Source of the DNA: an uncultured Gammaproteobacteria bacterium | Lineage (GTDB): Bacteria; Patescibacteriota; Microgenomatia; UBA1406; GWC2-37-13 | Reading direction: 5' to 3' | DNA: 56,001 bases | NCBI GenBank assembly: GCA_964576365.1 | Contig: CAZNUT010000001.1 | Span: 1-56,001, forward strand | Shown: in pieces, positions 1 to 56,001 of the stretch | Numbering within the stretch: the first letter of the stretch is position 1 | Layout: every line of letters starts with the position of its first letter | Translations under genes and position numbers: made by a program | The notes under the pieces: model-generated | The model's input: only the letters and a program-made list of their open reading frames with translations | What the model was told of the DNA's origin: nothing | Databases searched by the model: none

Positions 1-149
1 ATGAAAAAATACACAATAATATAAAGAGGAATGAGATGAACACGACTCCCACTCAACCTACGGGGAAGAGGAGTGTAATTTTTTTTTCTAAAAAAAAGAC
101 CCATATTCTCATGATCCTTTCCCCTCAGTCAAAAGTCAAGCCAGACAAT

Positions 150-428
150 CTACTCATCAAATTCTGTTGATGTTTGAGGAGCTTGCCATGCATATTCACT
201 ACTATGATGGCTCATTGCTCCTAATGTCTGCAAATCTTGAATGGATACATTATTTGCTGCATAATTGACAGCCAGTTGTGGAGCCATTCCCGACGCAAGA
301 TACGCATCGAGCAAATCTTGAAAAGTTGTTTGATCACTAATTTCGGTTCCCGTTGTAGAGAGCATTGCTTCAACTACATCTTTTGATGTTTGCATAAATT
401 GTATACAATTTTTAATTACATCAGTCAT
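150..428 (-). CDS. hypothetical small acidic protein (92 aa)
   Basis: Intact ORF with no recognisable motif. Its start overlaps the stop of the upstream ORF (ATGA at 425-428), which suggests translational coupling. Confidence 0.4.
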   Translation of the reverse strand: MTDVIKNCIQFMQTSKDVVEAMLSTTGTEISDQTTFQDLLDAYLASGMAPQLAVNYAANNVSIQDLQTLGAMSHHSSEYAWQAPQTSTEFDE

Positions 429-643
429 GCCGATTGTGTAGCGTGATTATAGCGCAAACGTGCAGCCCGCCGTTCATTTGGATCTTTTGCCGCATGCTCA
501 GCAAATAATTTTTCCGGCAGATTGCGGATAAGATCTGCACCTAACGCAAAAAATTTATTTCTAAGCTCCAGATCTTCAGCAATTTCAGGGTGCCCGTCCA
601 GAACGAGGTCAGTATCATACTGTTCGGGACTTTTTTTGCCCAC
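425..643 (-). CDS. hypothetical small protein (72 aa)
   Basis: Intact ORF with a 4-nt overlap onto the downstream 92-aa ORF. No family motif recognised. Confidence 0.4.
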   Translation of the reverse strand: MGKKSPEQYDTDLVLDGHPEIAEDLELRNKFFALGADLIRNLPEKLFAEHAAKDPNERRAARLRYNHATQSA

Positions 644-771
644 CTATGATACCATGATCTCTGCGCATCTAAGCCAGAACAGATTCGGGTAATTGTTTTA
701 TAAATTCATCTTCACAATAAAACAAAAACACTTGAAGCATGTATTATTAAATACATCAGAAGTAATCTTAA

Positions 772-1104
772 TTATTTGACACATATCCTTAGGCCTGTAG
801 GCAAATCACTCAAATCCGCATCAATAAAATCTGGATCACATTGATGATCTGGCAAACTACCAATGAGCGAATCTAAATCATGCTCTCCTTGTCGAAGTAC
901 CTCTGTACCCCATCTACGTCCACCTCTAAATGCTCCCCCTATATTGACTTTAACCGTATCAGTCTGATCATAAACTTGCAATATTGCTCCACCAAAATCA
1001 TTTTCATGAAATGCTCCATCATCAATTTCAATAATAGTGCCATCTGTATAATATAAATCTGTCGCACGTACGATTTGACTTTCAAAACAATCTACCTTGA
1101 GCAT
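772..1104 (-). CDS. hypothetical acidic protein (110 aa)
   Basis: Intact ORF on the same strand as its neighbours. D/E-rich, with no recognisable motif. Confidence 0.4.
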   Translation of the reverse strand: MLKVDCFESQIVRATDLYYTDGTIIEIDDGAFHENDFGGAILQVYDQTDTVKVNIGGAFRGGRRWGTEVLRQGEHDLDSLIGSLPDHQCDPDFIDADLSDLPTGLRICVK

Positions 1105-1182
1105 GATTTTTAAATATAAATGATAAATACTAGGTTATCATATCTTGTTATTTCACAATTCGCTATACATAAATAATATGCA

Positions 1183-2214
1183 TCATTTCCAACCGCCTAA
1201 TTCTTTTTCTTTATCCGTGAGTTCAATACCAAGCAGTGGACCAAATCTGACTCTTTCATTTCTTCGTATAGCATCAGTATAAAAGGGAAAACCATTTTGA
1301 ATTTCGTAAGACAATGCGTTTATCATTCCGGGTGAGTCCTTATAGTTTTCTTCGCAATATAACTGCATATCAGCAATTAACTTTTCAAAAAGTGAAATAC
1401 CACAATCAGGGTATAAATGATGTGCGGTGCCAGCAAGTTCTGCACACACCTTAATATTTACATATTGTGCACTAGTCCCAAGAAGCATTCCTTTTTTTCT
1501 ACCTGGATCTTCTTTCAGTGCATTAGGATTTAAATTCATAAGCGCAGAATTACCATGAGGAGTAAGTGAGCAGGGTGGAGTAAGATCAGTATAATACATT
1601 TCCCCCTGATGAAATAGAAAATTATTCAACTTCATATCAAAAGTTAAAGGAAGTTGCGTCGAACGTAGCACCTCATCCATTTCTTTGTTATCTACCTCAT
1701 ACGGATTAAGTATAGGATGATAGTATTTCTTCTCACGGGGTCTATAAGGAAATAAATGTCTTTTTTCAGTAGGTGGGTCAAAATGAAAATTGGTATTTAT
1801 TACCCCTAGTAGCTTTTCTAGAATCTCGTGTTGCAAAACAGTGTCATTATTTTCTAAGCTGTATAACCACAACTTATCAAGCGTAACACCAGGAAGATAC
1901 TCTTGCAATGTATGAATAATATATCTCCCTGAGTTATCTTCCCTAGGTACAGCCTTACAATCATACAGTCGAGGCGTCTTTATTCCCATTGCATTACTTT
2001 GTTCGTTAAAAGCAAATACAAGTTGTGCGAAACCAGTCGCAGTTGCAGCACTCATACTCATATCGATACCGCGGGAATCATTTTGAAAGCCATATTTCTT
2101 AAGAAGCGCTTGCTTACCATCTGGAGTAATAGCATGGTCGATCACTCCGTAGTGAGAATGAAGTTCTGGGTTTTCAAAAAAAGCTGTATTTATAACAGAC
2201 TCAATTTGAGACAT
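1183..2214 (-). CDS. protein-kinase-like fold protein (atypical kinase / phosphotransferase)
   Basis: Hinge-like LQEYLPGVTL. Catalytic-loop-like FDMKLNNFLF (D-x-K-x-x-N), followed 12 residues after the Asn by YYTDL (DFG-like Asp). This spacing is as in the ePK/APH/Kdo-kinase superfamily. Confidence 0.5.
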   Translation of the reverse strand: MSQIESVINTAFFENPELHSHYGVIDHAITPDGKQALLKKYGFQNDSRGIDMSMSAATATGFAQLVFAFNEQSNAMGIKTPRLYDCKAVPREDNSGRYIIHTLQEYLPGVTLDKLWLYSLENNDTVLQHEILEKLLGVINTNFHFDPPTEKRHLFPYRPREKKYYHPILNPYEVDNKEMDEVLRSTQLPLTFDMKLNNFLFHQGEMYYTDLTPPCSLTPHGNSALMNLNPNALKEDPGRKKGMLLGTSAQYVNIKVCAELAGTAHHLYPDCGISLFEKLIADMQLYCEENYKDSPGMINALSYEIQNGFPFYTDAIRRNERVRFGPLLGIELTDKEKELGGWK

Positions 2215-2276
2215 ATTATATTATACACATTTTATGCGTAAAATACAACATGCTATAGGTTTTTATGGTCAAGGCT

Positions 2277-2510
2277 TTATTCTCCCCGTGCTAATACATC
2301 TATTTTTGGCTGATTGATGGCAATTTCTTCCGCCCTTGACTGAAGATTTGCAGCATTGTTATATCCAACAGGCGGCATGAGATTCACACTATATAGTGCT
2401 TGCTGTCCATTAACACCTTCTCGAGCATCAATTTGACGAAATCGAGCCCCACCTAAATGTTTGGTCACAAGCGCGTCTACCACGTCAATCAGATTTTCTG
2501 ACCGATTCAT
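2277..2510 (-). CDS. hypothetical small protein (77 aa from internal Met; ORF extends to 2558)
   Basis: The ORF is 2277..2558. The first 16 codons (MHFLCRIPVLFYYIYH) look like AT-rich spacer read-through, so Met17 (MNRSENL) is preferred as the start. Confidence 0.35.
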   Translation of the reverse strand: MNRSENLIDVVDALVTKHLGGARFRQIDAREGVNGQQALYSVNLMPPVGYNNAANLQSRAEEIAINQPKIDVLARGE

Positions 2511-2650
2511 ATGATATATATAATAAAATAATACGGGTATCCTACAAAGGAAATGCACAAAATAAAATGCACAATCAATATGTGTTAAAACTCCTCGACA
2601 TAAACGTAATTATCAGGGAATTAAATCCTAAAAAAGATTAAAAGAGTCGC

Positions 2651-4321
2651 TTAAGAAAGAGTTGCTTCAATACGCTTTATGAGAGCGTCTTTTTCCACAT
2701 CAGCTTTGGTGTGTGGAGTAGAGAAATGACGCAGCAGATTTTTACCCGCATTTTTCCAGAAAGTCAAAGAAACATAATTGGGTTTTTGAGACGGATCAAA
2801 GTCCAGTAGATGCCCGATGAGTTTGTATGCCATATAAAAAAGATACTTCGCGTCATGAAGCGAGCGTATCCCCACAATCTTTCGCCCAATATAGTGTGGC
2901 GTCATAAAAGCTGAATACAGATCCTGCTCAAGCTCCAGAATCTTCTCGTGTGGAAAAGGTACCTTCATTACCGGACGGCGCATGTCAAAATCATCGTAGT
3001 TTTCGGTGAGGAGCCATCCTTTTTCCTTACACTCGCGATAAAGCGGCGTGCCGGGGTAGGGGATCACGATAGTCGCCTGAATCGTCTCATAATATCCTTT
3101 TTTCATCGCGTACTTGGCGACATCGATCGTGCGCTTTGCATCTTCATATGACTCCCACGGATACCCGAGCATGATCGTGATATGTGGATCAAGTCCAGCT
3201 TTTTTCGCCATCGCGGGGTAGATGATCGCATCTTCTTCCTTGGTTCCTTTATCCAGACGGTCAAGCGTTTTCTGATTGGCCGACTCCATACCATAGAGAA
3301 TAAAACGGAATCCGGCCCGTCCCATAAGATCGTACATTTTCTGATTTGGAATAGCATTAAATCGCATATTGCACCCGTACTTCACTTTTTTGTTATACCC
3401 ACTTTCAATCAGAAGCTCGCAAAACTTTTTGAGTTTATTGCCAACAAAGAGAGTGCCGGCATCATCAAATATTTCTTTTACACCGTAGTTATCGACAACA
3501 TGTTTCACTTCGGCAAAAAGACGCTCTGGAGTAAAACTGCGGTATGAACCGATCGGATTTATGGTATGATCCCACACACAAAATGTACATTTGTTCCACC
3601 AGCAATCACGGCCGGAGTACATATAAGTACCTGGCGTGTATTTGTAATTACCATTTGCATAGGCGTAGAGTTTCCATTTGGTCAAATCGCGGTCAACAAA
3701 AGGAAGCGTATTCAAATCATGCTTCAGCGATGCAGGGCCGGAATGATAAATGACTTCGCCATTTTGCAATTTTTGACTTTTTACCTTTTCGCTTTTAATT
3801 TTTAGCTTTTTATTCGACGCTCTCCAATAGACTCCTCCTTCAAGCGGTACCCCTTTGGTGAGATGCTCGAGAATATTGAGCATCACAAAGTCATAATCTC
3901 CTCCTTTTATCGCGATGTCCACCGGACTGTTTTCAAAAATTTCATACGGAAGATAACTCACGTGGTCTCCCACCCAAACGAGTTGCAATTTGGGAAATCG
4001 TTTTTTGAGGTCTGCGATGATCTTCCAGTGGCGATGGATGACGGGCGATTTGGTCTCTACCATGAGAAAATCCGGCTGTATCTGTGCAAGTTCTTCACAC
4101 CACTGCTCGTAGGTCTGCTGACTGGCGATCCCATCCATCCAGTACACATCGTATCCTTTTGATTTGAGAAGTGATGCCGCATAGGCTGGCACCATAGGAT
4201 AAATATATGTAGGGGCATTAAAAAACTGGAATTGTCTATTTTGGGAAAGAAGCGGCACACCCTTTGAGGAGGGGAGAGGTGGGTAGCCGACTACGACTCG
4301 GAGAGGTCGGACAGTGTTCAT
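2651..4321 (-). CDS. B12-binding-domain radical SAM enzyme (HpnJ-like N-terminus)
   Basis: N-terminal Rossmann-like cobalamin-binding region (VVVGYPPLPS...QNRQFQ...YPMVPAYAASLLKSKGYDV...VWVGDHVS). Cys cluster SGRDCWWNKCTFCVW at aa 240-248. Downstream rSAM core (GMESANQKTLDRLDKG). Confidence 0.85.
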   Translation of the reverse strand: MNTVRPLRVVVGYPPLPSSKGVPLLSQNRQFQFFNAPTYIYPMVPAYAASLLKSKGYDVYWMDGIASQQTYEQWCEELAQIQPDFLMVETKSPVIHRHWKIIADLKKRFPKLQLVWVGDHVSYLPYEIFENSPVDIAIKGGDYDFVMLNILEHLTKGVPLEGGVYWRASNKKLKIKSEKVKSQKLQNGEVIYHSGPASLKHDLNTLPFVDRDLTKWKLYAYANGNYKYTPGTYMYSGRDCWWNKCTFCVWDHTINPIGSYRSFTPERLFAEVKHVVDNYGVKEIFDDAGTLFVGNKLKKFCELLIESGYNKKVKYGCNMRFNAIPNQKMYDLMGRAGFRFILYGMESANQKTLDRLDKGTKEEDAIIYPAMAKKAGLDPHITIMLGYPWESYEDAKRTIDVAKYAMKKGYYETIQATIVIPYPGTPLYRECKEKGWLLTENYDDFDMRRPVMKVPFPHEKILELEQDLYSAFMTPHYIGRKIVGIRSLHDAKYLFYMAYKLIGHLLDFDPSQKPNYVSLTFWKNAGKNLLRHFSTPHTKADVEKDALIKRIEATLS

Positions 4322-4372
4322 AACACTCTCATTTTCGCACGCATCATCTCAAATTACAACTGTTTGAAAGGA

Positions 4373-4636
4373 TTATTTTTCAAACCTTACTGTGATTTCT
4401 CTTCCAATAGCCATAGCTTGAAGTGCTAAATGATCTTGAACGGTGAGAAAATCTGTAGACGATGGTATAACTACTTCATCACCTGGATAAACAGTCGTCA
4501 TAAAGCTACTTAATTCTTCAACACTATTTCCACTAAATCTCACTCTTTTAGTTGGGGGGGGTGTAGTGAAAAACTCAACTAATTCAGTCATTGCTGCATC
4601 CCATTGAGCATCAGTCCATTCAGTTTGTTCTGCCAT
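4373..4636 (-). CDS. hypothetical small acidic protein (87 aa)
   Basis: Intact ORF 51 nt upstream of the radical SAM gene on the same strand. No motif recognised. Confidence 0.45.
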   Translation of the reverse strand: MAEQTEWTDAQWDAAMTELVEFFTTPPPTKRVRFSGNSVEELSSFMTTVYPGDEVVIPSSTDFLTVQDHLALQAMAIGREITVRFEK

Positions 4637-4700
4637 AATTTTTTAAAAAATACTATAAGATAATTTGATATAATATCAAACGTACAAAAATCATCTTGAC

Positions 4701-5696
4701 ATGAAAATGACATATACCTTTCACTCCGACATACGGCATGATGCAGCGCGGATACTCGGCACCCACGCCGGAGCCATGTGCGGATTTTTCACTGCCCAAC
4801 ACTTCATCATCCTGCCATATGCATACAAAAATACCGTCTATCTTCCGGACATTGACTATAGCCAAATCAAACCCTCTCCTACCGCCTCATATCATCCAGA
4901 CGACTATAGCGAAAAACAGCTCTCATATATTACGAAACAAATACAGACCAATACAAATAACAAAAATATCGACATTCTGCTGAAAAATATTCAACTGTCT
5001 GATCAACAAATACAAAACATTTTTTTGATATTATTTCCGACTATTTTCCCTTTAATCAAACATATTCACATCATTCTCACGCCATATGGAACTACGTGCT
5101 CATTCGACTTCAAAAAAGACAAAAAAAGCTACGATATATATCTGTGGATACGCAACGATGATGCAAAAAATCTGTTCGCAAGATACATTCATGCATTTGT
5201 ATCAGTACTTGTGCTTATCGAAACGGGCATCAGCGACATTCACACTGAAGAGTGGCGACATAAAGAATATCTTATCGACTACCTTCTTCGCCATACGTCG
5301 CTCAGTGCTATACATCCTGTCTCTCAGCGCACTCTCGCTTCACTGAAGATAAATCAACTCGGAACAAGACATCAACAAACAGCTGAAATATTTCTGACAA
5401 AACTCGGACTGAATAAAAAACTTGCAATTTCAAAAAAAGACGGTCAATATTATCTGGCAGATATAAAAATCGAACATCTCACGCATAACGAAATGAAACT
5501 TATTGATACGTTGTATGAAAAGAGGGGAGAATATGTATCAAAAAATGACTTGATGGGCTTACTCTATGGCGAAGATGGTGGAAACGAATGGAGTCTCACA
5601 AAACAAATTCAGCGACTTCGTGAAAAAATTCGAAAAACAGGCATTTATCATACACCTATCATGACAAACCGCAAGAGAGGATACATGCTTAGGTAA
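4701..5696 (+). CDS. DNA-binding protein with C-terminal OmpR/PhoB-type winged helix, no receiver domain
   Basis: The C-terminal ~75 aa (LTHNEMKLIDTLYEKRGEYVSKNDLMGLLYG...SLTKQIQRLREKIRK...TNRKRGYMLR) match the Trans_reg_C pattern. The N-terminal ~250 aa are unassignable. The exact start is uncertain. Confidence 0.7.
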   Translation: MKMTYTFHSDIRHDAARILGTHAGAMCGFFTAQHFIILPYAYKNTVYLPDIDYSQIKPSPTASYHPDDYSEKQLSYITKQIQTNTNNKNIDILLKNIQLSDQQIQNIFLILFPTIFPLIKHIHIILTPYGTTCSFDFKKDKKSYDIYLWIRNDDAKNLFARYIHAFVSVLVLIETGISDIHTEEWRHKEYLIDYLLRHTSLSAIHPVSQRTLASLKINQLGTRHQQTAEIFLTKLGLNKKLAISKKDGQYYLADIKIEHLTHNEMKLIDTLYEKRGEYVSKNDLMGLLYGEDGGNEWSLTKQIQRLREKIRKTGIYHTPIMTNRKRGYMLR

Positions 5697-6057
5697 CTTC
5701 AGTAGACTCAATATCAATCTCCAATGGCAACATATCCTGAAATTTCTCAAGATGCGCCGTGGATCCTGGCAATCGACAATCATCTGGAACTGAGCTACGT
5801 GATCCATTTGTGATACGCATACTTCCTTCTAATCCATCATAATCAGGTGTATTGAGGGGATAACAAAAAGGCTGAGCGCCTCTATTCAAATAATGTGGGC
5901 ATGGATGATCGGGATTATTGCAGACCTGCTCAAGCATTTCCCGAAACAAAATCGACGCATCGGTCTGATCAAGTGGAATATCAGAAACTACAGGCTCACG
6001 TCCTGAAAACCGAACTTCAAGAGCTTCCTGCCGGTTTCTGTGAAAACCATTATTCAT
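5689..6057 (-). CDS. hypothetical protein (122 aa)
   Basis: Intact ORF. Its 3' end overlaps the convergent wHTH gene by 8 nt. No motif recognised. Confidence 0.4.
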   Translation of the reverse strand: MNNGFHRNRQEALEVRFSGREPVVSDIPLDQTDASILFREMLEQVCNNPDHPCPHYLNRGAQPFCYPLNTPDYDGLEGSMRITNGSRSSVPDDCRLPGSTAHLEKFQDMLPLEIDIESTEVT

Positions 6058-6150
6058 AATATATTCACTGAACTTTTTTTCTCTTTTACTCTGAGATGCT
6101 GAATCAAATTCCTACCTGATGGATAAAAAACCAGGTAAAATGATTAAGAG

Positions 6151-6171
6151 ATCCCGAATCAAGTTCGGGAT
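6151..6171. repeat. hairpin atcccgaa-tcaag-ttcgggat
   Basis: Perfect 8-bp stem. Related to the hairpin at 21808-21827 by a compensatory C:G to T:A change. Confidence 0.7.
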
Positions 6172-6325
6172 GACGGATACTCAAATTGCTTTTGGTCAAA
6201 GCTTGTTAAGCTCTTATTGAACCCATCATCCTTTGGCTGACATTCCTACGTTCCTCGCAATGACGTTTTTTTTTGCTGAGTCGCTGAGCAGCTAAAGTAC
6301 TAAACCCCTCCAACCATAAAGCTAA

Positions 6326-6349
6326 CACCCTCCGATTCGGAGGGCAGGC
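6326..6349. repeat. 24-nt GC hairpin module (caccctccgattcggagggcaggc)
   Basis: 7-bp stem ccctccg/cggaggg. Its exact reverse complement occurs at 55584-55607. Confidence 0.85.
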
Positions 6350-6356
6350 CCTACAC

Positions 6357-6830
6357 CTATTTATACCTATCTTTCACCTGAAACAGGATATAAAATCCGA
6401 TGAGAGCAGAGATGATCGCTCCACCCACCTGAAGTGATAAAAGGCTGGAAGCAATAGACAACAACTGAGCATAAAACGCATTTTTCCATCCCTTCATGGT
6501 TTTATTAAACAATCCGGGAAGAGCAATGACATTAAACACAAGCGACAAAACAGTAAGAATAAGAGGTATGAACGAAAATACATTGCGGCCACTCATCATA
6601 CCATAACCTGTTGTCACCGGCGCAAAAACAGCAGTAAGACCCAACGCTGCGATGATAACAGGAAGTGAAAGAACCATTAGGATCAGAAGCACCCAAGGAC
6701 CAAACTTCACGATAGCATCTTTGACTTCGGAAGGAAGTTGAAATGGTGCTTTTTTCACAAAATACAACTCCAGAGTTTCTTCAAGTTTTTGTAATGACAT
6801 TTCCGAAGAATGATGAGTTTGGTCTGACAT
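6357..6830 (-). CDS. small integral membrane protein (157 aa, ~4 TM)
   Basis: Soluble N-terminus (LEETLELYFVKKAPFQLPSEVKDAIVKFGPW) followed by four hydrophobic helices. Confidence 0.6.
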   Translation of the reverse strand: MSDQTHHSSEMSLQKLEETLELYFVKKAPFQLPSEVKDAIVKFGPWVLLILMVLSLPVIIAALGLTAVFAPVTTGYGMMSGRNVFSFIPLILTVLSLVFNVIALPGLFNKTMKGWKNAFYAQLLSIASSLLSLQVGGAIISALIGFYILFQVKDRYK

Positions 6831-6943
6831 ATAAGTAAAAAATAATAATGTTGTTCAATTATAGTGTAATTCTGATGCCCTCAATTTGCAATAGGTGGCA
6901 AAAAAATATACAATATATACTTATTAAATAAGTACATCTATAT

Positions 6944-7222
6944 ATGAATAGATCAATTCAATTTAATGAGGGAGAAGGGACTGTTACACACTGGCCACCA
7001 GTTCAAAAACATCATGTTGAAACTATAGCATCAGAACTATATCACGGTCATTGTCTTGAATGTAATGAATATGGAATCAATTGTGGACCTAAATTGGTCA
7101 CAACCGAATCATTGGTTGTAAAAGGACACGATATCATTACTGGTGCTATTGTGGACGTAAATAACTCAGAAGGCACGATACCAAATACGTGTACTATAAA
7201 AGGGATTACATTGGAAGTTTAA
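6944..7222 (+). CDS. hypothetical small protein (92 aa)
   Basis: Intact ORF with scattered Cys/His (HGHCLECNEYGINCGP). No family recognised. Confidence 0.35.
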   Translation: MNRSIQFNEGEGTVTHWPPVQKHHVETIASELYHGHCLECNEYGINCGPKLVTTESLVVKGHDIITGAIVDVNNSEGTIPNTCTIKGITLEV

Positions 7223-7226
7223 ATTG

Positions 7227-8267
7227 CTATCGTACTTTCTTGACTACTTCCTGCAAAACTCCGCGTAAAAAGGCAAGACCATAGACGATATGAGTAAGTG
7301 GTATGAAGAAAAAAAGACTGAGCGCCACGACAGGATGATACGTTCTCCGAAGACACAGTACAAACTCATAACATAAAAGCAATACATACACTGCAATGGG
7401 GATCATAAACGCTACAAAAAGCTGCATTGAAAAGAAAACAAACATCAATTGAAGAATCAACACGATGGTCATCACTACAAGATATATACAAAATAAGGCA
7501 GGAACTGCATACGTAAGACTATGCGAATTTTCATCTCCTTGAGCAAAAAAAGTGCCCCGGTGGTAACCATACTGATCGTATTGATGTATATGACCTGTCA
7601 ATGATGAACGCCGGTGATGATACACCTGTACCTGAGGATCGTAAAAAAGCCGTATACCTGTTTTTTTATACAAGGCATTTAAGAACTTACTATCCTCACC
7701 AGGCCAATAAGTTGTCTGAAAACCGCCAACCTTTGCAAAAACTTCTTTTCTTACAATCATATTCATTGAGGGAAAATCATCAACATACCGCTCCTTTACA
7801 GGAATAAATCTATATGCATACCCACCGCTTCCCAGTGACGAAATCAACACTGCATTGATCATCTGTTCCCACAATGTTGCCCGAGGTGGCATCATACCAG
7901 GTCCTCCTAATACATGAATAGTATTGTCACTGTTCAGTCGTTTTTTGACATTATAAAGCCAGTTTTTTTTCGGCCAAGCATCATCGTCTAAAAATATCAC
8001 GACCGAACCACGAGCATGCTTCACTCCATAATCTCTTTTTACACCAGGCTTTTGACCCTCTACTTCATGGTCAAAACGCAACCACGGAAAATCACGCTGC
8101 AAACGCTCTTCTGAAACAGTGCGCGTATCAGCAAGCACGATCACCTCAAAATCGTCATATTCTTGTGCCGCGAGTGCGGGTAGTGTCTCTTCGATAAGGT
8201 ATGATGAAATGATACGACAGGGGATGATGATAGAAAAAAAAGGTGAAGAAGTGACACCGTTAGTCAT
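7227..8267 (-). CDS. family 2 glycosyltransferase with C-terminal TM helices
   Basis: FSIIIPCR...EVIVLADT, DxD-like FLDDDAWP, and a C-terminal hydrophobic segment. Confidence 0.85.
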   Translation of the reverse strand: MTNGVTSSPFFSIIIPCRIISSYLIEETLPALAAQEYDDFEVIVLADTRTVSEERLQRDFPWLRFDHEVEGQKPGVKRDYGVKHARGSVVIFLDDDAWPKKNWLYNVKKRLNSDNTIHVLGGPGMMPPRATLWEQMINAVLISSLGSGGYAYRFIPVKERYVDDFPSMNMIVRKEVFAKVGGFQTTYWPGEDSKFLNALYKKTGIRLFYDPQVQVYHHRRSSLTGHIHQYDQYGYHRGTFFAQGDENSHSLTYAVPALFCIYLVVMTIVLILQLMFVFFSMQLFVAFMIPIAVYVLLLCYEFVLCLRRTYHPVVALSLFFFIPLTHIVYGLAFLRGVLQEVVKKVR

Positions 8268-8304
8268 TGATGAAAGAATTTAAGATGTACTTATTATACA
8301 GCAG

Positions 8305-9966
8305 TTATTTACGTGCTTCGACCAATCCCGAAAGTGCAACCGGATTTTGAGGGTCAAGTCTGAGCGCCTGCTCAAATGACACTATAGCCTCAGCTTTTTT
8401 GCCTCCCTTCAACTGTATAAAACCTGCAAATGCTCTCAACTGCGCGGAGTATGGCTGCATATCGGCTGCGGCTTTCATATGAATCGCTGCTTTTTCAAAA
8501 TCATTCATTCCAAAATATAAAGAGGCAAGATTCTGATGTGTCTGCCAGAGTCTGGGATTTATCTGGAGTGCCCGCTGATACATCTGAAGTGCGGGCTGCA
8601 CTTGTCCCACCTGCTGATATACATTGCCGAGATTGTGATAGGCATCTGCATATCCTGGATTTATTTTAATAGCAATAATCAGCTCTTCCGCAGCTTTTTT
8701 AAAATCTTTATGTCTCATATATACGTCAGCAAGATTGTTGTGAGTCTTTGGGTCAGACGGTGATGTTTTGGCTGTTGCAATCCATAAATTATCCTCATTT
8801 TTCCAATCAACATTGCGCACGATGGATCGGACGGTAAATCCTACTAAAAACGCTACAAATAAGAGGTACATCCCCAGCTCAAATCGGCGTGGTATCTTGG
8901 CAAGCAATAGCGCTACCAGCGTGACAATTCCTATCATACTCATATACACATATCGCTCGGCTGTGACCCAGTGAACAGTCTGAGGCGTGAGTGTTGGCAC
9001 CAGACCAATGAAAAAAAGTGCAAGCAGAAAAAAATATTTTTTGTGCTTAAAAAAAGTGAAGATACAAGCAGCAATGTATATGATCAAACCAATCACCTTA
9101 ACTACAAACTGAGCCGTGGTAAATTGAAGCTCAGAGTGATACAGTGACAGTTTTGCCGGCCAGAAAAATATCTGAAAATAGGTGGTGATGGCGACCGGCA
9201 TCTGAAGAAACCAGTTGTAATACTGTGTTGTCTGATAATGCTGTTCGCGAAATGCTGTTTCGCGTGCTCCGGTACCCAAAATCAACATAACACCGTATAT
9301 GGTAGACAGCAGAAAAAAAGGGATGAGTAAATGCCAATTCTTTTTTAATTGTCCAAAAATACATTCATATAAGAAAAAAACTCCGAAAAAAACGACTGCT
9401 GGAGCGCCAGAAATCACCCCTAACCAATAACACAAAATGGAAGCTATATACCAACCCTTATGATTTTTTCTTTTCATATAAAAATACCAAGCTGACATCA
9501 TAAAAAAAGTAAACCATGAAAAAGTACCTCCCGAAATCCATGTCACAGATTCTATTGCAATCGGATGAACGGCAAAGAGCGCGGCAGCAAAAAAACCAAC
9601 AACTGGTGTAAAAAGTGTTGACATTACAACAAAAATAAGCTGGACTGTACCAATGTGGGCGAGAATATTCCAGGCACGAAAGGCAAATGGCACTAGGCCA
9701 AATATATTGCTCATCAAAAAATAAATAAGTGGCTGTAGAAATCGAAAAAGTTGAGATGTCACTGAAGACCACTGAAACACAAGAGGATTGTTCAATATTC
9801 CATAGGTGTCATCAGATACAAAAGCTGCATTGTATGTATTGGCGTACACAATAATCACAAGTAAAACTAAAATCGCATGAATGCTAATCCTTTCTATACG
9901 ATTATACTGTTTTGGAGCCTCTAATGACTCATTTTCAATATGTTTTTTACGATGTTTTTTTGACAT
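8305..9966 (-). CDS. polytopic GT-C-like membrane protein with C-terminal TPR repeats (TMTC/PMT-like)
   Basis: ~10 TM helices. Acidic first-loop motif AFVSDDTYG. C-terminal TPRs (NNLADVYMRHKDFKKAAEE...YHNLGNVYQQVGQ...ALQINP). The ORF extends to 10017, but Met18 (MSKKHRKK) is the preferred start. Confidence 0.7.
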   Translation of the reverse strand: MSKKHRKKHIENESLEAPKQYNRIERISIHAILVLLVIIVYANTYNAAFVSDDTYGILNNPLVFQWSSVTSQLFRFLQPLIYFLMSNIFGLVPFAFRAWNILAHIGTVQLIFVVMSTLFTPVVGFFAAALFAVHPIAIESVTWISGGTFSWFTFFMMSAWYFYMKRKNHKGWYIASILCYWLGVISGAPAVVFFGVFFLYECIFGQLKKNWHLLIPFFLLSTIYGVMLILGTGARETAFREQHYQTTQYYNWFLQMPVAITTYFQIFFWPAKLSLYHSELQFTTAQFVVKVIGLIIYIAACIFTFFKHKKYFFLLALFFIGLVPTLTPQTVHWVTAERYVYMSMIGIVTLVALLLAKIPRRFELGMYLLFVAFLVGFTVRSIVRNVDWKNEDNLWIATAKTSPSDPKTHNNLADVYMRHKDFKKAAEELIIAIKINPGYADAYHNLGNVYQQVGQVQPALQMYQRALQINPRLWQTHQNLASLYFGMNDFEKAAIHMKAAADMQPYSAQLRAFAGFIQLKGGKKAEAIVSFEQALRLDPQNPVALSGLVEARK

Positions 9967-10008
9967 ACACTTTACTATACACAATTTCCTTGAGAATATT
10001 ATGGTTGC

Positions 10009-11292
10009 ATGAGGCACCTTATTAAAAAAGCTGCAGATAATCCGTATATAGGCGGCGGGGTTTTTCTTTTGTTCGCAAATCTGCTCATGGGCGGTATGAA
10101 CTATCTGTTTAATATGTTGGCAAGTCGCTATCTAGGCCCGACTGGATACGGAGAAATCACCACACTATTTGCTTATCAAGCCGTACTTAACATTCCTTTT
10201 TCGGTGGCATCTCTCCTCGTGATTCAGCGTATGGGGACAACTCAAGACGACCCATATACCTTTGCCATTTCAACAGAACACACACTGTTTAGACTACTTA
10301 AAAAATACCGACTTGGCTTCGTATTGTTTTGGATTCTCATCCCGATTTCTCCATATATTTTTAATTTACCCTGGTACAGCGCATACTCTCTCATGTTTTT
10401 GCTTGGGATTACCGTAATAGCCGTGGTATACGACTCGCTTCTTATGGGACTTGAAATTTTTTTCCTCCCGGCGCTCATCGGCTTATTATCAGTAGGTATA
10501 AAACTGGGAGGTTTGTGGGGGAGTGTATTTGGCATCCCTCCGGTGATCGCAGTAATTCTCGCATATGATCTTTCGACACTATGCAAATTTGGAATGATAG
10601 TATTTCTCTTTCGAAAACGAGTACAGAATAAAAAAGATGTATCAATCTCAGACAAAAAATACTCTATACAAAAAACTTTGCTTCAAAAAGATACTCTCCT
10701 TTTAGTCGTCACCGTTGCTTCGACATCTCTTTTGAGTTCTGTAGATACAATTGTGTTGAATTGGAAGCTCAGTGCGGGCGAAATCGGACTCTATAATGTT
10801 TGGGCGATGAGCGCTCGGCTGATTTTATTTGCTGCAGGGCCCGTACTCACACTCAGCTATATTTTTTTCACAAAAAAAACACACAACCATCTGCACGATC
10901 TGATTTCTATCATATTCCTGACTCTGATCGCTATTGGGGGATCGGGCATATTTTGGATATACCGCACGTATGGAGAAACATTTATCCGTGTTTTTTATGG
11001 CTATTCATATTTTCCGCTTGTTCCATATCGAGATTGGGCTGCGCTTTTTGGTACAGGTCTAGTGATGAGTACATTTTTGCACAATTATTTTTTGACACGC
11101 ATGCATAAGGCCACCTACATCTTGCCAATTTTTACCGGTATATACATTTGCGTATTGCTTACCATCGTACACAGTATTTCAGATATGATGTTATTAAATA
11201 CGATAGCCGTTGCACTCTTGTGCGGGTGTTATTGTTGTGTAGTTCTTTTTCATGTCATATTAAAATTCAATCAATTATTGAGAAACATATGA
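10009..11292 (+). CDS. Wzx-like oligosaccharide flippase (MOP superfamily)
   Basis: Multi-TM protein with the N-terminal pattern NYLFNMLASRYLGPTGYGEITTLF typical of polysaccharide biosynthesis/flippase proteins. Confidence 0.65.
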   Translation: MRHLIKKAADNPYIGGGVFLLFANLLMGGMNYLFNMLASRYLGPTGYGEITTLFAYQAVLNIPFSVASLLVIQRMGTTQDDPYTFAISTEHTLFRLLKKYRLGFVLFWILIPISPYIFNLPWYSAYSLMFLLGITVIAVVYDSLLMGLEIFFLPALIGLLSVGIKLGGLWGSVFGIPPVIAVILAYDLSTLCKFGMIVFLFRKRVQNKKDVSISDKKYSIQKTLLQKDTLLLVVTVASTSLLSSVDTIVLNWKLSAGEIGLYNVWAMSARLILFAAGPVLTLSYIFFTKKTHNHLHDLISIIFLTLIAIGGSGIFWIYRTYGETFIRVFYGYSYFPLVPYRDWAALFGTGLVMSTFLHNYFLTRMHKATYILPIFTGIYICVLLTIVHSISDMMLLNTIAVALLCGCYCCVVLFHVILKFNQLLRNI

Positions 11293-11954
11293 AACAAATC
11301 ATCCGCAAAAAACGTCTACTAATCGACAGTTGGCATCCCCCAATATTTTCCTACATTCTTCAAATCAAAAAAGAACTTAAGGGATATCAATCTATTTTGG
11401 ATGTTGGATGTGGCATGCGTTCTCCTGTCTCGTATGTCGATTGCGCATATACAGTCGGAATCGATCTCAACCCAAATACCATTCAAAAAGCAAAAGAATT
11501 TGCCACTCATCATGAATATGTTTACGGGGATGTAAATAAACTATCAAATTTTTTTAAACCTCACTCGTTTGATGCGGTGGTATGTTTTGACGTGATTGAA
11601 CACATCACTAAATCTGAAGGTATAAAACTGATGAAACAAATGGAGCTTATCGCGCGTAAAAAAATAATTATATGTACGCCAAATGGCTTTATGCACCAGA
11701 AAGAAGAGGATAACCCACTTCAAAACCATCAATCAGGTTGGTCAACACAAGATTTTACTTCGCGAGGATATGATGTGCACGGTATTTTGGGCCCTCGCTT
11801 CCTCCGCAAAGAACAACATGAGTATACTGTTCATCGTTTGGCAGGCTTTTTGCTTTCTGAACTATTGCAAATAACATATACACATAGTCGACCTGAAAAA
11901 GCCGCGGCACTCATGGCTATCAAAAAGGTACAAAACGACTCTTCAAAAAAATAA
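11289..11954 (+). CDS. class I SAM-dependent methyltransferase
   Basis: Motif I ILDVGCGMRSP, and DAVVCFDVIEHI. The start is taken at the ATG that overlaps the flippase stop (ATGA). Confidence 0.8.
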   Translation: MKQIIRKKRLLIDSWHPPIFSYILQIKKELKGYQSILDVGCGMRSPVSYVDCAYTVGIDLNPNTIQKAKEFATHHEYVYGDVNKLSNFFKPHSFDAVVCFDVIEHITKSEGIKLMKQMELIARKKIIICTPNGFMHQKEEDNPLQNHQSGWSTQDFTSRGYDVHGILGPRFLRKEQHEYTVHRLAGFLLSELLQITYTHSRPEKAAALMAIKKVQNDSSKK

Positions 11955-12828
11955 ATCCGCCTTTTAAGATTGTTTGTATATACTCGAAGCAAAAGGTGAT
12001 ATGCATATCGATCACCCACCAGGTGAGGACTACTTTTTGAGAAAAGCTAAACGAAGCAATCCATGAATCGCGAAGCATCACCACAAGATCATAGTGAAAT
12101 AAAAGCGGCAGTTTCAAATAACGAATTACTCTCCTCCAAATATGAGGTTGAAAAACACCATCTTTTAATACATTGAAACGCTCAAAACTATAGCCCGAAT
12201 CTCTCTTGCGCCACAATCTCTGCCTGCAAAAAGCGACACCACCCTGCAATAAAACACGATAAACAAGCAAACTTTCTCCGATTCCTGCGGGGATATACCA
12301 AGGGTAATAATAAAATCCTCCCGTCTTTCGTAAAACTGTAGTCTTGTGAAGTCCATAACTGATGATCGGACCTGTAGCCATACAGTTTTTTATCGAAGCG
12401 AGATGGCCAGCATACTCATCAAAATGATAATCTACATCAAAATACTGACTATCACTCGTCAATTGATAATTGCATCCAGCAACCACTGCCTGTGGATATT
12501 TTTTGTGGAGGTTGACCAGTGTTTTTACAAAATCGGGTTGCCATTCATCATCATCTGTTGCCCATAAAAAATACATTCCTTTTGCCTCTTGCAGGACAAA
12601 ATTAAAATTGCGATACATACCGATGTTTTCTTTTTGACGAACATATTTAACTCGTTTATCTTTGCGCATATATGCTTCACATACAGCTTGAGTATTATCA
12701 GTTGATGCATTGTCAGAAATGATGAGTTCAATATGGGAATATGTTTGTGAGAGTAATTGATCAATGGCAGCATGCAATATATCGCCACGGTTGTAAGTGA
12801 TAAGACCGATGGAAACGAGCGGAGACAT
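11920..12828 (-). CDS. family 2 glycosyltransferase
   Basis: VSIGLITYNRGDIL...ELIISDNASTDNT...WATDDDEW. Confidence 0.85.
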   Translation of the reverse strand: MSPLVSIGLITYNRGDILHAAIDQLLSQTYSHIELIISDNASTDNTQAVCEAYMRKDKRVKYVRQKENIGMYRNFNFVLQEAKGMYFLWATDDDEWQPDFVKTLVNLHKKYPQAVVAGCNYQLTSDSQYFDVDYHFDEYAGHLASIKNCMATGPIISYGLHKTTVLRKTGGFYYYPWYIPAGIGESLLVYRVLLQGGVAFCRQRLWRKRDSGYSFERFNVLKDGVFQPHIWRRVIRYLKLPLLFHYDLVVMLRDSWIASFSFSQKVVLTWWVIDMHITFCFEYIQTILKGGFIFLKSRFVPF

Positions 12829-12876
12829 ATCAAATTATAACCTTCTGCAGTAAATCACGCATATGAATTACGCTGA

Positions 12877-13914
12877 CTAATAAGCTCTACCTTGCACGTA
12901 TGCAATTGCTTTACCTACATAATAAAAGAGGGATTGTTTGACACCTACTCTTTCAAAGATTTCACTATCGGATTTTATTCGTATTTGTTGCATTTTTTTT
13001 CTACGTTTCAAGATAAACGGAACACGGACAACAACCCATATAAGTCCTTTTAATATACTTAACGACTTGTGCCATTTTGCATGTAAAAGAAACAGTAAAC
13101 TCAGAAATGCGTATATTGAAAATACAAATATCGCCATCCACCATGCATTTTTTATTTCAAGTAATGAGATAAGCGAAGTGAGATGATTTTTGCATCCATG
13201 ATAAAAAATATTCGCTTCTCTTAGATAGTATTGTTGCAGGGCTTCTTTTTTTTTCGTACCAAATGCGTGGTACAGGGTAACATCCGGAAAAAAATACACT
13301 TCATACCCTGTCATCCAGCATCGCCACGTAAAATCAGGCTCTTCCCATCCAAAAAAATATGTTGCGTCCATACCGCCTAATTGCTGGTATATATCACGTC
13401 TGACGATCATACCCCCTCCTTTTACCGAAAAAACTGCTGCCGTTTTATCATATTGTCCTCTATCTACTGCACCACGTGCTCGCTCAACCAGAAATCCAAA
13501 TGGACTGATAAAATCACCTGCATAATCATATTCATTTGTGCCAGTCTTAAGCATTTTTACTTGTCCAACTGCGGCCATTGGATGAGTTTTGAAAAAAAAA
13601 CTGATTTTTTCAGCCCATCCTGGCATCACTTCGGAATCTTGACCCACAATAAAAAGATAGGGAGCTTTTGCTATTGCCACTCCCATATTGATGCCCTTCA
13701 CAGTCCCGCCTCGCTGTATTTGCCGCAACAAATGAAACTGCTTACTTTTTTTATATTTCTTCTGAAGATATTCATATGACCCGTCAGTCGACTTATCAAC
13801 TATTGCAATGATCTCCATCAAATCCGGCGGCTCTTGAAGGAGACTATCAAAACAGGTGTCAACAAAAGGCATCCCGTTGTATACAGGTACTATCACTGAA
13901 ACTAAAGGAGACAT
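12877..13914 (-). CDS. family 2 glycosyltransferase with C-terminal TM region
   Basis: VSVIVPVYNGMPFV...IVDKSTDGS, followed by a C-terminal hydrophobic segment. Confidence 0.85.
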   Translation of the reverse strand: MSPLVSVIVPVYNGMPFVDTCFDSLLQEPPDLMEIIAIVDKSTDGSYEYLQKKYKKSKQFHLLRQIQRGGTVKGINMGVAIAKAPYLFIVGQDSEVMPGWAEKISFFFKTHPMAAVGQVKMLKTGTNEYDYAGDFISPFGFLVERARGAVDRGQYDKTAAVFSVKGGGMIVRRDIYQQLGGMDATYFFGWEEPDFTWRCWMTGYEVYFFPDVTLYHAFGTKKKEALQQYYLREANIFYHGCKNHLTSLISLLEIKNAWWMAIFVFSIYAFLSLLFLLHAKWHKSLSILKGLIWVVVRVPFILKRRKKMQQIRIKSDSEIFERVGVKQSLFYYVGKAIAYVQGRAY

Positions 13915-14043
13915 AGTGGCTTGTAGTATTTGTAACCTTTATAATACCCATTCGGCTTATCGGCTGAAAATCCTCTTCGAAATTATTGATGTTATAAAAA
14001 AAGAGATACATGGTGTCCTGTCAATATCAATCACTATGAAAAA

Positions 14044-15222
14044 TCAGTCTTGCAATAAGCTCTTATACAATTTTTCGTAGTGCTTGATTAATACACTTCC
14101 ATGATATTTTTTTGCAACACTTTCTGTTTTTTTTCTGAGATTGACGAGATTTATTTGCCCTGTCGCGATATGGGATAATGCTTTTGCCCATTCTCCCTTT
14201 TTAACAAGATATGCATCATCACCTAAGCGTATTTCTTCCCCCAGATTGTCTAAGTCTGACGCTAGAATAGCAGATCCATACCCTCGTGCATGATAAAGCG
14301 GCCCGCTCGCTGCTATAGAAAGATGAGCGGGTATCACAATAGCTGCAGCTTTTGCATAGAGCTGCTGCAGCTCTGATTCAGTTTTGACAAAACCATAAAA
14401 CTCTACGTTGCGACTCATCTTTAACGTTGTTACAAGTGACTTCAACTCCTGAGAGGCACTTTCCTGCCCAGCAATGACTCCTCCTGCCAGAATCAGTCGA
14501 TATCCAGGATGCTTTTGAATAAAATGTGCAAATCCCCGTAACAACTCCTCAAGTCCTTTTCTTCGGACGAGATAACCGTAGTATAAAAAAATCTGTTCTG
14601 ACGTAATAGATGCACATTTATTTTTTTCAGGGACAATCGGCGGGATCACTGTGAGTTTTGCTTCAGGGATATGATATGAATCGATCAGTATATGCTTCAT
14701 CATGCCTGTATGACAAATCAATTCAGATCCTCCGAAACGCCACGCTGAATAAAATATAAAAAAATAACATTTTAATACCCACAAAGGTATATATACAGAA
14801 ATAGAAAAAAAATGTTTAAAATCGTTATTGATTTGCACTGGCGAAACAACTCCATGAATGGTGACAACCACTGGTGCAATCATCATTCTGAGAAAAAAAC
14901 AGAACCATGGCAAAAATAGGTTAATAAACAGACCACCATACATATTAAACTCGTGCTGAAGATGAATCAATTGAGGTTTGTCTTTTTTTAATGCACGATA
15001 TACATCGTAAAAAAATTTCCATCCTTTACGCCAAGTGAGCCGTACATCGCCATTTTGTGAAAGTTTTAGATTTGCTTTATTTCTATCGGCATACACCACT
15101 GTTGTTAATGAAGAGGCATACCGGTATGATGCATTAGTGAGAATTTCTGAATAGTGACCAGCCGGAAGCAGTGCCGTAATATGAGCAATACGTATTTTGT
15201 CTGAAGTCATAGAAGGCGGCAT
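14044..15222 (-). CDS. GT4-type (GT-B fold) glycosyltransferase
   Basis: C-terminal GT-B half YYGYLVRRKGLEELLRGF...LILAGG...PAHLSIAASGPLYHARGYG. Confidence 0.8.
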   Translation of the reverse strand: MPPSMTSDKIRIAHITALLPAGHYSEILTNASYRYASSLTTVVYADRNKANLKLSQNGDVRLTWRKGWKFFYDVYRALKKDKPQLIHLQHEFNMYGGLFINLFLPWFCFFLRMMIAPVVVTIHGVVSPVQINNDFKHFFSISVYIPLWVLKCYFFIFYSAWRFGGSELICHTGMMKHILIDSYHIPEAKLTVIPPIVPEKNKCASITSEQIFLYYGYLVRRKGLEELLRGFAHFIQKHPGYRLILAGGVIAGQESASQELKSLVTTLKMSRNVEFYGFVKTESELQQLYAKAAAIVIPAHLSIAASGPLYHARGYGSAILASDLDNLGEEIRLGDDAYLVKKGEWAKALSHIATGQINLVNLRKKTESVAKKYHGSVLIKHYEKLYKSLLQD

Positions 15223-15262
15223 TGATTATAATTTGATTTATTATAAAGTCTTTTTATTTTTA

Positions 15263-15676
15263 GTGGACTATCACATCAGTAATTTTAAAAAAATACGTGA
15301 CAAACGGGGAGACCTTATTGTGTATTTGAAAGAGTCAGAACTCAACGATGCAAAAAAACATTTTGGTCAGATTTATTTTGTTACTTTTAACAAAAAAGGT
15401 GTGGTGCGAGGAAATCACTATCACAAAAAATGGCACGAATGGTTTGGTATAGTGACTGGAAGAGTGGAGGTGATGCTTGCTGATGTACGTACGGGGGAAC
15501 AGACGCACCTGGTGCTGGATGCGAAAAAAGATCAATACGTAAGACTAGAAACAGGACCGTATATCGCTCATGCTCTCAAAAGCCTTACTCGACACGCATC
15601 GCTTCTCAGCTATGCTGATACTGAATGGCATGAGGCAGATACATATCCTTATCCATTGCTTACCCAAGACGAGTGA
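15263..15676 (+). CDS. WxcM/FdtA-like cupin (nucleotide-sugar 3,4-ketoisomerase/epimerase family)
   Basis: IRDKRGDL...VRGNHYHKKWHEWFGIVTGRVEV (HxH cupin motif). The track ORF starts at a TTG at 15197 that overlaps the divergent GT4 gene, so the GTG at 15263 is preferred. Confidence 0.7.
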   Translation: MDYHISNFKKIRDKRGDLIVYLKESELNDAKKHFGQIYFVTFNKKGVVRGNHYHKKWHEWFGIVTGRVEVMLADVRTGEQTHLVLDAKKDQYVRLETGPYIAHALKSLTRHASLLSYADTEWHEADTYPYPLLTQDE

Positions 15677-15772
15677 CCTTTCATCTCATATGAGAATTAT
15701 TACACAATGTACATACAACGTAATTGACATCATCTTGTCGTTTGATAATCTATATGATTTTTACATACAAAC

Positions 15773-16756
15773 ATGTCTCCAAGTTTGACCATATGCATTC
15801 CGGTAAGTCGTTCAAGTGAGGTATTGCAACGTTGTCTTCAAAGTATCCACGAACATGGCATCAGGGATCAATACACAATTCTCCTTATCGCGAAAGACAA
15901 ACTGGATGTGGCTCAAATCAACCTAAGCAATACTCAGATTATTAAGCAGCAAAGATATGGCCTCACAGGAGCCATGAATGACGCACTTGCGCGTATCGAA
16001 ACGCCTCTTTTTGCCCGTATTGATGACGATGTCACCGTCAGCAAGACCTGGATGCAAACAGTCATCAATAGTCTCACAACAAATACAAAAATAGGTGGCG
16101 TAACCGGCCCAACAGTGATTCCAGCTGATGAGCAGAAATCAAGAGACGTCATACGAATACTTACTATTCTTGAAAAAACAACAAATCCACTATTAATGCC
16201 AATCAAATGGTTATATCTTTCCTATTTATATGAAGGAAATATGCGGATGCCTGGCCGTTTTTTGAGAAGTGGTGTATTTACTCTGGGCTCCAACTTCGAA
16301 GAGTCATTGCGATATAAAAAACCATTTGAGGTAGATTATGCCGAAGCATGCAATTATGCATTCAGGACTGAAATGGTGCGATCGCTTGGAGGATTTGATT
16401 CTTTTTATTCGTACGGACTGAGTGAATATCATGAACCAGACATGGCATATCGCATAAGAAAAAAAGGGCACCCTGTTATGTTTTACCCTCAAGCAGCCGT
16501 CACACATCACGTAGGCATAGGTGTGGCACGAAGCAGGGGAGAGGCAATGGGCAGAATACGCAATTTTATCCATTTTTACCGTACACACCTTGATGATGGA
16601 ACTGTGGACTCGCGCACCCGGTTTGCGGTACATATATTGCTGCAAAATTGTTATTATGCGTATACATTTCTACGAACAGGAGATATCAGTAATCTGGGAG
16701 CTTTCATTGGCACTATTAAGGAGCTTATCTCAAGCCCTCAACACATATCACTATGA
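15773..16756 (+). CDS. family 2 glycosyltransferase
   Basis: LTICIPVSRSSEVL..., and ARIDDDV as the DxD motif. Confidence 0.75.
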   Translation: MSPSLTICIPVSRSSEVLQRCLQSIHEHGIRDQYTILLIAKDKLDVAQINLSNTQIIKQQRYGLTGAMNDALARIETPLFARIDDDVTVSKTWMQTVINSLTTNTKIGGVTGPTVIPADEQKSRDVIRILTILEKTTNPLLMPIKWLYLSYLYEGNMRMPGRFLRSGVFTLGSNFEESLRYKKPFEVDYAEACNYAFRTEMVRSLGGFDSFYSYGLSEYHEPDMAYRIRKKGHPVMFYPQAAVTHHVGIGVARSRGEAMGRIRNFIHFYRTHLDDGTVDSRTRFAVHILLQNCYYAYTFLRTGDISNLGAFIGTIKELISSPQHISL

Positions 16757-17721
16757 CACGTGTGTCTATCATATCAGCAGCATATAACAGCGTATCTCAT
16801 ATCAAGCCATTTATAGAGAATGTACAAAAAACCGATGGAGTAGACTATGATCTTACCATCATCGATGATGGCTCGACTGATGATACAAAAAAATTATTAA
16901 AAACTCTTCGTCTGCCTGTCAATGTCCGCTGCATTTCACTTCCTCAAAATAAAGGAGCAACGTATGCACGTAATTTTGCTGCAAATCAAAGCAAAGGAGT
17001 ATTTATAGTGTATTTTGATATTGACGCTCGTATACAACCTGACACAATAAAAAGATTGATTGAACCACTAGCGAACGACAATACGATAGGCATGACTCAA
17101 GCCGTACTCCTAAAACCTGATGGAAATATCGAAAGCACAGGACACCATCTTTCCTGGCTCGGTCTCCCATACAATGTTGCCACTCACTATACATCTTCGC
17201 AGCCTGTTGAAATCTTTGGGACACGGGTAGCATGGGCAATGAGTAGAGAATTGTTTGAAAAAATTGAAGGGTATGATGAACAATTTGTGATATATGCGGA
17301 AGACACCGATATCTCATGGCGTGTGTGGCGAACAGGTCGCCGCATCCTGTTGCTACCAGACGTATATGTGACCCATTTACAAAAAAGTAGTCTGAATAAA
17401 AAAACTGAACATCGTGTTTATTATGAAGGAACAAAAAATATGCTCATCATGCTTGTCAAAAATCTGTCAGCATTTTACTGGTGGGTATTACCTCTTTATA
17501 TATTGACCTGGTTGATGTTATCAGTTGGCATGTTGTTTTCATCAAAAAAAGCTATGTCTTTGTGGGTGTGGAAAGGACTTTTGCAGGGCATACTCAAAAT
17601 ACCTGTAATACTTCGCTGGCGAAAAAAAACAGCAACTATTTACCAAGCTCCAGTCACATCTCAAATCATTTTTGGGGATTTCAAAACACTTATCGCAAAA
17701 TTGCAAAAACAACATTACTAA
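16753..17721 (+). CDS. family 2 glycosyltransferase with C-terminal TM region
   Basis: VSIISAAYNSVSHI...LTIIDDGSTDDT...YAEDTD. ATGA overlap with the upstream GT2. Confidence 0.85.
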   Translation: MTRVSIISAAYNSVSHIKPFIENVQKTDGVDYDLTIIDDGSTDDTKKLLKTLRLPVNVRCISLPQNKGATYARNFAANQSKGVFIVYFDIDARIQPDTIKRLIEPLANDNTIGMTQAVLLKPDGNIESTGHHLSWLGLPYNVATHYTSSQPVEIFGTRVAWAMSRELFEKIEGYDEQFVIYAEDTDISWRVWRTGRRILLLPDVYVTHLQKSSLNKKTEHRVYYEGTKNMLIMLVKNLSAFYWWVLPLYILTWLMLSVGMLFSSKKAMSLWVWKGLLQGILKIPVILRWRKKTATIYQAPVTSQIIFGDFKTLIAKLQKQHY

Positions 17722-17769
17722 TATCCAATACTTTTTACCTTTTCACTTTTACCTATTAACTAAAATTGT

Positions 17770-18798
17770 ATGCCTCCTCACATCTCAATCTGCATCCCTA
17801 CTTACAATAGAGCCGACCTGCTTGTAGATACCCTCAAATCTATAGCCGCACAGACAGTACAGCCATATGAAGTTATCATTCTTGACAATGCCTCAACTGA
17901 TACCACTGCCGAACTTATCAGTCGGTTTAAAAACTCCAATATACGATATATTCGTCACAAAAAAAATATTGGTATGGCGCAAAATTATAATGCTTGTGTA
18001 CAAGAAGCCCGTGGTGAATGGATGACTTTTCTCCCAAGTGATGATATCATCTCGCCAACTTGGTATGAAGAGTGGAGTAAAATAATCAGCAAAACAACGG
18101 CTGATTTATATATGTCGCCGCTTACTGTGGTAGACAATGATCTACATCCTTTATGGGTTATGCCTCTTTTTTCTGAAAATAAGCTCATCCGACAACCACA
18201 TGTTGCTAAAACATTTCATGATCGTGGTACCCCAGGAGTTCCCCCAACCGCTCTTTGTGTTTTCAACAAAAAAATTCTTAAAAAACTAGGTCCTTTTGAT
18301 CCAGCCCATGGAACTGAGTTTGATGTACGTGTGATGCTTCGTATGTTTGATGTATGTGACGTATACTACCTACATCGTTTCTTATACGCGCTTCGCGAAC
18401 ATCCCTATCGTGCATTTGAACATGAAAAAGAAACAAAGCAGAAACAATTTTTAACCAGATTAGAACGTAATTTTGCCATTATTGGCGATTTGTGGAAAAA
18501 AAATTATCAAAAAAACCCAAAAAAACGTGACTTTGTGCACTGTGCAATTTTTATGAATCTATGCAATATTAATTTATATATAGCACGAGGAGAATTAAAA
18601 ACCATAGTTCGCTCTTACCAACTTGCCAAAACATATATACCCGATCTGTTTCAATATTCACAAGACTGGACAGCGTTTGTACGTTATCAATGGTTGTTTT
18701 TAAAACGGGTTTTTATGATGAGACAAATCCCCTCACATCTCAAAAAACAAATTTCATGGATTGAAGATCTGCGACGGTATGATAGTATTACACCATAG
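17770..18798 (+). CDS. family 2 glycosyltransferase
   Basis: ISICIPTYNRADLL...VIILDNASTDTT...LPSDD. Confidence 0.85.
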   Translation: MPPHISICIPTYNRADLLVDTLKSIAAQTVQPYEVIILDNASTDTTAELISRFKNSNIRYIRHKKNIGMAQNYNACVQEARGEWMTFLPSDDIISPTWYEEWSKIISKTTADLYMSPLTVVDNDLHPLWVMPLFSENKLIRQPHVAKTFHDRGTPGVPPTALCVFNKKILKKLGPFDPAHGTEFDVRVMLRMFDVCDVYYLHRFLYALREHPYRAFEHEKETKQKQFLTRLERNFAIIGDLWKKNYQKNPKKRDFVHCAIFMNLCNINLYIARGELKTIVRSYQLAKTYIPDLFQYSQDWTAFVRYQWLFLKRVFMMRQIPSHLKKQISWIEDLRRYDSITP

Positions 18799-18801
18799 TC
18801 T

Positions 18802-19860
18802 ATGCGTGCTGCAATCTGGAAAGGAAAAGAACAGCTTACTGTCACATCATGTGACAAACCACAGATCAAAAAAGGTGAAATTTTACTGAAAATTGTTGCC
18901 TGCGGTATTTGCGGAACTGATCTCAAAATCTATCAATATGGCCATCGCATCATACAACCACCCCGTATTCTGGGACATGAAATCGTAGGTATTGTAGAAC
19001 AAAATAACTCTTCAAAAAAAATACTCAAAATCGGAACTCCTGTCATCGTCGTCACGCCAGTAGGCTGTATGAAATGTGCATACTGTAAAAAAGGGAAACA
19101 AAATATGTGTCCGCAAGTCACTGATAAAGCAAAGTCAATCGGCTACTACACAGATGGTGGGTTTGCAGAATATATACGAATACCCAAAGAAGCAGTTGAC
19201 CAAGACGTGCTTATTCCAATACCCAAAACAACACAGCCGCTCGCGCACTTTACACTTTGTGAACCACTTTCCTGTGTCATAAACGGGCAGGAAAAACTTC
19301 ATATCTCATCTGAGGATACTGTGCTTATTCTTGGAGCTGGACCTATAGGATGCCTCCATGCCTGTCTGGCTCGCTCGTCAGGAGCAAAAAAAATCATATT
19401 ATGCGACATCTCGAAAGAAAAACTGGATCTTGCCAAACATATGCCAGCAGACTTATTTGTACATCATCAAAATGGAGCACTTGAAGACATCATCAAAAAG
19501 GAAACAGCCGCAGGTGCGGATGTAGTCATAGTCGCGGCACCATCCGGAGAGGGCCAGGAAGATGCGGTACGTTTTGCCGCACCAATGGGACGTATTTCAT
19601 TTTTTGGCGGACTTCCTCCATCTCATCCCCGTATAGCGCTTGACAGCAATAGAGTGCATTATAAGGAACTTGAGCTCTATGGTGCCTTTGCTTCTGCCCG
19701 GACTCAGTATGTAGAAGCAATGAATCTTATTCTTAACAAAAAAATTGATGCAAATATGTTTATGACTCACACGCTCAGTTTAGAAAATATCCTTGATGCG
19801 TTTACCCTGATGAAGCAACATCAAGCAATCAAAATAAACATCTGCCCATCAAGCAAGTAG
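18802..19860 (+). CDS. zinc-dependent MDR alcohol/polyol dehydrogenase
   Basis: CGICGTDLKIY...GHEIVG. Structural-zinc Cys cluster CMKCAYCKKGKQNMC. GAGPIG Rossmann motif. Confidence 0.85.
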   Translation: MRAAIWKGKEQLTVTSCDKPQIKKGEILLKIVACGICGTDLKIYQYGHRIIQPPRILGHEIVGIVEQNNSSKKILKIGTPVIVVTPVGCMKCAYCKKGKQNMCPQVTDKAKSIGYYTDGGFAEYIRIPKEAVDQDVLIPIPKTTQPLAHFTLCEPLSCVINGQEKLHISSEDTVLILGAGPIGCLHACLARSSGAKKIILCDISKEKLDLAKHMPADLFVHHQNGALEDIIKKETAAGADVVIVAAPSGEGQEDAVRFAAPMGRISFFGGLPPSHPRIALDSNRVHYKELELYGAFASARTQYVEAMNLILNKKIDANMFMTHTLSLENILDAFTLMKQHQAIKINICPSSK

Positions 19861-19976
19861 CATGTAATCGAAAGTTGATTTCCAAACACATATTTCTCAT
19901 ATTGAAATACCAATAATCATTCATTTTTAACTCTTCAATTTAATTTTTAATTTAGAACTAAAAAACGTTACAAAGT

Positions 19977-21020
19977 ATGAGTCGTATCAAACTCCCAATC
20001 ACATCTACCCAATACATTCTCACTCGCCCTTACCATTTTTCAAGCAAACAGTGTGTTATTTCTTCAATACCTCCAGGATATAGGCTTGTGCAGTTACTTT
20101 ATGCCGCGATCTGCGGTTCTGATTTGCAATATTATCGAGGGGATAAATCTCCTGAAAAATTAACTAAACGTTTACCACTTATTCCTTTGCATGAAGGGAT
20201 TTGTAAAGATGTTCAAACAGGGGAGCGGTTTATTCCATTAGCAGGTGACTTTCGACATACACCTCTTGAGTATCAAAAGCGTCCAAATATCTGGCCCGAT
20301 CTGCCCTATCTTGGCGCAACCATGTCAGGACTTGCGCAAACATATTTTATTTATCCCGAAGAATTATTATTACCAGTTTCTGATCAAATAAACGACGAAG
20401 TTGCATGTCTCGTCGAACCTGTATCTATCGTGATACATGCATTGAGAACATTATCGCCAAAACGTGACATTTCAATCTCTTTGATCGGTACTGGCGGCAT
20501 TGCACGTCTCATACTCCTTACACTACGTTTTCTAGCCAAAATACCAAAAAAACAAATCACCGTATATGGAATACATGAAGAAGCACTCAAGCCTCTAGAA
20601 AAACTAGCCAAAACAATCAATTACGACAAAAAAAATGCAACATATCCTCCTTCTCACCAGCTAGTCATTGAGGCGGTAGGAGGCAAACATATGACACAAA
20701 CCATGACGCTTGCATCAGACCTTGTTAAGCCTGGGGGCACGATAGGCATTTTGGGTATAGCAGATATGTCACTTCCTCTGCGCCTTGACCAAATTGTCAA
20801 TCGTCAGATCAGACTTCAGGGCATCACCCGTTCAACACCGAATGATTATAAAAAAGCCATCTCCTTTTTAAAAAACAAAAAAATACAGCAATACATTTCA
20901 CAACAGATAATAACAGACGTGATTCCGGTTTCATCGCTCTCAACATTTCAAAAAGCCTTTCAACAGGCTGATAAAAATAAAACCGGCGGAAGAATGCTGA
21001 TCAAATTTTTATCCCCATGA
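19977..21020 (+). CDS. MDR-family dehydrogenase, TarJ-like (possible pentulose-5-phosphate reductase)
   Basis: AAICGSDLQYYRGDKSPEKLTKRLPLIPLHEG resembles my recollection of ribulose-5-P reductase (TarJ) N-termini. It is translationally coupled (ATGA) to a nucleotidyltransferase-like gene, as in tarIJ. Confidence 0.55.
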   Translation: MSRIKLPITSTQYILTRPYHFSSKQCVISSIPPGYRLVQLLYAAICGSDLQYYRGDKSPEKLTKRLPLIPLHEGICKDVQTGERFIPLAGDFRHTPLEYQKRPNIWPDLPYLGATMSGLAQTYFIYPEELLLPVSDQINDEVACLVEPVSIVIHALRTLSPKRDISISLIGTGGIARLILLTLRFLAKIPKKQITVYGIHEEALKPLEKLAKTINYDKKNATYPPSHQLVIEAVGGKHMTQTMTLASDLVKPGGTIGILGIADMSLPLRLDQIVNRQIRLQGITRSTPNDYKKAISFLKNKKIQQYISQQIITDVIPVSSLSTFQKAFQQADKNKTGGRMLIKFLSP

Positions 21021-21736
21021 AATTGATTATTCCCCTGGCTGCAGACGCAACTGATTTTAAAACATTCAAACCATTTGTGATGGTGCAAAACCAGCCTTTG
21101 ATTTCTCTCATCATGAGACAGCATGATATATCGTACTACTCCTCAATAACTTTTATCATCCGGAAAGATCAAGAGCAGAGATACCAAATCACCAAACAAC
21201 TACATCAGTTTTTTTCCTTTTCATTTGAAATCAAACAAATTGACTATAAAACTAACGGCGCACCTTGCACCATACTTAAAGCGATGGAATCAGAAATAAC
21301 ACATGACGAGCCTATCCTGGTTGAACTCGCAGACGTACTTCGTGACCTCACTCCGCTATATGCACAACTGGGTAATACGCCCCAACTTACCCATATCGTG
21401 CCTGTCCAATCTCACACCTATTTTAAAAACAGATTGTGGGGGTATGTAGAATTAAAAGGGGGAAGTGAAGATGTTGCGGTGCTAAATGAAAAAATAACAC
21501 CTTCAAAACCGGGTATTGCCACTATGGGACTGTATCATTTTGCACGGGGGCAAGACTTTGTGAGAGCAGCTCGGAATATGATGCAAAATAAATCTTTTCT
21601 CTACAAAAATAATTATTTTGTGGGACCAGTCTACAACGAACTTATTAAGTCAGGACATGACGTGCAGATGTGTGAAGTGAACATCAAAGCTTTGCTGGGT
21701 AATCCGGAAGACGTAATCAAACTTGACAGTTTTTAA
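21017..21736 (+). CDS. nucleotidyltransferase-fold protein with degenerate N-terminal signature
   Basis: Paralog of the 22954..23685 product (shared TNGAPCTILKAM/TEGPVCTVLVAM, GLYHF/GIYYF, GPVYNELIKSGHDV/CPLYNMVIKNGGKV). The GxGxR signature MAGRGSRF is replaced by LAADATDF. Confidence 0.55.
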   Translation: MKLIIPLAADATDFKTFKPFVMVQNQPLISLIMRQHDISYYSSITFIIRKDQEQRYQITKQLHQFFSFSFEIKQIDYKTNGAPCTILKAMESEITHDEPILVELADVLRDLTPLYAQLGNTPQLTHIVPVQSHTYFKNRLWGYVELKGGSEDVAVLNEKITPSKPGIATMGLYHFARGQDFVRAARNMMQNKSFLYKNNYFVGPVYNELIKSGHDVQMCEVNIKALLGNPEDVIKLDSF

Positions 21737-21807
21737 AGTAGGTTTTAGCTGATTAGTGATAAACATCATTGCAGGAGCAAAGCAACGAAAAAATCTGTTT
21801 ACACGTC

Positions 21808-21827
21808 ATCCTGAACTGATTCAGGAT
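21808..21827. repeat. hairpin atcctgaa-ctga-ttcaggat
   Basis: Perfect 8-bp stem. Same stem sequence as 6151-6171 apart from one compensated pair. Confidence 0.7.
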
Positions 21828-21995
21828 CTGAATGCTTCTCCCGCTACAGGCGGACAAACACAATGACGACTATCAACTATTGAATACCTGAAATCCCAAG
21901 TCCCTGAATCACTGAGCGGCTGAGTTGCTGAGTTGCTACTTTACAAACTTTATAAAGAGACAAACTGACTGATAAAGTATCTCTGACTCTGTCAC

Positions 21996-22005
21996 ACTGT
22001 ATAAT
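21996..22005 (+). promoter_or_regulatory. -10-like box ACTGTATAAT, 5 nt upstream of the GDPD ATG
   Basis: Perfect TATAAT at 22000-22005. The identical 10-mer occurs at 23734-23743 upstream of the next-but-one gene. Confidence 0.5.
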
Positions 22006-22010
22006 TTCCT

Positions 22011-22784
22011 ATGCATATCTTTGCCCATCGTGGACTTCTTGAAGAATATCCTGAAAACTCACTCACTGCGCTTATTGAAGCAGTGAAAAGAGGGTATGCA
22101 ATCGAGACAGATTTACGTCTGACAAAAGATGGTGATTTTGTCATCATCCACGATGATAATTTTGAACGACTTGCAGAAGATGCAAGAAAAGTAGCACAAC
22201 TCACTGTACAAGAAATCGAAAACATACCATACATAAACTCGACAGAACGTTTTATTTCACTCAAGACTTTTTTAGATGCAATAAACAAACTGGATACCAA
22301 GCCACAGCTTGCACTTCATCTCAAAGCCGATAGCCAAAACAACAGAGCATATCAGAAACTTTCTGACTATTGGAAAAAATATGAGCTACATAACCACGCA
22401 TTTGTATTCGATCTGACCCGTGATGCTGCTCAAAATCTCAAGCAAGTAAATCCAGAAATCAAAATAGCTTATATCATCTCTGAAACAAAATTTGAGCACA
22501 CCATCAATCTCTGGGATGAAGTGAAAGATGACCCGCATTTTGATATTGTCTGGGCAGCTGAGTATCGTCATTTTTATTCACAGACGCTATTGGCAGAAAT
22601 GAAGTCAAAAAAAAAGACAGTATATTGTATGTCGCCGGACGTACACACTGCACTCGGTCATCCACTTGCATATCACGGCTACGAAGAGACATGGAAAAAA
22701 CTTATTAATTGGCACATCGACGGCATCTGCACAGACAAACCAGAGAAGCTCAAAAATTTAGAATTTCAATTACTGGGTCATTAG
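22011..22784 (+). CDS. glycerophosphodiester phosphodiesterase (GDPD) family protein
   Basis: FAHRGLLEEYPENSLTAL...IETDLRLTKDGDFVIIHDDN, the canonical GDPD catalytic motifs. Confidence 0.85.
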   Translation: MHIFAHRGLLEEYPENSLTALIEAVKRGYAIETDLRLTKDGDFVIIHDDNFERLAEDARKVAQLTVQEIENIPYINSTERFISLKTFLDAINKLDTKPQLALHLKADSQNNRAYQKLSDYWKKYELHNHAFVFDLTRDAAQNLKQVNPEIKIAYIISETKFEHTINLWDEVKDDPHFDIVWAAEYRHFYSQTLLAEMKSKKKTVYCMSPDVHTALGHPLAYHGYEETWKKLINWHIDGICTDKPEKLKNLEFQLLGH

Positions 22785-22953
22785 AAGTTTAGTTTTTTAG
22801 TCATTTAGTAGTTTAGCTAGTAGTAAATCTATTTCGCTCATTGTCTGCCGACAAGCAAACGCAATGACGATATATCAACTAACGCTCTCATCTACTAATA
22901 TACTAACCGACTAGTTTATAAACTTTATAACTTTAAAAACTTTATACACCAAA

Positions 22954-23685
22954 GTGAAAATTATTATTCCCATGGCCGGAAGAGGATCGCGCTTTGCAGG
23001 TAAAAAGATACCAAAGCCGTTTTTACCTGTTGCGGACAAACCTATGATCGCCTGGACTCTCATGAGCATCAAAAAAGCATTTCCTGATCTTGATCCTTCA
23101 GACCTGATTTTTATAGTACTTGAAGAACATGAGCACAATTTTGGCATCACAAAAAAAATAAAACACCTCGCCGGCGATTCCACTCATATTATTACGATTC
23201 CAGATGTAACTGAAGGACCTGTATGTACAGTGCTCGTTGCGATGCATCTTCTGGAGCCATATGAAGATTTTTTTACGGTAGACTGTGATCAATATTTTCT
23301 TGCACCCGACCTCACTGAAAAAATCTCAAACGCACGGGCGGAAAAACTAGCTGGACTCATACCCGTATGGCAAAGCAACAATCCAGCATACTCCTACATT
23401 CGCACTAACCAGAACGGAATAGTGATTGAAACCGCAGAAAAAAAAGTGATATCAAACAATGCTGCAATAGGGATTTATTACTTTGGTTCACGCACAGTGT
23501 ATGAAAAGGCAGCACAGGAAATGATCTCAAAGCGAATCATGACAAAAAATGAATTTTATATGTGTCCGCTTTACAATATGGTTATCAAAAATGGTGGAAA
23601 AGTACGCATAACAAATGTAAGCGACTGGATGACCATGGGAACACCTCCAGAACTCGCTCTTTTTGAGAAAAAAATCAATAGCTAA
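22954..23685 (+). CDS. sugar/polyol-phosphate nucleotidyltransferase (GT-A-like NTP-transferase fold)
   Basis: GTG start. MKIIIPMAGRGSRFAGKKIPKPFLPVADKPMI carries an intact GxGxR signature. Confidence 0.7.
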   Translation: MKIIIPMAGRGSRFAGKKIPKPFLPVADKPMIAWTLMSIKKAFPDLDPSDLIFIVLEEHEHNFGITKKIKHLAGDSTHIITIPDVTEGPVCTVLVAMHLLEPYEDFFTVDCDQYFLAPDLTEKISNARAEKLAGLIPVWQSNNPAYSYIRTNQNGIVIETAEKKVISNNAAIGIYYFGSRTVYEKAAQEMISKRIMTKNEFYMCPLYNMVIKNGGKVRITNVSDWMTMGTPPELALFEKKINS

Positions 23686-23692
23686 TCAACTT

Positions 23693-23741
23693 CTGTCTTC
23701 TGTTTACTGTAATCTGATTACTGTCGTCTGTTTACTGTATA
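23693..23741 (+). repeat. tandem degenerate heptamer array (CTGTNNN x7)
   Basis: ctgtctt ctgttta ctgtaat ctgatta ctgtcgt ctgttta ctgtata, in exact 7-nt phase. The last unit overlaps the TATAAT box. Confidence 0.85.
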
Positions 23742-23743
23742 AT
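23734..23743 (+). promoter_or_regulatory. -10-like box ACTGTATAAT, 8 nt upstream of the GT2 ATG (23752)
   Basis: Perfect TATAAT at 23738-23743. No SD sequence lies between the box and the ATG. Confidence 0.5.
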
Positions 23744-23751
23744 GACACCAA

Positions 23752-24546
23752 ATGATCCAAAAGGCATCTTCTCATTTTCTCAGCCTCATCATACCTTCAT
23801 ACCGTCAGGAAAAAACAATCATTCACAACCTCCTTCATATTAAAAAAGTGCTTGATACGATACGCTACGACTATGAAATGATCGTGGTAGTAGATGGCAC
23901 GGTAGATAATACGTTCCAACTTATCAAAAAAGCAAAAATACCCAAACTCACCTGCCTGGCATACAAACATAATCAGGGCAAAAGTTATGCGATCCGTCTT
24001 GGAATGAGCGAAGCAAAAGGGGACTATGTGATGTTTTTGGATTCAGGTATGGAGATCGACCCCAATGGCATCTCGATGTTGCTTGAACACATGGAATGGT
24101 ACGAAGCTGACATCATCGTCGGCTCCAAACGTCATCCTGCTTCAAAAGTTCATTATTCATTTTTACGTAGAATTTTGAGTTATGGATATTATTATTTTGT
24201 GAGATTTACATTTGGTGTCAACGTGCGAGATACTCAGGCGGGAATTAAAATTTTCAAGAAAAAAGTACTCGAAAAAATTCTGCCACGGCTGGTCGAAAAA
24301 AAATTTGCTGGTGATCTTGAGATGCTTGTTGTCGCTCGTCATTTGGGATATCACCGTATTTATGAAGCTCCAATACGTCTCGACTATGGTCTGAGCACCC
24401 TATCTTCTGCTGCTACCTGGCAGGCTATCTGGGGAATTTTTAAAGACACACTGGCAATTTTTTACCGTCTCCATATCATTCGTTATTACCATAAACCGAG
24501 AACACAAATACGTTTTGATCATGACAATATTATGAGAAGCGGTTAA
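23752..24546 (+). CDS. GT2 polyprenyl-phosphate hexosyltransferase-like enzyme (DPM1/GtrB/ArnC type)
   Basis: LSLIIPSYRQEKTI...MIVVVDGTVDNT...FLDSGMEIDP...RDTQAGIKIFKKKVL...FAGDLEML. Confidence 0.8.
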   Translation: MIQKASSHFLSLIIPSYRQEKTIIHNLLHIKKVLDTIRYDYEMIVVVDGTVDNTFQLIKKAKIPKLTCLAYKHNQGKSYAIRLGMSEAKGDYVMFLDSGMEIDPNGISMLLEHMEWYEADIIVGSKRHPASKVHYSFLRRILSYGYYYFVRFTFGVNVRDTQAGIKIFKKKVLEKILPRLVEKKFAGDLEMLVVARHLGYHRIYEAPIRLDYGLSTLSSAATWQAIWGIFKDTLAIFYRLHIIRYYHKPRTQIRFDHDNIMRSG

Positions 24547-24773
24547 ATATCATCTCTCTGTAGGTAGGAGCGGGATTTCGACTTATTAACATATTAACTT
24601 TTCTTAAAAGGTAAAAGCGAAAAGGTAATATATTTTTTACAACTAAGAAATAAGAATTAAGAAATAAGAATCATCTTCTTTCTTCTTCCTTAATTCTTCA
24701 TGATCATTATACATTGGACTTGGCACTCAGAAAGTAAGTCAACATCGCAAATAGTTATAAACTAATAAAATTA

Positions 24774-24815
24774 TCACCTACAACCTAACACTAAAACCTT
24801 AAACCTGACACCTGC
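24774..24815 (+). repeat. tandem degenerate heptamer array (NAACCTN x6)
   Basis: tcaccta caaccta acactaa aacctta aacctga cacctgc. Confidence 0.8.
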
Positions 24816-24839
24816 TTTACAAGCTTTATAAACTAACAT

Positions 24840-25967
24840 ATGCATATTCCTTTTGTCGATCTTACCACACAGTATGAACAGATAAAAAATGAAATTGATA
24901 GGGTTGTGCAAACAGTTTTTAAACATGGACAATTTATTCAAGGTCCAGAGGTCACTTCTTTTGAAAATGAATTTGCAACTTTCGTGGGAAGCAAGCATTG
25001 TATCAGTCTTAATTCTGGAACAGATGCGCTCATACTAGGTTTGAGAGCACTCGGATTTAAACCAGGGGACGAAATTATAATACCGGTTAATACCTTCATC
25101 GCAACAGCACTTGGTGCATCTGAAAACGGCTTAAAACCTGTTTTTGTCGATACCGATCCTCACGATCATGGCATTGATATTTCAGATCTTAAACGGAAAA
25201 TAAATCCAAAAACAAAGGCTGTCATTTGCGTTCACCTCTACGGTCAACCAGATAAAATCCACGAAATACAACAAGTTATCCAACAAAAGAACCATAACAT
25301 AGCTCTGATTGAGGATGCCTGCCAGTCTCACAACGCATACTACAAAGAAAAAATGACAGGAACATATGGTATTTTCGGCGCATTTTCATTTTACCCTGGT
25401 AAAAATCTTGGCGCTTATGGTGATGGAGGAGCCATAGTAACCAATAATGATGCACTCGCAATCAAAGTGAAACATCTACGTGAATATGGTCAGAAAAAAA
25501 AATATTTTCATGACGAAGTAGGAATAAATACCAGGCTGGATACTTTGCAGGCCGCTATTCTCCGAGTGAAACTACATCATCTAAATAGCTGGACGCAAAA
25601 GCGCCAACAAGTAGCATCTTGGTATCAAACTAGCCTAGAGAAGCTTTCTTCAACTACAATACCCCTCTCAAACCTTAAAGATAGAATGAGTGTCTTTCAT
25701 CTTTATGTCATTCGTCATCCTCATCGTGACGCATTAATGCGCTTTTTAACAGAAAAGGGTGTTGTCACTCTTATTCATTATCCGCTCCCCTTACATCTAC
25801 AAAAAGCTTATGCATATTTAGGATATAAAAAAAATGATTTTCCTCAAGCGGAGCGTATTGCAAATGAAATTCTTTCATTACCTATGTACCCAGAAATGAC
25901 AAAAGAAATGGTGGAGTATATCGTGGATATGATTGCATTATTTGATACTACTTATCATCCATCATGA
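24840..25967 (+). CDS. DegT/DnrJ/EryC1/StrS-family PLP-dependent sugar aminotransferase
   Basis: IPFVDLTTQYEQIKNEID...FENEFATFVG...SFYPGKNLGAYGDGGAIVTN (Lys present). Confidence 0.9.
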   Translation: MHIPFVDLTTQYEQIKNEIDRVVQTVFKHGQFIQGPEVTSFENEFATFVGSKHCISLNSGTDALILGLRALGFKPGDEIIIPVNTFIATALGASENGLKPVFVDTDPHDHGIDISDLKRKINPKTKAVICVHLYGQPDKIHEIQQVIQQKNHNIALIEDACQSHNAYYKEKMTGTYGIFGAFSFYPGKNLGAYGDGGAIVTNNDALAIKVKHLREYGQKKKYFHDEVGINTRLDTLQAAILRVKLHHLNSWTQKRQQVASWYQTSLEKLSSTTIPLSNLKDRMSVFHLYVIRHPHRDALMRFLTEKGVVTLIHYPLPLHLQKAYAYLGYKKNDFPQAERIANEILSLPMYPEMTKEMVEYIVDMIALFDTTYHPS

Positions 25968-26857
25968 CATCATCTCGCATATTACTGACAGGAAGAGGAA
26001 CTCTCGCGGCAAACTGTCTGGATATACTATATAAGGAAGGATATGCGCCGCTTTGTATCATTTGCGATATAACTGATAATGGTGTTGACACCTGGATTCG
26101 CTCACTGTGGAAAGCGGCATTAGAAAAAGGATATACGCCCGATGTAAATTTATTTAAAACTCGCAAAGTAAATGATCCGCACTTTATTACAATGCTGAGA
26201 AACAAATTTGGACAATTTCATACTCTTTTTTCGCTTCAGCCATACTCACTGTTTCGTATGCCTTTTATACACCTTGCAGATCAAGTGATAAATATGCACT
26301 TTGGCCCATTACCAAAACTCAGAGGTGTGGCTCCATGCTCCTGGGCCATACTTGATGGTCTCGACAAAACCGGTATCACCTTACACCTTATCCAGGATGA
26401 AGGAATCGACAATGGACCCATCATCACACAAACATTGTTTCATATCGACGAGACTGATACTGCTGAAACTATTTTTAAAAGATGTACTGAAGAAGCAATA
26501 ACATTGTTTCAAACACATTTTGATATGATACTGACTAAAACTTACAAAACTACCCCACAAAACGAAAACGAAGCGACGTATCACCCGATGGGTGAGTTAG
26601 ACTTTGAACTCATGCAAATCCCACAAGATATCTCCACTGATCAGGCATTACGATTTGCGAAAGCTCGTATTTTTCCTGCAAAACAGTGTCCTTTTTTTCT
26701 TGATACTAAAAAGCAGAAAGTAACAATTCTGAATCTGCGCAGAAATGATAAATTAAAATCAGAGATGTATATAACAAAAAACAAAACATCGTATGTATTA
26801 TCCTATGACGATGGTGCTTTAGAAGTATATGATTGGAAAATAAATAACATTGTTTAA
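25964..26857 (+). CDS. sugar N-formyltransferase (formyl_trans_N family) with extra C-terminal domain
   Basis: INMHFGPLPKLRGVAPCSWAILDG (Asn-x-His plus an SLLP-like loop) and IQDEGIDNGPII (catalytic Asp region). ATGA overlap with the aminotransferase. Confidence 0.8.
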   Translation: MTSSRILLTGRGTLAANCLDILYKEGYAPLCIICDITDNGVDTWIRSLWKAALEKGYTPDVNLFKTRKVNDPHFITMLRNKFGQFHTLFSLQPYSLFRMPFIHLADQVINMHFGPLPKLRGVAPCSWAILDGLDKTGITLHLIQDEGIDNGPIITQTLFHIDETDTAETIFKRCTEEAITLFQTHFDMILTKTYKTTPQNENEATYHPMGELDFELMQIPQDISTDQALRFAKARIFPAKQCPFFLDTKKQKVTILNLRRNDKLKSEMYITKNKTSYVLSYDDGALEVYDWKINNIV

Positions 26858-26911
26858 AATGGAACACGTATATAAATAAATGAATCATCAATATACTTTT
26901 TTTTAAGAAAT

Positions 26912-27940
26912 ATGAAACGACTAGGCATCATAGGTTGGGGTTATTGGGGGAGAAACTACGCTCGATATTTTAATAAATCACTGGATGCCAGACTGGAATG
27001 GGTCTGCGACACCAGTGCAGAAATGCGGCACGATGCGCAAAGCCTGCATCCGCATGTGCATACCCTGCAAACAGTTGATGAACTTATAGATCAAAAACCG
27101 GACGGAGTAATCATTGCCGTACCTGCACGTATGCATTTCGAAATTGCTTCAAAGTTGGCTCATCATCATATTCCTGTTCTCATCGAAAAACCATTGACTC
27201 ATGATTTAGCTTCAGCCTTTAAATTACAACATATTATGCACGCCAATAAAACAGTTGCGCTTATTGGTCACACCTTTCTTTACAATCAAAGCGTTCGCTG
27301 GATCAAAAAACATCTGGAAAAAAAATACTTTGGATCTTTATATTCGATTGAATTTAAAAGACAAAGTTATGGTCCCATACGAGATGATGTAAATGTCGTT
27401 TGGGATTTTGCGTCTCATGACATCTCTATCATTTCGTGGCTTTTGGAAAAACAAGAACCACTTACCGTATCTGCCACTGCCAAAAGCTATTCGCGGAATT
27501 GTCAGGATGATATAGCATTCATCACGCTTGAGTATCCAAACAATATCCTTGTTTCAATTTCAGTAGCGTGGCTTTATCCTCTTAAAGTGAGAAATATGAC
27601 CATGTTAGGAAGTAAAAAAATGGCGGTATTTGACGATACGAATGCTATTGAACCGCTACGGATATACGAAGCCTCTGTCACCTATCCGTCTGCTCAGGAT
27701 CCGTATGGCGCGTCTTTTCTTTTGGGCGACGTTCATATCCCACGACTTCCTTCCATTGATCCGTTGCAGGAAGAGCTGAGGCATTTTGTTGCTTGCATTA
27801 AACATGAAGAAAAACCACTTACGTCTATAGATAGCGGGGTCACCAATGTGATGATATTAACTGCGATTACCAAAGCTATACAAATGGGAGACAAGTTGGA
27901 ATACCAGAAATGGAAAAAACAGTATAAAAATGTGGCGTAA
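26912..27940 (+). CDS. Gfo/Idh/MocA-family NAD(P)-dependent oxidoreductase
   Basis: MKRLGIIGWGYWGRNYARYF Rossmann N-terminus and the EKP motif (LIEKPLT). Confidence 0.85.
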   Translation: MKRLGIIGWGYWGRNYARYFNKSLDARLEWVCDTSAEMRHDAQSLHPHVHTLQTVDELIDQKPDGVIIAVPARMHFEIASKLAHHHIPVLIEKPLTHDLASAFKLQHIMHANKTVALIGHTFLYNQSVRWIKKHLEKKYFGSLYSIEFKRQSYGPIRDDVNVVWDFASHDISIISWLLEKQEPLTVSATAKSYSRNCQDDIAFITLEYPNNILVSISVAWLYPLKVRNMTMLGSKKMAVFDDTNAIEPLRIYEASVTYPSAQDPYGASFLLGDVHIPRLPSIDPLQEELRHFVACIKHEEKPLTSIDSGVTNVMILTAITKAIQMGDKLEYQKWKKQYKNVA

Positions 27941-27949
27941 AAAATACGA

Positions 27950-28408
27950 TCAAGTTGTTTTTTTCCACGTGTAAGGAATCCGCTTGTCAAAAGGAGCTAT
28001 ACGCATAATTTCTTCAGGATCATGCGGTATATCAGCACAATTTGCAACAATTGAAACTTCTTTAGCTATTCCCTGAAATCCGTTCCAAATACCAGGAGGG
28101 ACGACAATGAGAGAATAATTATTGTCAGGACCCGTATCTATTTCCATGACCACCCCGCGCGTATGAGAATCTTTTCTATCATCATATAGGACCAGTTTTA
28201 TCAAACCAGAAACTACCGCATAGCGCAAAGTCATTTTTTTATGAATATGCCAGCCTTTTATGATACCGCTATGTACGAGTGAAAAATATATCTCACCAAA
28301 TTCAGTAAACAAGGAATCTGTTTTTTTCAGCATATGAAATACTGCTCCTCTCTCATCTCGGATCTGCTTGAGTGGTTGGACCACTACTCCTTCAATCTGG
28401 ATCGACAT
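27950..28408 (-). CDS. WxcM/RmlC-like cupin (nucleotide-sugar epimerase/isomerase)
   Basis: IRDERGAVFHML...IKGWHIHKKMTLRYAVVSGLIKLVLYDDR. Last gene of the rfbF-G-H strand block. Confidence 0.7.
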   Translation of the reverse strand: MSIQIEGVVVQPLKQIRDERGAVFHMLKKTDSLFTEFGEIYFSLVHSGIIKGWHIHKKMTLRYAVVSGLIKLVLYDDRKDSHTRGVVMEIDTGPDNNYSLIVVPPGIWNGFQGIAKEVSIVANCADIPHDPEEIMRIAPFDKRIPYTWKKTT

Positions 28409-28537
28409 AGGTATGCGGACTAATTTCTCATGTCAAATATGTAATATCCAGTTATAAATTTCTTCTGTAACAATTGCCAACATCTTGTACTAATAACCAA
28501 TGATGAATTATAAATAAATTCTCAATTCTTAAAAAAG

Positions 28538-29806
28538 TTAACTTTTACTTTTAAGATTCATAAATGTTTCAACTATCTTGAGTATATACTTCAATCGTAC
28601 CGCATCGATACCTGGATAAACTCCTATCCATGCCCCAGCATTCATCACATAATCCGCATCATCCAAATCGTCAACAATTTTTTTAGGTATATCCATATAC
28701 GCCGGATGCTTTATCAGATTGCCAGCAAAAAGAGGACGGGTTGCAATGCAATGCTCTTCCAAAAACTTTGTAAATTCATCTCTTGTAAATGGGGCGTTTT
28801 TTTTAACAGCAAACGGAAAGCCAAACCAGGATGGCTCTGCTTTTGGATGAACCTCTGCAAGATCAAACCATTGTCTCTGCTTTTTAAAACAATCATACAG
28901 TTGTCTATAATTTTCTTTGCGCTTTTTGATAAAAAAGGGTAATTTATCAAGCTGGGCGACACCTATAGCAGCCTGCATATCAGTCATTTTCAGGTTATAA
29001 CCAATCTGTGAATATATATATTTATGATCATATCCTGTCGGAAGATCCCCAAGCTGCCACTCAAAACGTTTGCCACATGTATTATCTTTACCGGGCTCGC
29101 ACCAGCAATCACGCCCCCAATCACGAAATTGCTCTATCGCGCGACTGATAAGAGGAGAATCTGTGGTAACAGCACCGCCTTCACCAGTCGTGATATGATG
29201 TGCTGGGTAAAAACTATAGGTAGAAATATGACTATTCACGCCTACAGGTTTGTCTGCAAAACGACTACCAAGAGCATCGCAACAATCCTCTATAAACCAC
29301 AAATGATGTTCGTCAGCCAGCTTTTTCAAAACTGAAATATCAAAAGGGTTTCCGAGTGTGTGAGCTATCATAATAAGTTTTGTTTGAGGCGTGATAGCTT
29401 TTTGGATAGCTGAAATATCAGCGTTTAATGTCTTTTTATCTACATCTACAAAAACTGGTGTCAAACCATACAAAATACCTGGATTTACGGTGGTGGGAAA
29501 ACCTGTAGCCGTCGTGATAAATTCATCCCCGGGCTTAAGCTGTCTCTCTCCAAAAACCCTTGAGGTAAGCGCAGCTACCGCAAGCAAATTGGCAGATGAA
29601 CCTGAATTGGCCAGATGCACATATCTACGTGATACAACTGAACGCAACTTGGTTTCAAACTGGCGTGCAAATTTTCCCTCGGTCCACCATCCATCACGAA
29701 CCGCTTCTTGTCCCAAATCAATTTCATCCTGATCATATACTTTGCCCGATACAGGTATCATAGTTTTACCAGGCACAAACGTGGGTGGGGAATACGAAGC
29801 CTTCAT
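28538..29806 (-). CDS. rfbH: CDP-4-keto-6-deoxy-D-glucose-3-dehydrase (E1, RfbH/AscC-like)
   Basis: GSSANLL...GFPTTVNP...SFYPAHHITTGEGGAV (His replaces the PLP Lys). Fe-S Cys region FRDWGRDCWCEPGKDNTCGKRF. YDHKYIYSQIGYNLKMTDMQAA. Confidence 0.9.
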   Translation of the reverse strand: MKASYSPPTFVPGKTMIPVSGKVYDQDEIDLGQEAVRDGWWTEGKFARQFETKLRSVVSRRYVHLANSGSSANLLAVAALTSRVFGERQLKPGDEFITTATGFPTTVNPGILYGLTPVFVDVDKKTLNADISAIQKAITPQTKLIMIAHTLGNPFDISVLKKLADEHHLWFIEDCCDALGSRFADKPVGVNSHISTYSFYPAHHITTGEGGAVTTDSPLISRAIEQFRDWGRDCWCEPGKDNTCGKRFEWQLGDLPTGYDHKYIYSQIGYNLKMTDMQAAIGVAQLDKLPFFIKKRKENYRQLYDCFKKQRQWFDLAEVHPKAEPSWFGFPFAVKKNAPFTRDEFTKFLEEHCIATRPLFAGNLIKHPAYMDIPKKIVDDLDDADYVMNAGAWIGVYPGIDAVRLKYILKIVETFMNLKSKS

Positions 29807-29877
29807 ATAAAATAAAACAAAATGTAACTAGCAAGAACCCAAATAAATACTAATAAAACATCATGTGATTATCACTT

Positions 29878-30837
29878 TTACGAGTGTTTTCTATACCATG
29901 CATAAAGCTGGGGAAGAATAGCTTTTAAACGTGTACGTGGCTTCCAATTCAATTGTTTGGTTGCTTTTGAGTAATCCAGATGTTGATGCTGTATCTCATG
30001 TGAAGCTCTATTTTCAAAAAGGCAGGAAATGGTTGTTTTCAGAGCTTGCTGGGTAGTTTTGATAATATTCTGTACGCTGTAAGCATCTTCGGAACCAAAA
30101 TTGTATACTTCACCCTGTGTTTTATCAATATTTTTTGCTAAAAGAATATACCCTTCAACAACATCTTTAACATATACATAATCTCTTGTCGGAGTTCCGT
30201 CACTTCTCACAATAAATTGATTTTTGTTCACAATCGACTGCATTAAGCCAGGAATAAGTCGCGTCTCATCCCAGTCTCCTTCACCGTATATATTGCCGAA
30301 ACGGGCAATTGTTACAGGTAGACGATATGTATGGTAATATGATTGTGCGATGAGATCAGCGCAGGATTTTGAAACTTCATAAATATTCTTTCCCTGCAGT
30401 GGATCATTTTCATGATATATCCCATCTGACGAAACGCCATACGCCTTATCAGACGATGCAAAAATAAGAGAACGAACGTATGGACTCAACCGGCTGCATT
30501 CAAGAATATTGACAGTACCCATAATATTGGTCGAAAGCGTCTCTTTGGGATTCATGAACGCAACGTCTACAAATGCCTGAGCGGCTAGATGAAAGATCGT
30601 CTCAATACGATTTTTGATAATGAAGCTGTATAATTTTTCAAAATCACAAATGTCCAATGCGACACTGATAGCTTTATCATGCAGCTTTGAACTCATATAA
30701 TACGAGCGTGGCTCTACTGATTGTACTGTCGCATACACAACCGCTTTTTCTGCAATCAGTTGCTCGACCAGATGTGCTCCCACAAAACCACCCCCGCCTG
30801 TCACCAAAACCTTTTTGTGTTGAAACGAAGTTACCAT
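29878..30837 (-). CDS. extended-SDR NAD-dependent sugar 4,6-dehydratase (likely CDP-glucose 4,6-dehydratase by context)
   Basis: KKVLVTGGGGFVGAHL, YEVSK (YxxxK). Located between rfbF and rfbH. Start is either the ATG at 30837 (overlapping the rfbF stop) or 30867. Confidence 0.65.
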   Translation of the reverse strand: MVTSFQHKKVLVTGGGGFVGAHLVEQLIAEKAVVYATVQSVEPRSYYMSSKLHDKAISVALDICDFEKLYSFIIKNRIETIFHLAAQAFVDVAFMNPKETLSTNIMGTVNILECSRLSPYVRSLIFASSDKAYGVSSDGIYHENDPLQGKNIYEVSKSCADLIAQSYYHTYRLPVTIARFGNIYGEGDWDETRLIPGLMQSIVNKNQFIVRSDGTPTRDYVYVKDVVEGYILLAKNIDKTQGEVYNFGSEDAYSVQNIIKTTQQALKTTISCLFENRASHEIQHQHLDYSKATKQLNWKPRTRLKAILPQLYAWYRKHS

Positions 30838-31604
30838 ATATGCCAGGGAGCATTCCCTTTTTTCCAAATTGTATTCAAGTCTTCAAGTTCTTTGTAGGTA
30901 TCTACTGCAAACCAAAATCCCTCATGTGGATACATTGCTAGTTGTTTTTTTCGCATCAACCGTTTTACAGCTTCGTGCTCCATTTCGCCTGATCGAAAAT
31001 AAGTGAGCGCGTCACGGTCAAATATCATAAACCCTCCATTGACCCAGTCGACAAGCACTGGCTTTTCAATAAAAGAGATGACATGATTTTTTTTATCTGT
31101 CTTGATAAGACCAAATTTCGAACGTGGATGCACGCCGCAAATCGTACCCAAGACTTTATTTTTCTGATGAAATGATACAACATTTCGAATGTTGATATCA
31201 GCAACACCATCCCCATATGTAAGCATAAATTGCCTGTCATCTTCGGGTATTGCGTGTGAGCAACGAGCGACCCGCTCTCCTGGTAACGTATTTAAACCTG
31301 TATCCAATAGCGTGATAGTGATGCTTTGTTTGTCTTTTTGGTCTGAAGTAAATATCACCTGAGATTCTGTCGCTGTATGTCTTTTAAAATCTACAAATTG
31401 AAGTTCATTTACACAATAGTCTTTTATCCTGTCACCTTTATACCCAAGAGCGAGAATAAAATTGTGGTATCCGTAATACCTATATATCTGTATGATATGC
31501 CACAACATAGGCTCTCCACCTACTCTTACCAGTGGCTTGGGCTTAAACTCTGTTTCTTCTTTTAGACGAGTACCATAACCGCCGCAAAGAATGATAACTT
31601 GCAT
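30831..31604 (-). CDS. rfbF: glucose-1-phosphate cytidylyltransferase
   Basis: MQVIILCGGYGTRLKEETEFKPKPLVRVGGEPMLWHIIQIYRYYGYHNFILALGYKG. 257 aa, the canonical RfbF length and N-terminus. Confidence 0.9.
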   Translation of the reverse strand: MQVIILCGGYGTRLKEETEFKPKPLVRVGGEPMLWHIIQIYRYYGYHNFILALGYKGDRIKDYCVNELQFVDFKRHTATESQVIFTSDQKDKQSITITLLDTGLNTLPGERVARCSHAIPEDDRQFMLTYGDGVADINIRNVVSFHQKNKVLGTICGVHPRSKFGLIKTDKKNHVISFIEKPVLVDWVNGGFMIFDRDALTYFRSGEMEHEAVKRLMRKKQLAMYPHEGFWFAVDTYKELEDLNTIWKKGNAPWHIW

Positions 31605-31627
31605 ACGAGATAAGAGTATACCATCCT

Positions 31628-31636
31628 TGATACAAT
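31628..31636 (+). promoter_or_regulatory. extended -10-like TGaTACAAT, 5 nt upstream of the GT4 ATG (31642)
   Basis: TG-n-TACAAT within the 37-nt divergent spacer. The opposite strand carries TATACT 12 nt upstream of the rfbF ATG. Confidence 0.5.
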
Positions 31637-31641
31637 AGGGA

Positions 31642-32811
31642 ATGCGTATTCTTTGGTTAACATGGAAAGATACATCTCATCCAGAAGCCGGAGGGGCAGA
31701 AACTCTCAATGAAGTACTTGCCCGTGAAATGGTAGCCGACGGACATGAGGTAATTTTTCTTGTGGGAGGGTTTGCGGGCTGCGTCAAAACAGATGAACGC
31801 GATGGGTATCGTATCATCCGTACCGGCAACCGATACACAGTTTATCTTACTACTGCTTTTTATTATTTGAACAATCTTGCCAGCTGGCCGGATCTGATCA
31901 TCGAAGAAATAAATACGGTGCCTTTTATGACTCAATGGTATGCCAAACAAAAACGTATTCTTCTCATATATCAGCTCTGTAGAGAAATCTGGTTTTATCA
32001 ACTCTGGTTTCCACTAAACCTTATCGGATATATTCTGGAACCCATCTATCTGTGGCTGTTAAGAAAAAATACGGTTCTGACTGAATCTGAAAGTACCAGA
32101 AATGATCTTGCACGCTTTGGCTTTGATAAAAAAAATACTACTGTCTTTCCCGTCGCCATAAATCAAACAATACAAACACCAACGTCATTGCGAGGACTAA
32201 CCGACTTGGCAAGGACGAAGCAATCTGTTATTTCTCCTGAATTCTTACAATCCCGCAATCCAGAATCCTCGCCGCACAACCCGACTCTCCTTTCTTTCGG
32301 CTCCATCCGACCCATGAAACGCACACTTGACCAGATCAAAGCATTTGAAATCGCGCATGAATCAATACCGGATTTAAAGCTCATTGTGGCGGGATCTGCA
32401 AAATCATCGTATGGACAGAAAGTGCTTCGATATATGCAACAAAGTAAATTTGCCACTGATATTACCTATGCAGGGGTTGTGAATGAAGACAAAAAAATTG
32501 AGCTCATGCGCCAAGCTCATCTTATCATGGTCACATCGGTGAAAGAAGGCTGGGGCCTCATCGTGACTGAGGCCGGCCTGCAAGGTACACCGGCTGTAGT
32601 CTACGATGTTGATGGTTTACGGGACACAGTACAAAATGGAAAGACAGGAATGGTGACAAAATCAAACACACCTACATCTCTTGCACATACAATAATTGAC
32701 CTATTAAAATCAGACGCATATTCTGAAATGCGCAATGAGGCAAAACACTACAACACCCGCTTCACAGCAAAAAACAGCTATGCTATACTGTCGAAATTAT
32801 TAGTGAAATAA
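31642..32811 (+). CDS. GT4-type (GT-B fold) glycosyltransferase
   Basis: MRILWLTWKDTSHPEAGGAE...EGWGLIVTEAGLQGTPAVVYDVDGLRD. Confidence 0.85.
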   Translation: MRILWLTWKDTSHPEAGGAETLNEVLAREMVADGHEVIFLVGGFAGCVKTDERDGYRIIRTGNRYTVYLTTAFYYLNNLASWPDLIIEEINTVPFMTQWYAKQKRILLIYQLCREIWFYQLWFPLNLIGYILEPIYLWLLRKNTVLTESESTRNDLARFGFDKKNTTVFPVAINQTIQTPTSLRGLTDLARTKQSVISPEFLQSRNPESSPHNPTLLSFGSIRPMKRTLDQIKAFEIAHESIPDLKLIVAGSAKSSYGQKVLRYMQQSKFATDITYAGVVNEDKKIELMRQAHLIMVTSVKEGWGLIVTEAGLQGTPAVVYDVDGLRDTVQNGKTGMVTKSNTPTSLAHTIIDLLKSDAYSEMRNEAKHYNTRFTAKNSYAILSKLLVK

Positions 32812-32817
32812 AAAAAT

Positions 32818-33168
32818 ATGGCAACTTCAGAAATATCAACATATGGAGGAAAAACAGTTGAAGAATTAATTAGTGCTGGTTTTCAGCCAACAATAGCACA
32901 AGAAAGAGTCTGGGGTGGAGATAATATTAATCAGATAAATACTCAAGTATTTTTTACCCACCCCGATCGAGGCATTACTGAAAGCTTTGTAGATTTAACG
33001 GAAGGATTGTTGGTACTTCAACATACAGATACAGATGATGGACCCGTTACACATCAGTTGAACGGATTTGCTGTTGATCGTCAACAATCTTTAAACATCG
33101 TCAATATAGCTGAAAAACTAACAGGTGAGACTCCTTCCGTTGTGATCATTGATTTGGAATCTTACTAA
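32818..33168 (+). CDS. hypothetical acidic protein (116 aa)
   Basis: Intact ORF 6 nt after the GT4 stop. No recognisable motif. Confidence 0.4.
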   Translation: MATSEISTYGGKTVEELISAGFQPTIAQERVWGGDNINQINTQVFFTHPDRGITESFVDLTEGLLVLQHTDTDDGPVTHQLNGFAVDRQQSLNIVNIAEKLTGETPSVVIIDLESY

Positions 33169-33262
33169 CTAATGACAGTAACGATATTACACGATCAGAG
33201 GTGTATACTAAATGCTATTGAATCGAGTTCACAATCATTAGCAATATATCATTTATCCCAAC

Positions 33263-34417
33263 ATGAGATCATTTATACCGTTTGCCCAACCATTATTTGA
33301 TCATGAAGAAAAAGAAGAAGTAGCCGCTGCGCTAGACTCCGGCTGGGTCACCCTTGGCCCCAAAACAAAACAGTTTGAAGAAGACTTTGCCAAATATATC
33401 GATATAAATTATGCTGTTGCGGTAACCTCCTGCACCGCTGCACTCCATCTTGCACTTATAGTAGCCGGAATAGGGGAGGGAGATGAGGTTATCACAACAC
33501 CATTTACCTTCGCAGCTACTTCAAATACCATTATGCAAGTCGGGGCAAAACCTGTGTTTGTAGACATAGAACGGGACACGTATAACATTGATCCTGACAA
33601 AATCGAAGACGCTATAACGAGCAAAACAAAAGCGATTTTGCCCGTACATTATGCAGGGCACCCGGTAGATCTTGAAAAAATTTCTAAAATCGCCCTCAAA
33701 CATCATCTCGCGATCATCGAGGACGCTGCACATGCTGTCGGTACAGAGTATAAAGGAGTCAAAATCGGCAGTCATGGCCATCTCACCTGTTTCTCATTTC
33801 ATCCTATCAAAAATATGACGACTGGCGATGGAGGAATGGTAACCACAAAAAATATGCATTTTGCGGAAAGACTGTCGCAACTCAGGCTTCACGGAATGAG
33901 CAAAGATGCATGGAAAAGACACACAGCAAGTGGATCATGGAAATACGATATTCTTGAGCCTGGATTCAAATACAACATGACAGATATTTCTGCTGCACTT
34001 GGTATCGTGCAGCTTCGCAAATTGGATGACTTTATCCGCATTCGCACAGAATATGCTCATGAGTACTGCAGTCTTTTTGCTGACACACCCGAAATCAGAA
34101 TACCTCAAGAACGAAAAAATATACGCCACTCCTGGAATCTTTATACCATCGAAGTTGATACCTCTGGACTTGACTGTACCCGCGATGACATGATAGAAGA
34201 ATTAAAGGAAAAAGGGATTGGAGCTAATGTATATTTTACACCTCTTCATCATTTTACCGCATTCAAAAAAATTGGATACAAACCAGGAGATTTTCCTGTT
34301 GCTGATCTGGTAGGGGAACGAATCATTTCATTACCTTTGTATCCGAAAATGACGCAAGAAGAAGTGGTATATGTCGCACAGACTCTTAAGGAGATCATCA
34401 CATCGCATCGAAAATGA
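33263..34417 (+). CDS. DegT-family sugar aminotransferase (WecE/PglE-like 4-aminotransferase)
   Basis: IPFAQPLFDHEEKEEVAAALDSGWVTLGPKTKQFEEDFA...SFHPIKNMTTGDGGMV. Confidence 0.9.
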   Translation: MRSFIPFAQPLFDHEEKEEVAAALDSGWVTLGPKTKQFEEDFAKYIDINYAVAVTSCTAALHLALIVAGIGEGDEVITTPFTFAATSNTIMQVGAKPVFVDIERDTYNIDPDKIEDAITSKTKAILPVHYAGHPVDLEKISKIALKHHLAIIEDAAHAVGTEYKGVKIGSHGHLTCFSFHPIKNMTTGDGGMVTTKNMHFAERLSQLRLHGMSKDAWKRHTASGSWKYDILEPGFKYNMTDISAALGIVQLRKLDDFIRIRTEYAHEYCSLFADTPEIRIPQERKNIRHSWNLYTIEVDTSGLDCTRDDMIEELKEKGIGANVYFTPLHHFTAFKKIGYKPGDFPVADLVGERIISLPLYPKMTQEEVVYVAQTLKEIITSHRK

Positions 34418-35139
34418 ATACACCCACCTGGGAGCTCAACACATTTGACACAGATATCTTTGGTTTTCGTGTGGCAAAAATACTACATATTCCGCCTCCA
34501 TCGAAAAACCCGCACGCTATATCTCACCTCCTTGATGAATTGAAAAAATCAGATATCAGATATGCCACCTATCGCTTTCAAGCCTCAGATATTGCGCTTA
34601 TCCATGCGCTAGAATCGCATGATTTTCGGATGGTAGATGGATTTCTGGAAATGCAGATTCCGCTTGAGAACTATCACTTTGCCGATTCAACAGAGCAGAT
34701 ACGAGAAGCTGTAGAAGCAGATATACCAGAACTCACACGTCTTGTGCGACCGCTTTTTACACAAACCAGATTTTACAACGATCCGGTCACCCGCCAGTTT
34801 GCAGGAGAAGAATTTGTACAGTGGACTATAAATTCGGTGAGGCACAAAGCAGCAGACGCTATATACGTGTGGATTGAGGAAGGCGCAATCGCCGGATTTA
34901 TTTCGCTCAGATTTGACGGCCATATCCCGCTTGTCGGGGTTTCAAAAGCTCATCAGGGCAAAGGCATCAGTCGGAAGCTTGTGAAGTATGCACTTCATGT
35001 ATTGCAGAAGCGGGGAGTAGCAAGTGGCAAGATCGAGACGCAGATCATGAATATTCCAGCTCTTCGCTCATACCTTTCGTGTGGATTTAACGTCACCCAA
35101 TCCTTCGTCACCTTCAGGTGGCATCGACCGAACGTCTAA
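34414..35139 (+). CDS. GNAT N-acetyltransferase, WecD-like (4-amino-4,6-dideoxyhexose N-acetyltransferase type)
   Basis: FTQTRFYNDP...FVQWTINSV...GFISLR...ETQIMNIPALRSYLSCGFNV parallels the E. coli WecD layout as I recall it. ATGA overlap with the aminotransferase. Confidence 0.7.
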   Translation: MNTPTWELNTFDTDIFGFRVAKILHIPPPSKNPHAISHLLDELKKSDIRYATYRFQASDIALIHALESHDFRMVDGFLEMQIPLENYHFADSTEQIREAVEADIPELTRLVRPLFTQTRFYNDPVTRQFAGEEFVQWTINSVRHKAADAIYVWIEEGAIAGFISLRFDGHIPLVGVSKAHQGKGISRKLVKYALHVLQKRGVASGKIETQIMNIPALRSYLSCGFNVTQSFVTFRWHRPNV

Positions 35140-35735
35140 CTTCCGTATTGTATTTTTTAACAAATGTACTAGCACTTAGCATAACACAATTATTCAACAT
35201 TTTGATCCAGCCTGCCAACAGTTTAATTTTCAGTTTATTATGAGATATTAAAATATATTCCTCATCAATACTAAAATATACAGAACCTGTTTTATTACTT
35301 CGCATACTCTTATTACGAATAACTCTTCCTCCAATATGTTCTGCATCACTTCGTAATTCATGTGTTTTCTTTTTTATTTCTAAAATAGTAGAAATTGCCT
35401 CTTTGGGCAAAACCTCTAAATAGTCGTCGTACTCTTGAATAAGTCTTTCAAAAATATCAGTCAGTCTATATATCAGTAATTACGCTTTCTATATAATTTG
35501 TAAAAGTAATGAGCGCGGATAGATTCAATGAATTTGAATCAGAATAGTATTTCTTGACGCCTTGCCTTGCCCGATTATAATCTTCATTTATCTTAAGATT
35601 GAGACGAGTAATGGTGAGAAGTAAAGCATATTCGTGTTTTGTGGCCTTTCCTATAAAAAGCCAACTTGCCATTATGTCTATATATGCCTTTGATGGTTTA
35701 ATATGTAATGAAGGTAAAGATAATTGTGAACTCAT
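35114..35735 (-). pseudogene. split ~200-aa ORF (89-aa + 98-aa pieces in different frames), unknown function
   Basis: The 35466..35735 ORF ends ...ESVITDI-stop. The next frame is open from 35479 (LLIYRLTDIFERL...). The junction carries the direct repeat ACTGATAT-N8-ACTGATAT, and removing 16 nt fuses the two frames. Confidence 0.45.
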
Positions 35736-35742
35736 ACTAGTA

Positions 35743-37233
35743 TTAAGATATCTTCACCAGTTTCACGTCTGCGCTTGCACACACCACATCTTTTTCCTTG
35801 AGCCCGAGTTCTTTCAGCGTCACAAAGGATTCTTTTATGAGCACATGGGTAAGCTCATACTTCTTTGCCACCTCCTGTACACTCATCCGCAAGATAGGGA
35901 AGACCTCGGTAACTTTCAGAAGGCCGGGATTGTCCGCATTCACAAACACCTGTGCTTTAGTGTGGTACACCGTCATCGTCGTATTCTGGTGAGGAATACA
36001 CAAAATCCGCAAAGTACTTTTTTGTTTATTGATATACTCAAACACCGTGAGCATATCTCCTGTCACGCTCCGATTTCTGTCACGAATGATGCCTTTTATC
36101 TGAATCCCGATGATAACCCCAACACACAATAACACAGCAACTCCAACCAAAACCAATACAAAAAAACCATACAATCCCGCAAGCTCAAACACCACATATG
36201 CTGCTATGATACTCGACGGCACCGGCGCCATCTCCAGATACCGCTGACCCTCACCGATGGGCATAAGTCTACGGATTTTCAAGACAATCACTCCAAGAAC
36301 ATATAAAAATATGATCCAGGCAGCAAATTGAAAAAGTATTGCCGGAGGACGAAACAGGTTGTAATAATTACCAGCTACCAATATAAATGCACTCAGACTC
36401 CACGGAAACAGCCCGAAAATCGCAACAGGAGAAAAAAGAGAGAGCAATTGATAAATCTTATTTACAAAATCGGTTTTGGTATCTTTTTTGATAATGCCTC
36501 GCACCTGATGAGCAAATCGATACTCAAGATTTACACACCAGAAATAAATATTGGCGATATGGCCTTTGAGTACTCGCAGATAATATCCCTTTGTCACAAT
36601 AATTGCCAAAACAAAACTTATCAGAAATATCTGTATAAAAAGAGGAGTATTTAAGTAAAACGTAAAAAAAATCGAGATAAATAAAAACGCCTGCATTGCA
36701 AATCGATGAGAAAGAAAAAGGAGAACGCCAGATACCAGGCTGACAACGAGATACCACTCTTGACCTTCACCTAAAAAAAGCAGCAGTGGCAATACAGTAA
36801 GAGTAAATAACGTGTACCCGAATGAGCGGGGAGTAAGATAGCTATTTTCCACCGCGATCATAGGAGTTGCCATATACATCACCTGTGCCAAAACAGCAAT
36901 CATCGGATTTTCGGTGATATGAAATGCAACAAAATAAACCAGTATCACCTGCAATGAATCAAAAAACGGAGCTATATAGCCTTGAATTTTCAGCAATGTT
37001 TTTTTTGGAATAAAAGAAAAGAGCCACGGAGTCACCGGTGGATAATCAAAATATCCGTCTATGATAAATTGACCTCCCAGTGGACGATCTGGAATCCGGT
37101 GATGATTTTTGCGGATATGGTCAACCTCGATGAGTCTCGTCCATACATCAACACCAAAAAAGGGATTAAATAGTCGAGGATACGACTGCAGAACAAAATT
37201 CAGCACTGGAACGAAAAAAAATAAGTTGTTCAT
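35743..37233 (-). CDS. polytopic membrane protein (GT-C-like or polymerase-like) with C-terminal soluble domain
   Basis: At least 10 hydrophobic helices. Acidic first-loop motif FFGVDVWTRLIEVDH. ~110-aa soluble C-terminus. The ATG at 37233 is preferred over the TTG at 37245. Confidence 0.55.
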   Translation of the reverse strand: MNNLFFFVPVLNFVLQSYPRLFNPFFGVDVWTRLIEVDHIRKNHHRIPDRPLGGQFIIDGYFDYPPVTPWLFSFIPKKTLLKIQGYIAPFFDSLQVILVYFVAFHITENPMIAVLAQVMYMATPMIAVENSYLTPRSFGYTLFTLTVLPLLLFLGEGQEWYLVVSLVSGVLLFLSHRFAMQAFLFISIFFTFYLNTPLFIQIFLISFVLAIIVTKGYYLRVLKGHIANIYFWCVNLEYRFAHQVRGIIKKDTKTDFVNKIYQLLSLFSPVAIFGLFPWSLSAFILVAGNYYNLFRPPAILFQFAAWIIFLYVLGVIVLKIRRLMPIGEGQRYLEMAPVPSSIIAAYVVFELAGLYGFFVLVLVGVAVLLCVGVIIGIQIKGIIRDRNRSVTGDMLTVFEYINKQKSTLRILCIPHQNTTMTVYHTKAQVFVNADNPGLLKVTEVFPILRMSVQEVAKKYELTHVLIKESFVTLKELGLKEKDVVCASADVKLVKIS

Positions 37234-37311
37234 CAAGTTCGTCAAGTTATAAAATTCGTAAAGTTGTTGTTTAATCTATGGCTAATTTCCAAGCAACGAT
37301 TTCTAATTTCT

Positions 37312-37425
37312 GTGCGAAATAGGTGGCACGAATAGAGGGTTCCCGACAGCGCGCAGAATTTTTCCAGCCTGCCGCTGGTTCGAGCACTGACGGGATGACA
37401 ATGAGTGACAGAATCTATTTCGCAC
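37312..37425 (+). repeat. GC-rich palindromic repeat, copy A
   Basis: Outer 11-bp perfect stem gtgcgaaatag/ctatttcgcac. Inner cccgacag/ctgacggg and ccagc/gctgg stems. The 27-nt core cagcgcgcagaatttttccagcctgcc is identical to copy B. Confidence 0.85.
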
Positions 37426-37454
37426 GTAATATGACTAACACTTTTACCTTTTCA

Positions 37455-37473
37455 CCTGCCTGCGGCAGGCAGG
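37455..37473. other. perfect 9-bp GC-rich palindrome cctgcctgc-g-gcaggcagg
   Basis: Lies 11 nt downstream of the minus-strand SDR stop codon. No U-tract follows on either strand. Confidence 0.5.
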
Positions 37474-37483
37474 CTCTTCACTT

Positions 37484-38443
37484 TTAACTATATTCTTTCA
37501 TAAGTTCAAGCGTTTCTTTGATCCCTTCCTCGATGCCATACCGCGATTTGAAGCCGAGTATTTTTCTCACTTTTGCGTTGTCCATAGATCCACGCCAGAC
37601 CTGAGTATTGTTGGGATTGCGGATCTCATACCGGAATGACGGATAATACTGTTTTAATATTTCGGCAAACTCTGACGCCTCACGTGATTGACCTCGTGAA
37701 ATATTAAATGTTTCATGCACAGCACCTGGACTGGTGGTACAGATAGCAAAACCAGATGCAACATCTTTGACATACGAAAAATCGAGAGCCTCATCTTTTA
37801 CAACCCACGCGCTTTTACCCGCAACTGCAGCATCGATAAGAAGCTGAGTCACTCTATTTGCGCAATCAGTAAATCCATATACTGAGGTAGGACGGATGAT
37901 GACCCACTCTTTTTTACTCAATTTTACAAAATATTCTCCTGCTGCTTTAGTGGCACCATATGCATTTACCGGAGAAAGAATAGACTCTTCAGGCTGTGGC
38001 TGTTTGGTGAAGTGTCCATATGCCATGCTGGAAGAGGTGTAAATGATCCTTCTTGCAGATGAACACTTTTCGAATACTTCCAAGACATTGAGAGTTCCTT
38101 GCATATTTATAGGCAGCATCTCATCAACATGATTTTGAGGAGGGCGAGCCATAGGAAGTCCGGCAAGATGCACTATGATTTCTGGTTTGTAATCCGCACA
38201 TGCTTTTTTAAATGAGTCAATGTCACGAATATCTCCTTTGTATTCGACAGAAGGTTTGAGCTTAAAATATTTTTTCCTGATCTTCATCATCGTTTTATAA
38301 TATTCAGGGTTGTTGATGAAGTTGAGATGAGCGTCAAATATCGCAACATCATGCCCTGACTGCATGAGCGCATCTGCAAGATATGATCCGATAAATCCTT
38401 TTCCGCCAGTGATAAGTATATTCATATGCAGATCATTATACAT
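37484..38443 (-). CDS. NAD-dependent epimerase/dehydratase (extended SDR)
   Basis: NILITGGKGFIGSYL, YGATKAAGE (YxxxK). Confidence 0.85.
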   Translation of the reverse strand: MYNDLHMNILITGGKGFIGSYLADALMQSGHDVAIFDAHLNFINNPEYYKTMMKIRKKYFKLKPSVEYKGDIRDIDSFKKACADYKPEIIVHLAGLPMARPPQNHVDEMLPINMQGTLNVLEVFEKCSSARRIIYTSSSMAYGHFTKQPQPEESILSPVNAYGATKAAGEYFVKLSKKEWVIIRPTSVYGFTDCANRVTQLLIDAAVAGKSAWVVKDEALDFSYVKDVASGFAICTTSPGAVHETFNISRGQSREASEFAEILKQYYPSFRYEIRNPNNTQVWRGSMDNAKVRKILGFKSRYGIEEGIKETLELMKEYS

Positions 38444-38494
38444 GTATGCTTTATTTGGTCAATGAAGATGATATGATTATCATATTTTATTCAT

Positions 38495-39211
38495 ATGACC
38501 AATACTCAAACCACACGCAGCATGGTTTTCCTGCAGGACGACCATGATGAACACCAACTCGTTCCTGGGCATCATTTTTTATTTAACTGGATCAAACCAT
38601 ATGTGAAAAAAAACAGCAAACTGCTTGATATTGGCTGCTGGAGTGGGGCACTGGAACTTTTGTTTGAAAAAATTCCCTGTCATGTGACTGGAATCGATAT
38701 AGAAGAGGCACCTATAAAATACGCGAAAAAGCGCTTTCCAAAATTCCGTTTTGAAAAAGCATCTATCGTAGAAGATCTCCCCTTCGAAAAAAATGAGTTT
38801 GATATTGCCATGTACTTCATGGTGATAGAGCATGTACCCCCGGGTACAGAACTTACATCACTCATTAATATAAATCGCGTGCTCAAAAAAGGTGGTAATC
38901 TGTTTTTTAACACGATGCACAGCACCATCATCTCAAACCTCATTGATCCAGCGTATTTTTTTGGTCATCGTCACTACAGCAGAAAACATCTGGAAATATT
39001 GCTGACGCTTGCAGGATTTGAGATAAAAGAAGTCAAATACAATGCAGGCTATTTCACCACACTACATATCATGCTTTTGTATTTCTTCAAGCACGTACTC
39101 AGACGAAAAGAACCGCGTAATAAATTTCTTGACTGGCTTATGAGTCTAGATTATCGTGATCGAGGTTTTGCCGAAATCGACATACGAGCTGTCAAAATCA
39201 TGGATAAATAA
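38495..39211 (+). CDS. class I SAM-dependent methyltransferase
   Basis: LLDIGCWSGALE, FDIAMYFMVIEHV. Confidence 0.8.
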   Translation: MTNTQTTRSMVFLQDDHDEHQLVPGHHFLFNWIKPYVKKNSKLLDIGCWSGALELLFEKIPCHVTGIDIEEAPIKYAKKRFPKFRFEKASIVEDLPFEKNEFDIAMYFMVIEHVPPGTELTSLININRVLKKGGNLFFNTMHSTIISNLIDPAYFFGHRHYSRKHLEILLTLAGFEIKEVKYNAGYFTTLHIMLLYFFKHVLRRKEPRNKFLDWLMSLDYRDRGFAEIDIRAVKIMDK

Positions 39212-39230
39212 ATAACAAAATCTTATTTCC

Positions 39231-39279
39231 AATATCGAATATCTAATGTTTAAAGTCTAAAGTCAAATGTCTAATCACC
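39231..39279 (+). repeat. tandem degenerate heptamer array (AAWNTCN x7)
   Basis: aatatcg aatatct aatgttt aaagtct aaagtca aatgtct aatcacc, in exact 7-nt phase. It contains the ATG at 39267. Confidence 0.85.
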
Positions 39280-40412
39280 GGCAGACGTCACGAGTAGAAG
39301 GTCAGAGGCAGCGCGCAGAATTTTTCCAGCCTGCCACTGGTACGAGCACTGGCGGGACAACCACGAGTGACAGAAGCTGCCTGAGTAATAAAAAAGTCAG
39401 TATTGTGATTGTCAACTGGAATGGTTTGCATCACCTAAAAACACTACTTCCCTCACTCAGCCTACTGACATACCCCGCGCTTGAAATCATCATTGTGGAC
39501 AACGCATCAACAGATACATCGGTCCAATATATCCGAGTCAATCATCCTCTCATTCGCGTGATCGTGAACCAGCAAAACGAAGGATTTGCAAATGGAAATA
39601 ATATTGGCGTCAGACAAGCAACAGGGGAGTATGTACTTCTCCTCAACAACGACACACGAATCGTTCAACATGATCTCATAGAACATCTATTGCGCATTTT
39701 TCAACAGTCAAAAAATATAGGTATAGCTCAACCCAAAATTCTACGCATGAATTATCCAAACACTCTTGATTCTGTAGGTGCATACTATACTCGAACAGGT
39801 TTTTTGTATCATTTTGGATATCTTCAACATGATAGTGAACAATTTAATACATCAGTCCCTCTGTACACTGCAAAAGGTGCGTGTATCTTGATTAAAAAAA
39901 GTCTCATTGACCAAATTGGATTATTTGATTCAGATTACTTTGCTTATTTTGAGGAAACTGACTTTTGTCATCGGACGTGGCTTGCCGGTTACGAAGTATG
40001 GTATGAGCCAGGGGCAAAAATCGAACATCACATAGGTGGCACCTCTAATGCTATGGATAATGCATACGTACAATTTCACTCATTCAAAAACCGAATTCAC
40101 TCATATATCAAAAATCTAAGTGTTTGGGAATTGATTTTCCTCTTACCCACACATATTGCTTTGTGCATATGTGCTGCTGTGCTGTTTTTTTTAAAACAAA
40201 AACCACTGACGGGTATTGCCATACTAAAAGCAATTGTATGGAATATCATTAAGCTGCCTAAAACGTTACAAACTCGACAGCACATTCAAAACAAAATAAG
40301 AAAAAAATCAGATGCCGAATTTTTGCCAGCATTAACAAAAGCACCCCGCATAACATACTATATTGCCCTATTTGGAAACAGATTAGACCAATATAAAGAA
40401 GCTTGTCCCTGA
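39267..40412 (+). CDS. family 2 glycosyltransferase with C-terminal TM helices; N-terminal 38 codons are a repeat element
   Basis: VSIVIVNWNGLHHL...IIIVDNASTDTS...LLLNNDT. The only in-frame ATG is 39267. The canonical-looking N-terminus (x)SNKKVSIVIV begins at the CTG at 39381. Confidence 0.8.
   Translation: MSNHRQTSRVEGQRQRAEFFQPATGTSTGGTTTSDRSCLSNKKVSIVIVNWNGLHHLKTLLPSLSLLTYPALEIIIVDNASTDTSVQYIRVNHPLIRVIVNQQNEGFANGNNIGVRQATGEYVLLLNNDTRIVQHDLIEHLLRIFQQSKNIGIAQPKILRMNYPNTLDSVGAYYTRTGFLYHFGYLQHDSEQFNTSVPLYTAKGACILIKKSLIDQIGLFDSDYFAYFEETDFCHRTWLAGYEVWYEPGAKIEHHIGGTSNAMDNAYVQFHSFKNRIHSYIKNLSVWELIFLLPTHIALCICAAVLFFLKQKPLTGIAILKAIVWNIIKLPKTLQTRQHIQNKIRKKSDAEFLPALTKAPRITYYIALFGNRLDQYKEACP
39278..39381 (+). 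repeat. GC-rich palindromic repeat, copy B (inside annotated GT2 ORF)
   Basis: Termini ccggcag...ctgcc. The 27-nt core at 39309-39335 is identical to 37347-37373. The shared 3' arm is gagcactgRcggga..a..gagtgacagaa. Confidence 0.85.
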
Positions 40413-40442
40413 TTGTTTACATTAAGTCAGAATAGAAAATAT

Positions 40443-42698
40443 ATGGATCTCAAAAAAATAATACAGCGCAGTCTTCAATCAAAAAAAGAGGTATTTATCA
40501 TCTATACAATTCTTACTTTTTTGTTTTACTTCCGCATCTTTCAGACATACTTTCAGTCAGATGAATGGCATTTTTTTCAAGTTTTTTTACCCTATACCCA
40601 TTCATGGCTTGGAGTGCTTCAATCGGGGATAGACATCGTGATCCATCCGGAAAAATTTACCATACCTCATGCGACTCCACTTTCAATCATCTTCTGGACG
40701 ACATCCATGAAACTATTTGGCTTACACGTAACTCCACACTTCATTCTTTCACTCGCGATTCACATCCTCAATAGTTATCTCCTGTATATATTTACCTTCA
40801 AGCTGACAAAAAACTATCTGATTAGTTTTATCGCTGGACTTTTTTTTACCATTTCAGCAAACCAATATCAATCAGTTGTCTGGATCGGTACCTACCTCAT
40901 TACCAGCACCGCGGCCACCTTCACTCTTCTTTCGTTTATCTCTCTCCTTGATCATCTGGAAAAACAAACATCCGTGTGGAAAGTAGCCCTTTTTACTATC
41001 GCGGCACTCCTCACCAAAGAAAGCACCCTACTCATCATCCCCGCCGGACTCACCCTTATCTTCATGTACTCAAAAAAGCCACAAAAAATACAAAATATTC
41101 TTCCATACCTGTTTAAACTCATACAAACACGATCTATACAATTTTTTATTATTCTTACTGTCATATACCTGCCCATTCGGATACTTGTTGTGGCGTTATT
41201 CAATAATAAGCTGGTGCATGCTCCCACCTTGAGCGCTGCCGATCCGGCATTTGCACCTTTTTTAGTACTATTCCGGCTTGTCACCTATCCACTGAAAATG
41301 CTCGTGGAACTTTTTTTACCGTATCCGCTTGTGCCTGCTGTTGTCGAGTTTCTCACACCACTTGCATACCCGGCGTATGGGGCGGAAAAAGCTGTACGCG
41401 GCACTAATTTTCTGTTGTTTACCCAATCTGCCGGTATTGATCTACTTATATACCCGCTGGCCACTATGTTTGTGACTGTGCTCATCGTTTTGTGTGCTAA
41501 AAAATATGACCCATATAAGCAGGTACTTGTCTTTGCAATCACAATTATCATCTTCGCCTCCTGGCCACTCATCATGGTTGCAAGTTTTGCTCCAGCAGCC
41601 GCATATGTATCTTTTTTTGATTCACGACATATGTATCTGCCAGCTGTAGGTGGAAGTTTATTGTTCGCGTATCTGGTACACGCTGTATTTGCATATTTGC
41701 AAAGTAAAAACACATTTTTCATACCTCAGCCAATATTAAAAAGAATTGGCATATGTATCCTTTTGTGCTGGTCGGGTGCACAATTTTTTTTCCTACAGTC
41801 ACTCATGCAAAAATATGTCGAAAACGGCAGAGACAGACGCGAGCTCACATCGGTGATCATGAAGGAAGTAAAAAAGAAGGGGAAAAGTGGTATTTTTTAT
41901 ATAAAAAGCGATTCGGTATATTATGGATATGGGGATCTCATGCCGCCATTTGAAACCAATTTCGGACAAGTGCTCACCGTGTATCTCAATCAACAAAAAC
42001 TACTTCCCGACAGCTTTTTGGATACCTCATACCTTCTCTCTAAAGGCCTCAACGGACAAGGAGTAAAAAAACAGAATGGTGCAGTATTTGGATATTTTAT
42101 CAATACGACCAAAGTGATTGAGGCACTTGAGAAGCATCGTCTTTCACCTCAAGATGTATATGCATTTGAATGGAAAGGCAAAGAACATTCTACCTTTGTC
42201 ATAAGTGATGAAGTTCGCCATCAACTTGCAGAAAAAATAAAAGAACGGGCCCGCTATGCCAGCTGGAAGACACACAAAATGCCAGAACTTACCTTTCGTA
42301 TGAAAACCCCTCCGGATTCAAAACTGACCCAATTAAACACAACCGATCCCAACACCCAAAAAGCATATCGACTCCAAACAATAGATAAAACGTATGAAAT
42401 TTACTTTAAAAAGCGTATTTTTCACGTAGGTATTTATGAAGATGTTTCACTGATGCAAAATGCAGATGGCGCACTCATCGGCGAAGACTTTTATTATCGG
42501 ACTATCAATATGAAAGACAACACGTCCACACTCGCCAAAATACCGACTAAAGGCGAACACCTTATTTATTTTTTGCCGGCATTGTTGCCTGAGACCATCA
42601 TTCAGATCGATGTACCAGACAGCAGCCCACTTGATACAAATACTGCAGAAGAAGAGCTTGAAGAAATAATCTCATTGATCAGTATTGGAGCGGATTAG
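40443..42698 (+). CDS. large polytopic GT-C-like membrane protein (751 aa) with C-terminal soluble domain
   Basis: ~12 TM helices. Acidic first-loop motif YFQSDEWHFF. ~270-aa soluble C-terminus. The track ORF starts at a TTG at 40413; the ATG at 40443 is preferred. Confidence 0.6.
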   Translation: MDLKKIIQRSLQSKKEVFIIYTILTFLFYFRIFQTYFQSDEWHFFQVFLPYTHSWLGVLQSGIDIVIHPEKFTIPHATPLSIIFWTTSMKLFGLHVTPHFILSLAIHILNSYLLYIFTFKLTKNYLISFIAGLFFTISANQYQSVVWIGTYLITSTAATFTLLSFISLLDHLEKQTSVWKVALFTIAALLTKESTLLIIPAGLTLIFMYSKKPQKIQNILPYLFKLIQTRSIQFFIILTVIYLPIRILVVALFNNKLVHAPTLSAADPAFAPFLVLFRLVTYPLKMLVELFLPYPLVPAVVEFLTPLAYPAYGAEKAVRGTNFLLFTQSAGIDLLIYPLATMFVTVLIVLCAKKYDPYKQVLVFAITIIIFASWPLIMVASFAPAAAYVSFFDSRHMYLPAVGGSLLFAYLVHAVFAYLQSKNTFFIPQPILKRIGICILLCWSGAQFFFLQSLMQKYVENGRDRRELTSVIMKEVKKKGKSGIFYIKSDSVYYGYGDLMPPFETNFGQVLTVYLNQQKLLPDSFLDTSYLLSKGLNGQGVKKQNGAVFGYFINTTKVIEALEKHRLSPQDVYAFEWKGKEHSTFVISDEVRHQLAEKIKERARYASWKTHKMPELTFRMKTPPDSKLTQLNTTDPNTQKAYRLQTIDKTYEIYFKKRIFHVGIYEDVSLMQNADGALIGEDFYYRTINMKDNTSTLAKIPTKGEHLIYFLPALLPETIIQIDVPDSSPLDTNTAEEELEEIISLISIGAD

Positions 42699-43823
42699 TT
42701 TTGCTATTCTTTCCGCAACAAGCATATTTATGTTTGTATTCCAGTGTCCATCATCGTCATAGTAATACGGCATATCTTTTTTTTGCACCGATTCGACGAT
42801 CTCCCGAGACAGTGGAAGATGAATAATGTCTGCTTTTGCGAGTTCTTTTTCAAGATGAGCTATCGCTCTTTTTTCATAAGGCAAATCGCGATATAACTCC
42901 ATATAAAGTGCAGACTTTGATGGGATCACCGCAAGCACAAATACTATACCGCGCTCTCCCAATAACCGTTTTGTTTCTTTAAGCACGTTGATTTCTTTTG
43001 CAATCAAATTTCTGTTTTCTTGGGTATCACGTGGATCATAGGTGTGATCAAAAAACAACATGTCGTTTGAGCTTTGATATATTACACCTGAACCAAATAG
43101 TCTCACAATATACTCGCGTGAAAAAAGGGAATTTAATACATATTTATTTATCTTCATTACATAATGACGCGTGAGGGAAAAACGCCTCATCCGTTTTATA
43201 AGATCAGTAAACTGAAATGGACCATCCATTTGTGATGTGTACCACTGCTCGTGAGAACTCCATGCCTGTACCTTGTGGGTCGTTGTGGAAGCAACTATCT
43301 TTTCCACCCAGCTCCCGGCCAGAATTTCAGTCTCATTTGCGACTGTGACAACATACTGTGGTTGATTGCGAATAAACCGTTCATCTTCATAAAAATGCTG
43401 AAGTGGTAGAGTAGCATAATTATAAGTGTTGATTTTATAATGACTTGTTAGCTCACTTGAAATAAGCTCGTCCTGAGTTGCAGCTGCACCACCCACAAAA
43501 GATGTTCCAGCAAGTACGACTTTTATAGGTTTTTTTAACAATCCAGGGGTATTTCTAAATCCATATTCATCTGTCTGAAATATCTGCTCTCTTTTTTTCT
43601 TACTGACAAATTTCACCGGATTAAGCAAATCTCCTTCCATTATTCCCTCGTATCGTTTTAGCGGCTGAAACGGTACATAATAACTATCTTTTCCTTCATT
43701 CAAAACATATTCCCATGCTCGAAAATACATCGGTTTTTGTTTTTGAAAAAAATAAGAATATACATCTATTGCTGACAAAATCATCCAGCAAATAATCGGA
43801 ATCAGTAACAATACGTTTTTCAT
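42672..43823 (-). CDS. SGNH/AlgJ-AlgX/DltD-like O-acyltransferase partner protein
   Basis: N-terminal TM helix. VLAGTSFVGG (GDS-like block). C-terminal YYYDDDGHWNTN (DxxH / D-x-HW block). Its start codon abuts the MBOAT stop. Confidence 0.65.
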   Translation of the reverse strand: MKNVLLLIPIICWMILSAIDVYSYFFQKQKPMYFRAWEYVLNEGKDSYYVPFQPLKRYEGIMEGDLLNPVKFVSKKKREQIFQTDEYGFRNTPGLLKKPIKVVLAGTSFVGGAAATQDELISSELTSHYKINTYNYATLPLQHFYEDERFIRNQPQYVVTVANETEILAGSWVEKIVASTTTHKVQAWSSHEQWYTSQMDGPFQFTDLIKRMRRFSLTRHYVMKINKYVLNSLFSREYIVRLFGSGVIYQSSNDMLFFDHTYDPRDTQENRNLIAKEINVLKETKRLLGERGIVFVLAVIPSKSALYMELYRDLPYEKRAIAHLEKELAKADIIHLPLSREIVESVQKKDMPYYYDDDGHWNTNINMLVAERIAKLIRSNTDQ

Positions 43824-45347
43824 CTAAAACTGAAAATAAATAAATGATACCCCTCCTGACTGAAGTGTGAAGGCAAGCGATATCAAAAAAAGCAATACAG
43901 TTGCAAAGACCCAAACAAGTCGTTGAGGCACCTGTTCAAGCATATCTTCCCGAAAAAACAAAATAACCAACATACCTATCAACCCGGTGATCGATGCACT
44001 ATACCACTCTTTATGATGAGTAAGAGCGGATATATCCGCCATGTTTATTTTTGTCAAACGATTCATCACCAGCCACATATCCTGCCAATCATGAAACACA
44101 AAGCCAAGCCATGCAAAACTGACCATCATAAAAACTAGGATACATTTACTTGACACAATTATCTTTTTTAATACATATATACACAGCAGACGTAACCATA
44201 AAGGAAAAATTTGACGAACTTGATAAACTCTGTTTACTATTGACTGTCGTCTATTTACTAACTGACCGAACCGCTGACCAGTTGAACCACTAAGCTGCTG
44301 AATCACATCTCCTCCTATCTGATACACCCCATGTATTCCTCCCCAGAATACAAAGTTCCAACTCGCACCATGCCACAGACCACCAATCAACATCGTAATC
44401 ATAATGTTTCTGTACATTCTCAAGGACCCATTTCTATTTCCACCAAGAGGTATGTATACATAATCTCGCAACCATCTTGAAAGAGTTATGTTCCAACTTC
44501 TCCAGAAGCCGCGAATATTTTCGGATCGATACGGTGCGCTAAAATTATGAGGAAAATGAAAACCCAAAAGTCTGGCCAGTCCTATAGCCATCAAGGAATA
44601 ACCAGAAAAATCAAAATAAATTCGCAATGAAAATGTAAACATCAACAGCCAGGCTTCAAGACCTGAAATAGAATGTATGTCTGATTTTAAAATCTGCTCA
44701 AACGGAAACAAGGTATCTGCCAGCATTACTTTAAACGCAAGTCCTACACTAACAAATACCATTCCTTCAAACAATGAAGAAACGTCTATCAGTCTTTTTG
44801 ATAAATCTTTACTGATATCGGAGTATCGTACAATAGGCCCGGCAATAAGATGGGGAAATAAGGAAGCATAAGTAGCATACTTAACAATATCCATTTCTGG
44901 TTTTATGTTATTTCTATATATATCTACTATGTAAGAAATGCGTTGAAAGGTGATAAACGAAATACCAACTGGTATGATAAGATCACTTTGATGAATGTTG
45001 AAAAATGAACCAAAAAAAGGGATAACAGGTAACATTGAACCAATAAAAATTCCATATTTGAAATAAACTAAAAAGGAAAGAATTGTCACAATGCCCACAA
45101 AGAGCAAAAATCGTTTTACCCGGATATCTTTACTTTTAAAAATATAAAAAGCAAAGATATAATCTAGTACAAGAGTAACAAGAAAAAAAATGACATTTCC
45201 TACTGAAAATGTACTGTAAAAAAATAGGCTCGTGGCAATGAGAAATAGATTTGCCAAACGAATGAATGCAAATCGGTACAAAAAAAAATGTAATAAAAAA
45301 ACAGCTGGAAAAAAATAGAGGAGAAAAAAGTGATCAGTAAAGAGCAT
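43824..45347 (-). CDS. MBOAT-family membrane O-acyltransferase (AlgI/PatA/DltB-like)
   Basis: ISFITFQRISYIVDIYRN, FWRSWNITLSRWLRDYVYIPLGGNR, LIGGLWHGASWNFVFWG (catalytic His). Confidence 0.9.
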   Translation of the reverse strand: MLFTDHFFLLYFFPAVFLLHFFLYRFAFIRLANLFLIATSLFFYSTFSVGNVIFFLVTLVLDYIFAFYIFKSKDIRVKRFLLFVGIVTILSFLVYFKYGIFIGSMLPVIPFFGSFFNIHQSDLIIPVGISFITFQRISYIVDIYRNNIKPEMDIVKYATYASLFPHLIAGPIVRYSDISKDLSKRLIDVSSLFEGMVFVSVGLAFKVMLADTLFPFEQILKSDIHSISGLEAWLLMFTFSLRIYFDFSGYSLMAIGLARLLGFHFPHNFSAPYRSENIRGFWRSWNITLSRWLRDYVYIPLGGNRNGSLRMYRNIMITMLIGGLWHGASWNFVFWGGIHGVYQIGGDVIQQLSGSTGQRFGQLVNRRQSIVNRVYQVRQIFPLWLRLLCIYVLKKIIVSSKCILVFMMVSFAWLGFVFHDWQDMWLVMNRLTKINMADISALTHHKEWYSASITGLIGMLVILFFREDMLEQVPQRLVWVFATVLLFLISLAFTLQSGGVSFIYFQF

Positions 45348-45377
45348 AGAGTCCTAACAGTATACTGCAAACAATAT

Positions 45378-46529
45378 ATGCATACAGCCATTAACATAGC
45401 ACGTCAGATGATAGGAAGCGTACAAAAAAAACAGGTGACGCTGATAAACCTCACTGACGAAAACTCATTTCTTAAAAATAAATCCACCCAGATAAAAATG
45501 AGTAGTGCGCTTGTCCAGGCATGCGATCATCCAACAGATGTAATATACGGCATTGACCTATTACACAATCAATCAAAAAAAATATTCGCGCTGCTTAAAA
45601 AACACCTCAAACCAAATACCATTGTCGTTTCTATTCAAAAAACACATGTACATAAAAAAGAGATTGATCTGATCAAAACTTACTTCACAAATGTAGTCGT
45701 GACATACTGCAACCTCTTGCCTGATAAATTACGAAGTATCGAAAAGTGCATTTTTTTCCTATTTCCTTGGGTCAAAAAATTCAGCAGATTTCAAATCGTT
45801 CGTGTTCAGCAACATGCTCCAAATTTTAATTCAGACCGGAAACAAATACATAAAACAGATGTTCGTGTGTTTGATAAAGACTATTTTACTGAGTATTACG
45901 AACCCATGACAGGAGCATTTTCTGCTGTTGACCTCCAACGCAATAAAAACTGGTTTTACGGCTGGTTTCAAAAACTGAATGATTTTTTTCCTTTTAAAAA
46001 GGGAAAAGGCGAAAAAATTTTAGAAATAGGTTGTTCCATAGGCGCTGCAGCAGATATACTCTCAAAACGCGGTTTTGAAGTGACTGCAACAGATATTTCA
46101 CATTTTGCGGTTGAAAATGCAAAAAAGCTCCTACCCCATATTAATTTTGAAATACTTGATATCGATGCAAAACCTGTAAAACAAAATTATTATGATCTGA
46201 TTTACGCATTTGAAGTTATTGAACATCTTGAAAACCCGCGACGCTGCTTGAGCCATATGTACACTATGTTAAAACCAGGCGGCAAGCTTATCTGTTCAAC
46301 GCCTTATCCGTACCCCTATGTCTATTTTGATGAAACACATATCAGCGTCAAATATCCAGACGAATGGATAAAATTATTTAAAGGGTGCGGATTTAAACAG
46401 GTTAAATATAAACAAATAGGATTTATTCCATTTTTTTACCGTTTTTCAAAATATCTTCATATCACTCTTCCTTTTGGCTTAGATACAAAATATATCAATT
46501 CACCTGTTTTTCTTTATGGTGAAAAATGA
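45378..46529 (+). CDS. class I SAM-dependent methyltransferase with ~200-aa N-terminal domain of unknown function
   Basis: ILEIGCSIGAAADIL...DLIYAFEVIEHL. The track ORF starts at a GTG at 45330 inside the divergent MBOAT gene; the ATG at 45378 is preferred. Confidence 0.75.
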   Translation: MHTAINIARQMIGSVQKKQVTLINLTDENSFLKNKSTQIKMSSALVQACDHPTDVIYGIDLLHNQSKKIFALLKKHLKPNTIVVSIQKTHVHKKEIDLIKTYFTNVVVTYCNLLPDKLRSIEKCIFFLFPWVKKFSRFQIVRVQQHAPNFNSDRKQIHKTDVRVFDKDYFTEYYEPMTGAFSAVDLQRNKNWFYGWFQKLNDFFPFKKGKGEKILEIGCSIGAAADILSKRGFEVTATDISHFAVENAKKLLPHINFEILDIDAKPVKQNYYDLIYAFEVIEHLENPRRCLSHMYTMLKPGGKLICSTPYPYPYVYFDETHISVKYPDEWIKLFKGCGFKQVKYKQIGFIPFFYRFSKYLHITLPFGLDTKYINSPVFLYGEK

Positions 46530-49500
46530 TCAAAAAAAGAGAAAAATTATTGATACTCTCATCATTGCACTTGTCAGCCTTATTCCCTTTATATGGGTTG
46601 CGGGGGGTTATGTCATCCTCGGTCATGATGCCGGAAAACCGATTGATCCGACCATGCACTTTTTGGATCGACTCAGTACATGGACTCACCGATATGGCAT
46701 AGGTGCAGATCAGACATTTGCCATGGCTGGCTTTTTTATACATGGATTTGAATATCTTCTTGACCGTACAGGTCTTTCCCTCTCTATACAGCAGGGGATA
46801 GAGTATATGACCTACTTCTTTGGCATGGGCTATGCCATGTATATTTTTACTCGCAAACTCTTCCCTGAGCATCCTTTTACCGCTCTTGCCTCGGCTTTGT
46901 TATATCAAATAAACCACTTTGTTTTGCAGGCATGGTTTATCGTTGAACGAACAAAATTTACCCTCTATATCGCATTACCCATCATCATGCTGCAGATCAT
47001 CGATCTATCAGATTTTAAAAAATCAGTGTCTAAAAGCTCCCTGATAACCGCACTCACTCTCTTTTTCCTCAACGGAGGAGGCTTTCTACCGCTATACGGC
47101 TCGCTCATTCTGATCGTTCCGGTATTTATGCTCACACAGCTTCGTGACTCGTCTGAAAAAAAACAACTTTTAACCCGTTATATAAAATACACAGCATTGA
47201 CAGGAGGTATCTCAGTGCTTTTGCAAAGCTACTGGCTCCTTCCGTATATGTTTTATATTTCGCGTGAATTTGGTGCGGAATTGACAAAATATGGAGGAGG
47301 ATCGGTTGAGTTATGGATCGCTTCAATAAGCCAATATGCGTCTTTTATGAACATGCTGCGACTGCAGGGCATACAAGAATGGTATGTGAATTCTCAGCAC
47401 CCATATGCGGCTATTTATTTGCAAAATGCTGGAATGATTTTCATATCCTATCTGCTACCTCTTGCTGCGTTTGGATCGATCGCTATCGCAGTCGGCAAGG
47501 ATCGGCGGATTTTATTGTCGTTTGCGCTTCTTGCTTTGATATCACTGCTTTTTATGGGAGGATCACATCCGCCCTTGGGGGGATTTTATATATTTCTGAT
47601 CAAATACGTGCCTGGCTTTATCGCGTTTCGTACACCATTTTACAAATTTGCGCCAGGCTTGTGGTTTGCATATGCCGTCCTGATAGGCTATACACTAAAC
47701 TATCTCGCAACCCGCAAATACATTCGCGCACCAAAACTTATTACCTCCATCTGTATTTGTCTTTTGATACTGGGCTATTCATTTCCACTTACAGGTATGC
47801 ATTTTTTTACATATGGAAAGAACCGGACAAATCGCATCCAAATACCCTCATACATATTCGCCTACAACAAATGGGCAAAAAGTAGAGAAAATACCTTTAA
47901 CCGTCTGCTCATTTTGCCACCGCACCCTGCCGGATCACTCGCCTCAGATCTAAAATGGGGGTACTGGAGTCTTGCACCTATCAACTCACTCCTTGATCCA
48001 GGCTCATACATAGATCAAAACCTCACTCTCACTCCAGACGAAGCTGACCTGGTAAACAATCTCTATGCTCAAATTGCATCCGATGATTCATCATGGAAAA
48101 AAACTGCAGAAAAACTCAGTATAGATGGTGTTTTATTGCAAAAGGATGCAAACGTACCGGACAATGACAAAGACTACATGTCTCCTCAGAGAGTGAATAC
48201 CTTTTTGAAGAAAAATGCTCTTGAAAAACCAATCGTATTTGGTGAGTGGGAAGTACACCGCATATCACAAACTGCTTCACCAATAAAAAGTGCAACGGGT
48301 TATTATTACATCATTAACGATCGTCCAGATCAACCCTACCACATTCTGAAGCGTCTTGCCCAGCAGCAACAACCCTCATCTATCTTGCTTAAAAAAGATA
48401 TCTCCCATGCTTCTTACTTAAAAATCGCCGACATACTATTTCCGGAATGTGTGAACTGTCTTCTTTCTGAACAGTTTATCGGCCCACAGGATCATCAGAT
48501 GACCAACCTGCCTGGATCCCGTTTTTATTTTTTAAAAAAATGGTGGGAGTCGTATCAACTGAATCATAGTGCAAACACTGCGGAAAAAATACAACTGCTT
48601 GCTTTCCAAAGCACGAAACGCTTGTATGAATATGACAATATGTTTGTCTTTAATCTGCCTGTACATAAAAAACAATATACGCTCGAACTATATGCTGACA
48701 CGCTGGAACAACTTACACAGCAAATTCAAAAATGGAACCCTAAAGAAATAAAATCTCCCGAAAAAAAATTGATAGTCGATGTATACAACACCCTTGGCAT
48801 TCAACATTCATCTCTCAAAAATTACATCGAAAATGATTATGATCCATCGCTTACCGACAATCTTTCTGGCATCGATAAAAGAATTGCCAATCTCAGTAAT
48901 CTTCTTGCTCAAAAATATCATTTCACTGTAGACCAAAAACACAAACAGTTCATTTTAAATTATTCTACGCCTGGCTCATACGAGCTGTATATCTACACAC
49001 CTTCAGTAAGTGTGAATACGCAAGCTAAATCTCAGATAATAATCACAAAAAGTTCAAATTCAAGCATAATTGATATCGACCGCACAACCTTGTGGCAACG
49101 TGCCGGTACACTGCAGTTATCAACCAACGACTCACGGCTTGAAATAGAAGAAAAACAGGACGAAGTAGTGCTCACCGAACAAAGTGCACCAATCACGCAG
49201 GCACTTCACAATAAAGACTTACAAAAAACTCGTATAAATGAAAAAAATCTTGACTCTTCATGTCTTCATTTGCCACTTAACGCCTTATCCGCAGAAAAAT
49301 ACCAACTTGATATTCGCTTTTCAGCCACCCGTGATGTTCGTGTCTGGACATTTCTGATTGACACACCAGCAACAAGTGAAAAAATTCATCGGGATAGTGG
49401 GCAGTATATGCGTCTGAGAAAAGACAAACCACTGGATATTTCTCTTAAGATGGAGATACGCGATCCTACACATTTTGCCTATTTGATTTGTCAATTTGAT

Positions 49501-49923
49501 GAGCAAGTCTTTGTACCGTTGCAATTGGAGTCGCTGACCACAAAAAGAATCACAAACCCGTTGATACAACTGGTAAAACTCAATGATTCATTTAAAAACA
49601 GCAAACCACGTACTGTACGTGTACAGAAACAGTCTTTAACAGAGTACGACTTTACCGTAGGAGCTGGTTCCATACAGTTTATACAACTTGACCAGCGCTA
49701 CAATCCCAACTGGCAATTGGAAGCAAATGGCAAAAGTATATCGCCATTTTTATCTGACGGGTATCAAAATACCTGGATTATCGACGCGTCCGATAAAAAA
49801 GTGCAAAATAAACTCAGATATCTGCCTCAACGTATTTTTTACTATGCAGCAGCGATCTCAATCGTATCATTTTTGATAACAGTATTCATATTAGGTAAAA
49901 AAAACAAACAGAACAATAAATGA
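46516..49923 (+). CDS. 1135-aa GT-C membrane protein, AftD/DUF3367-like
   Basis: The N-terminus ILGHDAGKPIDPTMHFLDRLSTWTHRYGIGADQTFAMAGFF fits the D-x-x-x-x-x-DP..FL.R...W pattern I associate with DUF3367/AftD. Many TM helices, a ~600-aa soluble region and a terminal TM anchor. Confidence 0.6.
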   Translation: MVKNDQKKRKIIDTLIIALVSLIPFIWVAGGYVILGHDAGKPIDPTMHFLDRLSTWTHRYGIGADQTFAMAGFFIHGFEYLLDRTGLSLSIQQGIEYMTYFFGMGYAMYIFTRKLFPEHPFTALASALLYQINHFVLQAWFIVERTKFTLYIALPIIMLQIIDLSDFKKSVSKSSLITALTLFFLNGGGFLPLYGSLILIVPVFMLTQLRDSSEKKQLLTRYIKYTALTGGISVLLQSYWLLPYMFYISREFGAELTKYGGGSVELWIASISQYASFMNMLRLQGIQEWYVNSQHPYAAIYLQNAGMIFISYLLPLAAFGSIAIAVGKDRRILLSFALLALISLLFMGGSHPPLGGFYIFLIKYVPGFIAFRTPFYKFAPGLWFAYAVLIGYTLNYLATRKYIRAPKLITSICICLLILGYSFPLTGMHFFTYGKNRTNRIQIPSYIFAYNKWAKSRENTFNRLLILPPHPAGSLASDLKWGYWSLAPINSLLDPGSYIDQNLTLTPDEADLVNNLYAQIASDDSSWKKTAEKLSIDGVLLQKDANVPDNDKDYMSPQRVNTFLKKNALEKPIVFGEWEVHRISQTASPIKSATGYYYIINDRPDQPYHILKRLAQQQQPSSILLKKDISHASYLKIADILFPECVNCLLSEQFIGPQDHQMTNLPGSRFYFLKKWWESYQLNHSANTAEKIQLLAFQSTKRLYEYDNMFVFNLPVHKKQYTLELYADTLEQLTQQIQKWNPKEIKSPEKKLIVDVYNTLGIQHSSLKNYIENDYDPSLTDNLSGIDKRIANLSNLLAQKYHFTVDQKHKQFILNYSTPGSYELYIYTPSVSVNTQAKSQIIITKSSNSSIIDIDRTTLWQRAGTLQLSTNDSRLEIEEKQDEVVLTEQSAPITQALHNKDLQKTRINEKNLDSSCLHLPLNALSAEKYQLDIRFSATRDVRVWTFLIDTPATSEKIHRDSGQYMRLRKDKPLDISLKMEIRDPTHFAYLICQFDEQVFVPLQLESLTTKRITNPLIQLVKLNDSFKNSKPRTVRVQKQSLTEYDFTVGAGSIQFIQLDQRYNPNWQLEANGKSISPFLSDGYQNTWIIDASDKKVQNKLRYLPQRIFYYAAAISIVSFLITVFILGKKNKQNNK

Positions 49924-50064
49924 TTCTCGCCAAGGCGGGATCAACATGACAAAAAACGTACATGTCAGAGAATTAAACCCGAATAGAGATTAAACACAAA
50001 CAAATAAAATACTATAAAAAGCAAAAATAAAACCACAACACAATAACATTCTTAAAACAAAAAA

Positions 50065-50406
50065 ATGAACATTCGTACCATCCTTAAAAAACTGATGCAA
50101 CTTACCGTCATGGGGCTGAGTCTTGGAATTATCGTATTGTTTCCGTTTATTCATCTCATACCGTACTTAAATATTTATGCACGAGAAGTTCTTTTTATTC
50201 TTGCATGTGTTGACATGCTCCTGTGCTTTGCGTTATTTCAGGTCACGTTCAAACATGTCATCAACACGCTTTCTTTACTTCTTGCAATCATGTACATTCT
50301 GCATATAACACATAGATTGGAAGAAGCAGAATATATTGGTAACATGATATATCTCCTTTTGTGTGTGGGATGCGTGAAAGAATTTATCAAACCAACTGTC
50401 GTATGA
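50065..50406 (+). CDS. small membrane protein (113 aa, 3-4 TM)
   Basis: Hydrophobic ORF translationally coupled (ATGA at 50403-50406) to the ArnT/PMT-like gene. Confidence 0.5.
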   Translation: MNIRTILKKLMQLTVMGLSLGIIVLFPFIHLIPYLNIYAREVLFILACVDMLLCFALFQVTFKHVINTLSLLLAIMYILHITHRLEEAEYIGNMIYLLLCVGCVKEFIKPTVV

Positions 50407-51938
50407 TAAAAAAAATTAATAGTAACTATATTCTATGCTTGATACTGATCGGTTTCGCATCAATACTACGCTTCTGGTCACTGCCAACCTCACCTTTTTG
50501 GATTGATGAATTCAGTACCGCACATGAAGCACATCTATTACAAACATATGGATGGGGGATACTAACTCAAAAAGATTTTTTCTTTGAATTTAATAAACTT
50601 CTTCCAAGCTTTATCACAACACTTGCTTTTGCCATCGGCGGAACAAATGAACTTGCTGCCCGTATCCCGTTTTTAATCATTGGCACTCTGATCCCTCCGG
50701 CCTTATACCTCCTGGCAAAAGAATGGTATGGCCGAACTGTTGCCTGTTGCGCCGGACTATTTGCGGTATTTTCCTACAGTATGATCACCTGGTCACGCCA
50801 GGCACGAGGATACGTGTTGTTACAATTATTGATTCTGCTGCTCTTTTTGAGCTATACCCACATATTGCGTAGTCAAAATAAAAAGCAGTATCTCTTTTTT
50901 ATTGTTATATCACTTGCAGGGATTTTGACGCATCCATTTTTCCTTATTGGGCTCGCAGCTGTTTCATTCCATGCTCTTCTACTTGCCAGAAATCAAATAA
51001 AATACTCATTTGTCATGATCTCAATAGGTATTGCTGGCGTGGCACTCTCGATGACAAGCTTTCTCAATCATCAGCATCTTGACATAAAAACACAGTTTGC
51101 CACACTAGGCATTGTGAATAATCTTTCCTACTATCATTCATACCTTTGGCGTACTCAGACCATCATGACATTCCTGGGCTTGATAGGTATCCTGCTTGCG
51201 TACCCGCGTCACAGGCGCCCAACCTCACTCATGATACTGTATATCGTGCTCCATTTATTTTTTATCTGCTTTTTATTTGGGCCCTTTGTGATACGGTATA
51301 CGTTACCCATTTTACCATTTTTGTTTATAGGCGCCGCCGCAGCGATCACGATAGTTGTGAGATTGGGGATACCTAAAGTAAGCCGCATTATACAAATATT
51401 TTCTATTTTAGCCCTTACTGGTTTTATCATTCTCAACGGAGATACTTTTTCCCCCAAACCAAAACAGTTTTATAGTGTGAACCACGAATTCCGTGAAATT
51501 GCACTCATCAACTACCCTGAGCTGTACGATATTATCAAAAGAAAAACAGATCTCTCTGCACGAAAAACAGCTGTAATTGACACTTGGCCTGACCGGACAG
51601 GATGGTACATCGGATACGATTATCCACACATCATGCTCTTTCGCTGGATTGATGCTGGTTTGATGAAAAAGACTGCATATGTATCCGGCAGCGATGGAAA
51701 AAAATATGTAGTAGGGAGAAAAAATGTACGTTTTGTTCCCGACCTGAAATCGCTAAAAAAAGTCATGCGTGAATATCCAAGTGGCTTTCTCATCATTGAT
51801 GATACATCTCTCCCTCAAGAAGTGCAGGAGTTTGCACAAACAAAGCTCAAAAAAGAATTGTATCTTGATCACTATACATTTGATGACAATCCATACTCCA
51901 TCTGGCCAGTGACTCTCTACAGCTGGGGTGTACAATAA
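50403..51938 (+). CDS. ArnT/PMT-like (GT39/GT83-type) GT-C glycosyltransferase
   Basis: ILRFWSLPTSPFWIDEFSTAHEAHLL (first-loop DE motif), followed by ~11 TM helices and a soluble C-terminus. Confidence 0.8.
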   Translation: MIKKINSNYILCLILIGFASILRFWSLPTSPFWIDEFSTAHEAHLLQTYGWGILTQKDFFFEFNKLLPSFITTLAFAIGGTNELAARIPFLIIGTLIPPALYLLAKEWYGRTVACCAGLFAVFSYSMITWSRQARGYVLLQLLILLLFLSYTHILRSQNKKQYLFFIVISLAGILTHPFFLIGLAAVSFHALLLARNQIKYSFVMISIGIAGVALSMTSFLNHQHLDIKTQFATLGIVNNLSYYHSYLWRTQTIMTFLGLIGILLAYPRHRRPTSLMILYIVLHLFFICFLFGPFVIRYTLPILPFLFIGAAAAITIVVRLGIPKVSRIIQIFSILALTGFIILNGDTFSPKPKQFYSVNHEFREIALINYPELYDIIKRKTDLSARKTAVIDTWPDRTGWYIGYDYPHIMLFRWIDAGLMKKTAYVSGSDGKKYVVGRKNVRFVPDLKSLKKVMREYPSGFLIIDDTSLPQEVQEFAQTKLKKELYLDHYTFDDNPYSIWPVTLYSWGVQ

Positions 51939-51942
51939 AAGG

Positions 51943-53148
51943 ATGATTCGTGCCATCACTCTTCACTCGCTTATTTATATATCAGGCCTTGTGGCAGGCA
52001 AAGGTCTCGGTCTACTCATTTTTATCTTGTTTGCAAGAATGCTTGGACCATCTGCTTTTGGAACATATTTACTTTTTGTGACTTACGTGCAACTTGCCAC
52101 TTTTATCGGGGACTTTGGACTACAGCAATGGTACCAGAAACATACATCTGCACAGCTCGATACACAACTTTTTGCACAAATATTTATTACACGTCTTACT
52201 ACCCTTGCTGTAGCTATTGGTTTACTGTTTTGTTTTTTTGTCCTATACCCTCAATTTGATCCTGTCATCAATGTTTTTCTTCTATTCACTCTGTTTTTTG
52301 AAGCGATGATATCGTTATCCGATGGTTACTACATCGAACATAAAAAAACTTTTTTTCTTTCTCTCAAAAACATCGGGCGCCTGCTCATCATGGGCATATT
52401 GTTTGGTACGATGGTCTTTACCGGCTACATGCTCAATCTAACACAGTCCATCTTTTTATATATGAGCTCTGCAGGAATAACTGCAGCTTGGTATCTTCCC
52501 TGGAACACAGTATCTGTGATAAAAAAAGAGGCAACTAGAACTCCCATTCTATCTATTTTGAAAGGAGCGCTTCCCTATGCAACTCTGATTATCACATCTA
52601 TTGCGTACAGCAAAGGTGATTCAATCGCGATCAAAAGCCTTCTGGGTCATGCAGCACTTGGCATATACGGCACAGCATATCGCTATCTTGAGGCGTTATC
52701 TATTGTGCCTCAAGCTTTATCCCAACTTATATTTCCTCTTTCTGCAAAGCAATCTGGTTTGAAAGGAAAGGATGTGTGGATATTGTGGGTGATTTTTAGC
52801 GGAATCGGTGTAATATGCAGCCTGCTTCTTTATGCGTTTGCTGATATACTTATCGTTTCGCTTATTGGTTCTGAATATGCAGCAGCCGTCCCGATTGTAA
52901 AAATGTTGAGTGTTGTTGTATTGCTTTTTTTCATGAACGCGCCTATAAGTGCAGTCGTACAAAGCTCATCATATATACATGTATTTTTGCCATTTGGCAT
53001 CAGCAATACTGTATTAAATATAGGTCTTAACATATTGCTTTTGCCTGTCTATGGAGTGGTAGCCGCAGCTTGGACAATGGCATTTACGGAACTTACCGGA
53101 TTTTTGCTGAATATTTATTTTATATATCGCATCTATCACCGCCCATGA
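51943..53148 (+). CDS. Wzx-like flippase (MOP superfamily)
   Basis: GKGLGLLIFILFARMLGPSAFGTYLLFVTY. 12-ish TM helices. The ATG at 51943 is preferred over the GTG at 51928. Confidence 0.7.
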   Translation: MIRAITLHSLIYISGLVAGKGLGLLIFILFARMLGPSAFGTYLLFVTYVQLATFIGDFGLQQWYQKHTSAQLDTQLFAQIFITRLTTLAVAIGLLFCFFVLYPQFDPVINVFLLFTLFFEAMISLSDGYYIEHKKTFFLSLKNIGRLLIMGILFGTMVFTGYMLNLTQSIFLYMSSAGITAAWYLPWNTVSVIKKEATRTPILSILKGALPYATLIITSIAYSKGDSIAIKSLLGHAALGIYGTAYRYLEALSIVPQALSQLIFPLSAKQSGLKGKDVWILWVIFSGIGVICSLLLYAFADILIVSLIGSEYAAAVPIVKMLSVVVLLFFMNAPISAVVQSSSYIHVFLPFGISNTVLNIGLNILLLPVYGVVAAAWTMAFTELTGFLLNIYFIYRIYHRP

Positions 53149-54695
53149 TTTCTGCAATCGTTGTTCATCATAACACTCCGCAAGACCTTGCACGCCTGGT
53201 GAAACTACTTAATCACGAAGACCTCCAAATCATCATAATTGACAATGCATCGACGAACCAATCAGTCATTCAAGATATCCGTGCAAATCATCCCCACATC
53301 CGTGTAATCATAAACAATATGAATGAGGGGTATGCACGTGCATGCAACCAGGGAGCACTGGAAGCAAAAGGGGAGTGGTTGGTATTTCTAAACCCTGATA
53401 TCGAAATAACCATTGATGGCTTACACATATGGAAAGACCTCTCAGAACGAAACCGATACGATGCCAGTTCGCCTCTACCTGCAAATCCTGTCGCTTATGC
53501 CAAACCTCTTCCCACAGCGGTTAACTTACTCATAGAGTTTAGCCCGTTAAAAAAATACATCCGGCAGGATGCAGCCAAAAAAACCCTTACGGGTGGAGCG
53601 CTCATGATAAAAAAAACAGTTTTTGATGAGATAGGCGGATTTGATGAGCGATATTTTCTGTGGTTTGAAGACAGCGATATCACAAAAAGACTCTTCGACG
53701 CACATAAAGCTGTCGGATGGATAACGGTTCCTCATACGCATCGAGGCGGCGCTTCTTTCAATAATATGGATGAACAGGAAAAACGGAGTATTTTTTTTCA
53801 CTCAATGTCAGTATATGCGCGCGCGCATTTTGGTTTCTTGGCAAAACATATTGTCTTTACCATTCAAAAGCGATATTGTGGACAAAAACACCTTCTTCCT
53901 CAGCTTCAAAACGGCATCTCGCTTGTTGTGCCAAATGCATGCCACCAACTCCTTCTTCGCTTTCTCGAAAAAAATCCACAATATCTCAAACATGCGCGAA
54001 TGTCACTTATTGTAGTTTCCAGCGATATATCAGCTCAGGATTTGTGGCAACTTCGCAAAAAATATCCTTCGGTGCGATTTATCGTTTTAGAAAAAAATAA
54101 GGGGTTTACCTCTACCGTAAACACTGGATTTTGTGTCGCAACTACTGAGTACATCGGCACTGTCAACGATGACACATATACGTCAGATGATTGGGTAGGG
54201 AAGTGTATCAAGCACGTCACGCGTTCTACCGGATCAGTAAATCCCATAATTCTCAAACCTGATACTCATGTCGAAAGCGCGGGAATCATGATTCACACAA
54301 AAGGCAAAGCATTTCCTGTCAAAAAAATATCTCAAAATGTCATCGAAAAAGTAGATGCTACCAATGCAGCGGCCGTGATCTATACACACAACGCCCTGCA
54401 AAAAACTGGTCTTCTTGATGAACGTTTTGGCTCGTATCTTGAAGACATAGATCTCTCGCTTCGTATGAGTCGCAATGGTTTTCATCATCTGGTGGTGGGA
54501 GATGCTCGCGTCGTACACGATGCACACCAGACAAGTGATGCCATCCTGCGAAGAAAAAAATACTGGCTGGATGTAAAAAATTGGATATTAATTATCATCA
54601 AAAACTGGAGATGGGACGAACTCTTTCGATATGCTCCACAGATTCTGATTGAGCGAGGACGTAATATCTGGGGAGCTCTCAAACAGAGTATGTAA
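53145..54695 (+). CDS. two-domain family 2 glycosyltransferase
   Basis: Domain 1: ISAIVVHHNTPQDL...IIIIDNASTN...WFEDSD. Domain 2: ISLVVPNACH...GFTSTVNTGF...VNDDT...YLEDIDLS. The start overlaps the flippase stop (ATGA). Confidence 0.8.
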   Translation: MISAIVVHHNTPQDLARLVKLLNHEDLQIIIIDNASTNQSVIQDIRANHPHIRVIINNMNEGYARACNQGALEAKGEWLVFLNPDIEITIDGLHIWKDLSERNRYDASSPLPANPVAYAKPLPTAVNLLIEFSPLKKYIRQDAAKKTLTGGALMIKKTVFDEIGGFDERYFLWFEDSDITKRLFDAHKAVGWITVPHTHRGGASFNNMDEQEKRSIFFHSMSVYARAHFGFLAKHIVFTIQKRYCGQKHLLPQLQNGISLVVPNACHQLLLRFLEKNPQYLKHARMSLIVVSSDISAQDLWQLRKKYPSVRFIVLEKNKGFTSTVNTGFCVATTEYIGTVNDDTYTSDDWVGKCIKHVTRSTGSVNPIILKPDTHVESAGIMIHTKGKAFPVKKISQNVIEKVDATNAAAVIYTHNALQKTGLLDERFGSYLEDIDLSLRMSRNGFHHLVVGDARVVHDAHQTSDAILRRKKYWLDVKNWILIIIKNWRWDELFRYAPQILIERGRNIWGALKQSM

Positions 54696-54731
54696 AATTG
54701 ACAGTCAAAGGAATGGGAGGTATAAAAAAAT

Positions 54732-54821
54732 ATGTCTATACTCCTTTTTAATTACATTGTAGCAACTTTTGTTGTGTGCTTCATTATTGGTTCTGCCTTA
54801 TATTTTACTTCCGATAAGTAA
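54732..54821 (+). CDS. possible 29-aa hydrophobic micro-protein (MSILLFNYIVATFVVCFIIGSALYFTSDK)
   Basis: I translated this by hand; it is not in the ORF track. It has a single TM-like stretch and is preceded by GGGAGG (54715-54720), one of the very few SD-like sequences in the window. Confidence 0.3.
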   Translation: MSILLFNYIVATFVVCFIIGSALYFTSDK

Positions 54822-54836
54822 GATAAATTCCATGCA

Positions 54837-54932
54837 CCGGCAGGTGTCACGAGTGGAGGGTTCCCGACAGCGCGCAACGAACGAAGTGAAGAGAGCACTG
54901 ACGGGAGGACAACGAGTGACAGAATCTGCCGG
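54837..54932 (+). repeat. GC-rich palindromic repeat, copy C
   Basis: Perfect 7-bp termini ccggcag/ctgccgg. It shares gtcacgagt.gagggttcccgacagcgcgca and agcactgacggga.gacaa.gagtgacagaatct with copy A, but has a different central segment. Confidence 0.85.
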
Positions 54933-54947
54933 AAAGTAAAATGTAAG

Positions 54948-55910
54948 TTAATTACTCTTTCTTATCACACACACCAGGGTAAGACCAAAAGGAAGTCCAC
55001 CAATCAGTTCTTCAATGCGTAGTATTGCATCCAAGACACCTCTGACAAAACGCGAGAGGGGAGAGTTGCTTTTCCTCATAGTTTCATTTATCGGACGGCC
55101 CAGTATTTTTTCATAAAATCCGTATACAAAAAACCCGATGATATTCCAGTAACACATTTTCATCTCACCAATCCTGTCTAATCCTGCTTGCGCAATATGG
55201 TCTTTCATCAGAGCTCGGTCATACCGGCGAAAATGTCCCCATGCCTTATCACGTTTACCATAGAGAAACTGAAATGCCGGAACGGTAATAACTAACTGAC
55301 CTCCCGGCCGGACAAACGACCAGAGATTTTTTAGTGCCGTAATATCATCTTTGATATGCTCGATGACATCGCTTGCGATCACCACATCGTACGATGCATC
55401 ACCTTTCATTTCGGTGATACTCCCTTGCCGGATATCAACACCGTTTAATGCGGGATCTCGACGCATATTTTCAACAAGCTCCTGCTCAAGTTCCACACCA
55501 TGAATCTCATATCCTACGGACTTGAAAAATTTGAGAATGAGTCCGTTTCCCGCGCCAACATCTAATAAACGTAGTCGTGTAGCGCCTGCCCTCCGAATCG
55601 GAGGGTGGAGCGTGGAACCTGAAACGTTTTCTTTTTTCGACTGACTATTATTTCCTGATTGTTTCAACGCCTGAGTCTCAGAATCCCTACGTTCCTGTGC
55701 ATCGAAAGTGTGGAGTCTCTGAGCATCTGACGTACTGTCACTGTGTCGCACTAATTTATGAACAAACCTTGCCAGATTGCTGATGCGAAGATCATAAGAG
55801 CTTGAAGCGAGATGATGTTGTTGTGAGATAAGATCATAATCGTCTACTTTTTGCATAGTATGAGTATACACTGAATGATTTTCTATCGTAAGACTATCAC
55901 AACAGTACAA
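54948..55910 (-). CDS. class I SAM-dependent methyltransferase with low-complexity N-terminal insertion
   Basis: LLDVGAGNGLILKFF...YDVVIASDVIEHI. aa ~55-110 are S/Q/R-rich and are encoded by spacer-type repeat modules. Confidence 0.8.
   Translation of the reverse strand: MYCCDSLTIENHSVYTHTMQKVDDYDLISQQHHLASSSYDLRISNLARFVHKLVRHSDSTSDAQRLHTFDAQERRDSETQALKQSGNNSQSKKENVSGSTLHPPIRRAGATRLRLLDVGAGNGLILKFFKSVGYEIHGVELEQELVENMRRDPALNGVDIRQGSITEMKGDASYDVVIASDVIEHIKDDITALKNLWSFVRPGGQLVITVPAFQFLYGKRDKAWGHFRRYDRALMKDHIAQAGLDRIGEMKMCYWNIIGFFVYGFYEKILGRPINETMRKSNSPLSRFVRGVLDAILRIEELIGGLPFGLTLVCVIRKSN
55584..55607. repeat. 24-nt GC hairpin module, second copy (inside methyltransferase ORF)
   Basis: gcctgccctccgaatcggagggtg is the perfect reverse complement of 6326-6349. 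It encodes HPPIRRAG of the minus-strand ORF. Confidence 0.85.
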
Positions 55911-56001
55911 AAGATATCTGTTCGTGTATAATACATATTAATTATAGGTAATTAGTTGATTTCGTAACCACACATTAATATATTTAAGTTGTGGTTATGC
56001 T

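Follow-up and report, generated by a model that had tools for sequence, protein, structure and literature searches.

Several intergenic spacers of the DNA analysed here carry tandem arrays of short, degenerate words. These arrays are probably decayed simple-sequence repeats, mostly with 7-nt and less often with 8- or 9-nt units, produced by slippage or local duplication and subsequent drift in AT-rich promoter spacers. The window, that is, the whole stretch of 56,001 nucleotides (56 kb), has a G+C content of 39% and is ~94% coding. It encodes many family-2 glycosyltransferases, sugar nucleotidyltransferases, epimerases, aminotransferases and methyltransferases, together with a B12-type radical SAM enzyme (ORF 2651-4321, minus strand) and a winged-helix DNA-binding (Trans_reg_C) protein (4701-5696), and the arrays are located upstream of glycosyltransferase and sugar-modification genes. 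The glycosyltransferase at 23752-24546, beside the array that we call A, is 78% identical to its closest homologue, and its best named relatives (67-75% identity) are Woesebacteria, Roizmanbacteria and "Patescibacteria group" bacteria. These relatives place the host in the candidate phyla radiation (CPR, Patescibacteria), among bacteria of the Microgenomates type. A tRNA scan of the window returned no tRNA genes, and a search against Rfam at the gathering score returned no family in it.

In the mechanism that we favor, slipped-strand mispairing or local unequal exchange would repeatedly duplicate a short word of AT-rich intergenic DNA, with slippage as the presumed event, and point mutations would subsequently blur the copies. 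Words taken from the promoter nearby would often be the ones duplicated, as with CTGTATA, from the extended -10 box in array A, and with the -35-like word in array C. Because such a process fixes only the period, each array carries whichever word got duplicated. The arrays may in turn affect the strength or the spacing of promoters.

Periodicity of the intergenic DNA

A simple gene model of the window gives 31 intergenic regions of at least 30 nt, or 3580 nt in total. For each region, the fraction of identical bases at every lag was compared with that in 1000 dinucleotide-preserving shuffles. At lag 7 the match is 0.3345 versus 0.2898 in the shuffles (z = 6.0), a value reached by 0 of the 1000, and harmonics follow at lags 14 and 21 (z = 2.5 and 2.4). 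A rise is also seen at lag 8 (z = 3.6, 0/1000 shuffles), with lag 16 at z = 2.5, and a weak one at lag 4 (z = 2.0, reached by 22/1000); lags 5, 6 and 9-13 remain at the background level of the 1000 shuffles. The coding DNA of the window displays the codon period only, with a lag-7 z of 0.6. An earlier note on this DNA had described spacers with a 7-nt period; in the 31 regions this period does rise above dinucleotide shuffles, and in coding sequence it does not. The period of 10-11 nt that phased A-tracts would give in curved DNA is absent (lag 10, z = -0.6; lag 11, z = 1.1).

A local scan for maximal self-matching intergenic segments (score >= 8) locates the signal, with the best score of each single array compared with 500 shuffles. 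Seven segments were found at period 7 (0.35 expected), two at period 8 (0.28 expected), one at period 9 (0.31 expected) and four at period 14 (0.24 expected); periods 6 and 10-12 gave none, and periods 4 and 5 gave one each, which is the chance level. Period-7 segments number 1.94 per kb in intergenic DNA and 0.08 per kb in coding DNA. Tandem Repeats Finder (TRF), an independent tool, found the same arrays, and the letters and coordinates that had been given for ten arrays are exact. To say that the spacers are built from such arrays is nevertheless too strong. The arrays are real, but they cover 302 of the 3580 intergenic nt (~8% of intergenic bases, versus 21 +/- 22 nt in shuffles), and just four spacers, at 17722, 23686, 24547 and 39212, consist of them for the most part.

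When the arrays are masked or these four spacers are dropped, a weaker signal persists at lags 7 and 8 (z ~3), which fits older arrays that have decayed further. The lag-7 match is also raised in spacers that had not been listed before (1105-1182, 19861-19976 and 28409-28537). Perfect copies are few: no array has more than ~2 perfect units, the lag-7 identity is 0.60-0.81, and the longest perfect tandems are a 14-mer in two copies (24644-24671) and an 8-mer in 2.4 copies (21919-21937). The 7-nt register is exact in arrays A to E and in those at 24605 and 19939.

The arrays and their recurring words

Units are given on the plus strand except where stated. Array A (23693-23743) consists of seven CTGTnnn heptads that fill the 66-nt spacer between a stop codon at 23685 and a start codon at 23752. 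Taken as a 14-nt period (23693-23738) it scores 17, which 0/500 shuffles reach, and it has a higher-order period of 14/28 nt with a lag-28 match of 0.86. Its last heptad (CTGTATA) and the AT that follows make up an extended -10 box, TGTATAAT (23736-23743), placed 8 nt upstream of the ATG. Array B (39225-39279) has ~7 heptads that drift from TATCGAA to AAAGTCT/AATGTCT (0/500 shuffles for 39225-39264), and fills its spacer from the stop codon at 39211 up to a structured element of ~110 nt. Since this element lies within the annotated N-terminus of the next ORF, array B probably abuts no real start codon, and the ATG annotated at 39267 is probably not a real start. Around arrays B and I, Rfam at E <= 1 gave no credible match.

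Array C (24774-24815) has six AACCTnA-type heptads whose similarity drops fast with lag. Its last units overlap a -35-like CTGACA (24805-24810), followed after N16 by TATAAA (24827-24832), and the whole site ends 7 nt before the ATG at 24840. In array D (24641-24699), four AAGAAAT/AAGAATT heptads, which include the perfect 14-mer in two copies, are followed by inverted TCTTCTT-type heptads (24674-24699); the direct part (24641-24670) is reached by 0/500 shuffles and has a lag-14 match of 0.93. Together with the inverted pyrimidine heptads it forms an AT-rich hairpin in the middle of a 293-nt spacer, and the fold z of -2.0 bears out the hairpin that had been noticed there.

Array E (17729-17762) fills the 48-nt spacer before the ATG at 17770 with TTTTACC/TTTTCAC heptads (lag-14 match, 0.86). 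Its reverse complement, TAAAAGG TAAAAGC GAAAAGG, is found at 24605-24628, and a third copy (3776-3807) lies inside the minus-strand radical SAM ORF, where it encodes the lysine-rich stretch KKLKIKSEKVKSQK. Shorter words of the family, TTTTACCTTTTCAC and TTCACTTTTAACTAT, occur at 37442 and 37477 (region 37439-37491; spacer 37246-37483). With at most two mismatches over 24 nt, TTTTACC TTTTCAC is matched at 17735, at 3781 and, inverted, at 24605, that is, three times versus 0 in 100 shuffles. It is the only heptad word that recurs in the window, with five sites. A spacer with a raised lag-7 match (0.42) holds TTTAATT twice (19939-19953). Among the five heptad arrays that had been phased by hand, A, B and D stand (0/500 each), as does E, marginal singly, at period 14 (P = 0.03), and C (P = 0.10) is no more than marginal. 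Higher-order repeats are not a general rule, since only a few arrays (A, D and E) show such block duplication, and an alignment of four spacers, made in search of a common architecture, was poor.

Among the octamer arrays, array G (21911-21937) has three GCTGAGnn octamers that abut a 9-mer motif at 21937 (0/500 shuffles for 21912-21937), and array F (22788-22816) has four nnnTTTAG octamers right after the stop codon at 22784 (P = 0.006). Array H (6275-6290) has two GCTGAGnn octamers and does not reach significance singly; the word that it has in common with G is matched three times versus 0.08 expected.

A family of 9-mers recurs both in the window and in other CPR lineages. Array J (22912-22947) contains ~3.7 units of the AACTTTATA family and stops 6 nt short of the GTG start at 22954. 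An earlier description had it phased on CTTTA, in 5-nt steps; with a lag-5 match of no more than 0.17 and P = 0.02 at period 9 (22915-22944), it is instead an array of 9-mers. Further copies are CTTTACAAACTTTATAA (21937-21957), upstream of the gene at 22011, and CTTTACAAGCTTTATAA (24812-24835), whose TATAAA box stands 7 nt upstream of the ATG at 24840. Array I (37234-37269, minus strand) has the units AACTTTACG AATTTTATA ACTTGACG AACTTGATG and abuts the start of the gene at 35743-37245; as a 9-mer array in its own right it is not significant, though its word family recurs. The consensus CTTTAYAAnCTTTATAA, present in I and J and at 21939 and 24815, is matched six times in the window versus 0.09 expected, and tandem units of the types AACTTTATA, AACTTGACG, AACTTGATG and AACTTTACA stand on the sense strand at four sites. 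The E family, the pair G and H, and I and J with two more sites each share words, contrary to the earlier view that the repeat unit differs in every spacer. Likewise, the arrays cannot be said never to be a dispersed element, as three word families recur in several spacers.

Related loci and competing explanations

We collected 80 CPR metagenome loci around homologues of the glycosyltransferase, with 43.8 kb of pooled intergenic DNA. The same periods are evident there, with z = 7.1 at lag 7, 6.1 at lag 8, 5.4 at lag 9 and 7.7 at lag 14; z lies close to zero at lags 4, 5, 10 and 11 and dips slightly at lag 6 (-2.6). The lag-7 signal is concentrated in certain lineages (L081, with z = 11.9, L075 and L079), whose arrays have their own words and often form inverted pairs. 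No copies of the window's heptad arrays were found in these 80 other loci, and in the nearest relatives (L021 and L022) the upstream region is not syntenic and the orthologous spacers hold no arrays. As controls we took 18 loci from unrelated phyla, obtained with a DegT aminotransferase query (26-46% identical). No lag-7 signal is present in 13 of the 18; it is strong, with harmonics, in an Opitutaceae locus (z = 11.6), in two other Verrucomicrobiota and in two Algoriphagus. The arrays in the controls include TAGTAGT x5 switching to CGCTCAC x7, CTCCCTT x5 and GTACCAA x4, and the words in Verrucomicrobiota and Algoriphagus, whether GC-rich or AT-rich, are unrelated to those of the window. Across phyla, the period is common and the words are not. 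That one signature is found in three phyla, each with unrelated words, favors the replication or repair machinery over a binding factor as its cause.

The internal structure of the arrays agrees with this. In the longer heptad arrays, the pooled match between units is 0.71, 0.60, 0.52, 0.46 and 0.40 at lags 7, 14, 21, 28 and 35, so that adjacent units are the most alike and the consensus drifts along the array. Stepwise local duplication followed by drift predicts that similarity falls with distance; a fixed binding consensus does not. The conservation of single columns within heptads cannot discriminate between the two, because duplication of already mutated units concentrates differences just as selection does. 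Relative to the downstream gene, the arrays have no A/T or G/C strand asymmetry, and they occur with equal frequency beside the stop codon upstream and the start codon downstream. Turnover of whole spacers is seen between L044 and the 89%-identical L047, where a heptad-bearing spacer of 127 nt in the former corresponds to 4 nt in the latter. One whole unit has also been gained or lost in each of two 9-mer arrays between the closely related contigs L087 and L089, which agrees with the slippage reading. Strain variants of the window, sought by exact-protein look-ups, were limited to identical contigs of the same run (SRR8893623), and one look-up was empty. Of the two readings that the earlier note had offered, slippage or duplication followed by drift is thus the favored one: only the period is shared, similarity decays along the array, strand bias is absent and the arrays are not conserved in relatives.

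We read the arrays as relics of slippage rather than as active repeats, because they lack the near-perfect tracts of the published heptanucleotide class and of phase-variation loci. Several points count against the slippage reading. Between related CPR strains at 97% identity only 9-mer arrays differ by a unit, and the 7-mer arrays are the same. With at most two perfect units per array, present-day slippage should be rare; neutral filler might be expected to be deleted from a 94%-coding genome; and the preference for 7 nt is not accounted for by the slippage evidence here. In addition, the recurrence of word families, one of which is kept next to start codons across CPR, points to selection on sequence for those particular arrays.

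The strongest competitor, possible though clearly the less likely account, is that selection keeps the arrays because they work in front of glycosylation genes as promoters or as binding sites of a regulator, with the repeated words serving as several overlapping -10-like, -35-like or operator sites for a sigma factor or a transcription factor. It is clearest for the three recurring families. Array A ends in the extended -10 box TGTATAAT, array C overlaps CTGACA-N16-TATAAA 7 nt before an ATG, and the E-family heptads have five sites. The 9-mer family, matched so far above expectation, contains TTGACG/TTGATG and TTTATA/TATAAA words and is found again in six or more other CPR lineages (L034, L059, L075, the L087 group, L090/L092 and L099), where its copies mostly end 0-11 nt before a start codon on the sense strand; the window copy at 24815 has a near-identical counterpart in L099. 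Upstream of CPR genes, AACTT and ACTTT occur in excess and with a strand bias. There are precedents for such an arrangement: ToxR of Vibrio cholerae binds TTTTGAT heptad repeats upstream of ctxAB, and iterons are direct repeats too. Those systems are likewise tandem short direct repeats in promoters, and the window itself has a gene for a winged-helix (Trans_reg_C) protein at 4701-5696. However, ToxR heptads and iterons have one conserved word and a cognate protein, and the window arrays have a drifting consensus and mostly private words.

Further observations weigh against binding arrays. Most heptad words are private, both in the window and in comparison with the 80 CPR loci, unit similarity decays with distance so that no fixed consensus exists, and neither a strand bias nor a preferred end of the spacer is seen. 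A 7-nt period does not align sites on one face of the DNA helix. In the 9-mer arrays the TTGAC-like and TATAA-like words are 12, 14, 21 or 23 nt apart, not the usual 17 +/- 1 nt, and a scan of the window for consensus promoters and terminators gave no more sites than shuffles. The proposal of phased protein binding, the other reading in the earlier note, does best for the three recurring families, above all the 9-mers. A sequence-specific function is plausible for those families only. The 9-mer family looks to be under selection and is probably a promoter part or an operator.

Alternatively, the arrays could be transcribed 5' leaders that aid translation by recruiting ribosomes or an RNA-binding protein to genes without Shine-Dalgarno sites, as has been proposed for the TAACTGA repeats of Beggiatoaceae. 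Just 3 of the 55 genes in the window have a Shine-Dalgarno-like motif, several arrays end ~10 nt or less from a start codon, and the array spacers are almost unstructured as RNA. We consider this improbable. In 287 CPR upstream regions, strict -10-like hexamers peak 6 nt before the start (36 cases versus a background of ~5 per position). The TGTATAAT octamer occurs in the window 10 times versus 3.9 expected and stands 5-8 nt before three ATGs (5 nt at 22011 and 2214, 8 nt at array A). Boxes this near the ATG imply leaderless mRNAs, and the DNA upstream of the boxes would not be transcribed together with the gene. The arrays have no strand asymmetry and lie beside the upstream stop as often as beside the downstream start. 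Their weak RNA structure is no weaker than in shuffles, so that, with the hairpin of array D as the exception, folding speaks neither for nor against selection on structure. The -10 geometry is the one expected for leaderless mRNAs, and genes of this host may well be leaderless. In that case, sequence upstream of the -10 box belongs to the promoter and not to the mRNA. Given that Shine-Dalgarno sites are almost lacking and that many promoters are placed for transcription to start at the ATG, the short spacers would be promoter DNA.

It is a little less probable still that surface-glycan genes are switched by the arrays as active phase-variation (contingency) repeats, in the manner of (ATCTTTC)n upstream of hmw1A. 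Heptanucleotide repeats in promoters or leaders are a known phase-variation device (PMC12721329), the window arrays do lie upstream of glycosyltransferase and sugar-modification genes, and 9-mer arrays can be one unit apart in related CPR strains, as between L087 and L089 (97.5% identical), where each of two 9-mer arrays (L087 positions 3793 and 5338) has a one-unit indel of 9 nt. Nevertheless, no window array exceeds ~2 perfect units, versus at least 11 repeats in natural hmw tracts (PMC12721329), and 7-mer arrays are unchanged between related CPR contigs that are 97-98% identical. Finally, the possibility that the periodicity is an eye-picked artefact of chance or composition in AT-rich, low-complexity DNA, to which the individually non-significant H, I and C and the wrong period first given for J would lend themselves, is refuted by the lag test (lag 7, z = 6.0, plus the harmonics at lags 14 and 21; 0/1000 dinucleotide shuffles) and the local scan (seven period-7 arrays versus 0.35 expected, with no excess of local arrays at periods 4-6 and 10-12), and TRF reports the same arrays.

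Relation to known heptanucleotide repeats

The earlier note knew of no described class that matches these arrays; such a class has in fact been reported. The survey of simple sequence repeats in prokaryotes by Mrazek, Guo and Shah (2007, PNAS 104:8472), as it is cited in PMC4679880 and PMC4692102, covers a class with units of 5-11 nt, in which heptanucleotides are the most abundant type of long repeat in most prokaryote genomes and are intergenic, as expected for a unit that is not a multiple of three. According to the same accounts, polymerase slippage was proposed as the cause, and 7 nt as possibly the length of DNA held at the active site of the polymerase, which would favor slippage (PMC4679880, PMC4692102). 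As far as that description goes, the window arrays share with the class a head-to-tail tandem arrangement, a preference for 7 nt, an intergenic location, a multitude of words and a scattered occurrence across phyla. They differ in that the published tracts are long and near-perfect, whereas those of the window have 3-7 units that are 60-87% self-similar and, being short and degenerate, would be missed by a scan for perfect repeats. Their host, moreover, belongs to CPR, a group that the 2007 survey, by these accounts of it, did not cover.

More specific families are also known. Three families of tandem heptanucleotides have been described in Calothrix PCC 7601, GGGGAYT in Nostoc PCC 7120 and GGGAATC in Xanthomonas (PMC4692102). 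These are intergenic heptamers too, sometimes in inverted pairs capable of forming hairpins, and their copy number and sequence vary between close relatives (PMC4692102). However, they comprise few words at many sites, often in long perfect tracts, and some are G-rich and form quadruplexes (PMC4692102), whereas nearly each window array has an AT-rich word of its own. The TAACTGA direct repeats of marine Beggiatoaceae, some Cyanobacteria and Bacteroidetes resemble our arrays in standing directly upstream of start codons, in 2-6 copies, at genes without Shine-Dalgarno sites (PMC4679880). TAACTGA is a single word in a fixed orientation at 169 sites, which suggests a binding factor (PMC4679880); in the window, by contrast, the words differ, a strand bias is absent and the leaderless architecture speaks against a role in the mRNA. 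A dispersed heptamer family with one word was accordingly considered and rejected, as words differ between arrays and only TTTTACC/TTTTCAC recurs. The phase-variable (ATCTTTC)n upstream of hmw1A and hmw2A in Haemophilus influenzae is another 7-nt unit in front of surface-related genes, and its hairpin with a purine-rich partner recalls array D, but those tracts are transcribed, perfect and variable in copy number, with 11 units or more (PMC12721329), and the window arrays are short and degenerate. Our search for literature on such repeats, or on leaderless translation, in CPR/Patescibacteria found none.

Taken together, the arrays are best read as a member of the heptanucleotide class already reported and not as a new kind of element; what is new is the CPR host and the unusual degeneracy. 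The excess of heptanucleotides has been known since 2007 and has been studied almost only as long perfect tracts. The window represents the decayed end of that process, in which whole short spacers, promoter boxes included, consist of blurred heptads. More tentatively, and on balance not expected to hold, 7-9 nt tandem duplication could be the main source of new intergenic DNA and promoters in the streamlined, leaderless genomes of CPR that lack Shine-Dalgarno sites. The 9-mer arrays (AACTTTATA / AACTTGAYG, 0-11 nt before starts in at least seven Microgenomates-like lineages) would then be an undescribed promoter or regulator module, with the number of units tuning expression. For the annotation of this genome three leads emerge, namely the lack of ribosome-binding sites with possibly leaderless transcripts, the conserved 9-mer motif upstream of genes, and the structured element of ~110 nt. 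These results also suggest that a search restricted to perfect repeats gives too low a figure for the intergenic DNA made by repeats of this kind.

Gain, loss and block duplication of spacer arrays

Comparison of two CPR contigs that are 97.5% identical, L087 and L089, revealed a difference of a single 9-nt unit at each of two sites (L087 3793 and 5338) where 9-mers of the AACTTGAYG/AACTTTATA family are arrayed in tandem; these arrays reach 11 or more units. Another difference was found between L044 and its 89%-identical relative L047. The 127-nt spacer at L044 7612-7738, which contains TTTTCAA heptads and a hairpin, is replaced in L047 by 4 nt (7771-7774). Furthermore, one module of about 100 nt, made up of an AATTACA-type heptad array and an inverted ATTTGTG-type partner, is present twice in the L081 contig, at 2313-2410 and 5922-6021. 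Thus, some heptad modules are duplicated or mobile as a block.

Strong heptad arrays were also detected in control loci of unrelated phyla, where they fill the spacers of polysaccharide clusters in Opitutaceae, other Verrucomicrobiota and two Algoriphagus species, each array with its own words. They are located at 529-612, 848-886, 3572-3660, 5966-6035 and 12496-12919 of L011, at 11143-11175 and 18413-18443 of L007, and at L013 7123-7155, L009 2415-2606 and L012 140-170. Abrupt changes of word within a single array are frequent in this set, as where five TAGTAGT units give way to seven CGCTCAC units. The arrays of L011 include CCCCAGA units, which resemble a cyanobacterial heptamer word, CCCCAGT.

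Heptads are found within coding sequence as well. In the radical SAM gene of the window, a heptad array (3755-3829, minus strand) encodes the lysine-rich linker KKLKIKSEKVKSQK, positioned between the B12-binding domain and the radical SAM domain. Separately, the interval 4701-5696 encodes a 331-aa protein with an uncharacterised N-terminal part of 250 aa and a C-terminal winged-helix domain of the OmpR/PhoB type. This protein is a candidate regulator of the gene cluster.

A structured element and other recurring words

An element of about 110 nt occurs three times on the + strand of the window (37310-37430, 39272-39392 and 54831-54940), the copies being 83-91% identical to each other. Its G+C content is raised, at 52-57%, and on folding it forms a long stem in which changes on both sides preserve 7 pairs. 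No match to it was found in Rfam. A covariance model recovered it in two further CPR contigs (L048 9245-9365 and L044 11741-11856; E-values of 1e-11 and 1e-7), where a radical SAM gene and a gene for a putative secreted protein follow it at a distance of 16-34 nt. Possible identities for it are a leader RNA and a small, mobile hairpin element.

Two other words recur in the window. A pair of 31-nt segments, 97% complementary and with the hairpin CCCTCCGATTCGGAGGG, is found at 6326-6356, immediately past the 3' end of gene 6357-6830, and at 55577-55607, within the doubtful ORF 54948-55910. The word CGCAATGACG recurs in three spacers (6252-6275, 21860-21880 and 22860-22880), in two cases followed by TATCAACTA, and has one inverted copy within a gene (32173-32196, reverse complement). 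Its recurrence upstream of octamer arrays suggests that the three spacers have modules in common.

Gene starts

The first 41 or so codons of ORF 39267-40412 (39267-39390) consist of the ~110-nt structured element, and its Pfam glycosyltransferase domain does not start until residue 45. Translation probably does not begin at the annotated ATG, which falls within a heptad array (39225-39279). Just ahead of the conserved KKVSIVIVNWNG, no canonical start codon is present.

More generally, Shine-Dalgarno motifs are nearly absent from the window (3 of its 55 genes), -10-like hexamers peak 6 nt ahead of start codons in the pooled CPR loci L023-L102, and TGTATAAT is placed 5-8 nt ahead of three ATGs in the window. 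Taken together, these sequence features suggest that leaderless mRNAs are widespread in these CPR bacteria.

Follow-up and report, generated by a model that had tools for sequence, protein, structure and literature searches.

Rickettsia palindromic elements (RPEs) are repeats of 105–150 bp with frequent in-frame fusions (PMC10969869), and no enzyme that mobilises them is known (PMC10969869; PMC3184786). ERIC (enterobacterial repetitive intergenic consensus) is an imperfect palindrome of ~127 bp, and in bcr1 of Bacillus cereus base-pair compensatory changes preserve the fold at the RNA level; both are listed as intergenic repeats (PMC3184786), and intragenic ERIC copies are known as well (PMC10969869). 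In bacteria of the candidate phyla radiation (CPR), which make up a large uncultured share of bacterial diversity and have tiny genomes, repeat families are almost undescribed.

Here we examine three related sequences, copies A, B and C, in a 56,001-nt stretch of DNA (the window) together with their relatives elsewhere. We put at about one half the probability that they belong to a non-autonomous, structured palindromic repeat family of CPR (Patescibacteria/Microgenomates-type) bacteria, similar in type to RPE, ERIC and bcr1.

Results

Three copies in the window

A preliminary description had reported three GC-rich copies of about 100 nt, all on the + strand, and region reading, alignment and covariance model agree on them (Table 1). 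Their GC content of 53–61%, against 39.3% for the whole window, is far above that of the surroundings, as had been described. The limits first proposed for A and C stand, whereas those of B (39278–39381) are better replaced by the ones in Table 1. Copy A lies between two minus-strand genes and is antisense to both, copy B, in sense orientation, follows codon 3 of a gene for a GT2 glycosyltransferase and keeps its frame, and copy C sits between convergent genes with a P1 stem (CACCGGCAG) identical to that of copy B. Alignment verified the 27-nt core of A and B, the 21-nt string of A and C, and the 3' half (GAGCACTGRCGGGA..GAGTGACAGAA), which is nearly identical in all three; the 5' part that they have in common reads ..GTG[G/T]CACGA..AGGG..CCCGACAGCGCGCA. 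The 14-mer GAGCACTGRCGGGA occurs three times for 0.24 expected, a count reached in none of 100 shuffles.

Table 1. Positions of the three copies and associated features in the window, and parts of the fold common to the family.
Feature	Position	Strand	Description
Copy A	37312–37425	+	complete element; covariance model 101.2 bits; MFE -43.5 kcal/mol, z -3.9
Copy A, P1 5' arm GTGCGAAATAG	37312–37322	+	partner is 37415–37425
Copy A, P1 3' arm CTATTTCGCAC	37415–37425	+	
Copy A, P3 5' arm CCCGACAG	37342–37349	+	pairs with CTGACGGG at 37387–37394; one A.A mismatch
Copy A, apical P4 hairpin CCAGC-CTGCC-GCTGG	37364–37378	+	
TAAT flanking copy A	37304–37307 and 37427–37430		
Terminator-like GC hairpin with T-rich tail	37458–37474	+	33 nt 3' of copy A
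Host GT2 ORF with copy B	39267–40412	+	381 aa
Copy B	39276–39385	+	degenerate element; covariance model 72.1 bits
TAAT flanking copy B	39272–39275 and 39386–39389		
Copy C	54837–54932	+	complete element; covariance model 89 bits; MFE -39.1 kcal/mol, z -4.5
P1			outermost stem, 5 to ~17 bp; conserved part only inner YAG-RT/AT-CTR
Bulge			AGA, 3' side, between P1 and P2
P2			TGKCAC/GTGACA
Tandem G.A			between P2 and P2b
P2b			GTAA/TTAC, GCAA/TTGC, GTGT/ACAC or ATGTT/AACAT
Internal loop			AGGGYA facing GRAAA; conserved
P3			CCCGACAG/CTGGCGGG
Loop between P3 and P4			GCGCGCA...GAGCA; conserved
P4			variable; tip GCC-NNNN-GGC in one subgroup; purine-rich loop instead in copy C

The identity among the three copies is a mosaic: A and B have the same P4, B and C the same P1, and A and C a common P3 arm. 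This bears out the idea of a modular element, in which copies of one genome exchange modules. The outer stems measure 11 bp in A and 7 bp in C, as first stated, with 6 of 7 bp in B, and their sequence does differ between copies while remaining complementary. A covariance model built from 16 copies was run over the window and returned the three copies with E-values of 1e-18 to 1e-26; since the next best match scores 12 bits, the window holds exactly three. The folds of A and C far surpass those of shuffled sequences. Copy B is degenerate: another sequence has taken the place of the P3 5' arm, and for this reason its fold stays at the level of shuffled sequences (z -0.45).

The window consists almost entirely of one glycan-biosynthesis cluster with at least ten GT2 and two GT4 glycosyltransferases, three DegT aminotransferases, epimerases/dehydratases, several methyltransferases, MBOAT and AlgX, a flippase-like protein, PMT_2 and a 1135-aa DUF5667 protein. 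Among its ~50 ORFs there is no transposase, RAYT, reverse transcriptase or integrase, so that within the window the search for a cognate enzyme, suggested in the preliminary description for the genome, came back empty, and the window contains no cassette array. An AT-rich hexamer upstream of each copy is not supported as a promoter: no sigma-70-like site precedes A, B or C, and the relatives have no upstream motif in common. A terminator-like hairpin follows copy A (Table 1); the genes flanking it are both on the minus strand, and it could end a + strand transcript containing copy A.

TAAT flanks are found at copies A and B only (Table 1). They may reflect a target preference or a duplication, and they count for little because direct repeats give no family-wide signal: the longest repeat in the flanks has a mean length of 3.65 nt, no more than in permuted controls (3.69 nt), and no target-site duplication is common to the family. 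The outer P1 arms differ between copies and only the inner 3–5 bp are conserved, which leaves the family with no conserved terminal inverted repeats.

A single hairpin with covarying stems

All copies fit a single rod-like hairpin with variable stems (P1, P2b and P4) and conserved purine-rich internal loops (Table 1). Over 21 copies, 94.8% of cells are paired, compared with 76.5% in column shuffles and 27–46% when partners are slid, and in 20 of 31 pairs both partners vary, the observed values being reached by none of 500 shuffles; these figures lean slightly towards structure because the alignment had been fitted to the model. However, the same helices came out of RNAalifold when it was run independently on a MAFFT alignment. 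Compensatory changes among copies are therefore abundant: stem sequences vary freely provided that pairing holds, and the purine-rich loops are conserved. Divergent copies have an uninterrupted helix (UCCUUC/GAAGGA or GGAGAUUC/GAAUCUCC) in place of P2, the G.A pairs and P2b.

Relatives in L004, L011, L013, L016, L020 and L021 form a subgroup with a 5-bp P1 and a 5' end reading GGAG-N3-ATGGCACGAG, then ATCTGGAGA. Several of its copies hold an open mini-ORF, MARVKGxRxRA...GEITSDRIW, which is interrupted by stops in others. A small conserved ORF (MARVKG...), with GGAG-N3-ATG in a subgroup, was considered and rejected, the frame being broken in many copies and stem changes leading to non-conservative residues, and the mini-ORF of this subgroup is probably not coding. 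Known RNA cores (ykkC, T-box, hairpin, hammerhead and twister), compared by eye, do not fit the element either, in agreement with Rfam 15, which has no match at gathering score anywhere in the window and, at E<=10, nothing on the element for A, B or six canonical relatives.

Several observations bear on which strand folds. The helices contain 27 G:U against 3 A:C pairs (14 against 3 when one conserved G:U position is left out), and the + strand is the better folder in 14 of 20 copies, by 1.9 kcal/mol on average (Wilcoxon p=0.012), including 3 of 4 copies lying antisense inside host ORFs. The + strand is therefore the folding strand, and it is on this strand that the conserved unpaired bases are purine-rich; what folds is thus either RNA of this strand or single-stranded DNA. 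Each 4-kb bin of the window has a negative GC skew (-0.03 to -0.15), which gives the folding strand of A, B and C a lagging-strand composition.

Relatives outside the window

A pattern scan of a genome collection found one copy, in a Candidatus Roizmanbacteria MAG. This single match underestimates the distribution because the pattern was too strict: it demanded CGGGA, where most relatives have CGGGG. The metagenome pattern scan returned 20 loci, of which 19 proved genuine, with about a dozen different sequences among them, and orthologues of host genes led to further copies (L023, L024, L026 and L027). With ~20 distinct relatives outside the window, in the Roizmanbacteria genome and in metagenome contigs, the three copies are not a local duplication. 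Copies measure 85–130 nt, with three per 56 kb in the window. Two patterns gave no match in viral contigs, and a literature search for the element sequence and for repeats of CPR bacteria brought nothing relevant. A protein search with concatenated six-frame translations gave one match and is too insensitive for a census.

Proteins of the window were found in just two public contigs, L002 and L028. The former (Logan SRR8893623, 1833 nt) carries the epimerase gene of the window and ends inside copy A, at the core common to copies A and B, which is consistent with a short-read assembly break at a repeat. Another contig, L020, holds two copies on the same strand ~830 nt apart (1–91 and 916–1045, both on the - strand), with ~60 nt of similar upstream flank in common; the second has an additional hairpin within its 3' internal loop. 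At the orthologous lemA/M48-peptidase spacer, L024 has a family member (1970–2075), and L023 has a different GC-rich palindrome (1977–2074) with an AT-rich outer stem (CCTATTTTAGC...GCTAAAAATATGG). The latter is not recognised by the covariance model and could represent either a second repeat family or a copy that has diverged strongly.

Insertion sites and their history

At 16 independent sites the element is in sense orientation to the host or upstream gene in 9 cases and antisense in 7. The neighbours (proS, ddl/murF, a SAM-hydroxide adenosyltransferase gene, glycosyltransferases, lemA/M48 peptidase and an NHL-repeat protein) are functionally unrelated, and there is neither an association with a gene nor a rule of orientation. 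Five sites lie inside ORFs (asnB, two in tgt, a membrane-protein ORF and the GT2 gene of the window); the host frame is open in all five, and three of the copies are antisense to the host gene. At the first tgt site, 34 residues stand where Z. mobilis TGT has 5, and the site is empty in a relative with 84% identity, for a net gain of 84 nt or 28 codons; tgt has a second in-frame site as well. The asnB site is empty in a 73%-identical relative, and relatives at 55–60% carry related in-frame inserts, while the membrane-protein ORF has an in-frame copy that is also present in its orthologue. GT2 homologues (335–350 aa) first align with the host of copy B at query residue 40–44, which corresponds to their residue 1–9, and removal of 39276–39389 (114 nt, 38 codons) restores the N-terminus MSNKKVSIVIVNWNG.

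Stop-free frames make up 46 of 114 reading frames of the element (~40%), so one open frame is unremarkable; that five of five are open, and kept in orthologues, nevertheless points to selection on the survivors. The copies inside ORFs use at least three different frames and both orientations, with no single conserved peptide or frame, and the ATG frame contains stops in several copies. Intron-like excision was also considered and rejected, three of the ORF sites being antisense to the host gene, yet the fold being specific to the + strand. Homologous TGTs of the Microgenomates type (P0122–P0141) have two hypervariable loops (columns 340–390 and 200–240 of the TGT alignment) with inserts of many lengths. 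In some of these proteins peptides derived from the element (LRAVGSPGISAT, LPLR) can still be recognised, a sign that insertion may have been repeated or ancient, with later decay.

Conservation is far higher in orthologous copies than in the sequence around them, which the preferred reading does not explain. In the ORF copies of L009 and L026, the core is 95% identical and the P1 arms are identical, for 68.5% identity of the flanking CDS, and P4 keeps its pairing at 69% identity. In the intergenic copies of L004 and L017, the cores are 76% and 92% identical, compared with 47–48% for the spacers and 41% for third codon positions; here P4 pairs at only 40% identity. The neutral decay expected of a dead insert is not seen, so either gene conversion among copies or a function in place has to be considered, and the mosaic of A, B and C is evidence for a refreshing of copies by gene conversion. 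Furthermore, where a filled site could be compared with an empty relative (two sites), 7 of 9 and 6 of 8 outer bases of one P1 arm agree with the native host sequence, and the other arm is complementary to this one, so that one arm looks derived from the host. Copies B and C, on the other hand, have the same GC-rich P1 within unrelated AT-rich flanks.

Discussion

Dispersal with no association to genes, either orientation, in-frame insertions, filled and empty sites, genome-specific mosaic subfamilies and a probable assembly break are what lead us to place A, B and C beside RPE-, ERIC- and bcr1-type repeats. The preliminary description had favoured a dispersed REP/MITE/RPE-like element or a small RNA over a cis-regulatory leader, and this is supported by the near balance of sense and antisense sites; an RPE-like element in particular is indicated by the combination of in-frame insertions into ORFs and sites left empty in close relatives. 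Two of the outcomes that the preliminary description had named as refuting it, an absence of further copies and an absence of compensatory changes, do not hold. On the best reading the family itself is new, having no match in Rfam 15 and being seen for the first time in CPR bacteria, although RPE-, ERIC- and bcr1-type repeats as such are already known. A trans-acting factor encoded outside the window would use the conserved loops to recognise the folded single strand and would copy or move the whole hairpin, the ends of the element being set by structure and not by fixed terminal sequences. The mobile unit would then be "whatever is paired", which would cover host-derived P1 arms and the P1 common to B and C alike. 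Insertions into ORFs would survive only when in frame and stop-free, and the survivors would be translated as a loop of ~30–40 residues.

Some results go against such a repeat family. The ~50 ORFs of the window include no mobilising enzyme, the family has neither conserved terminal inverted repeats nor a common target duplication, and no recent, identical copies were seen among those collected. We infer mobility from presence/absence patterns only, and loss could partly account for these. A host-derived P1 arm is not predicted by the copy-and-paste of a fixed unit, and orthologous copies are conserved beyond what a dead selfish insert should show. These last two observations keep alive the reading of the element as a functional RNA or ribozyme.

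It is doubtful, but conceivable, that the copies are genes of a functional structured RNA family (a trans-acting sRNA, an RNP component or a new self-cleaving ribozyme class) duplicated round the genome, in which the purine-rich loops would be a putative active or protein-binding core and the stems a scaffold. The covariation with invariant loops resembles that of functional RNAs, the unpaired purines are conserved on the + strand only, with the G:U bias and the better folding on the same side, and orthologous sites are strongly conserved against saturated flanks; such a family would be new, given that no Rfam family matches it. The terminator-like hairpin 33 nt downstream of copy A on the + strand, which no gene on that strand requires, could also be understood in this way. 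However, five independent sites inside ORFs with open host frames, three of them antisense, would be odd for RNA genes, sites are present or absent among close relatives, and there is no promoter-like site, no common upstream motif and no consistent terminator. The tandem G.A and P2/P2b can be replaced wholesale and P4 is lost in copy C, and this too counts against such a reading.

Unlikely too is a combination of both ideas, namely a new class of functional structured RNA in CPR bacteria, perhaps a small ribozyme or the partner of a protein, that would itself be mobile and whose ends would be set by the base of the hairpin and not by sequence. This would explain why the loops are so strongly conserved at orthologous sites and why host flanks are drawn into the outer stem.

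The dispersed palindromic repeat that we prefer has a variant in which RNA would play no role: single-stranded DNA would be the active form, and the + strand hairpin a site for an HUH/Y1 enzyme (IS200/IS605-TnpA or RAYT-like) or a structure-specific recombinase, as with REP/REPIN and integron attC sites. We regard this as rather improbable. While folding is specific to one strand whatever the direction of the host gene, terminal sequences vary as expected where structure is recognised, and the copies of multi-copy loci are co-oriented (3/3 in the window and 2/2 in L020, for a chance probability of ~0.125), an element of ~100 nt with several conserved loops is unlike a REP (~35 nt, GTAG) or an attC site (R''/R' boxes), and no Y1 or integrase gene lies nearby. 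Moreover, the negative GC skew across the window gives the folding strand lagging-strand composition, which differs from that of the exposed template of the lagging strand.

A cis-acting mRNA element, whether a 3'-UTR stabiliser, a processing site, a terminator or a leader/riboswitch of the flanking glycosyltransferase genes, appears very unlikely. It would suit the seven intergenic sites located downstream of a gene on the same strand, often between convergent genes, and ERIC-type repeats have known effects on the stability of mRNAs (PMC3184786), but 7 of the 16 sites are antisense to their neighbours, some are inside ORFs, the neighbouring genes are functionally unrelated, and there is neither a U-tract nor a match to an Rfam riboswitch. 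Finally, a local segmental duplication or chance palindrome of no wider significance, which the presence of three copies within 18 kb might suggest, is already refuted by relatives in unrelated contigs and in at least one named CPR genome, and both the E-values of the model (1e-18 to 1e-26) and the unrelated flanks speak against it.

The family matters for several reasons. It puts 30–40 residues into conserved enzymes such as TGT and AsnB and thus affects protein annotation, and it may explain part of the unusual insertions in CPR proteins. It can break short-read assemblies, and the covariance model is usable for annotating such repeat sites. Furthermore, because its structure is unusually well conserved, a new RNA or ssDNA-protein recognition system may lie behind it, or else a new mechanism of mobilisation.

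Comparison with known systems

Several described systems can be set aside. A classical MITE is not supported, as the outer P1 arms differ, no IS is found in the window and there is no target duplication of fixed length (3.65 vs 3.69 nt). REP/REPIN-RAYT systems are similar in that they are strand-specific hairpin repeats thought to be recognised as folded single strands, but REPs measure ~35 nt, have a conserved 5' GTAG and are extragenic, whereas the CPR family measures ~100 nt, has GTAG in 1 of 20 copies and is also found in ORFs; the search for a RAYT or Y1 transposase gene covered the 56,001-nt window and found none there. The attC sites of integrons are imperfect palindromes of 57–141 nt in which the fold of one DNA strand is functional and the stems are little conserved, as in the CPR family. 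However, this family conserves its internal loops and not its ends, the R''/R' boxes (RYYYAAC/GTTRRRY) are present in 0 of 20 copies, and the window has neither a cassette array nor an integrase. In yeast mitochondria, GC clusters and 'byp' elements are GC-rich palindromic mobile inserts in AT-rich genomes, also inside protein-coding genes. They are ~30–60 nt long and are not known to have a conserved multi-loop architecture, and byps are bypassed by the ribosome; the CPR family is longer and multi-looped, and its host frames stay open.

ERIC and bcr1 come closer, being imperfect palindromes of ~127–155 bp found in either orientation (PMC3184786). Compensatory changes that keep the single-strand fold are common to bcr1 and the CPR family (20 of 31 pairs). 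ERIC and bcr1 end in terminal inverted repeats and are flanked by direct repeats of TA or 5 bp, whereas in the CPR family the termini are variable and no flank repeat is consistent, and five of its sites lie in frame inside ORFs.

Closest in behaviour are the RPEs: the CPR family, too, is a palindromic repeat of ~100–150 bp in multiple dispersed copies that forms translational fusions by frequent in-frame insertion into unrelated housekeeping ORFs. CPR genomes are small, so that both families reside in small genomes. The host phyla are unrelated, and the likeness is one of behaviour. RPEs encode one conserved peptide, whereas the CPR family uses at least three reading frames in both orientations, and to the RPE-like traits it adds documented covariation of its stems and conservation in situ.

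What the first reader, a model, noticed from the sequence alone, without database searches (positions are those of the whole stretch)
39267..39383. Repeat copy B sits exactly on a glycosyltransferase start codon and is now read through in frame
Downstream of the element's 3' terminus (..ctgcc, ending at 39381) the sequence continues tgagtaataaaaaagtcagtattgtgattgtc. Restoring one A would give ATG AGT AAT AAA AAA GTC AGT ATT GTG ATT GTC, which is MSNKKVSIVIV, a textbook GT2 N-terminus. As it stands, the codon is CTG (39381-39383). The only in-frame ATG is 114 nt upstream (39267), inside a heptamer array. This adds 38 codons (MSNHRQTSRVEGQRQRAEFFQPATGTSTGGTTTSDRSC) that are simply the repeat translated. 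The repeat therefore appears to have inserted at or over the original initiation codon. The gene either acquired an N-terminal extension, analogous to in-frame Rickettsia palindromic elements, or initiates at a non-ATG codon, or is silenced.
Basis: partly seen in the sequence, partly recalled or inferred. Interest (0 to 1): 0.65.

Follow-up and report, generated by a model that had tools for sequence, protein, structure and literature searches.

The report
Hairpin repeat translated inside glycosyltransferase gene
A ~100-base hairpin-forming repeat found in candidate-phyla-radiation bacteria sits in frame just after the start codon of a glycosyltransferase gene and probably adds a floppy 38-residue leader, much as Rickettsia palindromic elements do in their host genes.

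Summary
ORF 39267-40412 reads through repeat copy B, and CTG 39381 is the codon where GT2 homologues have their Met. The 38 extra codons are the repeat translated.

The repeat is a real family. The window holds three copies (A 37314-37423, B 39276-39385, C 54835-54934), and 12 further distinct copies lie on public Roizmanbacteria/Patescibacteria-type contigs. All share a four-to-six-helix hairpin: 93.5% of cells pair and 22 of 27 pairs show compensatory changes. There is no Rfam match.

Elsewhere the element sits in frame and stop-free, in either orientation, inside AsnB-like, NadE-like and Tgt-like genes and a membrane protein. It therefore behaves like a Rickettsia palindromic element.

The GT2 itself looks intact, with all family-invariant residues and a confident GT-A model from about residue 41; residues 1-30 are disordered. 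ATG 39267 has a start context typical of this genome, while CTG 39381 is an outlier.

I conclude that the gene is translated from ATG 39267. That ATG is more likely the original start, with the element landing after codon 3, than a lucky upstream ATG replacing a destroyed one. Copy B alone has lost its hairpin.

Novelty: a new member of a known kind.

The parts
39276..39385 (+). Repeat copy B, the hairpin element read through by the GT2 ORF (codons 4-39/40)
   Evidence: Covariance-model hit of 72.1 bits, the lowest of the ten copies scoring above 70 bits. Its fold is no better than shuffled sequence (z = -0.09).
39278..39284 (+). 5' arm of copy B's outer helix (CCGGCAG)
   Evidence: Identical to copy C's 5' arm, including the preceding CA.
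39377..39383 (+). 3' arm of copy B's outer helix (CTGCCTG); it contains the CTG codon 39381-39383
   Evidence: Copy C has CTGCCGG at this position. One G-to-T difference gives B's arm.
39303..39308 (+). Mutated patch that destroys helix 4 in copy B (consensus TCCCGA, here CAGAGG)
   Evidence: Four of the five helix-4 pairs are unpaired in one copy of the ten in the first alignment, and that copy is B. The partner CGGGA at 39353-39357 is unchanged.
39267..39269 (+). ATG, the most likely translation start of the GT2
   Evidence: It is the only ATG/GTG/TTG in frame before 39405. Its context (MFE -7.0 kcal/mol, upstream GC 0.23) is typical of 33 other starts in the window (mean -7.1, 0.28).
39267..40412 (+). 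GT2-family glycosyltransferase ORF (381 aa) with C-terminal membrane helices
   Evidence: Pfam PF00535 at 1.6e-20. It keeps all 40 invariant columns of a 50-sequence alignment. AlphaFold2 mean pLDDT is 90.9, with residues 1-30 below 50.
39242..39274 (+). AT-rich period-7 array upstream of and overlapping the ATG
   Evidence: TRF: 4.7 copies, consensus TCTAAAG. Similar arrays precede other genes in the window.
37314..37423 (+). Repeat copy A, intergenic between two minus-strand genes
   Evidence: Covariance-model hit of 97.7 bits. Fold z = -3.54. Its apical hairpin is nearly identical to B's.
54835..54934 (+). Repeat copy C, intergenic between convergent genes
   Evidence: Covariance-model hit of 100.2 bits. 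Fold z = -4.80. It has the same outer stem as B.

Best explanation
Copy B belongs to a dispersed family of ~95-145-nt GC-rich imperfect palindromes carried by candidate-phyla-radiation bacteria (Roizmanbacteria and relatives). The family spreads by an unknown DNA-level mechanism. It has at least one stop-free frame on each strand, so insertions that land in frame in a tolerant part of a gene survive and are translated, as with Rickettsia palindromic elements.

In this window one copy landed just inside the 5' end of a GT2 glycosyltransferase gene, after codon 3 of an ORF starting at ATG 39267. The pre-insertion N-terminus would be MSN(SN)KKVSIVIVNWNG. The gene is still translated from that ATG and yields an intact GT-A enzyme with a 38-residue, probably disordered and cytoplasmic, N-terminal leader.

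After insertion, copy B lost its hairpin through uncompensated changes in the 5' arms of helix 4 and the base of helix 1. This is plausibly because a stable stem directly behind the start codon is selected against, or because structure no longer matters at that site.

Shown:
- the family, its structure and its covariation;
- in-frame residence in other genes in both orientations;
- that the extension is unique among homologues;
- that the enzyme part is intact;
- the typical context of ATG 39267.

Inferred:
- translation from ATG 39267;
- that this ATG is the ancestral start;
- the reason for copy B's decay;
- DNA-level mobility.
For: Family and structure:
- Three window copies plus 12 other distinct copies on public contigs.
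- 93.5% of cells pair, against 27-47% with slid partners. 22 of 27 pairs have changes on both sides, and 0 of 500 shuffles reach this.
- The outer stem differs in sequence in nearly every copy yet still pairs.

In-frame residence:
- AsnB-like gene, antisense orientation.
- NadE-like gene, sense orientation, about 35 extra residues against PDB 2e18.
- Tgt-like gene, antisense, 28 unmatched residues against PDB Tgt.
- Codons ~12-42 of a 316-aa membrane protein (322-codon open frame), sense.
- Stop-free frames on both strands.

GT2:
- Homologues start MKKVS...; 3-21 residues precede strand 1, against 43 here.
- All invariant residues are kept.
- pLDDT is above 95 from about residue 41 and below 50 for residues 1-30.

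Start codon:
- Genes in the window lack Shine-Dalgarno sequences and mostly start at ATG behind AT-rich sequence.
- ATG 39267 is typical. CTG 39381 has MFE -14.5 (only 1 of 33 genes as low) and upstream GC 0.63 (higher than all 33).
- Copy C's arm CTGCCGG explains the TG of CTGCCTG in B.

Lengths:
- The CA-CCGGCAG...CTGCCTG segment is 108 nt (36 codons).
- TAAT repeats lie 2 nt outside each stem of B, giving 110 + 4 = 114 nt.
Against: - No close orthologue or empty site is available (best GT2 hit 58% identity), so the ancestral start is inferred rather than observed.
- There is no expression or proteomic data.
- Both scenarios predict the same ancestral peptide (MSNKKVS...), so protein comparison cannot separate them.
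- The target-site duplication is only suggestive: two exact cases plus one 5-mer case among 15 copies, P about 0.024.
- GTG 39405 has an unremarkable context and cannot be formally excluded as a start.
- The mobility mechanism is unknown, and no partner transposase was looked for systematically.
- The conserved G.U pair (12 of 15 copies) and the conserved unpaired bases could point to an RNA function rather than a purely selfish element.
Confidence: 0.6

Rival explanations
1. The element inserted at or over the original ATG (now cTG at 39381-39383, one A lost). The upstream ATG 39267 is a fortuitous in-frame start that rescued expression and added 38 codons.
For: Adding one A after ctgcc gives ATG AGT AAT AAA AAA GTC = MSNKKVS, which matches the MKKVS-type N-termini of homologues. 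The element's +2 frame is open in copies B and C anyway, so a fortuitous read-through costs only the 1-in-3 frame chance plus an in-frame ATG.
Against: The TG is accounted for by the element's own 3' arm (C: CTGCCGG, B: CTGCCTG). This scenario needs an additional single-base loss. ATG 39267 has a fully typical start context and lies at a normal distance (55 nt) from the upstream gene. The alternative pre-insertion sequence, ATG TCT AAT AAA AAA GTC, gives the same MSNKKVS peptide without extra events.
Confidence: 0.2
2. The element is 5' untranslated sequence, and the GT2 initiates at a non-ATG or internal codon (CTG 39381 or GTG 39405).
For: CTG 39381 is exactly where homologues have Met. GTG 39405 has an unremarkable local context (MFE -10.9, upstream GC 0.33).
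Against: None of the ORF starts listed for the window is CTG. About 34 of 43 are ATG, and none has a GC-rich structured upstream region. No Shine-Dalgarno motif lies upstream of CTG. A GTG 39405 start would remove three of the seven residues of strand beta1 (residues 44-50 in the model). Ribosomes starting at ATG 39267 would read through in frame anyway.
Confidence: 0.1
3. The insertion silenced the gene, so the GT2 is a decaying pseudogene.
For: An insertion at the 5' end of a gene is a classic way to inactivate it. There is no direct evidence of expression.
Against: The ORF is uninterrupted for 381 codons. All 40 invariant and the roughly 60 near-invariant family positions are kept. The Pfam match is full length, and the predicted fold is confident (pLDDT above 95). 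Meanwhile the element itself has accumulated many changes, so there has been time for decay.
Confidence: 0.05
4. The element is a functional cis-acting RNA (a leader or riboswitch, a ribozyme, or a small intron removed from the mRNA) rather than a selfish repeat.
For: Strong covariation, conserved unpaired nucleotides and a conserved G.U pair. Copies B, L007a and L007b lie at the 5' ends of genes.
Against: There is no Rfam match even at E <= 10. Copies lie in both orientations relative to host genes; the AsnB, Tgt and gatC copies are antisense, which excludes an intron or a sense-strand leader for those. Every copy inside a gene is in frame and stop-free, which an excised RNA would not need. 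Host genes are functionally unrelated. Copy B itself no longer folds.
Confidence: 0.05

Closest known systems
Rickettsia palindromic elements (RPEs; Ogata et al. 2000 and 2002, as summarised in PMC10969869)
   Same: Dispersed ~100-150-nt imperfect palindromes in a small, reduced bacterial genome. Many copies are inserted in frame in unrelated housekeeping genes and translated as extra peptide segments. Copies are also intergenic. No transposase is carried and the mobility mechanism is unknown.
   Different: The host lineage is different (CPR/Patescibacteria rather than Rickettsia), and no sequence relationship was seen or tested against RPE consensus sequences. Here the outer stem changes sequence from copy to copy with compensation. 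One protein loop (in the AsnB-like gene) is occupied again and again across species.
Bacterial MITEs and intragenic small repeats (ERIC, BOX, Correia, Nezha-type; reviewed in PMC10969869)
   Same: Small, non-autonomous, multi-copy and hairpin-forming. They can create in-frame fusions with host ORFs.
   Different: Classical MITEs have family-wide conserved terminal inverted repeats, a defined target-site duplication and a recognisable parent IS. Here the terminal arms are not conserved in sequence, the duplication is only suggestive, and no parent element was found in the DNA held.
REP/BIME extragenic palindromes (RAYT-associated)
   Same: GC-rich palindromic repeats, often at gene ends (copies A and C are intergenic, and C lies between convergent genes). 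Structure is conserved through compensatory change.
   Different: REPs are 20-40 nt and extragenic by definition. This element is ~100 nt, has several helices and internal loops, and sits inside coding sequence.
Coding palindromes in Nematomorpha mitochondrial genes (PMC6649704, abstract seen)
   Same: Inverted repeats embedded in protein-coding genes, with both arms translated.
   Different: Those are long perfect repeats in animal mitochondria and are not a dispersed sequence family shared between genomes.

Membership tests
Rickettsia palindromic elements (RPE-1 to RPE-10) | Sequence similarity to an RPE family consensus, and occurrence in Rickettsia or close relatives | not tested
   No RPE consensus library was available. 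Named relatives of the host contigs are Candidatus Roizmanbacteria / Patescibacteria, so membership is not claimed, only an analogous way of working.
Rickettsia palindromic elements (RPE-1 to RPE-10) | Palindromic ~100-150-nt repeats found in frame inside unrelated protein-coding genes as well as between genes | tested here: met
   In frame in AsnB-like, NadE-like, Tgt-like, GT2 and membrane-protein genes. Intergenic copies are A, C, L007a/b and L015a.
MITE | Small, multi-copy, with no transposase ORF | tested here: met
   Copies are 95-145 nt by covariance-model bounds (85-149 nt stem to stem). There are 15 distinct copies, and the only open frames are those of host genes or stretches under 55 aa.
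MITE | Terminal inverted repeats conserved across the family (transposase binding sites) | tested here: not met
   The terminal arms pair within each copy but differ in sequence between copies (GTGCGAAATAG, CCGGCAG, CTCGACAG, ACAGCAG, AACTTGAATAG, CTTGCCAG, ATGATTCGATAG). Only the innermost 2-3 bp are shared.
MITE | Target-site duplication of fixed length | tested here: inconclusive
   4-5-nt direct repeats lie exactly 2 nt outside the stems in 3 of 15 copies (B TAAT, L015b GAAA, L010 ATTAA). P is about 0.024 for the two exact 4-mers, and the other copies have none.
MITE | A related autonomous IS with the same ends | not tested
   Only ~300 kb of related DNA was held. No longer element with these ends was seen among the covariance-model hits.
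Known structured RNA families (Rfam 15) | Covariance-model match at or near the gathering score | tested here: not met
   No hits at gathering thresholds over the whole window. No hit on the element at E <= 10 in 37200-39500. No tRNA or tmRNA.
Self-splicing intron or other RNA-level intervening sequence | Same-strand orientation relative to the interrupted gene | tested here: not met
   The AsnB-like and Tgt-like copies are antisense to the host ORF by the strand that carries the G.U pairs.
GT2 (GT-A fold) glycosyltransferase, for the host gene | Pfam PF00535 match above the curated cut-off, family-invariant residues present, GT-A fold | tested here: met
   74.1 bits against a cut-off of 23.3. 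40 invariant columns are kept. The AlphaFold2 model has pLDDT 95-98 over residues 41-370. No NCBIfam equivalog passes its cut-off, so the substrate is unknown.

The most novel reading that the evidence does not exclude
The element is more than selfish DNA. It would be a conserved structured nucleic acid, either RNA or top-strand single-stranded DNA, as hinted by the G.U pair kept in 12 of 15 copies and by invariant unpaired bases. It would have a site- and orientation-specific way of entering or persisting in genes. The evidence is that the same surface loop of the AsnB-like enzyme carries it, always antisense, in at least five Roizmanbacteria-type lineages whose host proteins are only 52-57% identical to the L001 host (P0121), while other lineages carry other hairpins at that spot. 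That would make it a homing-like or selected 'coding hairpin' system, and a general route by which CPR proteins acquire loops and N-terminal extensions.
Probability: 0.2. Interest if true: 0.75.

Novelty: new member of a known kind. Interest (0 to 1): 0.55.

Why it matters
CPR/Patescibacteria have tiny genomes and are thought to be streamlined. [quoted passage not shown]

It matters for annotation, because such copies produce odd N-terminal extensions, odd loops and mis-called starts. It matters for understanding how new peptide segments arise. It also gives a well-defined, strongly covarying structure (model R2) that can be used to census these elements.

For this particular gene the practical message is that the GT2 is probably functional and starts at ATG 39267.

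Tried and rejected
- Rfam gathering and permissive scans and ARAGORN: nothing on the element.
- Viral-contig scan with the core pattern: 0 hits.
- Exhaustive representative search with the 35-aa translation of copy C: 0 hits, because the query is too short to reach significance in 1.8 billion proteins.
- Search for a close GT2 orthologue or empty site: the best hit is 58% identical, so no DNA-level comparison of the insertion site was possible.
- Search for a close AsnB-like orthologue without the insert: the closest (72%) carries a different palindrome at the same spot, so exact element boundaries could not be fixed.
- Target-site duplication analysis: no uniform duplication, only a suggestive 4-5-nt repeat in 3 of 15 copies.
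- Identity matrix to decide between vertical descent and re-insertion at the AsnB site: ambiguous.
- Ideas considered and dropped: riboswitch or leader RNA, ribozyme, intron (orientation and in-frame evidence against); integron attC and retron (no matching context or conserved boxes; judged from my own knowledge, not tested); alternative genetic code (ORFs are intact under table 11).
Full report
**1. The observation**

ORF 39267-40412 (+) begins ATG TCT AAT CAC CGG CAG ... and encodes MSNHRQTSRVEGQRQRAEFFQPATGTSTGGTTTSDRSC, followed by LSNKKVSIVIVNWNG.

Codon 39 is CTG (39381-39383). Between ATG 39267 and GTG 39405 there is no in-frame ATG, GTG or TTG. Pfam's Glycos_transf_2 domain starts at residue 45 with profile position 1, so the first ~40 residues lie outside the enzyme. 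ATG 39267 lies in a period-7 AT-rich array at 39242-39274.

The stretch 39276-39385 is one of three direct-orientation copies of a repeat. The others are A at 37314-37423 and C at 54835-54934. An unfiltered covariance-model scan of the whole window finds no further copy. The copies are GC islands (0.50-0.54) set in intergenic DNA of about 0.30 GC.

**2. What the repeat is**

Copies A and C fold into a long imperfect hairpin well below shuffled controls (z = -3.5 and -4.8). Copy B does not (z = -0.1).

The conserved core (CCCGACAGCGCG ... GAGCACTGRCGGGA ... GAGTGACAGAA) was used to scan public collections:
- One hit in a Candidatus Roizmanbacteria genome.
- Eight metagenome loci, six of them distinct.
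- No hit in viral contigs.

A covariance model built on the nine distinct copies then found diverged copies in the fetched DNA. More turned up in loci reached through host proteins. That makes 15 distinct copies in all.

On these 15 copies, 93.5% of cells form standard pairs, against 27-47% when the 3' partners are slid. 22 of 27 pairs show changes on both sides, and none of 500 shuffles reaches the observed values (the alignment was fitted to the model, which favours the structure somewhat). An independent MAFFT/RNAalifold analysis of nine copies already showed 11 of 27 pairs with compensatory changes.

The outermost helix is the most striking feature. Its sequence differs in almost every copy yet always pairs: GTGCGAAATAG, CCGGCAG, CTCGACAG, ACAGCAG, AACTTGAATAG, CTTGCCAG, ATGATTCGATAG. 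A G.U pair at the base of this helix is kept in 12 of 15 copies.

No Rfam family matches, even at E <= 10. No paper in the library links MITEs or coding palindromes with CPR bacteria.

**3. The family lives inside genes**

For every copy I asked whether a long open frame runs through it.

| Locus | Host gene | Orientation | Evidence |
|---|---|---|---|
| L001 (= L005 = L008) | AsnB-like, 963 aa | antisense | read as ...KPLYFSLLGSTDSVTHVFPASARSALNTPNLRAVGIPNISATCRVVFTSEIKP... |
| L003 | NadE-like NAD synthetase | sense | ~35 residues more than PDB 2e18 between the two aligned blocks |
| L004 | Tgt-like tRNA-guanine transglycosylase | antisense | 28 residues have no counterpart in solved Tgt structures; chain residue 284 is aligned on both sides |
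| L006 | 316-aa membrane protein (322-codon open frame) | sense | occupies codons ~12-42 |
| L007 | gat operon | intergenic | two copies, just upstream of gatC and gatB |

Each copy has at least one stop-free frame on each strand.

I searched with the AsnB-like host and inspected the loop between RDHFGIKPLY[FY] and xxF[SA]SEIKP. The loop is 9-12 residues in about half of the 120 orthologues but 25-61 residues in many others.

The DNA of seven such inserts was fetched:
- Four more are clear family members, all antisense to the gene: L010 79.3 bits, L011 61.1, L012 37.5, L015 38.9.
- Two are hairpins with only a faint resemblance to the 3' core (L013, L016).
- One is an unrelated palindrome (L014).

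So the family behaves like the Rickettsia palindromic elements summarised in PMC10969869. It is a palindromic repeat that is tolerated, and translated, inside unrelated housekeeping genes.

**4. The GT2 gene**

The 119 homologues found are 336-362 aa and cover 82-92% of the query. In the 116 where the motif was found, 3-21 residues (mostly 3-6) precede the VSIIIVNWN strand, against 43 here. The extension is therefore unique to this gene.

The best homologue is only 58% identical, so no empty-site orthologue is available.

The enzyme part is not decaying:
- It keeps all 40 invariant columns and the near-invariant columns of a 50-sequence alignment.
- AlphaFold2 gives pLDDT 95-98 from about residue 41 to about 370. 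Residues 1-30 are below 50, and a short helix spans residues 36-41.

No NCBIfam equivalog passes its cut-off, so the substrate is unknown.

**5. Which start codon**

Genes in this window almost never have a Shine-Dalgarno motif. About 34 of the 43 ORF starts listed are ATG, preceded by AT-rich sequence and often by a TATAAT-like box a few bases upstream.

| Candidate start | MFE, -30..+40 (kcal/mol) | Upstream GC | Compared with 33 other starts |
|---|---|---|---|
| ATG 39267 | -7.0 | 0.23 | typical (means -7.1 and 0.28) |
| CTG 39381 | -14.5 | 0.63 | only 1 of 33 folds as strongly; GC is higher than all 33 |
| GTG 39405 | -10.9 | 0.33 | unremarkable, but a start here would remove part of strand beta1 |

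All values are; the beta1 position is. I therefore take ATG 39267 as the functional start. This is an inference, since there are no expression data.

**6. On the start codon, or just behind it?**

Copies B and C share the 5' arm, including two preceding bases (CA-CCGGCAG). C's 3' arm is CTGCCGG and B's is CTGCCTG.

The alternative is that the element entered a gene already starting at ATG 39267:
- From CA-CCGGCAG to CTGCCTG the element is 108 nt (36 codons).
- With the TAAT repeats that lie 2 nt outside each stem, it is 110 + 4 = 114 nt (38 codons).
- Removing it gives ATG TCT AAT (AGT AAT) AAA AAA GTC, that is MSN(SN)KKVS..., an N-terminus of the usual kind for this family and for the GT2 paralogues in the window.

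Both scenarios predict the same ancestral peptide, so only an empty site can settle the question.

A general test for target-site duplications found no uniform repeat. Only B (TAAT), L015b (GAAA) and L010 (ATTAA) share the geometry of a 4-5-nt repeat 2 nt outside the stems. P is about 0.024 for the two exact 4-mers. This remains unresolved.

**7. Copy B is a decayed copy**

B has the lowest score (72.1 bits) of the ten copies that scored above 70 bits; the five diverged copies score lower.

Four of the five helix-4 pairs are broken in B, by five substitutions packed into 39303-39308 (consensus TCCCGA, here CAGAGG). The partner arm is unchanged. The two pairs at the base of helix 1 are also lost (GGTG has become GACG).

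B's apical hairpin is nearly identical to A's, so the damage is local rather than general divergence. Selection against a stable stem directly after the start codon is a plausible cause. Relaxed constraint is the alternative. This step is inference.

**8. Open points**

- Mobility mechanism: none is known. No transposase or longer parent element was seen in the ~300 kb held.
- Orientation: copies sit in both orientations relative to host genes. This argues for a DNA-level element and against an intron, leader or ribozyme.
- Possible function: the conserved G.U pair and the invariant unpaired bases leave room for a structured RNA or single-stranded-DNA function.
- AsnB loop: the repeated, always-antisense occupation of one AsnB-like loop is unexplained. 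The identity matrix does not cluster those copies exclusively, so one old insertion, re-insertion and conversion all remain possible.

**9. Verdict**

The element is a new member of the known kind 'palindromic repeats translated inside genes' (RPE-like). It occurs in CPR bacteria and has a well-supported secondary structure and no database match.

The GT2 is most likely an active enzyme with a disordered 38-residue N-terminal leader, translated from ATG 39267.

Noticed in passing
window 6326-6356 and 55577-55607: A second, shorter GC-rich hairpin repeat (CACCCTCCGATTCGGAGGGCAGGCSCTACAC; ~35 nt shared). One copy is intergenic, immediately 3' of minus-strand ORF 6357-6830. The inverted copy lies inside the minus-strand SAM-methyltransferase-like ORF 54948-55910 and is read in frame as ...STLHPPIRRAGATRLR... 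just before the LLDVGAGNG motif. That may be a second coding palindrome in the same window.
   Followed up: partly
window 3771-3812, 17729-17758, 19939-19953, 22781-22821, 22915-22946, 23699-23739, 24605-24699, 39242-39274: Short-period (7, 8, 9 or 14 nt) AT-rich tandem arrays, most of them in the regions just upstream of genes. Their units resemble -10 hexamers (TCTAAT, TCTAAA, TTTAAA). Their function is unknown.
   Followed up: no
window, starts of the long ORFs (for example 2214, 12828, 22011, 23752, 24840): Genes lack Shine-Dalgarno motifs. Many have a TATAAT-like box ending 2-10 nt before the ATG, which suggests leaderless or very short-leader mRNAs in this organism.
   Followed up: no
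window 37458-37474: A small perfect hairpin, CCTGCCTGCGGCAGGCAGG, lies next to copy A and just beyond the stop of the minus-strand epimerase gene. It shares CTGCC/GGCAG with the outer stems of copies B and C. It scores as a plus-strand terminator-like site. It could be a terminator or a remnant of another copy.
   Followed up: no
window 54832-54939: Copy C is itself preceded directly by an ATG (ccATGCACCGGCAG) and is open for 35 codons to a TAA (MHRQVSRVEGSRQRATNEVKRALTGGQRVTESAGK). Copy A is open from a GTG for 54 codons (37323-37487). These are probably meaningless, but B and C both have an ATG just upstream in the same frame.
   Followed up: no
L010-L016 (AsnB-like genes) and proteins P0121-P0240: The loop between RDHFGIKPLY[FY] and xxF[SA]SEIKP of a ~850-960-aa AsnB-like fusion protein (GATase + Asn_synthase + F420-ligase-like) is a hot spot. 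About half of the 120 orthologues have 9-12 residues there, while others have 25-61 residues encoded by hairpins of several kinds, including an unrelated palindrome GTCATTACGAGC...CTCGCAATGAC in L014.
   Followed up: partly
L007 622-716 and 2833-2930; L015 3145-3255: Intergenic copies bracket the gat operon (upstream of gatC and of gatB) in one genome. In another genome a copy sits between the LemA and M48-peptidase genes. The LemA - M48 peptidase - AsnB-like - GatC/A/B synteny is conserved across these contigs.
   Followed up: no
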